Shown here: positions 1 to 64,000 of the stretch, piece by piece
Layout: every line of letters begins with the position of its first letter
Position numbering within the stretch: the first letter of the stretch is position 1
NCBI RefSeq assembly: GCF_006345805.1
Contig: NW_021831990.1
Location: 229 to 64,228 of the forward strand
DNA from: Octopus sinensis
Taxonomy: Eukaryota
Direction: 5' to 3'
Length of the DNA stretch: 64,000 bases
The notes under the pieces: model-generated
What the model saw: only the letters and a program-made list of their open reading frames with translations
What the model was told of the DNA's origin: nothing
Database searches by the model: none
Program-made: the position numbers and the translations under genes

Positions 1-99
1 TCGCAAAAATATGTACCAGTTGAATACTGGGGTCATTGTAATCGACTTAACCCACTCCCCAAAATTGCTAGCGTTCTGCCAAAATTTGAATTCAATATC

Positions 100-153
<54 letters not shown>

Positions 154-159
154 TGTCAC

Positions 160-495
160 TCCGTCAAAGTAACAGCCTGCTCGTGGAATTAACTTGCAAG
201 TAAGTGGCTGAAAACTCCACAGATACATGTACCCTAAACGTAGTATTCGGGTGGGATATTTAGCATGACACAGAGTGTGACAAGGCTGGCCCTTCGAAAT
301 ACAGGTACAAAAGAAACAGGAAGAAAGGGTGGGAGAAAGTTGTGCTGAAAGAGTACAGAAGAGTTCGCCACCATCACCAACCCTTGCCGGAGTCTCGTAG
401 AACTTTAGAGGTTTTCACTCAATAAACACTCACAACGCCCAGTCTGGTTGGGAATCGAAACCACGATACTCCGACCGCGAGTTCTCTGCCCTAAC
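160..495 (-). mobile_element. SINE family C
   Basis: Reverse complement of 7590-7950 (gtggttagggcag..actcgcggtc head; gccagccttgtcacactctgtgtca body). Confidence 0.8.
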
Positions 496-572
496 CACAC
501 ACACACACACCACCATATATATTTATATGTGGTGGAGTGTACATATATTTACGAATGTATACACATGCATAA

Positions 573-575
<3 letters not shown>

Positions 576-648
<73 letters not shown>

Positions 649-686
649 GGGATGGATGGATGGATGGATGGATGGATGGATGGATG

Positions 687-765
<79 letters not shown>
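576..765. repeat. (GATA)n/(GATG)n/(GACA)n microsatellite
   Basis: Directly visible. No LINE attached. Confidence 0.95.
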
Positions 766-766
<1 letters not shown>

Positions 767-1459
767 TGATTTATATATAGAATGTTTCTTCTCAACTTCA
801 GAAACTTATTTTTAGCATTAATAGATTTTTTAGCAAACTCATCACGTACGTTGGTCTTAAATAATATTAGTATCAATTTTCGTGATTCCACTTCTTTCTC
901 TGTAGTCATTTATAACGCAGACTGATTATAGTTAAATATCAGACGTTTATTGTATATATTAATATCTCAGGCTATATTTAGTTCGGCTAAATATAGTCTG
1001 GGGTCAGCAGCTCATGACGATGGCTGCATATTTTTCAGTTTACATGTATGATTCGAATACTATCACAGGTGTGTCGGGTCACCATACATTCTAATATGCG
1101 TAATGAAGCTAGTGTGCTAAATTTCAAGCATGTGTATCAATAACTGAATATATAAATATGTATATGTATGTGTGTGTATATGTGTGAGTGACCCTCTCTC
1201 TGTCTCTGTATTTATGTATGTATGTATGTATGTATGTATGTATGTATGTATGTATGTATTTTGTATGTATGTATGTATGTATGTATGTATGTATGTATGT
1301 AGATAAAACTTACTTGGAAAAGGACGCGTGGCGTTCAATCATATAATAATATAAATAATATATAAATATATGCACATATACATACATATATGTACATACC
1401 TACATATATATGTATATATACATTCATATATGGGTACATGACATCAAAAAGACGTTCAG

Positions 1460-1720
1460 TACAATGAGAAACAAAAGCGTAAAAAGAAACACATAGAAAC
1501 GAACTTTTTTTCGAACAACGAAAAAATCAAACAGAGAAACGAGACATACAACATAAAGAATGTTCCCCTTCTTCAGTTGACCCTGTTTCATCTACCCCGC
1601 GTTACAAAGACAAGGACAAGACGCGACTTCGTTGAAACAATCCTTCCCGCAAAGCAAATTAAATAAAATTTGGGATTTTTTGCGGAGGGTGAAAGTGGTA
1701 ACAAGAACAGGACAGTGAGA
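1460..1720 (-). repeat. Dispersed pLTR-like repeat (also 32690-32890, plus)
   Basis: Shared aacgaagtcgcgt.ttgtcc...acgcgg.gtagat.aaacaggg..aa.tga.gaagggg. Confidence 0.55.
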
Positions 1721-2083
1721 ACAAAACAGTAAACACAAATGGTAAGGGCTGTTAAGTCAAGACGATGGAAAAATTGTTATGAACGCTAGGAAGACGAGCT
1801 TATGAGAGGAGACAGTATAAGTACGTTTAGTTTTTACGAAGGTTATGGGTAGAAAGGTAGATTCTCTTTCGTCACGTATCAGCGACGAGAGAGTCGAGGA
1901 GGAGGAGTGAGAGAGAGGAAACGGTGAAGAGGAGAGAAGAATAGGGAAGGTAGGACAATATATATCTATATATATATATATACACGCATTAATTATATAT
2001 ATACACTTTATTAACATATGTATATGTATAATATAATATATAATATATATATATTATATATATACACACACACATTATAATAT

Positions 2084-2115
<32 letters not shown>

Positions 2116-2188
2116 ATATATATTATCGCTATGGACTCCGTGTGAGCAGTCATCTAAGAGTTTTTGTTCATCTTGATGCTGACATAAG

Positions 2189-2285
2189 TTCCTTGTTTTT
2201 CCTGATGAGAAGGCGGCATAATGCACCCCTTATTCCTTCGAAATTAGGAATATGCAGCTTCGAAACATATGTCGAGAATAAGGAA
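2189..2285 (+). ncRNA. Type I hammerhead ribozyme fold in a Penelope-like pLTR fragment
   Basis: Stem I ttcctt/aaggaa and ttttc/gagaa. Core CUGAUGA 2202-2208. Stem II gaag/cttc with an inserted hairpin. GAAA 2262-2265, palindromic ACAUAUGU stem III, GUC site at 2271-2273. Confidence 0.7.
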
Positions 2286-2716
2286 TTTTGTTAAATCGTC
2301 GTTCAACTCCATTCTTTCATTTATTGTATTAAAAAACACACACATTCCCACACGAAAGCACGTGATCTCTGCCCTTGGCATGTAGCTTCAACCGTGTTTT
2401 TCTGAGTGAATTTGCTACCCAGGTATCGGTTAACCGAATTTCCATACTAAGATAATTCATTCAACTACCTAAATATATATATATATTATATATATATATA
2501 TATATAGATATATAAGGGAGAGTTTACGAAAACAAAACACGAAGACAGGTGGTGTACAAAACAACAGATGTATTAGTATAACGCTCAGGAATAGAAAAAG
2601 TGTTTTACGTTTAGAGCTTACGCTTTTTTACAGAAAGGGACACAGAAAAAAACAAGGAGCGAAAAAAATGTTTGTAGTGGCTAACGATCTATCATGGCTA
2701 ACGATCCATCATATAT

Positions 2717-2758
<42 letters not shown>

Positions 2759-2789
2759 ATATATATTATATATATATATACGCATGCGA

Positions 2790-3110
2790 TACATTATTTG
2801 CACGATGTGGAGAATATATCACCAGCATTGCCCAAACGACCTGAACATTAGCTTCAAAATTCATCCAAGGCTAGGACCACAGACCTTACGTCCCTTACCC
2901 AACTCAGGATCACATAAATACACTGCAACACAATTTTTTTCCTCAACACGCCATGTCCTATTTAACATTGTCCCGAAACAGATCAAAGAGGAAAAGATCC
3001 CATAACCTTTAAACGGAATCTGGACAAATTTCTTCAAAGAATACCAGATAAGCCACCTATACCGGGATACAACTCACTCAGCAAGAACCCCTTCCTCGAA
3101 TGGAGCATGG
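2790..3110 (+). mobile_element. CR1/L2-group LINE 3' end fragment
   Basis: Frame ...FKRNLDKFLQRIPDKPPIPGYNSLSKNPLLEW, typical of CR1/L2-group ORF2 C-termini. Confidence 0.6.
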
Positions 3111-3114
3111 TATT

Positions 3115-3162
<48 letters not shown>

Positions 3163-3175
3163 TGTTTATGTGTGT

Positions 3176-3571
3176 ACGCAGGAGTGGCTGTGTGGTAAGT
3201 AGCTTGCTTACGAACCACATGGTTCCGGGTTCAGTCCTACTGCGTGGCACCTTGGGCAAGTGTCTTCTGCTATAGCCTCGGGCCAACCAAAGCCTTATGA
3301 GTGGATTTGGTAGACGGAAACTGAAAAGAAGCCCGTCGTATATATTTATATATATGTATATGTATGTGTGTGTGTATGTGTTTGTGTGTCCTCCCCCCAC
3401 TTGACAACCGATGCTGGTGTGTTTAGGTCCCCGTAACTTAGCGGTTCGGCAAAAGAGAGCCATAGAATAAGTACTAGGCTTACAAAGAATAAATCCTGGG
3501 GGTCGATTTCATTCGACTAAAGGCAGTGCTCCAGCATGGCCGCAGTCAAATGACTGAAACAAGTAAAAGAG
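3176..3571 (+). mobile_element. SINE family B (tRNA-like head, internal microsatellite, AGTAAAAG tail)
   Basis: gcaggagtggctgtgtggtaag...gcaccttgggcaagtgtcttct...gtcaaatgactgaaacaagtaaaagag, repeated many times in the window. Confidence 0.88.
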
Positions 3572-3949
3572 TACGTGAATGTATGTGTGTTTGTCTGGGT
3601 GTGTGTATGTGTATGTGTGCGTATTTCTGTGTTGTTGTGTGTGTGAGTGTGTGTGTCTCTTTGTAAGTGGTGTGTGTGTGCATCTGTATTTGTGTATGTG
3701 AGTGCGAATGTGTTCCTGTGTTTGAGTGTGTGTGTGTTTATGTGTTTGCGTATGTGTATGTGTGCTTGTGACTAAGCGTGCATGCGTACTTGTGTGGGTG
3801 CGTGCACGTGCGTGTGTGCAGGTACGTGTATGTGCGGGTATGTTAATGTACCAAGATTAACATTTTTAGGTGTGTGTAGGTAAGAATGGGAGTCGAAAGA
3901 AGAGAAATGAAAACGTACTGAGATGAAGGAAGGCGAGCGTCATAGGTTA

Positions 3950-4425
3950 AGGGAAGAAAGAAAGAAAATACAGGAACAAGACGAGGAGGAGGAGGAGGAG
4001 GGAGGGAAGAGGAGGGAGGGAAGAGGAGCAAGAGGAAGAGGAGAAACAGGAGGGGAGAGGAGGAGAAACAGGAGGGGAAGAGGAGGAGATAGAAGGGAGG
4101 GCGAGGAGAAAGAGGACGAGAGGACGAGGAGAAAGAGGAAGAGAGGACGAGGTGTAAGAGGAGGGGAGGATGAGGAGAAAGAGGAGGGGAGGAGGAGAAA
4201 GAGAGGGGAAGAGGAGGAGAAAGAAGGGAGGGCGAGGAGAAAGCGGAAGAGAGGACGAGGAGAAAGAGGATAGGAGGATGAGAAGATGAGGAGAAGAGGA
4301 GACAGAGGATAGGAGGAGAAAGAGGTGGAAATGGTGGTGGAGGAGGAGGAGGAGGTGCAAGAGGAGGAGGAGGAGGAGGTGCAAGAGGAGGAGGAGGAGG
4401 AGGTGCAAGAGGAGGAGGAGGTGCA
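3950..4425. repeat. Purine-rich (GGA/GA) low-complexity tract with a 24-bp tandem unit at its end
   Basis: GAGGAG-rich, with (ggaggaggaggaggaggtgcaaga) repeated ~4 times at ~4340-4430. Confidence 0.85.
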
Positions 4426-4822
4426 AGAGGCTAAAAAGAACGTCGATACCTCGACGACAGCAGCGACAACAATAGCAACAACAACAACAACAACAGCAAC
4501 AAACGTATAACGAAATTACAATTAACAAAATGCCATGGATCTGGTGAGTGGTGGGGAGATGGAGGGAGTCGGAGCTTAAAATTGAAACAAAGGCGAAAGC
4601 TAAAACAAAAGATAGGTAAGACTATATTAACGGGGTGTAGAGCAGGTGTAAATTAACTTTCAGGTAACAAGATCAGCAAGTTCTCTCACAAAAATTAATT
4701 TTAATTAGGTAATAATAACTAAAGAAGGAGCTTCTATGAATTATTAAGTAAAGTTGGTTTAAAATGATATAATAAATTAAAAATTGGTTATGTGGGATTC
4801 TGAATGGAATAAGTAATTATAT

Positions 4823-5414
4823 ATTCTTTTCTACTCTAGGCACAAGGCCCGAATTTTTGAGGGAAGGGGCCAGTCGATTAGATCGAATCCTGTACGCAAC
4901 CGGTACATAATTTATCGACCCCGAACGGATGAAAAGCAAAGTCGATCTCGCCGAAATTTGAACTTAACTCAGAACATAGCGGCAGACGAAATACCTATTT
5001 CTTTACTACCCACAAGGGGCTAAACACAGAGAGGACAAACAAAGACAGACAAACGGATTAAGTCGATTATATCGACCCCAGTGCGTAACTGGTACTTATT
5101 TAATCGACCCCGAAAGGATGAAAGGCGAAGTCGACCTCGGCGGAATTTGAACTCAACTCAGAACATAAAGACAGACGAAATACCTATTTCTTTACTACCA
5201 TTAAGGGGCTAAACACAGAGAGGACAAACAAAGACAGACAAACAGATTAAGTCGATTACATCGATCCCAGTGCCTAACTGGTACTTATTTAATCGACCCC
5301 GGAAGGATAAAAGCAAAGTCAACCTCGGAGGAATTTGAACTCAGAACGTAACGGCAGACGAAATACCGTTAAGAATATCGTCCGGCGTGGTAACGTTTCT
5401 GCCAGATCGCCGTC
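4823..5414 (-). mobile_element. SINE family A trimer (tail-B host + two tail-A units)
   Basis: ~190-bp units joined as ...cagacgaaatacc|tatttctttactacccacaagggg at 4995/4996 and 5184/5185. Confidence 0.88.
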
Positions 5415-5434
5415 TTAGTACGTGTGTTAATAAT

Positions 5435-5652
5435 CTTCTCTTCTCTAGGCACAAAGTCCGAAATTTTAGGGGAGGGGGCTAGTCGATTAGATTGATTCCA
5501 ATACGCAACTGGTACCTAATTTATCAAATCTAAAAGGATGAAAAGCAAAGTCGACCTCGGTGGAATTTGAACTCAACTCAGAACGTAAAGACAGGCGAAA
5601 TACCGCCAAGAATTTCGCCCGGCGTGCTAACGTTTCGGACAGCTCGCCGCCT
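5435..5652 (-). mobile_element. SINE family A monomer, tail B
   Basis: Same head and body with a ctctaggcacaaag...ggggaggg tail. Confidence 0.82.
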
Positions 5653-5835
5653 TCATTATTTATATATTATACAGAATTGGTGCAGTTTTGGCTGCGGTTA
5701 AGGAGGTCGCTTGGCAATCATGTTGTTTTGGGTTCAGTGTCTAATGCACTGCACCTTAAGCAAGTATCTTCTCCTGTAGCCCTGGACCGACCAATGACTT
5801 GTGAGTGAATTTGCGAGACTGAAAGAAGCCCGTTG

Positions 5836-5868
<33 letters not shown>

Positions 5869-6434
5869 ATTCATACACACACAAACACAGACAGACAAGC
5901 GCACGCACACACATATATTCTTTTACTTGTTCCAGTCATTTGTATGCGGCCATGCATATATATAATATATATATATATATAATATAATTAAAAATGAGGG
6001 TGTCTAAAAGACACCAACATGCCGAAATAGCAGTCGAACACTGACTATAGTACCACGTTAAATGTTCATATCGCACCATGAGGTAAGCGGAGGGACAAAA
6101 CATACAAGCAAAATTATTGAATAATTCAAGATCCAAGGATTTCTGGTTCTGCTTTAGATAAGCTTTACCGTCATCAATTGAATATATCAAGGGTACATAA
6201 ATACAGAATATATATGCACAGCAAACGATATACTTACATATACGAGCGTCGATATATAATAATATATATATATATATATATAATAGCAAAAACTGTCTGA
6301 TGAACGGCAACGAGAAACTCAGAGTACAGATTTGTTGAATTTTCTGCTGCTTTAAATAAAGCATATTACTCTACCACTGGTATTTGAGTACTCTTTTTTT
6401 CCACCTTGTTTCACATTTATGTGTTTACTCCGGT

Positions 6435-6499
<65 letters not shown>

Positions 6500-6506
6500 T
6501 ATATAT

Positions 6507-6538
<32 letters not shown>

Positions 6539-6551
6539 ATATATATATATA

Positions 6552-6629
<78 letters not shown>

Positions 6630-7133
6630 ATAGATATAGATATATGGGGTTGTATAAAAATATAAGTTAAGAAAAATAACACGAAGTGGCCAGAGGCAAG
6701 TGCTTTAATAACTTAGACAAATACCGGTATGTAAAATACCTTATAATACAAAACAAAGTATGAATCATAATTATCAAACGGCAATTAAGACCAGCTCCAC
6801 GTGAGAAGGGGAGATAAAATTCAAATAGTCTCCAAAACTGACATACCATTAAGGAAAGGGACAGGCTTATTGCCTGCAGACAGGCCGAACAGTCGAGGAC
6901 ACATGTCTCTGGCTCAAGAACCTTCGTCAGTACAACAATCGTCCCACCTAATCTCCAGCAGCCAAAGGAATTTAGACTTATTCGGAACGGAGTAGAAAAC
7001 AGTTAGGGTCCAATTTAGATAATTTAAACAAAGTGAGAGATAGATGATGATGATGAGGAGGAGGAGGATGACGATGATGATGATGATAATGGTGATGGTG
7101 ATGATGACGACGATGATGATGACGATGATGATA

Positions 7134-7192
<59 letters not shown>

Positions 7193-7329
7193 GGTGATGG
7201 TGAGAATTATGATACCGGCGAGGACCACAACGACGACCATGCCTCAGTTATGCCCTCTGACCATTACTTGTCATGAACAGCAAAGCGAAGACGACGTTAT
7301 TACCTAATTAATGGCTTACACCGTTTACT

Positions 7330-7575
7330 GCGACTTTATATTCCTGTCAAATCTTCCTTTGTCACCCGTTTTGGTAATACCTCATCTATCACTTATCGCT
7401 TCTTGTATTCACCGTTCCACGACATCCGTGCAACGAACGATGTTGTTCGATGCATCTACAAATAAATCTCCCCACCCCTCCACCATGCCTTCCATCACGA
7501 TGCCTGCGTAAAGCGGAAAGGCATCATCAAAACTGTCCGTATTGAATATCCGATGCCATCACCCTTGTTTAAGAC
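7330..7575 (-). mobile_element. Degenerate APE endonuclease fragment of a LINE
   Basis: Minus frame LRRHRDGRHGGGVGRFI resembles the DRxxxxGGGV motif, with stops upstream. Confidence 0.35.
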
Positions 7576-7584
7576 TAAATGTGA

Positions 7585-8340
7585 AGGCCTAATGGCTCAG
7601 TGGTTAGGGCAGCGGACTCGCGGTCATAGGATTGCAGTTTCAATTCCCAGACCGGGCGTTGTGAGTGTTTATTGAGCAAAAACACCTAAAGCTCCACGCG
7701 GCTCCGGCAGGTGGTGGTGAAGAACCCTGCTGTACTCCTTCACCACAACTTTCTCTCACTCTTTCTTCTTGTTTCGGGTGTGCCTGTATTTCAAAGGGCC
7801 AGCCTTGTCACACTCTGTGTCACGCTGAATCTCCCTGAGAACTATGTTAGGAGTACACGTGTTTGTGGAGCACTCAGCCACCTGCACGTTACATTCACGA
7901 GCAGACTGCTCTATTGATTGGATCAACTGGAACCCTCGTCATCGTAACCGACGGAGTGCTGTAGTAAGACTAACGATGGTTCTAGGAATTTTCGCCGTAG
8001 ACATTTTTGCCGTAGTTAAATTCACCATTAAAAAAAGGTCGTTATTTGTGATAAATATCTATAGTGGAGGTACATGGCCTAGTAGTTAGAGCAGCGGACT
8101 CGCGGTCGAGGGATTGCGGGTTCGAATCTTAGACCAAGCGATGTGTGTATTTAGGAGCGAAACGCCTAAGCTCCACGCGGTTCCGGCAGAAGTTAATGGC
8201 GAACTTCTGCTGACTCTTTCGCCACAACTTTCTCTCCTCCTGCATCTCCCGTCCCGTCCAGGTGTGGAACCTATTCGCCAAGGAAACCGGAAACCCGGCC
8301 CTTATGAGCCAGGCGTAGCTCGAGAAGGAACAAACAACAA
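7585..8340 (+). mobile_element. Two SINE family C copies (7585-7958; 8070-8340 with an alternative 3' half)
   Basis: tRNA-like heads with A/B-box-like motifs. The second copy ends gagaaggaacaaacaac. Confidence 0.82.
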
Positions 8341-8784
8341 ATATCTATAAGATGGTACAAAAGAATATATTAGACTTTGCAAGACTTTATAAGAGGTGTT
8401 GAAAGTGTCATCCTTCATTTTCTATACATGACTCTTCTATACATGTTTTGAAATACATCTTGGAGAAAGAAATTCGCTGCGGAGGGACTTTTTGAACATC
8501 CTATACTACCGTCCTTGGAATCTTCAATCTCACTCTCACATCATCTTCTCTATCTTTTTTTTTACGTAGATTTTCTACTCTTGTTGTTATAAGTCGTTCT
8601 TCTCTACTTCTACTTCTACCGCTGCTTCGTTCATCATCGTTTATTCTCTCAACATTATTCTTTCTTTCATTGCTCTGAACTTTCTCTTCAAGTTACTATT
8701 CTTTTTAATACTCTGTAACTCAATCCTGTAGCTTGCTATCACTGGCTGTCTTCCATAACTCCCTCCTTTACCTTCTTCACAGCT

Positions 8785-8797
8785 CCTATCGCTCTCG

Positions 8798-8839
<42 letters not shown>

Positions 8840-9054
8840 CTTTCTCTCCCTCCTTTCTCTCTCTCTCTATCTCTATCCATCTATCTATCTCTCTTTTCTC
8901 TCCCTCCTTTCTCTCTCACTCTATCTCTCTCCCTATCTCTCTCGCTCTCTCTCTATCTATCTATCTATCTCTCTTTCTCTCCCTCCTTTCTCTCTCTTTC
9001 TATCTATCTCTATCCATATATCTATCTCTCTTTTCTCTCACTCTACCTTTCTCC

Positions 9055-9114
<60 letters not shown>

Positions 9115-9235
9115 CTCTTTCTCTTCCTCCTTTCTCTCTATCTCTATCTCTATCCATCTATCTATCTCTCTTTTCACTCCCTCTTTTCTCTCTCACTCTA
9201 TCTCTCTCCCTATCTCTCTCGCTCTCTCCCTTCTT
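8785..9235. repeat. Compound (CT)n/(CTAT)n microsatellite with higher-order duplication
   Basis: Repeated blocks ctatctatctctcttt(t)ctctccctccttt. Confidence 0.85.
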
Positions 9236-9361
9236 CATTTGCTCTCTCCTATTCACTTCGTTCCTTACTTTGTTTCTATCGCCATACTTTCTTTCTGCTA
9301 TTCATTCTCTCAATCACGTTTCATCTTCAACTGACTGACGCAATGATATTATTTCCATTCT

Positions 9362-9775
9362 CTTTTACTCTTTTACTCATGTCAGTCATTTGACTGTGGC
9401 CATGCTGGAGCACCGCCTTTAGTCGAGCAAATCGACCCCAGACTTATTCTTTGGAAGCCTAGTACTTATTCTATCGGTCTCTCTTGCCGAACCGCTAAGT
9501 TACAGGGACGTAAACACACCAGCATCGGTTGTCAAGTGATGTTGGGGGGGGGCAAGCAAAGCACAAAAACATATACACACACATACACATATACATATAT
9601 ATACATATAGACGACGGGCTTCTTTCAGTTTCCGTCTACCAAATCCATCGCACAAAGGCTTGGTCGGCCCGAGGCTATAGTAGAAGACACTTGCCCAAGG
9701 TTCCACGCAGTGGGACTGAACCCGGAACCATGTGGTTGGTAAGCAAGCTACTTACCACACAGCCACTCTTGCGCC
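9362..9775 (-). mobile_element. SINE family B
   Basis: Reverse complement of the family consensus. Confidence 0.88.
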
Positions 9776-11143
9776 TATAAAACCATTTGGTTCTGTTCAG
9801 GGCAGTATTGAACCCTGGCCAGAAACTCCAGCTAGTTATCTATACATTTACCTACAAGGCTACCTAGACTCCCATTATTTACATTATTTACATTTGTCCT
9901 TATCTTTTTCTTCAAATGTAAATAATGTACATAATTCCTCATCTCTCAAATATAGAACTGAGGCAATGATATTTATAGAGAGTGTGTTGTGATAAAAGTA
10001 CAATCATTATTCCCAGCTAGATGGAATATTTTACTCTTAATGAAATTATAACACTGTACTTATCTAGTACTGTGTCACCATAAAATACATCCAATACACC
10101 TGTAGAAAGAGCTTTTGGCTGTAGAAGCTACCTTAATATAAATGCCACGAGTCAGAGATGGTCCTCCAACCCCTGTGTCTAGGAGGCCTGTAACTCCGAA
10201 TGAAGAACAGACACAGATTATGATGAACCGTCCAACCCGTGACTAGGAAAAATTGATGCAAAATGATGATGATGATGATAATGATGGTGGATGTGGTCGT
10301 GATGGTCGTGGTGGTCGTGGTGGTGCTGTTGCTGGTGCTGGTGTCAATTGTCTCTTCTCAGTTAATTGCAATGCAGAATCACGGCAACTGACATTGTGAG
10401 CAGATAAATATCAAGACAGATTACCAATGAAAAGTGAACAACATTTGTTACACTTTTTTTGACAACAGATATACCTTCTCTCATCCGGCGACAATCTGTT
10501 ATAAGATTTCTTTGGTTGATGTGACTTTGAGTGGCTGACAAGATCAGCCTTACAAGCACAAACACGATTACAAGTTAAACACTTGAATGGATTATAAATA
10601 TCTATACTTTCGTTTCAATTATGCGAGATTAATGCGAGCCTTTTCATACGCGCTTGGAGTCATTGAATATATTTTTCTCTCCAGCATCCCAAATCAACTA
10701 CATTTTTCTTATTTCGCAAACTTCCATATGATTAGGTTTTCAGATCATATATAAAAATCTTTTTGTCTAAATTTCTGTTTGTGTGGTGGGATCCAGAACG
10801 TAGTTCTCCAAAGACAAGGCACTTTAGAATTCTGGAATTCTTTAATCAACCATAAGAGCTATATAGCCTATCCACCTTGGGAAAATATTTTGCAAAGGAA
10901 CTTCTATGTTTACAATATTCGCTAGCTTCAAAATCTCAACTTCACTCACAAAATCTATCCGACATTTATGAAAAATTCAACAGCACTTTTCCTGTAAATA
11001 CTCTGGAATTCAAAAGTTTTAAGTTTTATCATATGCCGCTACTTTAGAGTCCACACGAGGTTTTCTAGGACAGTAATGATAAAGAACCAAACTTTCAACA
11101 AGATGTATTGTCTTATATGTGTATGTGTGTTTGTGTGTGTGTG

Positions 11144-11184
<41 letters not shown>

Positions 11185-11367
11185 TGTGTGTGTGTGTGTG
11201 CATGTAAATTAAGTGGAAAAAAGGAGAAATCTTGATCAATAACAGCTGACTACCATCCATTATTATTTTTGGATTCAAAACATTATCCCAGGATTATCAT
11301 AGATAATTTATACTGGTAGTAAAACGGATTCTTATCCTTAGACGGTTACTCCAATATGAATGTGGTA

Positions 11368-11399
<32 letters not shown>

Positions 11400-11652
11400 T
11401 ATATTATATATATACACCCATTCATGCATATATTATATAATATATTCACATCCACACACGCACGCACTTATACACTCACACCCACGCACGCACACGCTCA
11501 ACCGGAATAGCTACTAATGGTTTCATGCATTTATGATACTTTAACTTAGTATATTTATAAAATACGCCATGTATCTCCAAGAACTTTTGTTTCTCACTAG
11601 AGGGAGTACTTTTTTTTGTTGATTCTAGATATATTGAATGTACAAACTACAT

Positions 11653-11688
<36 letters not shown>

Positions 11689-12162
11689 GAGGGGGAGAGA
11701 GACAGAAAGGGAGAGAGCTAGAGACTACGCACACAAGCTGCACCTGAGCAACTTGACCTTCGAACTGGCTTTATTAGCGCCTTATTTTCTGCTCATTATC
11801 TGACTTCAGTAAGATATTTGTATTAATTTGTATTTCATTACCTTTGTTCATTTGATTATTTATGGCCCAGGTCGTACTCCAAGCATTCCGAAAACAAGCT
11901 TCTTTCGCATTTTAAAACCCTTACTCTCGTAAACAAATTGATAATATATATTTCTTATATTAACAAGGAGAATAACTCTGCTTTACATTGTAAAAAACAA
12001 ATACTATCCGGTTGAACAAAAGAATCACCTGTAGATTTAGATTAGATTCCCCAATCCTGACAGCTAGATTCTTCTAAATTGATTACGGCGGTATTAGAAG
12101 TTAGAATTTAAAAACTAAGCAGTAGTGATGATGTACCGAAAATACGTATTTAATTCATTGAA

Positions 12163-12391
12163 GGCGGCGAGCTGGCAGAATCGTTAGGACGCGGGGCAAA
12201 ATGCGTAGCCGTATTTCGTCTGCGGTTACGTTCTGAGTTCAAATTCCGTCGAGGTCGACTTTGCCTTTCATCCTTTTGGGGTCGATAAATTAAGTACCAG
12301 TTACGCACTGGGGTTGATGTAATCGACTTAATCCGTTTGTCTGTCCTTGTTTGTTCCCTCTGTGTTTAGCCCCTTGTGATCAATAAAGAAA
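12163..12391 (+). mobile_element. SINE family A monomer, tail A, 13-bp TSD
   Basis: tRNA-like head GGCGGCGAGCTGGCAGAA...GAGTTCAAATTCC. TSD tatttaattcatt at 12147-12159 and 12392-12404. Confidence 0.9.
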
Positions 12392-13204
12392 TATTTAATT
12401 CATTTCAAACTCTTTAAATTTCTATCGAAGGTAGTCATTTATAATATGCGATTTCATCCTTATTTCAAATTGTCAGGACAGCATTACCCAAGACAAAAAG
12501 AAAATTAAACTAAATTTAAAATTTTACGAAGCGAGACATTACTTAGAGATGGAAAATAATTTCAATATGGAAGACACTCATGGAATGTGTTTTATTTTTC
12601 CTTCATCGTTAATGTTTCAGCAATTTAGAGAGAAGAGAGAGAGAGATTTGCCTGTTTCCCTGTTTCTATACTATTCCATTAATAATGAATTTAATTCCTT
12701 ATTCCTATATCATTAATGATTATTTCTAATTTTGGGAAAACGCCAATAATTTTCAGGGAGGAGCAAGTTGATTACATCGATACCAGAACTTAATTCCATC
12801 TTTCTCTCTCCCCCCTTTTCTCTCTCTCTTTCTCCCTCTCTCTCTGTACTCTCTCTCTCTCTCACTCACTCTCTCTCTCTATCAATTTATCTATCTCCCT
12901 ACACCTCTGTCGCTGCTTCACTTTGTTCACACTAACGGGACATTTAATCATTATTCATTCCACTATAACTGAATTTTATCCCGTATTGCAATATTTATTC
13001 TATTGTTACTGAATTTTAATTTCAAAATAGAGATCAAAAAGTCGACAGAAGTGCATGGAATCTTCTTTTATTTAATCTATATACTTTTCTTTCAAATCAC
13101 CTGGTGCTCTACTTCCTGCTTATCCATCCATGAAAGACAAAAAGTGTACCAGTAATTTAGTATTTCAATCTTGAGTATTATGGGTCAGTACTCATGGAAT
13201 TGTC

Positions 13205-13742
13205 GCTCAATCTTTATGCTATCATGGCTCAATCGTTATAGTAACATAACTCAATCTTCATAGTATTAGGATTCAATCTTTATTGTAGCATGGTTCAATC
13301 TTTATAGCATTATGACTCAGTTTTTATAGTATTATGACTCAATCGTTATAGTATTATGACTCAATCTTTACAGTATTATGACTCAGACTTTATAGTATTA
13401 TGACTCAATCTTTATAGTATTATGACTCAGTTTTTATAGTATTATGACTCAATCTTTATAGTAACGTGGCTCAATCTTCATAGTATTATGGCTCAATCTT
13501 TATAGTAACATGGCTCAATTTTTATAGTAACATGGCTCAATCTTCATAGTATTATGGCTCAATCTTTATAGTAACATGACTCAATCTTTATAGTACTATA
13601 GCTCAATCTTTATAGCAACATAGTTCAATCTTCATAGTAGAATGACTCAATCTTTATAGTAACATGACTCAATCTTTATAGTACTATAGCTCAACCTTTA
13701 TTGTAACATGGCTCAATCTTAATAGTATTGTGGCTCTATCTT
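13205..13742. repeat. 22-bp minisatellite, ~24 copies
   Basis: Unit tcaatctttatagtattatgac with recurring variants. Confidence 0.92.
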
Positions 13743-14234
13743 AGATACTAATCTTTCTTTTATTTGTTTGATCAAAACCCAAAATACAAAAGGATTAACT
13801 CCTGAAAAGGTTGGCAGTAACTATATAAACATTACACGTGTAATCAGTAATACGGAGTAGGAAGCTCTTTAACACCAAAATACGTCTTCGACTATTTCTC
13901 TAGATGTGTGTATGTATGTATGTATGTGTGCATGTGTGTGTATGTGTCTGTGTGTAGACGTGTGTAGTGACATTAATATAAACTATAACACTAAGATCTA
14001 AAGAATACATTTATAAGTTTTCGTAATTGATTATTTTCTAAAGTTTCAACTTGCAACAGACCTATTGATCAAGCTGAACCTGTAATTTCATTCAGGAAGC
14101 TTCTTCTGTGTATTGTTCAGACAATAGAACACAGAACCAGTTAAATCAACAAAAGATATCAAATGGATGAAGATATGTTTATATTTCTATACTTTTATAT
14201 TTTTATATTCTTTGCTTTCTCTCTCTCTCCTCTC

Positions 14235-14269
<35 letters not shown>

Positions 14270-14724
14270 TTCTCTCTGTGCTTTCTCTTCTGTTGTTTTT
14301 CTCTTATATTTATTAAACATCTTCAAAGACTGTCATTATTCCAAATTGATTTTATAATAAAAATATAGTAATGTTGAAATTCTTCGAAATTTAGTGTTCT
14401 TTTCTTATTACAATAACAGCAACTGCTGCTGTTGGTGCTGTTGCAGTTACTCTTAGAGTTACTGCTGCTGTTTCTGTTGCTGCTTAATGTTGTTGTTTCT
14501 GCAATGCTATTATTATATATATTTTTTTTCCCTTTAATTTTGATATATTTTTCAGCAGTGAATTTAATTACCGTGGGAAGGAAGACATGTTGTGCATCTC
14601 GACCGAAGACAAAAGTATGAATTTTTGTTTTTACATCCATACATCAACATAGATTACTTTCCATTCAACTTTAATTGTTGACCTTTCTCTTTTTGTGGCA
14701 CACTTTTACTAGTCTTATTCCTTT

Positions 14725-14732
14725 CATTATCA

Positions 14733-14774
<42 letters not shown>

Positions 14775-14872
14775 TATTATTATTATTATTATTGTTATCA
14801 TCATCATCATCATCATCATTATTATTATTATTATTATTGTTATTATTATCATTATTATTATTATTATCATCA

Positions 14873-14912
<40 letters not shown>

Positions 14913-14925
14913 CATTATTATTATC

Positions 14926-14990
<65 letters not shown>

Positions 14991-15008
14991 CATCATTATT
15001 ATTATTAG
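14725..15008. repeat. (TTA)n/(TCA)n microsatellite
   Basis: Directly visible. Source of the poly-I/L/Y ORFs. Confidence 0.95.
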
Positions 15009-15605
15009 TATAGTCGTTTCTGTTGTTGCTCTTGTTGTTTCATCTCTACTGGAACTGTAATGATTAAAATATGATAGCTTTTCAGGAAAAATCGATTATT
15101 TACATAAGCATAAAGTCTCCGAGATCTTGAAATAAAGGAAGTGAAATTGCATGATTTTTCAACCGATGTAACGAAATTTAATCGCGGACTCAGCTGAACG
15201 GAAATTACCAAGTTTTTGTACGAAGTTCACGTTAAAACTCTTTCGATGCATGGAAAAGGTTAAAAGGTCTACATTTTGTGGAATGGAATTAAATTCAAAA
15301 TTGTTCGAACTTGAAATAAACGGAATCAAATCATAAAGTTTGTATATAATTTGAACATGTCACAATCCTGAACTAGAACAAACTTTATTTTAAAATAGGT
15401 TTATTTTCTCTAAAATGTTCCACGTACACACTTTCAAACTTAATGAGTACAGCTGACCATACCCAAAAAAGTCTGACATGAAACTTAAGTATGAGTTTGT
15501 AATTGTGCTTACAATAGGCAACACATCCTGCTCTCTTCTAAAATAAAGGTGCGTTGAGAGTTTTATATTTCGTTGAAATAAAACAGAACGTTTGAGCATA
15601 CATTT

Positions 15606-15666
<61 letters not shown>

Positions 15667-15768
15667 CTCTACCTCTCTCCCTCCCTCTTTCTCTCTTTCC
15701 CTTTCTCTTTCTCTGTCTCTCACTCACCGTATATGTGAATGTGTATGGGTATACGTATACATTCATGT

Positions 15769-15826
<58 letters not shown>

Positions 15827-15850
15827 TATATGTATGTATGCGTATGTATG

Positions 15851-15890
<40 letters not shown>

Positions 15891-15953
15891 TATATAATAC
15901 ATACATATATATATATATATATACATACATATATATATATATGTATGTATGCG

Positions 15954-15993
<40 letters not shown>

Positions 15994-15994
<1 letters not shown>

Positions 15995-16176
15995 TGTTGT
16001 GTCTGGGGAGAGTCATTTTTTCTGTGCTTTATAATTTAACACACTCACCGGTAAAATTTCCACTTATTCCTTAGTTTTGAAATAAAAATAAAAGTAAGGA
16101 ATTACTGGAAATTTTATCGGTGAGTGTGTTAAATTATAAGGCACAAAAAGAAAATGACTGTCCCCAGACACAACAG
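15994..16176. mobile_element. Foldback/MITE-like hairpin with long imperfect inverted arms
   Basis: ctgttgtgtctgggga...aaatttcca is mirrored by tggaaattt...tccccagacacaacag. Confidence 0.8.
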
Positions 16177-16269
16177 AATATGCTTCAACACACGTACTCA
16201 AATAAAGAATTTTGCAAACCAAATCCAAAAACGATATATATATATTCTTTTTTTTTTACTCCTTTACTT

Positions 16270-16619
16270 GTTTCAGTGATATGACGAAAGACAAAAAAGT
16301 ACAATCCCTTAAAGTTTGAAATAGGAAGAATTTGGAGTATGAGAACAGTAAAGCTTGTGTCTATAATAATTGGTGCTTTGGGGACAGTTAGAAAAGATGC
16401 AGACAAAGGGCTGAAGGAGATTGGAATAGAATGTTCTGTAGAGATCCTACAGAATATGTGTCTCTTAAGGACAGAAAAGCTTATCAGCAGGATTCTAAGC
16501 ACTTGAAAGACTACTGGAAACTTGTGGATATCTATGGTTATAGGTAGCAGCCCGCTACCTGCATAATTCTGACCAGGAATAAGACCGAACCTGTGCCAAG
16601 CCAAATGATAATAATGATG

Positions 16620-16690
<71 letters not shown>

Positions 16691-16749
16691 TAATAATAAT
16701 AATAATAAAATAATAATAATAATAAAATAATAATAATATAATAATAATA

Positions 16750-16805
<56 letters not shown>
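16270..16805 (+). mobile_element. R4/Dong-type LINE 3' end followed by a long (TAA)n tract
   Basis: Plus frame KKYNPLKFEIGRIW...IIIGALGTV...LQNMCLLRTEKLISRIL*, then a short UTR and (TAA)n ~16606-16805. Confidence 0.8.
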
Positions 16806-16807
<2 letters not shown>

Positions 16808-18160
16808 CATTTAGAAACTTTAATATCTCTAATTTTGTGTGAACATTTTGTCTTTCCTTCTTCCCTGACTAACAGAATATGTAAACATACCCTCTATTGT
16901 AACAACATAATTAAATGCACAAAAAAAAAATAGGAAAGTAAGTACCTGTCAATATAAACATACTGAAAAATTACAAAAACTGTAAACCACAGCAAAACGT
17001 TTAAAAAAGAAAAGAAAAATTCCAAAAGAAAGAGAAAAAGAAATTCAGAAATTCAAAAATCCTACAAGGTGAACATTTCTTGTTCCTACTATTCACAAAG
17101 ATTGGAATATCTACAATTTCCTGTGAATTTTTTAAATCTCCCTCAAAATAAAATAAGTTAGGAAACTTACATACCTACAGCTTTCGAACACACAAACGAT
17201 CAGCTTTAAAAAAAACCTTTAATATTTCCAACTACTGTGTGAATGCCTATCCGTTCCTTTCTACCTGAGTATTCGAAAATGTAAACATCATCCTCCTTTT
17301 TATTCTAAGAACATTACCATTTCAGTCTGTGCGGTCATACAAAAGACCATAATAAGTAAATCTTAAAACTTTACTATCGACAACTTGTTTTCTTTTATTT
17401 TTAATCTCCCTGAGTATTCGAAAATGTAAACATCCCTTTCATTGCAAAAGTCCTACTGTATTCTCCAACTGGACAGACAAACGAACATCTCAAGAAAACT
17501 TTAAACTTTAATATATTACCCAAATACGTAAACACGCCTTTTATTGCAACAACACAATTGAATTCAGAAATTAAAAAATTCAACGACGTGAATATCAGTA
17601 TATATATATATGTGTGTTATTATTGTTTTTTCTACCAGTAATTACAAATAGAGCAGGTTGAATTGCTTCTTTTCAAGGCAGCGCTCTCAGTGGTCACTGG
17701 TAGCAGTAAACATATTTGACCTCTGCTGACCCAAAGGGTACGAAGATTCCTTTGTCTCTATGGCTGACCTCCCCACCATCTGCCGAATCTATGTATAGAC
17801 CTGTAGAATATGATCTATCCACCAACTTGCTACCTAACTATTTCCTCCAACAACTACATATTTGTGATTATCTCAAGTACAAGACAAAAGTTGAAAATAA
17901 AGAACATGTAGTAAAATCTTTTAATAATAACTGGAAATAGTAATAATGATAATAACAATGGTAGTGGTGGTTATGGTGATAATGATAAAAATAAAAATAA
18001 TAATATGCTGCAGCTGCTAATACTAAATACTACTAATACTACAATAATACCACAACTACTACTATTATGATAGCACAGGAATCTGAGGCCCAACTACCAC
18101 CTTTACCACTACCCCACCCCTGCTAGTGTTGCTGTTGCTACAACCACTGCTGCTACTACA

Positions 18161-18189
<29 letters not shown>

Positions 18190-18192
<3 letters not shown>

Positions 18193-18653
18193 GATGGGCT
18201 ACAGCAAATATTCTGCTCAATACCACAGATTTGCTTGTCAGTTGTTTGACCTTAACCAGTTGAGCATGTCCCTTAGTGGCTGACGATATGTGCATCTCTG
18301 ATGACGAGCAGAAGTAGTGGGGGAGCATCATAGCCATGTGTTGAGAGGGATTCTTTGGGGTTTGAATAATTCACCTCTGGAAACATGGGTGGTTCTTTCA
18401 ACATCCTTAAACAACCCTTATTCAGGGACCTTTTGAGCGGGATGGGCTACTCAACCTGAAGAAAATTCTAACTGGGCCTCACCTGCAAGGTCATGTGCTG
18501 TTTATCTTGATATAAGATCACCATGTCGCGCACATATGGTTGTGATGCATGTGCCTGGTCTACCCTTATCAGACGGGTAGTCATGATGGGTATATTGGGC
18601 TTCGTATATTTTACCCCAGTGTCACTTTGATGGCATGAACTGCTCTCTCACTC

Positions 18654-18654
<1 letters not shown>
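18190..18654 (+). mobile_element. TAA-flanked repeat module (probable 3'UTR of an R4/Dong family)
   Basis: Shares sequence with 35880-36170 and 19197-19337. Begins after (TAA)n and ends ctctctcactc(AAT)n. Confidence 0.62.
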
Positions 18655-18697
<43 letters not shown>

Positions 18698-19337
18698 GGA
18701 AACGGGTGGAACTTCCCCATGGGCTGATTAATGATACATCTCGTGATGGTGTTACAATAAAAACACTGGTAATTGCGCAATCTGATAATCGCAAATTCAT
18801 ACGAATGACAATGAATAAACAAAATATTGTGAATAATGGTGATAATGAAACTGAAGACAATGATGGTGACAGTGTTACACCCGGTTGGCTCAGAGATTCT
18901 GGTCCGGCTCCAGCCTGTCGGTATCCAGAAAGGAACCACCACACATGGCGTAGATTGAGTAAGCAAATTAATACTGTGGTCATGTAGTGCTACTACCTGA
19001 GCAGTTCGGTAGATGAAAATGGTGCTCAAATTAGGGGTTACCGACAATGTATGTATGATCATTGGAGAGAAAAGGGATTGTTTCAACTCACGGAACAGAG
19101 ACTATGTGATCAAGCTAGAGCAATAAGAATAAATTGTTGGTTCAAAGAAATAGAGCTCGAAGCTATCAAAACACAAGTCATGGAAAATAGCAGTAGGGAT
19201 CTCCATGTCGCGCACATATGGTTATGATGCATGTACCTGGTTTGCCCTTATCGAGCTGGTAGTCGTGATGGGTATACTGGGCTTCGTATATTTTACCTTA
19301 ATGTCACGTTGATGGCATGCACTGCTCTCTCTCACTC
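18698..19337 (+). mobile_element. R4/Dong-type 5' end fused to a TAA-associated 3' module (internally deleted copy)
   Basis: Frame INTVVM*CYY...GYRQCMYDHW...LTEQRLCDQARAI...WFKEIELEAI resembles the R4-clade N-terminus. It joins at ~19197 to the ccatgtcgcgcacatatgg...ctctctcactc module. (TAA)n on both sides. Confidence 0.68.
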
Positions 19338-19405
<68 letters not shown>

Positions 19406-19815
19406 GGCGCAGGAGTGGCTGTGTGGTAAGTAGCTTGCTAACCAACCACATGGTTCCAGGTTCAGTCCCACTGCGTGGCATCTTGGGCAAGTGTCTTCTG
19501 CTATAGCCCCGGGCCGACCAATGCCTTGTGAGTGGATTTGGTAGACGGAAACCGAAAAAAGCCTGTCGTATATATGTATATATATGTATAAGTTTGTGTG
19601 TATATGTTTGTGTGTCTGTGTTTGTCCCCCTAGCATTGCTTGACAACCGATGGTGGTGTGTTTACGTCCCCGTCACTTAGCGGTTCGGCAAAAGAAACCG
19701 ATAGAATAAGTACTGGGCTTATAAAGAATAAGTCCCGGGGTTGATTTGCTCGACTAAAGGCGGTGCTCCAGCATGGCCGCAGTCAAATTACTGAAACAAG
19801 TAAAAGAGTAAAGAG
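19406..19815 (+). mobile_element. SINE family B
   Basis: Full-length match to the family. Confidence 0.88.
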
Positions 19816-19849
19816 TAATAATAATAACAATAACAACAAAGAGAGCGAA

Positions 19850-20510
19850 TAATGCCGATGTTGACGAAGCTCTTACCCATCAATGACAAATGGATTCTGG
19901 CTTAAAATCAGAAACAGAAGGTTTATCGCAGAGGCCCAAGATCAATGCCTACCTACAAGGAACTACGAGGCCAACATATTAAAGAACAGCAGCTTCCCAA
20001 CATGTCCTGTATATCAACAAAAAATTAAACCATTGATCATGTTGTCTCCATGTGCAGTCTTCTAGCGCCTACAGAATATCTCAACAAGCATGATAGAGCT
20101 GCACAGTATATTCACGGGGTTATATACAAAAACCTGGATTTGCCCCATCATAAAAACTGGTGGGAACACAAACCACCTCCAGGGCTTGAAAATGGTCACA
20201 TCTCACCCCTCTGGAACTTCACTATTCAAACTGACAGAAAGATAGATGCAAATAGGCCAGACATTACATTGAAAGACTTCAGACAAAACTAATGCCTCTT
20301 CGTTGATATGACTGTCCCAATCGATATAAACGTATCTGTCAAGACCTACCAAAAACTGAGTAAGTATAAAGCTCTTGAAATAGAAATTGGCAAAATGCGG
20401 AACCTCAAGACTAAAACAATACCTGTTGTCATAGGTGCCCTAGGAATGATAGCAAAACGGGCGGAAGTTGAACTCACAAAACACAGAAGGACAAAATAGC
20501 CCTGTGCCCA
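19850..20510 (+). mobile_element. R4/Dong-type LINE C-terminus (CCHC + restriction-like endonuclease)
   Basis: EAQDQCLPTRNY, KHDRAAQYIH, LWNFTIQTDRKIDANRPDI, DMTVP...KLSKYKALEIEI, TIPVVIGALG. Flanked by (TAA/CAA)n and (GAT)n. Confidence 0.85.
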
Positions 20511-20938
20511 ATAATGATGATGATGATGATGATGATGATGCGATTAGGTCATAAGCAAACTGTAGAGGAAATGTGAAAACAGTAAAGGATGTAAATAAAT
20601 TTCGATAAATAAAAAGAATTAAGAAGCTACAATAAGGCTTTTGGTTGCTGGCTGAAGATGATTTATTGGAAGAAAATCAGATAAAAATACTAAAATTATA
20701 GGAATCAGTTAGTTGCTGTATAAACTTTATTAAATCATTTAAATTATTAAATATAAACTGAAACTTACGTCTTCAAACGGTGCGTATTATAGCATACGTA
20801 CAGGCATGCTTGCATACATATATACACTATATATTTTAATATACATATATACATAAAATGTAAATATATTTCTATTTAGATAGAGAGAGAGAGACAGACA
20901 AACAGACAGAAGACAGTCAGACAGATAGATATCGTACT

Positions 20939-21016
<78 letters not shown>

Positions 21017-21223
21017 CACATAGGTAGCTAGATACACACACGTATATTTAAATATAGGTACATACATATACCAATGTATGGATGTATGGATATGTTTGTG
21101 TATAAACATTTATACGCATATATATACACACATATATATATAGATACATATACATATAGAGAGAGAGAGACGGACAGACAGACATGTATATAGATATATA
21201 TATGTACATATATATATTATATG

Positions 21224-21257
<34 letters not shown>

Positions 21258-21488
21258 ATATATATACACATATATGTATATGTATGCATGTATGTATGTA
21301 CTTCTGTATATATAAATATATGTATATATATATATACATATATATGTAAATATATATATACTTATATTTATATATACATATACATATGTATATATATACA
21401 TACATACATACATACATTAATTTATATATTCATCAATATATATGCTTGCAGTTATGTATAGATATATAGATAGCTATACATGTGTGTG

Positions 21489-21552
<64 letters not shown>

Positions 21553-22284
21553 CATATAACATATATATATATATACATATATATGTATATATATATATAT
21601 ACACACATTATATAAGCTTTCATCTTTTATAGCTGCTCTTTACATTAAGTTTCATTTATATATTTCTCAGTTGATTTGTTTTAAATTTAATTATTTGGTT
21701 TTCGTTTCTTTGAAAGTGAATTCAATTTTGAGTTTTTCATTAAGGTAAATATTTTATATACCAGTACATGCATACCTTACTCTGTTTGATATCAACGTCC
21801 ATGTACGCCGTTGTGTTTCTGCATGTGTTTGTGCATAAACTTATGCATATGTAAGCGTGTTTTTCTATCTGGAATATTCTGCTATAAAGATATAAGATTG
21901 TTTGTGTGTGTACGTCTACATGTGTGCTTACACGCATGCGCATGTTTCTATATGCGCATGTTTATTTGTGCGCAGGTTTATGTAGGTCTGTTAGTGTTTA
22001 TGTAAGTATATGGAAGTGTGTTTGTGTGTACGCACGATTTGATGTATGTGTATTTATGTGTGTTTGTGTTTGCATGTTTGTGTAGATGCATGTGTGCATT
22101 TATGTTTGCATTTAAGTATGCAGGTATTACGTAGGAATATATATATATGCAGACATGTATGGAGTTGCATATGTATGCATATGCAATAAAATATGTATGT
22201 GGGCGTGTGTATGCATGGACGTATCTCTATCAATATACAAAAATGTACGCATCTCTATACGCACGAGTGTATGTATGTATGTAC

Positions 22285-23070
22285 AAGCTCAATATACGCA
22301 TTGGCAAGGCAGCTGCTGTGATGGCCCAACTCTCCAAACGAGCATGGGACAATAAGCTGACCAAGACCACAAAAAGGAAGATCTACCAGGCATGTGTACT
22401 TAGCACTCTACTGTATGGAAGTGAGACTTGGACGTTATAGACACGCCAAGGGCGTCGCCTAAATATCTTTCACCTCCGCTGCCTCCGGAAAATCCTTCGC
22501 ATCAAATGGCAGAATCATGTCCCCAACAAAGATGTCCTCAAGCAAGCAGGAATACCAAGCATGTTTGCACTCCTCACACAAAGACGTATGAGATGGCTTG
22601 GACATGTTAGCCGTATGGAAGATGGCAGAATCCCCGAGGACATACTCTATGGAGAGCTTGCTAGGGGCAACGGTCTGTGGGAAGACCGTTCTTACGATAC
22701 AAGGATGTTTGCTAAAGGGACATGAAGGCCTGCAACATCAATATTAGCAACTGGGAAGCAGTTGCCAGCAACCGTGGAGAATGGCGACGTACCGTAAAAG
22801 AGGGAACACAAAGGAGTGACAGAGAGAGAGAGGGGAGAAATGGAAAGACAAGAAAAGACGTCAACAAGAAAGTATGACATTACAACTAGCCAGGCAAAGT
22901 CTTCGCTACAATTGCGGCACCTACCAGAGGGAGTGTTTGTCCAGGATAGGACTACACAGCCACAGCAGGAGATGTATCAGGACATGAAGTGTAAAAGCCG
23001 GACTAGATTATTTTTATACGCAACTCCATTGTCTCCCGAGACAAAAAGGATGCCAACCAACAACAATGTG
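22285..23070 (+). mobile_element. RTE-clade LINE 3' fragment
   Basis: RIGKAAAVMAQL...IYQACVLSTLLYGSETWTL, RRMRWLGHVSRMEDGRIP, and a C-terminal SRIGLHSHSRRC. Confidence 0.88.
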
Positions 23071-23429
23071 TATATGGACGCACGTATGCATGAATGCATT
23101 TTTGATGTATGGTTGTGCGAACGTTTATATGCATGTATGTATGGCATGCACATATCTATGTATAGATCCACATATCTATGTATGGCATGCAAATATCTGT
23201 GTATGGCATGCACATATCTTTGTATACATACATATTACTATGTATAGCGGGCACGCCCGTATTTACGCACCTACATATGTATGCATGTATGCATGAATGC
23301 ATATATGAATGTACGCATGTATGCATGCACATATGTATGTATGCATCTATATATGCATCCGGATATTGGGCCCTGGTACGAGAGTTCCAGGGTCTTGGGA
23401 CTATGGACAATATTAGTCAATATTCGTTT

Positions 23430-23820
23430 CTACTCTAGACACGAGGCCCTGAATTTTGAGGGAGGGGGAGCTAGTTGATTAGATCGACCACAGTACACAA
23501 CTGGTACTTAATTTATCGAGACCGAAAGAATGAAAGGCAAAGTTGACCTCGGCAGAATTTGAATTCAGAACGTGGCGGCAGACGAAATACCTATTTATTT
23601 ATTGCCCACAAGGGGCTAAACACAGAGAGGACAAACAAGGACAGACAAACGGGTTAAGTCGATTATATCGACCCCAGTGCGTAACTGGTAGTTAATTTAT
23701 CGACTCCGAAAGGATGAAAGACAAAGTCGACCTCGGCGGAATTTGAACTCAGAACGTAACGGCAGACGAAATACCGCTAAGCATTTCGCCCAGCGTTCTA
23801 ACGTTTCTGCCAGTTCGCCA
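23430..23820 (-). mobile_element. SINE family A dimer (tail-A unit inside a tail-B host)
   Basis: Junction gaaatacc|tattt at 23591/23592. Confidence 0.88.
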
Positions 23821-24419
23821 TTGTTTCGAAATCTACTCTGACCCGGATTAACAGCACCTATTAGGGTCCCAGCTATGGATCTGTGGGTTAATTACGACCA
23901 CTGAGGTAAAGAACCTCTTCTTCTTGTTAGAATTTCCTTCAAGGAGACAGTAAACTTATAAAGAACCTGAAGTGCAGTTGGGTTTCTTGTTGTTTCACAC
24001 TCTGTTGTGCCTCTGGATTCATAGCGGATTGCATCGAAAAGTTGATTCATTGCTGTGCAACACCTCATCCACTCAGAACAATTTCATGCACAGGAACTTC
24101 TCGGTCTCTTGCATTATTTACTAGGACTTACTGTGTTTAGGATGTGGTCTTATTCGGTAACGAGTTGACCTCCGTTATATTTGTATGTATGCATGTATGT
24201 ACGTACGCATGTGTGTACGTATGTAGAAGAAATAATTGACTGGATCACTTTCAGCGATAAATATTCCAGATGATAAATTAACTGAGCTCTTTACACATGG
24301 ACTGATAATATGAGTAACTGAGTATTCCGTATACAATCGTAACTTTAATATAATCCTTAAACAGAATCAGCGCAGCAGTGTAAATAAGATGGCCGCCTCC
24401 ATTACAAGTACAAACCATT

Positions 24420-25292
24420 ATCTTTTACTTGTTTCAATCATTAGACTGCGGCCATGCTGGGGCACCGCCTTGAATTTTTAGTCGAATGAATCGACCGCGG
24501 TACTTCTGTTTTTGTTTTTGTTTTTTGCTTTTTTTTTTTTTTTTTTAACTTGGTACTTATTGTATAAGTCTATTTTGCAGAACTGCTACGTTACGGGGAC
24601 GTAAACACACTAACACTGGTTGTCAAGCACTGTGGGGAAACAAACACAGACAGGACGACGCATGCACACACACATAGATATACAATACATATATTTATAC
24701 GTTTCCGTCTATCAAATCCACTCCCAAGGCTTTGGTTGGTCCTAGGCTATTGTAGAACATACTTACCAAAGATGCCACCCAGTGGGACTGAACCCGGAAC
24801 AATCTGGCTGCAAAGCAATCTTCTTACCACAGAGCCACGCCTGCGTCTGATGAGCTTTCACGCAGGTGTGTTTGGCTCCATTTACTCGCAAGGTTTTGTT
24901 CTATTAAAATAATTCCACATTGGCTGTGTGGTAAGAGGTAAGAAGCTTGATTTCCAACCACATGGTTCCGGGTTCAGTCCCACTACGTGGCAACTTGAGC
25001 AAGTGTTTTTTACTATAGCCTCGAGCCGACTTAAGTCCTGTGAGTGGATTTGATAGACGGAAACTGAAAGAAGCCCATCGTATATTTATATGTGTTGTGT
25101 GTGTGTGTAAATATATATTTGCGTATCTGTGTTTGTCCCCCAACCATCGCTTGACAATTGATGTTGGTGTGTTTACGTCCCCGTAACTTAGCGGCTTGGC
25201 AAAAGAGATCAATAGAATAAGTACTAGGCTTACAAGAAATAAGTCCTGGAGTCGATTTGTTCAACTAAAGGCGGTGATCCAACATGGCCGCA
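24420..25292. mobile_element. Two head-to-head SINE family B copies (24420-24845 minus, 24920-25292 plus)
   Basis: Both match the family consensus in opposite orientations. Confidence 0.82.
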
Positions 25293-25304
25293 ATCACAAC
25301 GGTT

Positions 25305-25800
25305 AGATGGTAATCGATGACGGTTGCTATGTACGCGTTCGCCACCTCCGCCCGACCTTTTAGGGATAGCTTCTACTTGGCCACCCTACTCGTTAACTCG
25401 TGCCAGTTCTTCTCCATTTGGAAGTCCGGACCGAACCAGACCCCGAGCAATTTAACCGGTCCGTCGGTTCAGCGTCCCACGATGGAGACGCTGTTGGACG
25501 GCATGGGCTTGCTTCTCTAGGTGCCGAGTGGCAAGCCCACTGACTTTTCTCGGTTAATTTTCGCTCCTGTTACCGCTTCGTATTATTTTAGCGTCTCACC
25601 GACCATGTAGATGTGCCTGTGGGACAACACTATCACGGTGACGTCGTCAGCCCATGCAGACACGCTCCCCCCGCATCCGTTCTCACGGGATGCTTCTCAG
25701 CGTCACAAGCTTCCGCAGTAGTGGCTCTAGAGTCAATACATACAGAAGCGACGAGAGGGGAGCATTCTTGGCGGACTGAACGCATTATGTTTTATGGTCT
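25305..25800 (-). mobile_element. Internal RT fragment of the same Tx1-type LINE family
   Basis: Homologous to 39350-39850 (ccacctccgcccgaccttttaggga; gtccggaccgaaccagaccccgagcaa; gacgtcgtcagcccatgcagacacg). Its 5' side abuts (GATA)n at 25810-25866. Confidence 0.88.
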
Positions 25801-25808
25801 GTACATAC

Positions 25809-25867
<59 letters not shown>

Positions 25868-26133
25868 CTTCGACTTTTTAAAATCAAATTTGAAACACCA
25901 TAAATTATGCTACAAATATCTTGAATCGCAGCAGGTAGGGAAACATGGAGAATTACGATTTGGTGCGCTGTTAATATTTTTTACTTGACAGAGCTAAACA
26001 CATTGAATTGCAATGACAACTTCGTAAAAATGAGATTAATATCAATAGATTTGCAAGAGCTTCTCATTCCTTCTTTAAATGTTCTTTACGCACAAAAGTA
26101 TGCGTGTTTCATGCTGGTATAAGATCGCACCAA

Positions 26134-26528
26134 GGCGGCGAGCTGGCAGAAACGCTAGCACGCCGGGCGAAATGTCGCTACGTTCTGAGTTCAAATTCCG
26201 CCGAGGTCGACTTTGCCTTTCATCTTTTCGGGGTCGATTAAATAAGTACCAGTTACGCACTGGGGTCGATATAATCGACGTAATCTTTTTGTCTGTCCTT
26301 GTTTGTCTCCTCTGTGTTTAGCCCCTTGTGGGTAGTAAAGAAATGGGTATTTCGTCTGCAGCTACGTTCTGAGTTCAAATTCCGCCGAGGTCGACTTTGC
26401 CTTTCATCCTTTCGGGGTCGATTAAATAAGTGCCAGTACGCGTTGGGGTCGATATATTCGACTTAATCCGTCTGTCTGTCCTTGTTTGTCTCCTCTGTGT
26501 TTAAACCCTTGTGGGTAGTAAAGAAATA
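26134..26528 (+). mobile_element. SINE family A dimer with 17-bp TSD
   Basis: TSD ggtataagatcgcacca at 26116-26132 and 26529-26545. Internal junction aaagaaatg|ggtatttcg at 26346. Confidence 0.92.
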
Positions 26529-27191
26529 GGTATAAGATCGCACCATCGTTGTGAACTATTAGACTTTGATTCTGGGAAACCAGTTCCAATGAAACGCGTC
26601 TAAAGGATCCGGCAAATAACGCGGAGGATTGAAGCAATACTTGGATAGTTATAATAAACAAGCAGAAAATGGAGTCAACGGTACAATGAGATTGGTGCTG
26701 TATCTGTGACGAGCTCTTCAAACGCCTTTCAGGGCTCAAAAGTTATTGAAGATCTCACGCTGGGAAAGAGCAATTGCAGGTAAAAGAAGAGGTTAAGCTC
26801 GGCAAGAAGCAGACAGTGACAATGTGTTGTATGTATGTATGTGTGTGTGTCTGTGAGTGTGCATGTGTAACATGTGTGTAAGTATTTAGGGACTTGTGGT
26901 ATGTCTATGCGCTTGTGTATATTTAACTGCGTATTTGTACGCATATATAGGTAAATATATTACAAAATTAGTCTCGGCCAGAAATTTTAATTTGCACCTC
27001 ATGGTTTATTTAACGGTTGAATGAGCCGTCAGTCGAAACTTAAAGACTTTTTAAAAGAAAATTATAATAAGATCTATAATAAATATTGAATCTTCTCATC
27101 AGTAGGCGTTCTGCTATTCACAGAATTGCTTTCAAATAACTTTAAATAAACATTTACATAAGTAAATATGCGCGTGCGTGACTCTGTGTGC

Positions 27192-27232
<41 letters not shown>

Positions 27233-27494
27233 AGGTACACATCTGGATTGCAAAGCCACTCGATTTAACTGAAGCTATGTATAGAAATAAACTGACATAT
27301 GTACACACGGCTATATTTGTTTCAATAATACTATTTATTTATCTTATCACTCAGCTGTTTAGTACACATGTATTATTTGTTTTACATTTACGCTTGTACA
27401 CGTATATATATGTGTGTGCGTGTGTGTGTGTGTGTATATACGGAGAGAGGAAAAGAGAGAAGGAGATACATATATACATATAAATATATTCTTC

Positions 27495-27874
27495 TACTCT
27501 TTTACTATTTTCCTTGTTTCAGTCATTTGACTGCGACACCGCCTTCAGTCGAACAAATTGACCCCAGGACTTATTCTTTGCTTAGTACTTATTCTATCGG
27601 TCTCTTTTTTGCCGAACCGTTAAGTTACGGGGACGTAAACACACCAACATCGGTTGTCAAGCGTTGGTGGACGGACAAACACACAAACACACACAAATAT
27701 TTATATATATATGACGGGCTTCTTTCATTTTCCTTCAACCAAATCCACTCACAAGTATTTGGTCGGCCCGAGGCTATAGCAGAAGACGCTTGACCAAGGT
27801 GCCATGCAGTGGGACTGAACCCAGAACTATATGGTTGGGAAGCAAACTTCTTACCACACAGCCACGCCTGCGCC
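27495..27874 (-). mobile_element. SINE family B
   Basis: Matches the family consensus. Confidence 0.85.
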
Positions 27875-28008
27875 CATATGCATATATATATACGCACATA
27901 TATATATATATATATATCTTATCCTTATTTATATATATATATATATATATACAAGTCACTCGCTATGCAAGTACATCTCCGTATTTTATTTATATGATTT
28001 ATACTTAT

Positions 28009-28055
<47 letters not shown>

Positions 28056-28058
<3 letters not shown>

Positions 28059-28960
28059 GCAGAAATACCCGGCGTTGCCTGGGTTAAAGAGAATAATGAT
28101 ATTTTAAAATGCCGTATTGATTACGCAGGTCTCAACTGCTAGTAGCTGAGATACCAACTTTCTACATTAATAACTTTCTAACCCATGCCAGCATGGAACA
28201 TCGACGTTATGTGAAATGTTAAAAGAAAGTTTTCAACTACTATATGTATATAAAGTAAATACACGTAATTCAAAAACACGTTTTGTGTAGCTTATTTCGT
28301 AACCAAAAAGCAGGTACAGATTATAAACAATGAAAGGCAGATTTTCGTGATTCATTTGACAGAAACAGTAAAGAGCCAATCTGATGATAAAACTGATCTA
28401 GGATCTTGAAAGTTTGCATGAATCCTGGCTCAGTTAAATCTCTTGTGGCTCCAAATGATGTCATCTGTAGTACAACGTTGTATTGTTTAATTTTGTTTTA
28501 GAAGTGCTTGGAGTCTTGGTCGGTTGATGACTACAGTTTCTTCAATGGCTCTATAGGTTGGGGGATTGCAGAGAGTTTAACCTTTCCACCGCTGCAGCAC
28601 GGTGCAAGTGTCTCCAGGCCACTTCCTTGCTTTACAATGTATGTATTCAGTTGTCATTGCACCAATGGAAACTCTAGTGTCGTCTGCATAATGAACTGCT
28701 GGATCATAATTGAAAGTTGCTTCATAGAAGTTGCTTCTCTGAGCTGCTGCAATTTCTTTTCGTTCTGCAGTGGAGATCCTACTCCTTGTGAGTCGTGCAT
28801 ACATCTGTACATCACTTTGAGATCCTCTGGCTCTTATAGTGCAGTCTGTTTGTTTCTTGGTATGCTTCCTTTCTGTAGCTGTCTCTTTTCCCACGGACAG
28901 AGGCATTATTTTACTTGGCCTTGACATTGTAGACAAATTTGACACTTTCATTCAAGACAC
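28056..28960 (-). mobile_element. Internally deleted Helitron with an intact-looking 3' terminus
   Basis: ORF 28577-28951 has FNYDPAVHY...IGAMTT..HCKARKWPG, like Helitron Rep N-terminal regions. The minus-strand end is CCCAGGCAACGCCGGG hairpin + 8 nt + CTAG|T at 28056-28083. Confidence 0.75.
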
Positions 28961-29969
28961 GGTTATATACGTATACAGAAATACACGGGTACAGAAGATA
29001 CTAAACAATGAAAATAACTGGGTAATGGAAATTCTATTTCTTAATACGACGGGCAGAAAGTAAATAAGAAATAAGATGTTTTCTGCCCTCAAGGACCAGT
29101 CACACATTATGTAAAAGATTTTAAGAGTCTAAAACCATTCCTAGAACATAAGAAATGTATGTTCGCGTTTGGAGAAATAAGTTGAAACGTACTGTCTTTA
29201 TAATCTTTTACACACACACATAGACAGAACGGGATTTATATTATAGACATGCATATATATGTATATATATATGCCTATATGTATATAAGCATATATATAT
29301 ATTAAGGTATGTAGAAAAATACAACATGGACAAGAACGTATAACTCTTAGAAGACGACACAATAAACATGGACAGGACATTCGAACCCTCAGTCTTCAGT
29401 CAAGAACCGGATCATCGTAGTAATTTCGGCTGATTAATCTTGAGATTACTAGATCACGGCCAGCCCTCCAAGAAAAACTAAGCAACGAGCATTAGAAAAC
29501 TAAGCTGGAAGCGTAGATTTCCTGGAAGAAGGATCGAATGCATACGAAACCAGGACAGCAAAAGGACAGATATAAAAAAAACAAAAAACAATAATGGAAT
29601 ACAGAAACATGAAATACAGAAGCATTAACGGTGAAACAACAAGTGTCTTACGACTGATAACAAGCAAACAAATTTTTTCTCTCTCTCTATGCATATTAAT
29701 ATATACATATATATACATATGCATGTATATATATAATATATATATATGCACATATATATATACATATATATTATATATATATGCACATATAATATACGTA
29801 TATATATATATATTATTTATATATATATATATATATAATAATATATATATATAAACTGGCGACATTGCAAGAATGACGCTGCACACGAAGGTTCCCCCCA
29901 CATTTTACAATTACTCGTCACATATTAGATGTTATTTAACATCTTCATGGATAAAAACATTGTATTAGA

Positions 29970-30362
29970 TGCAGGAGTGGCTGTGTGGCAAGAAGCTTGC
30001 TTCCAAACCAGATTCTTCCGGGTTCAGTCCCACTGCGTGGCACCTTGGGCCACTGTCTTCTACTATAGTCTCGGGACGGCCAAAGTCTTGTGAGTGGATT
30101 TGATAGTGATAGAAGCTGAAAGAGGCCCGATGTATATATATATATATATGTATGTATATGTTTGTGTGTCTGTGTTTGTCCTCTCACCATTGCTTAACAA
30201 CCGATGTTGGTGTGTTTACGTCCCTTGAATTTAGCCGTTCGGCAAAAACCACCAATAGAATAAGTACTAAGCTTACAAAGTATAAGTTGTGGTGTCGATG
30301 TATTCTACTAAAGGCGGTGCTCCAGCATTGTCGCAGTCAAATGGCTGAAACAAATAAAAGAA
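29970..30362 (+). mobile_element. SINE family B
   Basis: Matches the family consensus. Confidence 0.82.
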
Positions 30363-30694
30363 TATTCAATCACGCTTCACTGTACGTGTGTACACCAATA
30401 TTATGCGTTGCCCCCCTCCCTCTACTCCTCGCTCATTCTCTCTTTTTCCATTTTCTCTCTCCATCGTTCTCTCCCGCTTTCTACTCTTCTTCCCATTCCC
30501 TTTTCGTTCTGTCTTCCTCGCCTTCCACTTATTCTTTTTCTCTGCCTTCTCTCTCTCTCTCTCTCTCTGTCTCCCCATTTCCTCTGACTGTAACCCACAG
30601 CATGTCTCTCTTTTCACTCCTTTTATCCAACTCCCCAACTACCAATTGCAAAAACCTGTTACATAAAGAGATGTAAATCCGACACTGCTTCTCC

Positions 30695-31075
30695 TTGTCT
30701 CTTGCTCTCTTACTCTTTTTCTTTTTCTCTTGTTCTCTTAGTCTTTTCCCTGTCTCTTACGCTCTTAGCTTTTTTCTTTTTCTCTTGCTCTCTTACTCCT
30801 TTTCTTTCTCTCTTGTTCTCTTAGTCTTTTTCCTTGTCTCTTAAACTCTTAGCCTTTTTCTTTTTCTCTTGCTCTTTTACTCCTTCTCTTTTTCCCTTTC
30901 TCTCTTACTCCTTTTCCTTGTCTCTTACTCTCTTAGCATTTTTCCTTGTCTCTTAGTCTTTTTCTTTTTCTCTTGCCCTCTTACTGCTTTTCTTTCTCTC
31001 TTGCTCTCTTACTCCTTTTCTTTTTCTCTAGTTCTCTTAGCCTTTTTCTTTTTCTCTTGCTCTCTTAGTCATTTT
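30695..31075. repeat. ~28-bp pyrimidine-rich minisatellite
   Basis: Alternating tcttgctctcttactcc.. and tcttgttctcttagtc.. units. Confidence 0.8.
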
Positions 31076-31712
31076 CCTTTGCTTGTCTAAAGCATACAAC
31101 GCTAAGCTTTAATTTCTCTTGTTTCTCTAATTGCTATATTTATTTTCGCTGTACGTAAACTTTATATTGTTGTTGTTTCACTTTGTATTTCTACGCTTTT
31201 TGGCCACGTTTTTTGTTTATCTGACTCCACGTATTCTTTGCTTGTCTTCTCACTTCCTGAATTTTGTTTTATTTGTGGAAGTTATTCATATATTTATGCG
31301 TGTGTTTATGTATGTACGAATATGCATGTATTAGCCATCGGCTACATTTTGGTTTATCCAGTAACTACATGGAATCCTGGGTTTTGCTAAGCACCGTATT
31401 TTGCTAAGCAGCCTACATTTCTAATATGAGATATTTGACAACAAAATATTGGAGGAAATATGATTTTCCGATTGATGAACGCAAACGTACTTTATTCTGA
31501 CATTGCACGACGTTTTAGCCTTATATTAGTGTTGGATAAGAGAAGTTACTCTTACATACCGGTAAGTTAAGGGGATGTAAACGAACCAACACTGACTATA
31601 AAGCAGTGGAGGAGACAACACAAACACAGACACACACACATGCACACTTACATACTTATATATATATATATGAGAGATTGTGTGTGTGTGTGTGTGTGTG
31701 TGTTGTGTGTGT

Positions 31713-31746
<34 letters not shown>

Positions 31747-32316
31747 TGTGTGTGTGTACGGACGACGAACCTCCACACATTTTCCATCTACACTTTCCTT
31801 CTTGCTATCTTATCCTTTTTGGTTTTTTCTGGGTCAAAGGATAAGAGACGCTAAGGGGATGCATATTCCTGCTTGTGACTGTACAGGCAGCTACAACAAT
31901 AAGCGAAAGCATGGTACATGCTTCCGAATGACGGCTTTGTATGTTTCTTGTGAGTTTATGTATTTACTGCAGATATTATGGTGGAGGGATCGTTTCATTA
32001 GTGTATTTTTACTGTTCTGCGCAAAGGTATCGGAATGAATTCGCCTCCAATGCAAGGCGATACACACATATGTGAAAACATGTAATAACTAAACAAAAAT
32101 GAGCTAAGAGAAATAAATCAGGGGACCATATCAATCATGTAGTAAATTGTAGTTTTCTCTTTTTAATAAGTTGAAATTTCATATTTCATATTTTCAAGAG
32201 TTTCTTCTAGTTTTTTTGAAACATTAAAAATTCTATATCTATCAAAAACCTTCGTGAAGTTTCGTCTTTATTAACATTCCAGTAGCAGTTTTAATAAACA
32301 TACATACATACATACA

Positions 32317-32348
<32 letters not shown>

Positions 32349-33000
32349 CATACATACATACATATACAATATTCTAATATCGGCACAAGGCCAGTTACTT
32401 TGAGAGGAAGTCAATTACACCAAGCCATGTTCGACTAGTGTATATTTTATTGCAACTGAGAGTATTAAAGGCCGAATCGACGATGCGGCATTTGAAGAAC
32501 GTAAAGAACTGGAAGAAATATCGCAAAACATTTTTTCCAAACGCTGTAACGATTCTGCCAGCTCGACAGAATCTTTAGTATCTACATATCTGTCTATCTA
32601 TATAGCGTTCACCACTTCACCTCGTTATGGCTTAACAGCCCTCACCGTTTGTTTTTACTGTTTTGTTCTTATTGTCCTATTTTTTGTTACCACTTTAACA
32701 CACAGCAAAAAATCCCAGATTTTATTTAATTTGTTTTGCGGGAACGACTGTTTTAACGAAGTCGCGTATTGTCCCCTACCTTCGAGACGCGGAGTAGATA
32801 AAACAGGGGACAATTGATGAAGGGGATCTTACCTGTCTTGTTTCTCTGTTTGTTTCTTTCGTTGTTAGAAAAAAAGTTCGTTTTCCATGCTTTTGTTCAC
32901 GTTTTTTAAAGTCCTGTACCCATATATACATGTATATATACATATATATGTAGGCATGTACTTGTATGTGCGTAAGTTTTATCTACAGACACACACACCA

Positions 33001-33042
<42 letters not shown>

Positions 33043-33046
33043 ATAC

Positions 33047-33077
<31 letters not shown>

Positions 33078-33189
33078 ATATATACGTATATATATATACA
33101 TATATATGTATATATATGCATGTATACATACATATATATACACACATATATCTATTTATGTGTGTATATATATATATATATACATGCAT

Positions 33190-33385
33190 ATTTATCATTC
33201 GCCATGATAGATCGCTAGCCACTACACATTCTTTATTTTTCTCTCCCTGTTTCTTTCTGTGTTCCTTTATGTAGAAGAGCGTAGGCTCGAAACGTTAAAG
33301 ACTTTCTCACTTCCCGAGCGTTAAACTAATATATCTGTTTCTTTTCTACACCATCTGTCTTCGTCTTTTTTTTGTGAACTCTCCC
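33190..33385 (+). repeat. Dispersed pLTR-like repeat (also 46395-46520 and 2515-2700, minus)
   Basis: Shared gaagagcgtaggctcgaaacgttaaagact...ttctacaccacctgtcttcgtc. Assignment to Penelope pLTRs is inferred. Confidence 0.6.
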
Positions 33386-33436
33386 TATATATATGTATAT
33401 ATATATATACAAATATATGTATATGTGTATATATAC

Positions 33437-33492
<56 letters not shown>

Positions 33493-34314
33493 AGAAATAT
33501 ATATATGCATATATATACATATATATGTATACGTGTATATATATATATATACATATAAGTATCTACATATATATACATTCATCTACTCTTTTAAAGGACG
33601 TGCCCATGTATGTATGTATATATGATGTATGTATGTATGTATATATATATATATATATATACTATATATATATATATATATAGGGAAATAGAAATGCACA
33701 TAAATTCGCAAGCACACCATTTTCCCATGCACACCCTCCCCTATATATATATATGTGTGCGTGTCATTCATTCGCATATTCATGTTCACGTGACTGCAGA
33801 AAAATTACATGCTTTATAATTCCTTTAAAAAACAAAACATGCGGAATATTTATGATTTTTAATTTTCTAAAATTCTTTTTTCTGCCACTTATGCATTTGT
33901 TATTCTACTCGCTAGTTACATTATACTTGAAATAATTCTATTGTCGAAACAGAATTGAATTTATTTCTTTAAACTAAAATAATACATACTGTTTTAATTG
34001 TTCTTGTTCGTTCGTTCATTCAATTTATCTCTTTCGTTCTTTTATATCTCTCAATATCTGTCTTTATATCTCGTTTTTGTCCATCTCCAAATATATGTGT
34101 GTATATGTGTGTGGGTGTATGCGCTTATATGCATATGCGTGGGTGTGTTTTCGCATGTATATATATCTATCAACTTGAGTGTGTGTACGCAGGTGCATAC
34201 TATATAAGTTCTTATTTCTACATCTATGGCGTCTTTATATAACTTTGAATTTTTATACACACATCTATACACACTCTCTGATACATATAAGTAGATAAAT
34301 AGATAGATAGATAG

Positions 34315-34353
<39 letters not shown>

Positions 34354-34386
34354 CAGACATACAGATAGATAGATAGACAGACATAC

Positions 34387-34423
<37 letters not shown>

Positions 34424-34572
34424 TGTTTCTTTATTAGCCACACAGGGCTGCACACAGATAGAACATTACAAGGTAAGCTTTTCTTTTGAAGGTATTAAAA
34501 AAAAAAAAAAAAGGAGGGGGAGGTTCGATCAAAAGGGATCGTAAAAGGAGAGAAGAGGACAAAAATAAGGGG

Positions 34573-34608
<36 letters not shown>

Positions 34609-35340
34609 GGGAGAGAGGAAAAAATGATCAATAGGGATCGTTATCACAGAAATGTCAATATGAAGTTGTAAAGGGGAGGACAGGTGAAGTTTACCCGTGG
34701 AAAGAAAACCTGCGGAAAAGACCACGGTACCTCGGTCAATGAAGTCACATTTTATATTTCTTTTTTTTTTTTTTTTTTTTTTGCAAATAGCAAACTCTCT
34801 GTTTTCGATTTCTGGGTCATAGGCTATGCTCAAGGTGGCTTCGTCATTCATACGTGCCATTCTTGCTACATTCCCCCATTTTTTTTAAAACATTCGCTAG
34901 ACAAAACTTGCCTCTCTACCTCACTTTCCTTTTCAAGTGGTACTTGAAGAAGTTGATGATAGATTGACCAGAGAGGAAGTGTTTGTCTCCAATCCTTTCA
35001 GACGCGTCACCAGATACATTCTTTCGCCATAGCCCCAAGGATATGAAAATAGCTCTTCCTCCCGTTTGAAGGAAGGAGGCGTGACAATATTGACGATAGA
35101 CTCAGCTGATAAACCGACTCGTCCCACACTTGACAGCAGTTGTTCGACTAAGCCCACAGGTCGGAAATTGTTTGGACACTGAACGAGTGCGTGCAGAACG
35201 GTTTCGTCGCTCTGACCGCATCTCGGGCAGGTCGGCCCGTGTTTTTCTCGAGCCGTGTCTTTAGAGCTATCCCGAACGGGTAGCGCTTCTCGGTAGCACT
35301 GCCAGGCCAGGGATCTCTGGAAGTTGTCCATGGGCCCTGG
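34424..35340 (-). mobile_element. 5'-truncated copy of the same Tx1-type LINE (zinc-finger region + 3'UTR), inserted in (GATA)n
   Basis: Closely similar to 37985-38875 (MDNFQRSLAW, HGPTCPRCGQSDETVLHALVQC, same 3' end). (GATA)n lies on both sides (~34290-34423 and 35341-35418). Confidence 0.92.
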
Positions 35341-35383
35341 ATAGATAGATAGATAGAATAGATAGATAGATAGATAGATAGAT

Positions 35384-35419
<36 letters not shown>

Positions 35420-35739
35420 TGTGGGCTTGAATGACGTTTCGTGTTATATTTTTATATCGTTAACACACATTAAAGACAGAAATTTCATTTGCTTCTACAT
35501 GTGAATGGACGAAAATATCACGCGCTCTGAGTATAACGACTGAACAGAGAAATATGTGACGCGCTTTCTTCGACTTTTCGCTAACCAATGAAACCTTGAC
35601 GATTAATCGTGTTTCGATGCGTTTACAAGTACTTTTAGTCTATATTTCATCAGAATGTTTCCTTATTGGTTCGTTTTAATAATCAGTAACCTAAAAACAT
35701 AGACGTACGATTCATGTAGCTTCGGCTTTTAATAATAAT

Positions 35740-35788
<49 letters not shown>

Positions 35789-35796
35789 TCAACATC

Positions 35797-35879
<83 letters not shown>

Positions 35880-35881
<2 letters not shown>

Positions 35882-36170
35882 GCCCTGATGCAGTACCAGG
35901 CAGTGGCTCTCGTGGCTTCTGATCTTAACTGATTGAAAGTGTTATCATGTACATTGTTTTGTCTTGGTATAAAAGATGGGCGGCAGCAAATATTCTGCTC
36001 AATACCACAGATTTGCTTGTCACTTGTTTGACCTTAACCAGTTGAGCATGTCCCTTAATGGCTGACGATATGTGCATCTCTGATCACGAGCAGAAGTAGT
36101 GGAGGAGCATCATAGCCATGTGTTGAGAGGGATTCTTTGGGGTTTGAATAATTTTCCTCTGGAAACATTT
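35880..36170 (+). mobile_element. Second copy (5' part) of the TAA-flanked module
   Basis: aaaagatggg..agcaaatattctgctcaataccacagatttgc... matches 18190-18385. Preceded by (CAA)n(TAA)n. Confidence 0.65.
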
Positions 36171-36404
36171 TTTCCCTTTTGGTTCCGATATTAATGGATA
36201 TAGTCTTGCGTTGGCTAATATTTTTTTCAATGATTTCGGTTGCATTTTGCTCTTGTGTGAGCCTAAAATTTTGCTCATCCTTTTATCTCCTGTGAGAATG
36301 GGTAGATTTTGTATGATAATGTTGAAGGCTTCATTGTTTCTATGATTATGTGTGGAGACGTATGGGAGTATTTTAACGTCTGGTGTACTATATTATATCA
36401 TATA

Positions 36405-36449
<45 letters not shown>

Positions 36450-36530
36450 TATATATATATATACATACATACATACCGTTGGCGATTTTTTTCCTCTGTC
36501 TTCCCTTCTCTGGATCTTTCCTTCCCCTAT

Positions 36531-36565
36531 GTTTCTGACGAAGAGCTCCGCTCGAAACGTTAAAC
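36531..36565 (+). ncRNA. Minimal hammerhead-like motif in a pLTR-like repeat (repeat spans ~36470-36660)
   Basis: gttt-CUGACGA-a-gagc tcc gctc-GAAA-cg-UU-aaac. A sister copy at 44852-44886 (minus) has a GUC site. Confidence 0.5.
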
Positions 36566-36662
36566 CCTCCTTCTTTCCTTCTTTCCTGAGCGTCCAATAA
36601 TACTATATTTTTTCCACGTCCTCGCGTTGTTGTGCTTTTTTTGTGTCTTCTTGTTTGGATTA

Positions 36663-36697
<35 letters not shown>

Positions 36698-37630
36698 GCA
36701 TACATACGTATACACATAAATACAACATATTTAATGCAAATTAATTGCGGTACGCGACGGAGGTAATATCTCTTATGAAGTAATGTGTTAAAAGCACGAA
36801 TATACAAGTAACAGGCGAACATTATCTAACAGCAGTGATGATAATCCTAGATGCACATTTCTCCCTCGTTGGGCTTCGTCAGTAGCATGTACTCTCTGTG
36901 AACGTTATGCTCAAACAAATCCGTTATGCATCCAGTGTTCTACCCGTCGCTGCTGAAAGGTTTCCGTCTGCTACTGATGTATCTGCGTTTTCAAGCTCAG
37001 TACGTCCATAAATGTTATTTCCGGATAATCACTACAGTTAATTTGCGTTCACGCCCTGTATTTGCATTTAGTATGATACAGAGATGGCGAATATTGATTA
37101 TATTGCACAAAACGGATTTTTATTCATCCGGCTGATTATTTGCCACACAAGTGATTTATCAGTTACTGTTTTTCTGTATCTCTAACAACAGAATTGTGTC
37201 TTAGCATGCAGTTCAGGGTGAGTAGATGCCACTCACAAAACACAATGCCCGTCTATAATTTTCACCGCCACAGCCAGACAATTTCTATCGTCTGCTTCTG
37301 TACTTGTGTCTTAATAAACCTGTTTCTTAAAAAAACAGGGTCATTTCCTAGTTCAAATAGCAATGACATCGAATTCCTTTCTTTTATATTAGTAGTGAAT
37401 AGCCTGACAGAAACTCAGTCAGTTCAAAATATATCACTAGATACGAGTACTCTAGCTATGTGTGTACTCATATATAGATATGAGTGTGCATTTGTGTGTG
37501 CGTGAGCATGTGTACTGTACATACATATACGCATATATATATGATATATAATTGAATATATGCATGCGTATATGAAAAAGTCTTACCAATTTGTTTTATT
37601 TCGGTATATGTACACTGTATATATATATAT

Positions 37631-37689
<59 letters not shown>

Positions 37690-37712
37690 CAAATATATTA
37701 TATGTGTATATA

Positions 37713-37756
<44 letters not shown>

Positions 37757-37848
37757 ATATATACATAATATATATGCATATATATATACATATATGTGTG
37801 TGTAGAGTATTCTACGATTTATTTAGAATATTCAAGAGATAGATAGAT

Positions 37849-37890
<42 letters not shown>

Positions 37891-37949
37891 CAGATAGATA
37901 ATAGATAGATGATAGATAGATAGATAATAGATAGATAGATAGATGATAT

Positions 37950-37985
<36 letters not shown>

Positions 37986-38344
37986 TGTTTCTTTATTAGC
38001 ACACAGGGCTGCACACAGATAGAACAAATTACAAGGTAGAGCTTTTCTTTTGAAGGTTTAAAAAAAAAAATAATAATAATAATATAATAATAATAATAAA
38101 ATAAAAAATAAAATAAAATAAAAAAATGGGGTGTCGATCAAAAGGGATCGTAAAAGGAGAGAAGAGGACAAAAAAAAGGGGGGTTAAAAAAAAGGGGGAG
38201 AGGAAAAAAATTGATCAATAGGGATCGTTATCACAGAAATGTCAATATGAAGTGTAAAGGGGAGGACACCCGTGAGGTTTACCCGTGTAAATGATTCTAT
38301 GAACTTTTTTGCAAATAAGCAACTCTCTGTATTAATTTTACGGT

Positions 38345-41300
38345 TCATAGAATCATAGTCAGGTGGCTTCGTCATTCATACGTGCCATCCTTGCTACATT
38401 CACCCATCTTTTTTTAAAACATTCACTAGACAAAACTTGCCTCTCTACTCTCACTTTTTTTCTTCAGTGATACTTGAAGAAGTTGATGAGAGATTGACCA
38501 GAGAGGAAAGTGTTTGTCTCTAATCCTTTCAGACGCGTCCACCAGATACATTCTTTCGCCATAGCCACAAGGATGATAAAATAGCTCTTCCTTCCCGTTT
38601 GAAGGAAGGAGGCGTGACGATATTAACGATAGACTCGGCTGATAAACCGACACGTCCCACACGTGACAGCAGTCGTTCGACATAAGCCCACAGGTGGGAA
38701 TTGCTGGACACTGCACGATTGCGTGCAGAGCGGTTTCGTCGCTCTGCCCGCATCTCGGGCAGGTCGGCCCCGTGTTTCTCGAGCCATGCCTATAGAGCTT
38801 ATCCCGAACGGGTAGCGCTTCTCGTGTAGCCCCGCCAGGCCAGGGATCTCTGGAAGTTGTCCATAGGTCCCGGGCCGAAAGTCGTTTGAAACAGGCGGGT
38901 CAGGTATTCCTCGTCGACGCCCAAGTTTGCCCCGAGCTCGTCGTCGTACCTCCCCTCCACTAATCCCCTATAGAATGCTTTGGTTGTGTTGAAGTCACTC
39001 AAGGTCGACCCGGACGGCAGAGTTGCTTGAGAGCAACGCGACACTCGCGGTGCCATTCGCCCTTCTCGGCCTCTTTTTGATCCACGACTGTAGTTCGGTC
39101 ATGGAGACGAGTTGCGGGAATGCGTGCCTCACAAACGGCGACCACACCTGTTCACCGTCGTCTACATAGAGCCGGAGATGTCCCAGTCTCAGCGCGTGTC
39201 TGCGCATCATCAGCCACGGCATGCCCAGCCCTCCTTTTAACGGGTGTTGACAGCAAATGGATCGCCTGACCATCGGGACGCATCCTTTCCACAAGAAGCG
39301 GAAGAGGATGCGTTCTAGTTTGGTGATGGTGGGGTCGGGACAAGGTACGACGGTCAGGCGGTAGTAGATGATGGACGCGATGTACGCGTTCACCACCTCC
39401 GCCCGACCTTTTAGGGACAGTTTCCTCTCGGCCCATAGCTGGGCGAGAGTGACCACCCTACTCGTTATCTCGTTCCAGTTCTTCTCCATTTGGAGGTCCG
39501 GACCGAACCAGACCCCGAGCAACTCAACCGGCCGTCTGTCCAGCGTCCCACGACGGAGTACTGGTGGACGGCATGGGCTTGCTTCTCCAGGTGCCGAGCC
39601 GCAAGCCCACTGACTTTTCCCGGTTGATTTTTGCTCCTGTCACCGCTTCGTAGTTTTTCAGTGTCTCGCCGACCCGCTCGATGTGCTCGTGGCTTGACAC
39701 TATGACGGTGACGTCGTCCGCGTATGCAGACACGCTCGTCCCGCATCCTAATTCTCGCGGGATGCCCCTCAGAGTCGCCAGCTTCCGCAGTAGTGGCTCA
39801 AGAGTCAATACGTATAGAAGCGCCGAGAGGGGGCATCCCTGACGGACCGAACGTGCAATGTCGAAGGGTCTCGATAGATGTCCATTTACGCGACAATTAC
39901 GAACGGATGCCCCTGTACAAGGCAGCTATCCAGCCGCGGAAGACGGGACCGAAACCAGCCGCTCTCAGGACTGCCTCCAAGTATCGATGGTCTACCCTAT
40001 CAAAGGCTTTCGATTGATCCAAGTTGATCAGGGCCCCACCCATGCCAGGTTCGTTAACTACCCTGTCTATGATGTAGCGCATCAGATGGAGGTTGTCATG
40101 GATGCTCCGGCCCGGCACGGCGCACGTTTGTGCGTTGTCGACCAGTTTCTCGATGACAGCGCCAACCTCTTGGCTAACACCTTTGTCAAAATTTTCAGGT
40201 CTGCATTGAGCAGAGTGATTGGCCTAAAGTTATCTATAATGTTTCCCTTGTTTGGATCTTTCTTCAGCAGAGTTACAGCTCCTCGACTCACAAAACCGGT
40301 ATGCTCCCGTTTTGCTGCCAGTTGCAGTATACCGCTGCCAAGACGTCTCCAAACAAGTCTGGCATACAATAGTAAAATTCGTAGGGTAGACCATCCAAAC
40401 CCGGTGATTTGTCCCTCGAGCATTCTGCCATCGCTTCCCGCACTTCCGCCGCCGTGATGGCACCTTCGCAGCACCCTGCCTTTCTTGTCGAGAGTCGTGG
40501 CAGGCTATGTAGGTAGGCACTGAAGTCTACCCTACGTTCTTGCCCTCCACTCGTCCCGAACAGTCGGGCAAAATGCTGCTGAAAGGCCTCACACATTTTA
40601 CTTGGCTCGAGCAATTCGCGCCCCTGTTCATCTACCAGTGACCGAATGGTGGCTTTGTTGCCCTGTTGCGCCCTCTGCCACCCGGGCCTCTCTCGCGGCT
40701 CCAACACCTTCGTTCCTTAGAGCACGCATCCTAGCTCTGACAGCACATCCTTCGTGTTTGGCGTTGAAGTGTTGGTCGAGGGCCAACCTCGCCGCCAAAA
40801 CGTCGGATGCGATGCCGCTTCTAATTGCCTCTTCTAGCTTCTTAACTAGCTCACCCTCTACTCTATTTCTATCTATGGCTAGTGCTTTGCTGTACCTAAT
40901 CGCTTCTGCTTTTACTGCTCTCTTGAGGGCAAACCACCATTTGTTGTTGATGATGGCTCCCGTCAAAGCCCTCTTTACTAGTGTAATCCGCTCTCCGGTC
41001 TCTGAAAACTTGTCTGGACGGGAATGATGCGTTCAGTTTCCAGTACCCAGGACCCTGTCTATGTGCCTTATCTAAGTCTAGCGTACACGTCACCAATTTG
41101 TGATCCGTGTAGCTGACTGTGTGGAATTGTGGACATCCTAAGTTATCCTTGTCTACTGTCCTACACAGTATCCTATCTAGATACGATCTCGACGACCCAC
41201 TGCGGTTGCTCCATGTCCACGTTGGTGCATTTGGGTGGTCGAGTCGGTACCTGTCAGACAGTTGGAATCGTCTGAGCAGGTCTCTGAGGCATTTGCATCC

Positions 41301-41779
41301 CCTTCTGTTTCTGTCTCTACCCACGTAGTCTACATGCGTGTCCAAGGTAGCATTCCAATCCCCCACTAAGAGTAAAGGACGAGACGTTCCCAAGAATACT
41401 TCTAGACGTCGAAAGAAATCCGCCCGACCTGTTAAGGGCGGTGCGTAGACTGATACGAGTCGAAAAGCGCACCCATTGCTGCCGTCAACATCCAGAACGA
41501 TCAGTCTACCCTCCGGGTCTACGAATATCGTCTTGACTTCGAGATCCAGGCTCTTGTGAAAAAGTACCGCGGTGCCACTACCGCCCATCCTCGGCAGACA
41601 GGGAGCGAAATAAATGTTAAACTGTCCGCCAAACATGGACTTTAGGGCCCGTGGCTCGTGGAGTCTGGTCTCACTTATGGCTATGATTCCCAAATCATGT
41701 GACTTGATGTCATTTAGGAGGTATCCTTGTTTCCAAGGAGACCCCAAGCACGCGCATTCACACAACCAATCTTGACCAT
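38345..41779 (-). pseudogene. ORF2: APE endonuclease + reverse transcriptase + C-terminal zinc finger, broken by frameshifts
   Basis: APE motifs MVKIGCVNAR, ISETRL, LLVGDWNA, SYLDRILC, YTDHKLV. RT motifs NFRPITLLNADLKIL, LDQSKAFDRVDH, VRQGCPLS, YADDV, LGVWFG. Zinc finger CPRCGQSDETALHAIVQC. Pieces are spread over track ORFs 40896-41765, 40628-40966, 40288-40707, 40082-40474, 39897-40118, 39524-39808 and 38995-39522. Confidence 0.92.
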
Positions 41780-41829
41780 GATTCTATTGGGGTGTGTGCT
41801 TTAAAACACACAAATGAAAGTACAGAGAG

Positions 41830-43922
41830 TTACTTACTTGTGTCGAAAGTTTTGGCTTCCTCGTTCTTTGATGTGTCTTCGAGGAGGTTTCTATATAGTT
41901 TTTGGGACAGATATTTCTGGAAACCCCCTACAGCATTTGGGAAGAGGCTTTGAGTTTGTGGTGTTTGTTTGTGTGATGTGTAGTATTTTGATGTGTTTGG
42001 GTGGTGTAGTGCGTGGATGATTGCTATTTTTAAAGTCATCTTCACAAATGTTTGTGTATCCTGTGATGTACTCCATTAGTTTGGAGTCTTTTGTGTCTAT
42101 CGCTGATAGCATTGTTTTTGTGGTGTTGGTGCTTGTTTTGTTGTGTATGGAGTTTTCAGGGTTCAGGTATCTCCCTGCTTTGGTTGCGATTTCTTGTTTG
42201 GTTTTTCTTGATCTTTTTCTTTTACCCCCTGTGGCTATTTGCCATTCTGTCGAACTTTCATCGTTAGATGAAAAGTCTGACGAATCAGCAGGGGGCAAGG
42301 GTAAAGCGTCTGGGTGTGTTTGTGCGGTTGTAGATATTGTTGTGGTGCGCGGGGAGGTGTTGCTGGGGGGTTGTTGTGGTTATTGTCTCTCCTACATCCT
42401 TGGTGCTTGTCTTCTTCGTTGTTATTCTTGGTGTTGGAATTGGTTTATTTGTTGTTGGTGGTGATGATTCTGTTCTTGGCGCTGGTGTTGGTGTTGTTTG
42501 GTTGGGTTGGCTTGTTCTTTGTTGTTTTTCCTGCATTTCCGCATACAGCTTCTTGACTAGCTGTCCATATGTGGTGTGGGCAATAATCCTGGCTTTTGTG
42601 ATTTTTCCTGTGGCTGTTGTTGTTGTTGTAATTTTGCGGCAGATTTGCACTCCTTTTTGAGGTGTGCCTCACTGCCACATGTATAGCATCGTGGCCTTCT
42701 GCCCTCGACTACTACGTATAACTTGCGGCCATCCTCAAGATGTACGTGGGTGGGGATTTTATTTATGTCCTCTTGACTTATGTGGAAGAGGAACTCTATT
42801 CTCTTTCCCAGCCAGTCCTTGTTTTCCGAAACACCGATATCTAGGATGTTTATGTCCTCCATTTCGGATGTTAAGGCGGATGTAATCCACAGTGTTGTAG
42901 TCACTTGGGGGACACCACTGATAATGACTTTCGTCACCTTCTGGCCGAGGTAACTCGGTGTCAACGTTAGTTCATCAGAATGAAGGGTTATCGTTGAGAA
43001 TTTCTTCGCCAACTCTTCATTCTGAAAAACCACCTGTACGTGTGCGAACTTGTTCGCCCAAGTCACACAATCCTTGTATCCCCAGATGGGGCGTAAGCAC
43101 TTTTCGACTTTGTCTGTGCTTGCCTTTTCTGGACTTTTTGTTTTTTTATTTGTGATTTTATATACAATTGTCTTTTTTTTCTCCTCATTCAGTATGTGCT
43201 GAGGTATGTGTAAGAGTATTTTTCCGTTTTGATTTGTAATAAGGTTTCTGCAATCTTTAATCTGTTGTGTAGTAAACGAAACTTTTGTTACCTTTTCTTT
43301 TATCGCCTCGGCGAAGTTTGTTGTTGTTTTGTTATTGTTGTTACTGCCGGTGGTGTTGGTGTTGATGGCAGGGGTGTGGGTTGTAGGTTTGTGGTTGCTG
43401 ATTATGCAACTAGCAAGGGGTGGAAAATTGCCTGCGTAATTTAGTCCTGCATTAGCGCAAATTCGGCATTTCGTTTGCTTGTCGTCGTTATTTTTTCACT
43501 TGTTGGTGATGGAGTGAGCAGTGGTTGAAGGGAATTGTTGTTGTCGTCGTCGTTGTTGTTGTTGTTGTTGTTGTTGTTATTGTGTCGTTCTTGGTGACGG
43601 CGGTGGTGTTAGTAGTATTAGTAGCATTGACGGCACGGTCTTTGGTGGCGGTGATGTTGGTATTGTTATTGGTGGCGACGTCTTTAGTAGGGATAGCAGT
43701 TTTAGTAGCAGATTCTGCCATGTTGTTGTTGTCGGTGTTGGTGGTGGTGGTGGACTCACTGATGGTGTTGACGGTGCTTGGCCTTGCGACCTTTGTTTTG
43801 TATTTGTTGCTGTTGATGGTGGTGGAGTTGTCAGGTTCGGCGTATGCTAACAGAGCATCCTGTTTTTCTGTTTGTGCGTCACGCTTGACTTGCACCTCAG
43901 CCTCGTGGTGACCAGTGGCCAT
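41830..43922 (-). pseudogene. ORF1: gag-like protein with one CX2CX4HX4C knuckle and Thr/Asn-rich low-complexity arms, frameshifted
   Basis: Track ORF 42557-43066 has RCYTCGSEAHLKKEC preceded by an RRM-like stretch (HVQVVFQNEELAKKF...VIISGVP). Flanking T/N/Q-rich frames are 43488-43952, 42285-42650 and 41891-42298. The start at 43922 (MATGHHE) is inferred. Confidence 0.78.
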
Positions 43923-44146
43923 TTTGGAAATAAAATGGATAAATGAAACCACGAAGGCTATGAGAAATTTTTCTTTTAAATTTTGCCCACAAGGGGCAAA
44001 ATTTTGTGTAGATATTAATCAAGGTTTGCAGTGGATGTTGTTGCACAACTTTTAAACAGAAAATATTTCACAATAAACAATTTTCAACGTACAAAATGAC
44101 CAACTTACGTGGAGCCCATTTGACTAGCGTCCGTCCATGTCGAGAG

Positions 44147-44257
<111 letters not shown>

Positions 44258-45041
44258 GATGTGTTCATAGATGTAGTCAGTGTAAAAATTTAAAGAAAAG
44301 AGCGAGATCATACTCCCCCGCTCTGCATCTTATAGATTATATATGAAAGTCCTATATTTTGTCATTATTGCATTCAATATTTTATATCCTCAAATGCCAT
44401 TATATTACAATGGAGAGCATCTTTGTTTAGATTCTATCTTTGTGTGTTTTTGTGTGGTTAGCTATAATACAAAGATACTCACACAGACACAGAAACACAT
44501 ACAACACCACACAGGCACCACATACACACCCACACACTCAGACACTCACACCACATATATTTATATATTAGAATATATATATATTAATATTTTATATTAT
44601 ATTTATGTATATATCATATATAATGTATTATATATATATATATATAATATTTATATATAGAATTATATATATATTTATATTATATATATATATATATTAT
44701 ATATATATATTATATATCTATATCCTATATATTATATATAATATATAATATATATATATATTTTTAATCCAAACGGGAAACAAAAAAACAACAACAATGG
44801 AACAATTACAGTATTATTATTAATAGGCGCTCAGGAAAAGGAAGCAGGGAGGTATGACGTTTCGAGCGGAGCTCTTCGTCGGAAACATAAAGAAGGAAGA
44901 GAGAGGAAAGAAAGATCCCAGAGCGGGCAACAGGGAAAGAGAAAAAAGACGACTGGTGTTTACGAGTTGCACATGGTGAAGGGCGGATGTTTACGAAAAC
45001 AGAGCAAAGTGGGTTTTTAAAGGCAAAAGAGTGGAGACAAG

Positions 45042-45073
<32 letters not shown>

Positions 45074-45345
45074 ATATATATTCGTATCTAAATATGTATT
45101 TATACTTACATATATACATATATGAACAAATGTATATATACTTATATATACATACATGCATACATGCATATATACATACATATATATATATACATATGTG
45201 TGTGTGCGTGTGTGTGTATGTATGTATATTTCTCTTACACATATTGACACACATTTTATATTGTGTCTGCTTTATAACATATGTAAAAGAAATACGTTTA
45301 TGTTTGTGGATAAAGATGCGTACACACACACACATGTATATATAT

Positions 45346-45393
<48 letters not shown>

Positions 45394-46522
45394 TCTGTGT
45401 GTGTGTGTCTGTGTGTGTGTGTCTGTGTGTGTGTGCGTGCGTGTGTATTTATATATCCATATACATACGCATATATATATACATATACACACACGCACCA
45501 ACACACGCACACACACACGCGCGCCTCCCCTCCCCCCATACACACACACACACCCACAAGGAAACCGTGACAAATCTTTCACTACCCGTGACTTCGACTC
45601 TCATAATTTTCTTTGTATACATTTCCTTTCACATCATATGTATACAAATTTTCTAGGTTCTGTTTTCCCTGTTTTCGTTGTGTTAAGCCTTCACTTTTAT
45701 AAACAGAAAACAAATTATATTATTCCCTGCCAGATTAGAGATTACTTATGTAGGGTCAATGAACTTGGTATTACTATATTGACATCACTGGTTCAACTGT
45801 CCACAAATTAATGAGAACTAGAGTAGACAATATTTAAACAAAGAATCTGTTGAACAATTTCTTTTTGTATTTCAGTCCGCAGAGACGTTCGGGTGCATAA
45901 CCCTTCGACAAGGCCTTTGAGATTCGTGGGCGAGAGGGAGAATCGTATCCTCAAACAGAAGATCTGGTCCAGATATTTGCACCAGTGTGGGCTACACTAA
46001 AGGCGCCCAGTGACAAAGTGGTTATAATGAGATCATTGCGAAAGGCCGTTTGGACGCTGCCGATTTGGTTCGGCTAACTAATCAGTTAATTAGTTTGAGT
46101 GACAGTCCTTTATGGCACTGGAAGCAACACTCACTCATGCACGCACGCGCAGAAATATACACATACAGGCGCAGGCGTGGCTATGTTTGTATATATATGT
46201 ATATATGTATATATATATATATATGTATGTGTATATATATAATATGCATATATATGTATGTGTATATATGTATGTGTATATATATAATATACATATATGT
46301 ATATATATGTATGTGTATATATATAATATGTATATATATATATAAATATTTATATATATATATATGTATGCATGTATACATATATATGTATATATAGAGA
46401 GAATTCACAAAAAAACAAAAGACGAAGACAGGTGGTGTAGAAAACAAACAGATGTATTAGTATAACGCTCGGGAGTTGAAAAGAGTCTTTAACGTTTCGA
46501 GCCTACGCTCTTCTACAGAAAT

Positions 46523-46569
<47 letters not shown>

Positions 46570-46704
46570 ATATATATATATGTGTGTATGTATATGTGTG
46601 TGTGTTTGTGTGTGTGGGGGGGTGTATATATGTATGTATGTATATGTATATATATATAATATATATATATATATCTATATATATATATATAATATATATA
46701 TATG

Positions 46705-46750
<46 letters not shown>

Positions 46751-47317
46751 GCATAGTTTGTATGTGCGTCACCTCCTGAAAGCACTCTAGCATTTATCAA
46801 TTTAAAATTATAATTTAAATAATCTACTGCAAAAAAGAAAATAAACTTTAATCTAAATAATATTTGTTTGGTTAAATTCACAGCCGTTGATGAGTCAGAT
46901 TAGTAATTTTATGTTAGTTTCAAATAATTACAAGGCAAATATGAAGAGACAACAAAGTACTCTGTTAAAGAAATATCTCATTGTGGTTGATCACACGTGA
47001 TCATCATTGAGGTTAATTAACGTTTAGATCATTACTGTAATTATTTTCTAGTTTTAATTGACAACAGTATATTAACCAGAACTAAAAAATAAATTTGATG
47101 GAATATCAGAATCGAGTTAAACATTTAGAAACGAAGAGATAATTAGATGTTAATGAAGATAAAATCTGAAAGAGTAGGCGGAGTTAAAAAGAGTGTCAGT
47201 GGGAGGAGCTATAAATGAGTTGCTGAAGTGACATGCGTAATAGTACATTGTTTTATGTGAAAGAATGTGAAATACCTATAGGAACTGACATACACTAACT
47301 ATATAAATCACATATAA

Positions 47318-47548
47318 GGCTGCGAGCTGGCAGACACGTTAGCGCGCCGGGCGAAATGCTTAGCTGTATTTCGTCTGTCGTTACGCTCTGAGTTCAAATT
47401 CCGCCGAGGTCGACTTTGCCTTTCATCCTTTTGGGGTCGATAAATAAAGTACCAGTTTCGCACTGGAGTCGATGTAATCGACTTAATCCGTTTGTCTGTC
47501 CTTGTTTGTCCCCTCTATGTTTATCCCCTTGTAGGCAATAAAGAAATA
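47318..47548 (+). mobile_element. SINE family A monomer, tail A, 17-bp TSD (1 mismatch)
   Basis: tatataaatcacatata at 47300-47316 versus tatatgaatcacatata at 47549-47565. Confidence 0.88.
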
Positions 47549-47811
47549 TATATGAATCACATATACATACGTACCCCTACTCTATAAAATCATGTATTTG
47601 TACATACATTCATAGACGCTCATAAATGCATACATACACACACACATACAAGCATACATACATATAAACATACATACACATAAAGGTCACCTGTAATAAG
47701 CTCCATTTATGCAATGCCTTCCATAGTTGTACATCTTTTAAGAAATCCACCAACAAGTTCGCACACACCCTCACTCATACACACACATACATATATACTA
47801 TAAAAAAGTGG

Positions 47812-48040
47812 AGGCGCAATGGCCCAGTGGCTAGGGTAGCGGACTCGCGGTCATAGGGGCGCGGTTTCGATTCCCAGACCGGGCGTTGTGAGTGTTTATT
47901 GAGCGAAAACACCTAAAGTTCCACGAATCTCCGGCAGGGGTGGCGAACCCTACTGTACTCTTTCACCACAACTTTCTATCACTCTTTTTTCCGGTTTCTG
48001 TTTTGCCTGTAATTCGAAGGGCCAGCCTTGTCACACTCTG
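47812..48040 (+). mobile_element. SINE family C, 3' truncated
   Basis: ggcgcaatggcccagtggctaggg...gggccagccttgtcacactctgtg. Confidence 0.85.
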
Positions 48041-48399
48041 TGTATATATGCACTGTTCGACAACCGATGTTGGTGTTTTTACGTCTCCATTTATCTAGCC
48101 GTTCGTCAAAAGTGACCGATAGAATAAGTACCAAACTTGAATTTAAAAAATAAAATTAGAAGTACTGGGAACGATTCATTCGACTAAAGCCCTTCCAGAT
48201 GTTGCTCCAGCATGGCCGCAGTAAAAGATAAAAGATAAAGAACATAAAAGATTATAGACATATTTAATACTTCGCATGCGCTCGGACGTGGTAGACCTTT
48301 TCCCTGATTGAATTCAAGAACTGTACTATTCGAAAAGAGTTAAAGTCAGGTTTACAATATTTCCAACTTTTTTAATTTATTATAATGAATTCTAAATGA

Positions 48400-48780
48400 G
48401 CGAGCATCACCAGTGCAAGTGGCACAATTGATAAGAAGAAGAAAACAGTTATAAGATTAGAAGAAAAATTAGCAACAACTATCATGCACGTGCTGATTCC
48501 AGAACACGTTTTTTTTTTTTTTTTTTTTTTTTTCTTTGTCTCAGGTCTGTATATAAGTTATGAAAGAGCTCACGTTATCAGGGAATCAACAGTTCGTAAT
48601 ATTATTCAGATCACGAAACTTTATAAAGAACGGAGCCAAAGTGCAGCTTTATCATCGAATTTCCAAACAAGAAAAAAGAAGCAATACAATGATTGAAATG
48701 GATCGTCTCTTGTCGATTGGGATCGAAGATTGCAATCAAAAAAGCATTCATTTAAAACAAAAGCTGTCAGTCTGTTGCAG
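48400..48780 (+). mobile_element. Tigger/pogo-like transposase N-terminal remnant
   Basis: Frames give KKTVIRLEEKL, ESTVRNII..KLYKE and EMDRLLSIGIEDCNQKSIHL, resembling CENP-B-type HTH domains of Tigger transposases. Confidence 0.6.
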
Positions 48781-49039
48781 CATTCGAAAAATACAACGAA
48801 GAGAAGAAAACAAAAGGGAAATGGAATCTAATGAAGTTTCTACAGTAGCATTTCTCAGCTTTTTGTGGCACAGCGCCATTTTCAACTCCTGCTCTCTGCG
48901 TTTTGCAGAATAATCAAACAACGGTTAATTTTCTGGCTTATTATCCATATTTTGTTATAGTGTCTCTCCTCTTTTTCGAAGCTAACATACATTTGTGTAT
49001 CTTATTTTTTTTTATTCTATTATTCTATTATTCTATTAT

Positions 49040-49263
49040 TCTTTTATTCGTTTCAGTCATTTGACTGCGGCCATGCTGGCGCACCGCCTTTTAGTCGAGC
49101 AAATCGACCCCCAGGACTTATTGATTGCTTGTAAGCCTAGTACTTATTCTATCGGTCTCTCTTGCCGAACCGCTAAGTGACGGGGACGTAAACACACCAT
49201 CGGTTCTCAAGCGATGTTGGGGAGATAAACACAGACACACAAACATATACACACACACACACG

Positions 49264-49296
<33 letters not shown>

Positions 49297-49310
49297 TTAT
49301 ATATATAAAA

Positions 49311-49347
<37 letters not shown>

Positions 49348-49925
49348 CAACGGGCTTCTTTCAGTTTCCGTCTACCAAATCCACTTACAAGGCTTTGGTG
49401 GTTCCGAGGCTATAGTAGAAGACACTTGCCCAAGGTGCTACACAGTGGGACTGAACCCGGAACCATGTGGTTGGTAAGCAAGCTACTTACCACACAACCA
49501 CTCCTGCGCCTATGAGAATTTTTTGGGGAACTTACGAAAGTCATGGCTGTGTGGTTAAAAAGCTCGCTGTGAAACCACATGGTTTCAGGTTCACTACCAC
49601 AGCCCGGCACCTTGGGAAAGTTTCTTCTACTATAGCTCCAGGTCGACCAATGCTTTGTGAGTGAATTTGAAAGACGGAAACTGTGTGGAAGTCCGTTTAT
49701 ATTTGTGTGTGGGTCAATGTCTTGGTGTTTCCCCTTCCATCACTTGAAAACCGGAGTTGATTTGTTTACTTCTGCACAACTTAGCGGTTCAACAAAAGAG
49801 ACCGATAGCGTAAGTACCAGACTTTAAAAAGTCGAGTAATTGAGTCTATTTGTTCGGCTAAATCCCTTAAGACGGTCCCACAGCAAAGGCACGGCTGAAT
49901 GACTGAGACAAGTAAAAGAATAAAA
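49040..49925. mobile_element. Two head-to-head SINE family B copies (49040-49510 minus, 49540-49925 plus, diverged)
   Basis: Match the family consensus in opposite orientations. Confidence 0.8.
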
Positions 49926-50580
49926 GATTTTTTTTTGAAATTATATAATGAAATTATATAAAACCTTGTTTCTGCTTGCTCATAACACAATGCCTCATAC
50001 ATACTCTAATCTTGACAAAGATTTTTTAATGTGCCTAAAATATAAATGTAAATTTAAATATTTTATTCATAACATAAATGGCGTTCACATCTAAACACCA
50101 AACGCCATCGTAGCGCCCCTTTGAGTGCTTACAACGCTGTCAAGGGGACGAAACCGGCCAGATTTAAGAACCAATATTCCAGATGCTTCAACAGATTTAG
50201 AAAACAACCTGGAATTCATAACTAGACCGTTGTTATTGCTATTTGACCCTAGGCTATTAATGATCGAGCAGCCCTATGATCAAGACCTTTCCAGTTTTGA
50301 CTAACCTGGATTTTATTGGACCTATGCTTCTATGACTATATTATCGAATATAGCTTGCGTGTTTTTAAAAAAAGTAGGGTACGAATAGTGGATATTTGGT
50401 TGCTATTTCTAATAGATGGAACGGCTATCTAGAGGATCCTTCGCTACTCATCATTATTCGAGTGATGGGGTGAAGGTCTGTAATAAAATAATCTGGTAGG
50501 ATTAATGCATCTCTTTGATTAAAATGCCACTGCATGGAGGGCTTCAGAAGAAATGCGTTGCAATATTTATTCCAACTAAG

Positions 50581-50745
50581 GCGGCGAGCTGACAGAAACG
50601 TTAGCACACCGGGCAAAATGCGTAGCCGTATTTCATCTGCCGCTACGTTCTGAGTTCCAATTCCGCCGAGGTCGACCTTACCTTTCATCCTTTCGGGGTC
50701 GATAAATTAAGTACCAGTTACGCACTGGGGTCGATATAATCGACG
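50581..50745 (+). mobile_element. SINE family A, tail missing
   Basis: Head and body match the family. It ends after ggggtcgatataatcgac. Confidence 0.82.
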
Positions 50746-50799
50746 ATGTTAAATAGTCAAGTGACTTAAAAGTGACTCGTTGTGAATTATAGCAGTAAT

Positions 50800-52800
50800 T
50801 GGGTCTGTTTTTAATGAATTCTTGAACGTATTATTTTTAATATTTGCGTGTGTTATTCTAATGTGGTAGTGGATATGTCATTTGTTGTGGATGCGTCCAA
50901 AAGAGGTCTGTATTTAGTGATAAAGAGAGACTCTTTACTAATTCGTTGGCGAAAGGTTGTATCGTCCCTGAATTGATAGAGGGGTAAAATTCTGAAGCTT
51001 GGATTTTTGCTATTGGCGCAAATGTCGATGTGTTGGCTGAAGGCTATTTTTCTGTCTTTTTTTTTATTATTTTGATTTGGGATCTGTGCAGAGCGATCCT
51101 TTGACGCATACTGTTTTGTTTGGTCTATATATTGCTCTTGACACCCAGAGCAGGTTAGTGCGTATATCAGGTTCTCCGACGCACATGTGAAGCTAATTTT
51201 CACTGTGAAACGTTGTTCCTGTTCGAAGGAGAACTCTGATCCCTCAATTAAACTGATGCATATCCCACAGTTGGGTCTTCCGCATTTTTTTACTGACGCC
51301 TTCAGTGTTGTTGTTGAGCGTATTTGGACTTGTGTTAGGAGGTTTTCATAGATTTGGGCTGTCTCTGACTTTTTATGATAGTGTGTGTTTGGAGGATTAA
51401 ATTCATTCTGTGGTCCTTTGTTTAGCAGGGGAATGTTTTGAAGGATGGTGTCGAAGGCTTTATTGTTAAGAGGGTTGTGTGTGAAGATGTATGGTAGGGC
51501 TTTTGGTTGTGAATCCTTCTTTAATTTGAGATGCCTGAGTTCGTGGACGTTGAGTTGTAGGGCCTGTTGAAAGCATAAGTCAATTAATGAAGATAAGTAG
51601 TTCCTGGTGATGGGTATATCCTTTAATTCATGTAGTCGTGTGTCCCTGGTGCTTGCATTAGAAACTGTAGTACATATCCTTTTTGCTAGGTTGGAGATAT
51701 TCATTCTGGTGTGTCTGGGATGGCATGAATTGAATGGTAGATATTGCTTGGAACCCGTGGGCTTATAGAATATATCTGTTTCTATTACGTTGTTAGATTT
51801 CTTAATGAGGATGTCGAGGAAGGGAAGATGTTGATGGCTATATTCCATCGTGAATTGAATGTTTACGTCAAGTCCATTTATAAGTGCTTGAAATTCTTTA
51901 AGTCTCTCTATACTTTCATGCCAAAGAATGAAACAGTCATCCAGGTATCTCTTCCAGTTATTTTCTATGTAGAAGGAGAATGGGCTGCCGTACTTTTCAA
52001 GAATCTTACGATAAAGACTAATTTCTAGATGTCCCATGACTAGGTTAGCAAAGGAGGGGACCATTCTCCAACCCATCGCAGTCAACGATTTTTGTCGATA
52101 GAAGTTGTCATTGAAGACGAAGTCGTTATTCTCCAAGATAAATTTTAGCCCTTCTATCGCGAATTTTTTTTATGCGATATAGGAGTTCGTTGGCGTGATT
52201 CTCTAGCCAGAATTGAATTGCCTCTATTCCTAGGTTGTGGGGGATATTGGAATAGTGGTTGACTACATCGAAGGATACTTGTAGGGTGTTTTTGTTTATT
52301 GTTTATTGTTTCAGAAGGTGATTGAGCATATCCAGGTCGTCTCTTGTGTAGCTTTTGACATGCTTGAGGAATGGTTTTAAGAGGATATCTATAACGTTAC
52401 GGAGGCGGTGAGTTTCGCATGCGGGACCTGCTTATTATAGGTCTCAATTTGAAGTCATTAGGAGTAGGGACTTTGATTATTTTGTCTGTGGCTATCCTGC
52501 ATGCGTTACTTATTTTCTCACTTTTGTGTATCTTGAGAATACCGTAGAATTGGCTGGTTTTACTTTTGAAATTGGTCATATAGTCATATTCTTTGTCAGT
52601 GAGCCCTTCCCTGTATAGGTTTAACATAGTTATTAAGTGTCTCATAATTTTCTGCTGACTGTAGTGTTAGGCCTTTTCATAATATGCTGTGTCTTCTAAT
52701 ATGGATATTACTAGAGTTATATAATATACCGTATCCATTAAGACAACTGCACTCTCTTATTTAGCCTCTTTGATTATTATTGTTTTGTCATCTTTTAATC
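50800..52800 (-). mobile_element. Penelope-like element: RT + GIY-YIG endonuclease, 5' end interrupted by a mariner fragment
   Basis: 427-aa ORF 50853-52136 has YLDDCFILW, LPFLDILI, TDIFYKPT, SCHPRHT, CGRPNCGIC, FTCASENLIYALTCSGCQEQYIDQT. Upstream frames give LKDDKTIIIKEA, FYGILKIHK...LRPIIS and SFDVVNHYSNIP. Confidence 0.92.
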
Positions 52801-53085
52801 GCAGATGCATGTGCAGCTGTGATGGAAAACTGCCGAAACACCATCCGTGAGTTATCAGAGGATGTACATATTAGTTACAGTTCAGTTCAGTCCATTATCA
52901 CTGAAGGTTTGGGTGTGAGACGCGCGTCTGGCAAGTTTATGTCAAAAGTGCTTTCAGCTGAACAAAAAGACTCTCGGGTTCCAGTTGCGCAAGATCTCCT
53001 TGTTTGTGTCGAGAACGAAGAAAACTTTTTGAGAACTTTGTATAGGCCTCTGAGCAGGTATCGCCAAGCTTTTGGCAAAATTTGA
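52800..53085 (+). mobile_element. Tc1/mariner transposase fragment (HTH region)
   Basis: TIRELSEDVHISYSSVQSIITEGLGVRRASGKFMSKVLSAEQK resembles the mariner HTH plus a degenerate WVP(R/K)xL segment. Confidence 0.75.
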
Positions 53086-54644
53086 TGCAGATTCTCTGTC
53101 ATGGTCAATGCGACGATCACACGCTACACACCTTCCTTCAAAGCATTGCTGTAAATGACAGAAGTGAGCTAGAACGTTAAAACTTATTGAGCATGCACAG
53201 CAGAGTTTCAGGTCAACCTGTACCAAGCGGCCTTACTCTATGTGCTTTAACTTCGTAACTATGGCAGCTGTCCGGATACTTATTGATCAGACCATGTATG
53301 AAGATAGCCATGTAATGTTTGTCTTTAAGTAAGGCTAAGAATGCTTTGACACATGGACGTTCAGTTGTGTGTGTGTGTGTATGTGTAAATATAGTAACCT
53401 TTTATCTTAAGTGTGTCTATGTGAATATGTATATGTGTGGTTATATGTTACTGTACTGGTAAAGCGTATGAGCTCGTGTATATGATTATGGAAGGGATTG
53501 TGTGTGTGTGAGTGTGTGTGTGTGTGTGGTTATGCATGAGTATGCGTATGTATATATTGATATGTACTCCGATCAGTGTGCGTTTGCATACATGAGCTTA
53601 TAGGTATGAACACATTGTGCGTGTATGTGTGTGTGCGCCTGTGTGGTGTGAGTGTGTGTGTGTTTGTGTGCTTGTGTGTGTCTGTGTGCGTGCGTGTGCG
53701 TGTGTCCTTCTGTACAATTGCATTTTTTAAAACATAAATGGCGTGTCTGTTTGACCTAAAACAAAATAGATAAATAAACAAATACGCGTTTGAATTTCGA
53801 TGAAACTTTAATTAAAGGGAGACGTGAATAAGAATAAAGATTGGCGGTGGGAGGAGCGGGCAGAAAAATTAGCGAAAAGTGTCTTACAATGTGAGAAAGC
53901 GTGGAGAGAGAGAGAGAGGGAGGGAAGGAAGGAGAGAAAATTACAGAGAGACAACAAACGACAGAAAGAGAACGAGCGAGGAAGATGGCGAGACTAGGAA
54001 GAGGAGGGAATTTTACAATAAATCTTATTATGCTGAAAGCAACTTGAACACTTTTGCCACTTTCACTTTCACTTTTAAATAGGCTTAAATTCTGAAGAAT
54101 TGTAAATAATTCCCACAGTCCCAAGAGCCTTTAAATACTAAAATCGCCCGTCCACAGTTACATGCAATCTGCTGCCATCTTTCGAAAGCGTCTTAGAAAC
54201 ATTTCATCGTTTTCATCGTTTTACCAAACACGCATCTGCCAACAGCAGCACACACGAAATAACGTAGAATAAAACGCAATCACACACTTACATTTTAATA
54301 AATCATAGAAATGTTTGGTTTTAATCAAACCTTTCAGTAGAGAAACTGGAAAATATTCTGTAAGAAGCAGTGAATTGAGGATTACACTGTAAGATTTTAA
54401 TATCGATTTCTTCCTCAAGAACAATGGTGAATTTTCTTTTCTTTTTTTTTCTTGTAGAGTGGAGGGATGGGTTTAGTTGACGAGATCGATCGACGATCTG
54501 CACACATACTCACACGCACACACACTTACATACTTATATGCATATGTGTGTATACATTACACAAGCATACAAGTACATGCGGATGTACGCACATATATAT
54601 CTATATGTATGTATATATATATGTGTGTGTGTGTGTGTGTGCGT

Positions 54645-54714
<70 letters not shown>

Positions 54715-54759
54715 ATATATATATACATTTTTATGTGGATATGATATATATTAATATAT

Positions 54760-55322
54760 AGGGTTGGCAACTAAGTTCCCGCCGGTTTTGGTTTTTTTTT
54801 ATTTTGGAAATTATTGCGTTTTCAAATTTTGGAATCCATTTTTTTCTAGAATTCTATTTTTGAATCATTTTGGAATCTATTTTGTTTCTTGGGGGTTTTT
54901 TTAATTAATTTTAGTTAATTTTTGTTTATTTTCAGATCATTAAAATGGAATGTCAAGTTAAGAACAACGGGCATTTTCAACACCTTCTTTTTGCTTTTGA
55001 TCAAGGTTCTAAGGCCGCAAAAGCTGCTCGCGACATTTGTGCTGTGTAGGGAGAGGGTGCCATAGCTGAAAGAACCGCTCTTGATTGGTATGCCAAGTTC
55101 AAAAATGGAAATTTTGACCTCAAAGACGCACCTAGTTCTGGCCGTCCAGTTGGGTTCGATGAAGAGCGATTAAACCAACTTTTGCACGCACGAAAATTCT
55201 CGTCAAACGACAAGGTAACTGGCAGAGAAAACGGAATGCTCCCACACTGCTATAGAGAAGTATCTTCACTCGATGGAAAAGGTTCAGAAGTATGGAGCAT
55301 GGGTTCCGCATGCTTTAAGTGA
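54760..55322 (+). mobile_element. mariner element 5' half (probable left TIR + N-terminal transposase pseudogene)
   Basis: Translation MECQV...KAAKAARDICAV*GEGAIAERTA..WYAKFKNGNFDLKDAPSSGRP...KYGAWVPHALS contains WVPHxL. It starts after TA at tatagggttggcaactaagttcc and is truncated by a Tx1 fragment. Confidence 0.88.
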
Positions 55323-55324
55323 TC

Positions 55325-56115
55325 GATCCTTCGCAAGACTCCGCAACCGACCCCGAGAGGCACGGCAGACCGGCAAGAAAGTCCTCGAGGACTCACCTAC
55401 CATCAGGACCGCCATCACCTCCGAACAGATGGGCGAAGTACTCCCGAAAAGCGTCACACATTTCCTCGGGTTCATTTACCAAGACACCATTTTGATTCGT
55501 CAAAGACTGAATGGTGGAACTATTTCCTTGTGGAGCTTCCACCACTCGGGCCTATCCAGCGGCCTTGATTCCTTCACTTCCCATTGCACGTAACTTAGCT
55601 CTGGTAATACTTCCCATGTGTTGGGCTTCAAGATGCTGGTTCAATTCCAGTCTCTTCACCTTCACTTGGTCCGCATTACCAGTCCTCCAGGCTTCTAGTT
55701 CCTTAACTAGACCATCTCCTATTCTACGTCCCTTCTTAGCTAAACATGCTAAACCTAATAGACTCATATTTTACGGATCTTTTTAGGGCGAACCACCATT
55801 TTTTATTAATGATGGTACCTATCAATGCCCTCTGTATTAACATCTCGATCCGCTTTCTGTACTCCTCAATCGCCAAAAGGGACGTATTGTGTTTCCAGTA
55901 GCTATATCCTTATCTATGCAACTTATCTACTGTCAGCTTACAGGTAACCATCTTGTGGTCACTGTAGCTGACTAGATAAAAGTGTGGGCACTTAGCTATA
56001 TACTTATCTGTTTCTTCTAATTAAAACCCTATCCAGACATGTTCTGGAAGTCCCGTAACTATTTGACCACGTCCACTTTGTAGTGTTAGGGTGTTCTAAC
56101 CTATTTGGATCTTCC
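55325..56115 (-). mobile_element. Diverged second Tx1-type subfamily fragment (APE C-terminus and linker)
   Basis: Minus-strand translation HPNTTKWTWSNSYGTSRTCLDRVLI...SYSDHKMV...YWK...IINKKWWFALKRSVK...EMCDAFREYFAHLFG aligns by eye to ORF2 at 40500-41250. Confidence 0.8.
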
Positions 56116-56149
56116 ATTAATAACCCATTCTGGTTATAAACACAAAGCC

Positions 56150-56560
56150 TGAAATTTGAGTGGGAAGGGGGAGGTCGATTGCCTTAACCTCAGTGCTCAA
56201 CTGCTACTCATTATATCGACATCGAAAGGATGAAAAGCAAATTCTACCACGACGGAATTTGAACTCAGAGAGTAAAACCAGAAGAAGTATTCTGTCTGAC
56301 CTGCTAACGATTCTGCCAGCTCGCCGCCTTAATGAAAATTATAATGATGGTTTCAAATTTTGGCACAAGGCCAGCAATTTTAAGAAGGATGTTAAGTCGA
56401 TTACTTCGACCCCAGTACTCAACTGGTACTTACTTTACCAACCCGGAAATGATACAAAGTCAAAATCGACCTAGGCAGAATTTGAACTCAGAACGTAAAG
56501 GGGGGAACGAAATGCTGCTGGGCGTTTTTCCCGGTACGGTAAGAATTCTGCCAAATCGAT
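56150..56560 (-). mobile_element. Two diverged SINE family A tail-B copies
   Basis: Two degenerate units with ...aatttgaactcag... and cacaaag/cacaagg tails. Confidence 0.65.
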
Positions 56561-56690
56561 GCCTTCTTCCTTCCCTTTCCTAATACAGGACTGTATATGC
56601 AGTCTGACAGGTTACTTCGGGAGAAATAGCCACATAGCTAAGTAACCGAACACAAAAACACAAAAACAAGGTATGACTATGTGATCATAG

Positions 56691-56916
56691 GGCGGCGAGC
56701 TGGCAGAATCGTTAGCACGCCGGGCGAAATACGTAGCCGTATTTCGTCTGCCGTTACGTTCTGAGTTCAAAATCCGCCGAGGTCGACTTTGCCTTTCATC
56801 CTTTCAGGGTCGATTAAATAAGTACCAGTTACGCGCTGGGGTCGATATAATCGACTTAATCCGTTTATCTGTCCTTATTTATCCTCTCTGTGTTTAACCC
56901 CTTGTGTAAAGAAATA
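56691..56916 (+). mobile_element. SINE family A monomer, tail A, 17-bp TSD
   Basis: TSD gtatgactatgtgatca at 56671-56687 and 56918-56934. Confidence 0.92.
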
Positions 56917-57385
56917 TGTATGACTATGTGATCAACCGTCCTTTCAAGCAACGATTGGCAATTGATGTGATTTAAATTATGAAAAAAAATGTGAATATGG
57001 AAAATATAAATCAACAATATCGATTCACATGAAAGGAAACACGTAACTGTTACTAGATTTAACATGATAAACAGATTTCAAACTGTTATCACCTGATGTT
57101 ATGAAAGCAACTAAATTATAAACATAAATGCAGGTATGGCTAAGTGGTTAAGAAGTTTATTTCCCGACAACGAGATTTCAAGTATCGAAGTAACTTCATG
57201 AATGTTTTTTTTTTTTTTCCGGCAGCCGGACAACGGCCGCCTGAAGGCCGTGTCCGACTCGCTACCTACTTACCGTCTTCAATAAAATAAATTCTTTTGT
57301 TTGAGTCATTTGACTGCTGCCGTGCTGAAGCACCGCCTTAAATGGTTTTTGTAGAAGAAATACACACCCACTCACACACACACAC

Positions 57386-57416
<31 letters not shown>

Positions 57417-57419
57417 TCT

Positions 57420-57721
57420 TTTGTTTCTTCCTTCTCAAGCCATGCCTGGCTCATAAGGGCCGGTTTCCCGGTTTCCTTGGCGTGTAGGTTCCCCACCTGG
57501 ATGGGATGCCGGTTCGTCGCAGGTGAGCTGCAAGATGCAGGAGGAAAGAGTGAGAGAAAGTTGTGGCGAAAGAGTCAGCAGAAGTTCGCCATTACCTTCT
57601 GCCGGAGCCGCGTGGAGCATGGGTGTTTCGCTCATAAACACAAACATCGCCCGGTCTGAGATACGAACCCGCGATCCCCAGACCGCGTGTCCGCTGCTCT
57701 AACCACTAGGCCATGTGCTTC

Positions 57722-57722
<1 letters not shown>
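57420..57722 (-). mobile_element. SINE family C (alternative 3' half)
   Basis: Reverse complement of 8070-8340. A related 3' piece is at 62770-62942 and a partial copy at 61725-61925. Confidence 0.82.
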
Positions 57723-57758
<36 letters not shown>

Positions 57759-57785
57759 GTGTGTGTATGTGTGTGTGTGTATTTG

Positions 57786-58128
57786 AAAGAAGAAAAGAAA
57801 ATGGAGATTAGGAAGTTAATAATTGTTTAGTATTATCAACAAATTGGTCATCTTCACTTACAACCGTTTCAATTATACTCAATCAACATTAAATTTACAT
57901 TTATATGACATGAGCACAATATCATCAGAGAAAAGAAGATGTGCATTTGGATGTTATATGTATGTTTATGAATTCATTTTAGTAAACTGATGATATTATC
58001 CTCATGTCACATAAATGTAAATTTAATGTTTATTGAGTATGAATAGAAACGGCTGTAAGTGAAGATAAGCAATCTGTTGTTAAAGAAACAATTATTAACT
58101 TCCTAATTTCCATTTCTTTTCTTCTTTT
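57786..58128. mobile_element. Foldback/MITE-like element with ~140-bp inverted arms
   Basis: Arms 57786-57928 and 57987-58128 are imperfect reverse complements. Set between dinucleotide tracts. Confidence 0.82.
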
Positions 58129-58159
58129 TAAATGAATATAAAATATATCTTTTATTTAT

Positions 58160-58240
<81 letters not shown>

Positions 58241-58333
58241 CTATTATTTTATGGAAATTCATTCCCTCAAAATACTAGGTATTGAACAAGTATTTGCCTG
58301 GATGAAACCATCCCTTCATGAGGTTTACACATG

Positions 58334-58380
<47 letters not shown>

Positions 58381-58404
58381 TGCGCGTATCAAAAATTATA
58401 TATA

Positions 58405-58636
58405 TATTTCTTTATTGCGCACAAGTGGCTAAACATAGAGGGGACAAACAAGGACAGACAACCGGATTAAGTCTATTACATCGACCCCAGTGCGTAACTG
58501 GTACTTAATTTATCGACCCCGAAAGGATGAAAGGCAAAGTCGACCTCGGCGGAATTTGAACTCAGAACGTAGCGGCAGACGAAACATGGTTACGCATTTC
58601 ACCCGGCATGCTAACGTTTCTGCCAGCTCGCCGCCT
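58405..58636 (-). mobile_element. SINE family A monomer, tail A
   Basis: Flanked by tatcaaaaa(a)ttatatata on both sides. Confidence 0.88.
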
Positions 58637-59443
58637 TATCAAAAAATTATATATAATTAATACTACAAACGGCATTCAGTTATAATGGAAAAAAGTATTA
58701 TCACATGATTTTTCATATTCGGTTTTTCTTTTTCAAATTTGTTGTTTAATAAGACTTACCTGTCTAGTATGGGGGCTGGCCATAAGAAGGAAATCGTCAC
58801 GTACTCGGGAGGAATCCGTCACGCTCTCCAAGATACCAGTGAATAATATTGAATGGATCTTTAAAAAAAAAACTGAAGACTCAAAAAATTATGATTGCTA
58901 TAATTAAGAAGTAATGATAATATAATACAATACATTATTTCTTACAACTCTTAGTCCACATATACTGGTTAACCTTTAGAAATAATTCTTTTTTCTCTTC
59001 GTTTTTGTTTTAATTTTCCTCTTTTAATCTTTCATTTAATTTCGTTACTTCTCTGCTTCTCTCTATGTTTAATCACCGCACTCTATATTTATACCCATTA
59101 GCTTATCTATATCTATTTCCCTCCTTATCTATCTACATATCTATCGATATGTGTAAGTCAATATTTCCATTCATTTCATTTATTTACATCAACCGATTTA
59201 AAAACATGTTTTTTAAGTGTTTCTATCAGACTGGTGTAAACATCCGTAAACGAAAAGGTTAAACTTCGCTTCAATAAATTTCGTTTCGATTTCTGGTTAA
59301 ACAATTTTATCCATTTCCCATCACTAATGTGGTTGACGCTATTTGTGTTTATCGTAATACCAGCACCAAAGAACTGTCTAACTACAGTTCAAAGATAAAA
59401 CAAATACGGACTGTATCGAATCATAGGTTCTAATAGAGTCGGT

Positions 59444-59859
59444 GTATCTTTTCGGTTTGAACGGCAGTTTTTTCTAGCGGTGTCATATGAAATTGTCACC
59501 CATAATTATGACCCTAGTATCGATCTATTGCATTTCAATCTGCTTTAGGGTTAGGGTTAGGGGTGGGGGAAGGGTATCTTTTTTTCTTCACAAATTTAAA
59601 TAAACCCAATCTGTTTCTTAAACGAGGGACATATTCATACGGCACAGAATGTTATTTACCTCAATGGACGTCAGTGATTGGTTGAAATTGCAGAAATTGA
59701 AGAAAAAAAACAACAAATATCTTACAAACTATAGAATTTTCTCAATAAAGCCAAGAGAAAAAGATGTTTTATAAACACATTCTACCAGTATACGAAGTTT
59801 AAAATTTTTTAGTTACCTAGAAATTATGTTAAAAACTGCCGTTCAAACCGGAAAGATCC
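59444..59859. mobile_element. MITE with 28-bp TIRs and 8-bp TSD (Merlin- or hAT-like)
   Basis: Left gtatcttttcggtttgaacggcagtttt, right aaaactgccgttcaaaccggaaagatcc. TSD gagtcggt at 59436-59443 and 59860-59867. Confidence 0.85.
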
Positions 59860-60177
59860 GAGTCGGTTACCCGTTTTCCATAGCGTATAAGTGGTAGAGA
59901 TCACAGCATAACCCCAAAACAGGACTCCACCACGTTGGAGGTTTACTCTTTTACAGCTAAATGGTGGCCTGGAATAAAGTGAAATAGTGATTTGCTAAAT
60001 AACACAACCCACTGCCCAATCAAAGAACAATTTTGCAATCGTGATTGTACCACACTAACCACTGGGTCATACTCCTTCAAATTTCAAAGAATACCTAAAG
60101 AATAATTATCAAGAATGGTATTACCATAATCCTTACCCAACCTAATCCTAAGTCTCCGTCCACTAGACACAAATAAT

Positions 60178-60751
60178 CCTTTCTACTGGAAGCACAAGGC
60201 TTCAATTTTGGAGGAAGGTATTAAGTTGATTACATTGACCCCAGTGCGTAAGTGGTACTTATTTAATCGACCCCGGAAGGATGAAAGGCAAAGTCGACCT
60301 CGGCGGAATTTGAACTCGGAACGTAGCGGCAGACGAAATACCTATTACTTTACTACCCACAAGGGGTTAAACACAGAGAGGACAAACAAGGGCAGACAAA
60401 TGGATTAAGTCGATTATATCCACCCCAGTGCATAACTGGTACTTATTTAATCGACCCCGATAGGATGAAAGACAAAGTCGACCTCGGCAGAATTTGAACT
60501 CAGAACGTAGCGGCAGACGAAATACCTATTTCTTTACTACCCACAAGTGGCTAAACACAGAGAGAACAAACAAGGACAGACAAAGTTTTTAAGTCGATTA
60601 TATCGACCCCTGTGCATAACTGGTACTTAATTTACCGACCATGGAAGGCAAAGTCGACCTCGGCGGAATTTGAACTCAGAGCGTAACGGCAGACGAAATA
60701 CTGCTAAGCATTTCGCCCGGCGTGCTAACGTGTCTGCCAGCTCGCTGCCTT
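60178..60751 (-). mobile_element. SINE family A trimer inside one 17-bp TSD pair
   Basis: Junctions at 60342/60343 and 60526/60527. TSD cactagacacaa(a/c)taat at 60161-60177 and 60752-60768. Confidence 0.9.
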
Positions 60752-61054
60752 CACTAGACACAACTAATATCGGTGCAACACTTGATTTAACTGGGCCCCT
60801 GTTTTAGTCGATCCTACTTTACTAATCCCAGAAGAATAAAAGTCGAAGTCTACTGATGCTTCATCGATTTCGCTTAACCAGTTGCCTAATGTTGCTTTCA
60901 AATTCTTGGCACAAGACAGCAAGTTCGGTGGAGGGGATGAATCGTTTACATCGACCCCAGTACTGAATTGGTACTTATTTTATCGACACTTGACCTTGTA
61001 GTAATAACGACTCTAATAGCTCGCGGCCTTCTCCTGCTATTAATAATTGGTTTC

Positions 61055-61258
61055 ATATTTTGGCACAAGGCCAGTAAGTTCGGTGATAAATCGATTACAT
61101 CGACCCAAGTGTTCAGGTGGTGCTTATTTTATCAAGCCCGAAGGGATTAAATGCAAAGTCGACCACGGCGGAATTTGAACTCAGAACGTATAGACAGACG
61201 AAATGCCGCGCTACGCATTTTACCCGGCGTGCTCACGATTCTGCCAGCTCGCCGCCTT
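61055..61258 (-). mobile_element. SINE family A tail-B variant
   Basis: Family head and body with a tttggcacaaggccag tail. Confidence 0.78.
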
Positions 61259-62092
61259 CTCTCCTATAATTAATAATAAATGATTTTGAATGTATTTTGT
61301 CTTTGAAATTAATCCCTTATAATATGACCAAAAAGAAAAATGATAAAATATCGACCTAAAAATGTCAATATTTAATTCCCTTTCTAAATTATAAGTTCAA
61401 TCCCCGCAGGAATCCACTTTGCTTTCCGTTCTTCACAAAAATCAATAGAACTAAGCGTCCTCAAGAAATAACATCGATTTCAATCAACTCTGTCCTTCTC
61501 TGAGAAAAAAAAAACCTTAGCGCATTCTACTGATACCAGAAATCCTTATTACTGAAAATCTCTTGGATTGAGATGGGAAGTGAGCGGCAGGGTTATAAAA
61601 AGGTTCTCGTTCCCTAGTTGAGTGCGATTTAGTTGACGTTTTCGTCCTGCAATATCCTTTCATATCTGTAATAAATCATAGGACTTAAGCCTGTCGGTGA
61701 AACTTTCACCTCTGATGAAAGCGCATGGCTTAGTGGTTAGTATATACGGCTCGCGGTTGTGAGGCTGTGAGCTTTACTTCCGGCGGTGCATTTTGTTCTT
61801 GAGCAAGACATTTTATTTCACACTTCTCCAGTCTATTCAGCTGGCAAAAATGAGTTGTACCTGTAATTCAAAGTGCCAGCCTTGTCACACTCTGTGTCAC
61901 ACTGAATCTCCCTGAGAACTGCGTTAAAGACACTGTTTCTTTATTAGCCACAAGGGCCCAAAATCGAGGGGGACAAACAAGGACAGACAGGACACTACAG
62001 AGGGGACAATACATAAAACGAATATGACTGAGATGATTATATAACAATGAGGTTATGAATGGCTGCATGCGCCCCTCATCACAAGCAGTACC

Positions 62093-62324
62093 TATTTCTT
62101 TACTACCCACAAGGGGCTAAACATAGAGGGGATAAACATGGACAGACAAACGGATTAAGTCGATTATATCAACCCCAGTGCGTAACTGGTACTTAATTTA
62201 TCGTCCCCGAAAGGATGAAAGGCAAAGTCGACCTCAGCGGAATTTGAACTCACAACGTAACGGCAGCCGAAATACCGCTAAGCATTTCGCCCGCCGTGCT
62301 AACGATTCTACCAGCTCGCCGCCT
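62093..62324 (-). mobile_element. SINE family A monomer, tail A, 19-bp TSD
   Basis: TSD cctcatcacaagcagtacc at 62074-62092 and 62326-62344. Confidence 0.92.
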
Positions 62325-63182
62325 TCCTCATCACAAGCAGTACCATTAATCTGTTTCTTTTACAGTCCATTTTTATCATGTATTTACGTAACAATTAATT
62401 ATCATATTACATACCATTGCAAGTATTTGAACCGTTATATACATTCTCTACAATTGTTCTATTTTTCAATATTTTTTTAAACATAACATAAAACACTTTA
62501 CTCTTTCTTTTTTCCTCTTTTCTCCTTTTTCTTTTTTTCCTGTCAATTTAACATACTTATTTTCTTTTTACTAGTCCTTCATCAATGGTTCAATTCCTAC
62601 TAAATCCACTACTGGTGGCAATTCTTTGAATTCCACCCTTTCTCCTGGTGGGTCAATACTATCTCCACACATTTCTTCCAGTTTCTTGTAATTTTCCTTT
62701 TCGATCACTATCGCCTTCATATCCTCTGCATATATGCATGATGGTACTTTCACTCTTACTATTTGATTAAATTTCTGCTGACTGACTCTTTCGCCACAAC
62801 TTTCTCTCACTCTTTCCTCCTGCATCTGGCAGCTCACCTGTGACGGACCGGCGATCCCGTCCAGATAGAGAACCTATACGCCAATGGAACTGGGAAAACG
62901 GCACCTTATGAGCCTGGGATGGCTCGAGAAGGAACAGACAATTAAATGGCGAGCAAACAGTATCGTTAGCACGTTAGAAAATGCTGTGCGGCATTTTTTC
63001 CAGCTCTTTACTGACGAGGGCAACTTTGCTCCCCTTTACTCCAGGCCTACTTCAGACCTAAATGGTGATGAAAGGACTTTGACGAACCTAGCTAATCAAT
63101 TGAATGACCTAATGATTAATCAAACAAAAACAATCGATTAGTTAACTGATTAAATGGTCAACCAATTAACAAATGAAAATAA

Positions 63183-63311
63183 ACCACATGGTTCCGGGTT
63201 CAGTCCCACTGCGTGGCACTTTGGGTAAGTGCCTTTCTACTATAGCCTCGGGCCGACCAAAGCCTTGTGAGTGGATTTAGTAGACGGAAACTGAAAGAAG
63301 CCCGTCGTATG

Positions 63312-63364
<53 letters not shown>

Positions 63365-63582
63365 AAGTGTGTGTATATGTTTGTGTATCTGTGTTTGTCC
63401 CCCTCAAAAATTGCTTACAACCGATGCTGGTGTGTTTACGTCCCCGTAACTTAGCAGTTCGGCAAAAGAGACCGATAGAATAAATACTAGGCTTACAAAG
63501 AATAAGTCCTGGGGTCGATCTGCTCGACTAAAGGCGGTGCTCCAGCATGGCCACAGTCAAATGACTGAAACAAGTAAAAGAG
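63183..63582 (+). mobile_element. SINE family B, slightly 5'-truncated
   Basis: Matches the family consensus. Confidence 0.88.
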
Positions 63583-64000
63583 TATCTGAAATAGAACTAG
63601 TGTGTCTGTTTATTATTAGCATAATGACCGCTGTCCGAGATACAACAGATTATGTTTCAACACACGAGTTCACATCAGGCATCTTGCAAACCAAGTGCAA
63701 GAACGAAAAGACAAATACCAGTAATATTATCGTGCTTATCAGTCAATTAGCTATGCGACTATTTCTGCTTAAAAATAAGTAGTTTTATGTCTTTTAAAGA
63801 AAGACGGAAGAAACCGGATAATTTACTATTTGGCCTTTTGTTTCGCTGTTGTTTTTAGTTGAACTGAGGTGTTTTGCGATTAGATTCCCTTCAAGCAGAG
63901 TATATTAAACAGATATCAATCATTGTGTAAACACAAAAGCCCAGCACCAACCAACTAAACATACATACATATATATATACATACACACATACATATAGAA

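What the first reader, a model, noticed from the sequence alone, without database searches (positions are those of the whole stretch)
60161..60768. SINE arrays that appear to grow by inserting into their own internal GGTAT site
Seen: six junctions at four loci (4995, 5184, 23591, 26346, 60342, 60526) fuse tail A (AAAGAAATA/G) to the same internal position GGTATTTCGTCTG, about 45 nt downstream of the head. In three loci the outermost unit has a different tail (B), so tail-A units sit inside a tail-B host. One TSD pair encloses the whole 60178-60751 trimer. GGTAT matches the genomic target starts of tail-A copies. Inference: the endonuclease cuts a target carried by the SINE itself, and homologous pairing of the cDNA rebuilds a seamless head, giving self-amplifying tandem arrays. 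The junction GAAATA-GG-TATTTC is also palindromic.
Basis: partly seen in the sequence, partly recalled or inferred. Interest (0 to 1): 0.75.

Follow-up and report, generated by a model that had tools for sequence, protein, structure and literature searches.

The report
Seamless tandem SINE arrays in octopus-like DNA
A short mobile element in what looks like an octopus-type genome often sits in head-to-tail arrays of 2-3 units, always joined at the tip of its own hairpin; self-insertion is the likeliest cause but is not proven by this window.

Summary
All six junctions lie exactly at the stated coordinates. Each joins the complete 3' end of tail A to the same internal base, nt 50 of the SINE. 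One 12-17 bp TSD pair encloses the whole 60173-60751 trimer, and a 17-bp pair encloses the 26133-26528 dimer.

New findings:
- Nt 50 is the first base of the 3' arm of a conserved 13-bp hairpin. This explains the palindromic junction.
- Three of six ordinary tail-A insertions start their TSD with GGTA (chance about 1e-4).
- The 'tail-B hosts' are chimeras: tail-A-type for their first 20-125 nt.
- Unit b2 looks like an unequal-exchange product.
- No solo copy starts at nt 50.

The mechanism is unresolved with 64 kb:
- repeated insertion into the SINE's own GGTAT site, resolved by homology: about 0.4;
- a multi-unit master copied as a whole, with RT copy-choice: about 0.27;
- a template jump at the hairpin tip within one event: about 0.13;
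- unequal exchange alone: about 0.07.

No further copies of this SINE subfamily could be fetched; only one diverged relative turned up. Tandem SINE multimers are already known in clams, rodents, bats and squamates. This is therefore a new variant, not a new kind.

The parts
60752..60763 (-). 5' copy of the TSD of the trimer (TTGTGTCTAGTG; 17 bp with one mismatch if ATTA[G/T] is included)
   Evidence: Exact 12-mer present only here and at 60161-60172; flanks read.
60527..60751 (-). Unit k1: full head (nt 1-49), core and complete tail A
   Evidence: model positions 1-215. Shares head variant GACACG and core variant ACGCTC with monomer f.
60690..60719 (-). Head hairpin of k1: 13-bp stem with a 4-nt loop. 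The position homologous to the array junctions is the first base of the 3' arm.
   Evidence: Fold of the consensus. Hairpin alone -16 to -17 kcal/mol, z -3.6 to -4.1. 90.9% of cells paired against 38-55% when slid; apex pair U:G/G:C covaries.
60343..60526 (-). Unit k2: starts at GGTATTTCG (nt 50) and ends with complete tail A
   Evidence: model positions 50-215.
60173..60342 (-). Unit k3: starts at nt 50, has an A-type core to about +125, then a B-like tail (CCTTCCTCCAAAATTGAAGCCTTGTGCTTCCAGTAGAAAGGA)
60161..60172 (-). 3' copy of the TSD of the trimer
4821..5416 (-). Array b (A, A, B), junction G at 5184 and 4995. Unit b2 is chimeric: its 5' part is like b3 (5-bp GAGTT duplication, TATG) and its 3' part is like b1 (private TGTCTTTG).
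5425..5658 (-). b0: full-length tail-B monomer 12 bp upstream of array b, same orientation
23419..23818 (-). Array d (A, B), junction G at 23591. Unit d2 is A-type to at least +60 and B-type from about +100. A B-tail-like sequence abuts the head.
26133..26528 (+). Array e (A, A), junction G at 26346, enclosed by the 17-bp TSD GGTATAAGATCGCACCA (26116-26132 and 26529-26545). Unit e1 has a 19-nt deletion that removes the hairpin tip.
62093..62325 (-). Monomer m with tail A; 19-bp TSD GGTACTGCTTGTGATGAGG
56688..56917 (+). Monomer i with tail A; TSD GTATGACTATGTGATCA, in pre-insertion context GGTATGAC
12159..12393 (+). Monomer c with tail A; TSD (TA)TTTAATTCATT
47316..47548 (+). Monomer f with tail A; TSD TATATAAATCACATAT with one mismatch
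58405..58637 (-). Monomer j with tail A; TSD TATATATAATTTTT(T)GATA

Best explanation
These are multimers of a tRNA-like SINE, probably of the CORE type, in what looks like an octopod genome. An array consists of head nt 1-49 followed by n copies of a ~185-nt unit. Each unit runs from nt 50 to the natural 3' end of tail A. The last unit may end in a different (B-type) tail.

Most likely mechanism:
1. The machinery that mobilises tail-A RNA prefers to start reverse transcription on DNA nicked just 5' of GGTA(T).
2. The SINE carries the best such site at the tip of its own 13-bp head hairpin (..TTAGC|GGTATTTCG..).
3. A tail-A RNA is copied from a nick at that site in a resident copy of the same orientation.
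4. The resident's upstream strand is fully homologous to the new cDNA, so it anneals in register and primes second-strand synthesis. No extra head and no visible internal TSD remain.
5. The resident's own TSD now bounds the array.
6. Arrays then change further by unequal exchange (unit b2), and possibly by being copied as whole units.

Shown: the junction anatomy, the hairpin, the TSDs, the GGTA target bias, and mosaic units.

Inferred: nicking at the hairpin tip, homology-based 5' resolution, and the order of events in time.
For: - Six of six junctions use the complete tail-A end and nt 50.
- Only tail-A units ever sit upstream of a junction. There is no tail-B|nt-50 junction, although B-type elements are about as common.
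- Independent genomic tail-A insertions start their TSDs with GGTAT, GGTAT and GGTAC in 3 of 6 cases (P about 1e-4).
- All post-junction units have GG at nt 50-51. Four of the six head-bearing tail-A-type monomers (c, g, i, j) have CCGTAT or CCATGT there, and none of them is followed by an inserted unit.
- All four arrays begin with a full head, and no solo copy starts at nt 50.
- One TSD pair bounds arrays k and e.
- The sequence flanking the junction differs within 15 nt in two of six junctions (d1 has a GGCAAT-type tail; b2 has GTCTTTA). This argues for more than one origin.
- Re-use of SINE boundaries as targets is directly visible at l1/l2. There an 18-bp TSD copy (15/18 identical) lies between l1's tail and l2's head.
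- Published precedent for tandem TEs made by repeated insertion: PMC5932611.
Against: - GGTATTT occurs 17 times in the window, 10 of them SINE-internal. Yet all six perfect-site events are in SINEs, and none of the six genomic insertions used a perfect site. A short motif is therefore not enough. Hairpin structure, a longer motif or RNA-DNA homology must be added.
- The three B-tailed last units are A-type for their first 20-125 nt, not pure hosts.
- Four of six junctions share the haplotype GGGTAGT..ATA|GG..GCCGC.
- The GGGTAGT tail type goes with GGTA targets in 7 of 7 cases, against 1 of 4 for the GGCAAT type. This fits RNA that reads through an existing junction.
- k1 keeps a head-core linkage seen in monomer f.
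- Arrays k and d contain no T4 run, so they could be transcribed and copied as whole units.
- Unit ages could not be compared: all units are 2-9% from consensus.
Confidence: 0.4

Rival explanations
1. Multi-unit master. The tail-A|nt-50 junction arose once or a few times and is inherited. Arrays lack a pol III terminator, so they are transcribed end to end and retrotransposed as whole units bounded by one TSD. RT copy-choice between homologous SINE RNAs, or homology-primed copying of a read-through RNA at a nick in a resident SINE, swaps 3' tails and changes unit number.
For: - The junction is invariant.
- The flanking haplotype is shared in 4 of 6 junctions. C at +17 occurs in 5 of 6 post-junction units against 3 of 10 head-bearing units.
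- All three B-tailed last units are A/B chimeras with different switch points (+20, +60-100, +125).
- There is no T4 run in arrays k and d or in the consensus.
- TSDs enclose arrays k and e.
- The GGGTAGT tail type is linked to GGTA targets. That is expected if the template RNA carries GGUA just 3' of the tail.
- The literature leaves the same question open for B2 and Dip multimers (PMC8466645).
Against: - Four arrays show four architectures with different subfamily make-up. k1 and k2 differ at several diagnostic sites (11.6%).
- Two junctions have non-haplotype flanks within 15 nt.
- It needs a separate event to make the first junction.
- It does not by itself explain the GGTA bias at non-SINE targets.
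Confidence: 0.27
2. Single-event concatenation. During one target-primed reverse transcription, the RT (or a second tail-A RNP) leaves the first SINE RNA at the tip of the head hairpin. It resumes at the 3' end of a tail-A RNA, once or twice, and finishes on a full head.
For: - The exit point is a structural landmark, the first base of the 3' arm of a -16 kcal/mol hairpin.
- One TSD bounds each array.
- The head-core linkage of k1 with monomer f fits a complete RNA copy.
- No targeting of genomic SINEs is needed to explain why arrays are so frequent.
- RT template switching is the mechanism usually invoked for mosaic SINEs (PMC4758252).
Against: - There is no donor with the common CCGTAT apex (0 of 6).
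- There is no tail-B acceptor (0 of 6), although three arrays would have started on a B tail.
- B-tailed donors should be pure B up to nt 50, but they are A-type there.
- The match with GGTA at ordinary genomic targets would be a coincidence, unless the RT selects primers ending in ..TACC.
- RTs usually pause at the base of a hairpin, not at its tip.
- No solo copy is truncated at nt 50.
Confidence: 0.13
3. Local DNA duplication only. Arrays arise through unequal exchange or slippage between the internal GGTAT and a GGTAT at the start of the 3' flank, and later grow by unequal crossing-over.
For: - Array e is followed by GGTATAAG, so a 5-nt microhomology sits exactly where it is needed.
- e1 and e2 share a private CTCC variant. 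b1 and b2 share TGTCTTTG. b2 and b3 share the GAGTT duplication and TATG.
- b2 has the structure expected from a crossover between b1 and b3.
- Unequal recombination is the explanation offered for SINE arrays in clams and squamates (PMC11481361, PMC10702118).
Against: - It cannot create the A|B-type junctions of k, b and d, whose 3' flanks do not start with GGTAT.
- k1 and k2 belong to different subfamilies.
- Within-array distances (7.8, 7.8 and 11.6%) are no smaller than between random copies (mean 10.4%). They sit at or above the upper bound from TSD divergence (3 mismatches in about 117 bp).
Confidence: 0.07

Closest known systems
TSD1-(SINE)n-TSD1 arrays of HCD tRNA-SINEs in the blood clam Scapharca broughtonii (Martelossi et al. 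2024, PMC11481361)
   Same: Both have one TSD pair around the whole array. The first unit has a complete head, and the inner and last units lack the same 5' part of the head. Both are in a mollusc.
   Different: In the clam the inner units also have truncated 3' tails and belong to one family, and the authors attribute them to unequal recombination. Here every inner unit has a complete natural tail-A end, units come from different subfamilies, and the last unit can carry another tail.
Head-to-tail multimers of B2, Dip and Ves SINEs in rodents and bats (Vassetzky et al. 2021, PMC8466645)
   Same: A large share of copies sits in same-orientation multimers: 40% for B2, 49% for Dip and 11.5% for Ves. 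The authors state they cannot tell insertion into another SINE from retrotransposition of multimeric templates.
   Different: Those multimers join full-length elements at A-rich tails. Here the join is tail-to-internal, at a fixed base in a hairpin, and it is seamless.
Tandem TE dimers by double insertion; R1 arrays (McGurk and Barbash 2018, PMC5932611)
   Same: Target preference makes tandem copies. Tail-to-internal junctions are typical of non-LTR elements, and dimers can expand by unequal exchange.
   Different: Those junctions keep a TSD copy between the units, or have variable 5' truncation points. Here there is no intervening TSD and one invariant internal point. The l1/l2 pair in this window does fit the double-insertion pattern.
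SINE-derived satellites in squamates (Vassetzky et al. 2023, PMC10702118)
   Same: Tandem repeats are built from part of a SINE, with ordinary SINE sequence at the ends.
   Different: Those are longer, homogenising arrays whose repeat boundaries are unrelated to the element's 3' end.
Dimeric or trimeric SINEs copied as a unit (Alu; tRNA dimers and trimers cited in PMC4758252)
   Same: A fixed internal junction is inherited by all copies, and one TSD bounds the composite.
   Different: Those families have one stable architecture. Here four arrays show four architectures.
Octopus OR2 / CORE-SINE superfamily (Ohshima and Okada 1994, cited in PMC4758252)
   Same: A tRNA-like head followed by a conserved core. 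From memory, the segment TTTCATCC..GGGGTCGATAAA.TAAGTACC resembles the CORE/MIR core.
   Different: Membership was not tested, because no repeat library was available. No tandem arrays are mentioned in what I could read.

Membership tests
LINE-mobilised tRNA-type SINE | Short, non-coding, many dispersed copies | tested here: met
   About 25 units or fragments of 60-235 nt in 64 kb.
LINE-mobilised tRNA-type SINE | Variable target-site duplications flanking individual copies | tested here: met
   Exact or near-exact TSDs of 12-19 bp for c, e, f, i, j, k and m.
LINE-mobilised tRNA-type SINE | tRNA-derived head with pol III A and B boxes | tested here: inconclusive
   B-box-like GAGTTCAAATTCC and a D-arm-like GCTGGCAGAAACGTTAGC are visible. 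ARAGORN finds no tRNA, and Rfam gives no tRNA hit in 56600-62400 even at E up to 10.
LINE-mobilised tRNA-type SINE | 3' tail shared with a partner LINE | tested here: inconclusive
   The LINE remnant at 38.9-43.1 kb has no similarity to tail A or B. A tail-A-only fragment at 61933-61989 may be a 5'-truncated copy or a LINE end.
CORE-SINE superfamily | Conserved CORE domain | not testable with these tools
   No Repbase, Dfam or SINEBase sequences are on hand. The resemblance is recalled from memory only.
   Six of six junctions end ..AAA[GT][AT]AAT[AG], as monomers do.
   TSDs start GGTAT, GGTAT and GGTAC in 3 of 6 non-SINE insertions. P(at least 2 of 6 GGTA) = 9e-5.
   Units b3, d2 and k3 carry the A-type GCCGC at +13..+17. 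All seven other non-A elements have the TCTTTAC-type state. Caveat: a host must carry GGTAT, which is mostly an A-type feature.
   No second genome or population data could be reached. Divergences are uninformative.
Composite SINE retrotransposed as a unit | One TSD pair around the whole multimer | tested here: met
   Arrays k and e. Arrays b and d are unclear.
Composite SINE retrotransposed as a unit | No pol III terminator inside the multimer | tested here: met
   No T4 run in arrays k and d or in the consensus. Arrays b and e have mutational T4 runs.
Composite SINE retrotransposed as a unit | The same architecture and unit-specific diagnostic mutations at different loci | tested here: inconclusive
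   Four arrays show four architectures. However, 4 of 6 junctions share the flanking haplotype. The sample is too small.
Tandem array made by unequal exchange (satellite-like) | Neighbouring units are each other's closest relatives | tested here: inconclusive
   Private shared variants occur in b1/b2, b2/b3 and e1/e2 but not in k1/k2. Distances are 7.8, 7.8 and 11.6% against a mean of 10.4%.
Double insertion at one target (TSD-SINE-TSD-SINE-TSD) | A TSD copy lies between the units | tested here: not met
   None at the six junctions. It is present at the separate pair l1/l2.

The most novel reading that the evidence does not exclude
The tip of the SINE's own head hairpin is the preferred landing site of the machinery that mobilises tail-A RNA. 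Recognition could be by structure, by a long motif, or by pairing with read-through RNA. The family would then be both passenger and landing pad. Each hit adds a seamless unit and a new copy of the site. The result is a retrotransposon form of homing that seeds tandem arrays and shuffles tails between SINE families.
Probability: 0.3. Interest if true: 0.7.

Novelty: new variant of a known kind. Interest (0 to 1): 0.5.

Why it matters
Same-orientation SINE multimers make up 10-50% of copies in several animal genomes. Published work says outright that their origin is unknown: insertion into another SINE, or copying of multimeric templates (PMC8466645).

This family has features that make the question testable:
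- the junction lies at a fixed base in a conserved hairpin;
- the inner units always carry one tail type;
- the outer unit can carry another tail;
- the whole array is TSD-bounded.

Orthologous loci in sister octopus genomes, or long-read population data, would show directly whether units are added one at a time at resident copies or whether arrays move as blocks.

If units are added one at a time, this would be a clear case of a SINE carrying its mobiliser's target. That would give a simple route from dispersed repeat to tandem repeat. If arrays move as blocks, this is an ordinary composite SINE with frequent template switching.

Tried and rejected
Attempts to get more copies of the family all failed:
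- Exact 23-mer scans of metagenome, GTDB-genome and viral contigs returned 0 hits.
- A search with the antisense SINE ORF that spans a junction returned no homologue in 5.8 billion proteins.
- The Penelope-like ORF gave at best 45-50% identity. Named hits were Argonauta hians and Octopus bimaculoides.
- The LINE endonuclease ORF gave two weak hits.
- Of four loci fetched through those proteins, only O. bimaculoides L001 holds one diverged relative of the SINE.
- No paper prints the sequence. The O. vulgaris repeat paper has one small supplementary document (6,437 characters), which I did not open.

Readings rejected:
- Chance or assembly artefact: four loci, diverged units, exact shared breakpoints.
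- Rolling-circle copying of a circular unit RNA, or any 'born identical' model for array k: k1 and k2 differ at several subfamily-diagnostic sites.
- Two insertions into one genomic target: there is no TSD copy between units, and the flanks of k, b and d do not start with GGTAT.
- Insertion of a full-length A element at the 5' end of a truncated B element: no GGTATTTCG copy lies upstream of any array head.
- Recombination through the GAAAT shared by the tail end and the hairpin's 5' arm: it would keep the loop GCTTAGC, which is absent.
- RNA cleavage in the hairpin loop followed by run-off: there are no solo copies starting at nt 50 and no CCGTAT-type donors.

Tests that gave no usable result:
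- tRNA or Rfam identity of the head.
- Dating from divergence: units are 2-9% from consensus, with little CpG decay.
- A candidate TSD around b0-b3 (AATATATAAATA / AATATATAATTA). It overlaps the tail and is AT-rich, so I give it no weight.

Full report
**What the window is.** The window is eukaryotic, AT-rich and full of microsatellites. It holds a degraded LINE and a Penelope-like element. The Penelope-like ORF's best named relatives are from Argonauta hians and Octopus bimaculoides, at only 45-49% identity. One diverged relative of the SINE lies on an O. bimaculoides chromosome. I therefore treat the source as an unidentified octopod-like mollusc.

**The observation.** The finding lies on the - strand.
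- BLAST and a profile search find about 25 units or fragments of one SINE superfamily.
- The profile search cuts all four arrays at model position 50 and finds no solo element that starts there.
- The arrays are k 60751-60173 (tails A, A, B'), b 5416-~4821 (A, A, B), d 23818-~23419 (A, B) and e 26133-26528 (A, A).
- TTGTGTCTAGTG occurs only at the two ends of k. GGTATAAGATCGCACCA occurs only at the two ends of e.
- Every inner unit ends with the same complete tail-A terminus that monomers c, f, i, j and m have just before their TSDs.

**New anatomy.**
- The consensus folds so that CGGGCGAAAUGCU / UAGC / GGUAUUUCGUCUG forms a 13-bp hairpin.
- On its own the hairpin has -16 to -17 kcal/mol, z -3.6 to -4.1.
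- Across 11 heads, 90.9% of cells pair, against 38-55% when the partners are slid. The apex pair switches between U:G (GCTTAGCGG) and G:C (GCGTAGCCG).
- The junction base is the first base of the 3' arm.
- The end of tail A (..GGGUAGUAAAGAAAUA) resembles the 5' arm. Tail plus 3' arm refold into a weaker hairpin (-8.9 kcal/mol).

**Target preference.**
- The six ordinary tail-A insertions have clear TSDs that start GGTATAAG, GGTACTGC, [G]GTATGAC, TATATA, TATATA and TATTTA.
- GGTA has frequency 0.0025 per position in the window, so at least 2 of 6 is expected with P = 9e-5.
- The link between tail-A ends and GGTA(T) is therefore real at sites where inheritance of a junction cannot be the reason.
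- The internal site GGTATTT combines all the observed preferences.

**What does not fit simple self-insertion.**
1. GGTATTT occurs 17 times in the window and 10 are SINE-internal. All six perfect-site events are in SINEs, while the six genomic events all used imperfect sites. A short motif cannot be the whole story.
2. The B-tailed last units are mosaics.
   - They carry the A-type GCCGC at +13..+17.
   - They switch to B-type markers (GAGTT duplication, GCTTTT, GTTG[CT]GTAC, GATCTAATC) at about +20 in b3 and +60-100 in d2. In k3 the switch comes only at the tail.
   - All seven other non-A elements seen have a TCTTTAC-type sequence there.
3. Four of six junctions share one flanking haplotype. 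The GGGTAGT tail type is followed by GGTA in 7 of 7 cases, against 1 of 4 for the GGCAAT type.
4. Unit b2 has the 5' part of b3 (duplication, TATG) and the 3' part of b1 (private TGTCTTTG). This is the product expected from an unequal crossover in an A-B dimer.
5. k1 shares one head variant and one core variant with monomer f, so its head and core look like one RNA copy.
6. Arrays k and d have no T4 run, so they could be transcribed whole.

**What does not fit pure inheritance or a template jump.**
- Four arrays have four architectures. k1 and k2 differ at several diagnostic sites (11.6%).
- Two junctions have different flanks within 15 nt: the GGCAAT tail in d1 and GTCTTTA in b2.
- No junction has a tail-B upstream unit, and none has a CCGTAT-type donor, although both kinds of element are common.
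- No solo copy is truncated at nt 50.
- Within-array distances are not lower than random pairs. They sit at or above the bound from TSD divergence (3 mismatches in about 117 bp). Local duplication alone therefore fails for k, and it cannot make the A|B joins.

**Context in the window.** Same-orientation SINE pairs with short spacers are common: b0-b1, h1-h2, l1-l2, and one pair in O. bimaculoides L001. l1 has its own 18-bp TSD (15/18 identical), and its 3' copy abuts l2's head. Repeated insertion at SINE boundaries therefore does occur here.

**Verdict on mechanism.** I rank the models as follows.
- Insertion of tail-A RNA at the hairpin-tip GGTAT of a resident copy, resolved by homology: about 0.4.
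- A multi-unit master with copy-choice or homology-primed copying: about 0.27.
- A single-event template jump: about 0.13.
- Unequal exchange alone: about 0.07. It does, however, clearly contribute to array b.

The models differ mainly in timing and in what orthologous loci would look like. Neither could be examined.

**Comparison with the literature.** The following are all already described:
- TSD-bounded SINE arrays whose inner units lack part of the head, in a clam (PMC11481361);
- multimers that make up 11-49% of B2, Dip and Ves copies, of undecided origin (PMC8466645);
- SINE-derived satellites (PMC10702118);
- tandem TE dimers made by repeated insertion (PMC5932611).

What appears new is the combination of four features: a complete 3' end, one fixed base at a hairpin tip, a seamless head, and heterologous last units. 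This is a new variant of a known kind.

Noticed in passing
window 61045-61262 and 60880-61035 (- strand): Two B2-type SINEs (l1, l2) lie in tandem. l1 has its own TSD ATTATTAAT[TAT/AGC]AGGAGA (15/18 identical), and the 3' copy abuts l2's head. This is a clear double insertion at a SINE boundary. Similar tail-spacer-head pairs are b0-b1 (12-bp spacer) and h1-h2 at 56130-56566.
   Followed up: partly
L001 15590-15830 (O. bimaculoides CM046609.1, - strand): A diverged relative of the SINE (71-80% identity) has the same hairpin, with a compensated pair (G:C to A:U). A B'-like SINE tail ends about 10 bp upstream of its head. The tail-next-to-head arrangement is therefore not confined to the window's genome.
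   Followed up: partly
window 50853-52136 (- strand), with SINE g at 50578-50744: A 427-aa ORF of a Penelope-like element (reverse-transcriptase C-terminal part plus GIY-YIG nuclease motif). Its best database identity is only about 50%. SINE copy g loses its tail about 100 bp from this element.
   Followed up: partly
window 38995-43066 (- strand): A degraded LINE. It has an ORF1-like ORF with a CCHC knuckle (42557-43066), an apurinic-type endonuclease ORF (40896-41765; best hit 62% identity) and a reverse-transcriptase C-terminal piece (38995-39522). GC content is about 0.50 against 0.30-0.40 around it. It has no similarity to tail A or B.
   Followed up: partly
window 26170-26180 (unit e1): A 19-nt deletion (CTTAGCGGTATTTCGTCTG) removes the loop and 3' arm of the head hairpin. 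It is flanked by TG direct repeats, which suggests the hairpin is prone to deletion.
   Followed up: no
window 61933-61989 (- strand): An isolated 57-nt copy of tail A alone (..CCTTGTTTGTCCCCCTCGATTTTGGGCCCTTGTGGCTAATAAAGAAACA). It is either a strongly 5'-truncated SINE or the 3' end of the unknown partner LINE.
   Followed up: no
window 5560-5570, 5140-5150, 4950-4960 (b0, b2, b3): A 5-bp tandem duplication GAGTT(G/A)GAGTTC, just before the B-box-like motif, is shared by three of the four units of the b cluster and seen nowhere else in the window.
   Followed up: partly
window 13205-13742; 30698-31080; 3983-4430: Minisatellites: a 22-bp unit x 24.5 copies, a 28/84-bp CT-rich unit x 14 copies, and a GA-rich array with 131-bp higher-order periodicity.
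   Followed up: no
window 57709-57798 and 58323-58392: Rfam 'miRNA' matches (mir-3149, mir-1277 and others, all far below their gathering scores) fall on (CA)n(TA)n(TG)n microsatellite palindromes. They are composition artefacts.
   Followed up: yes
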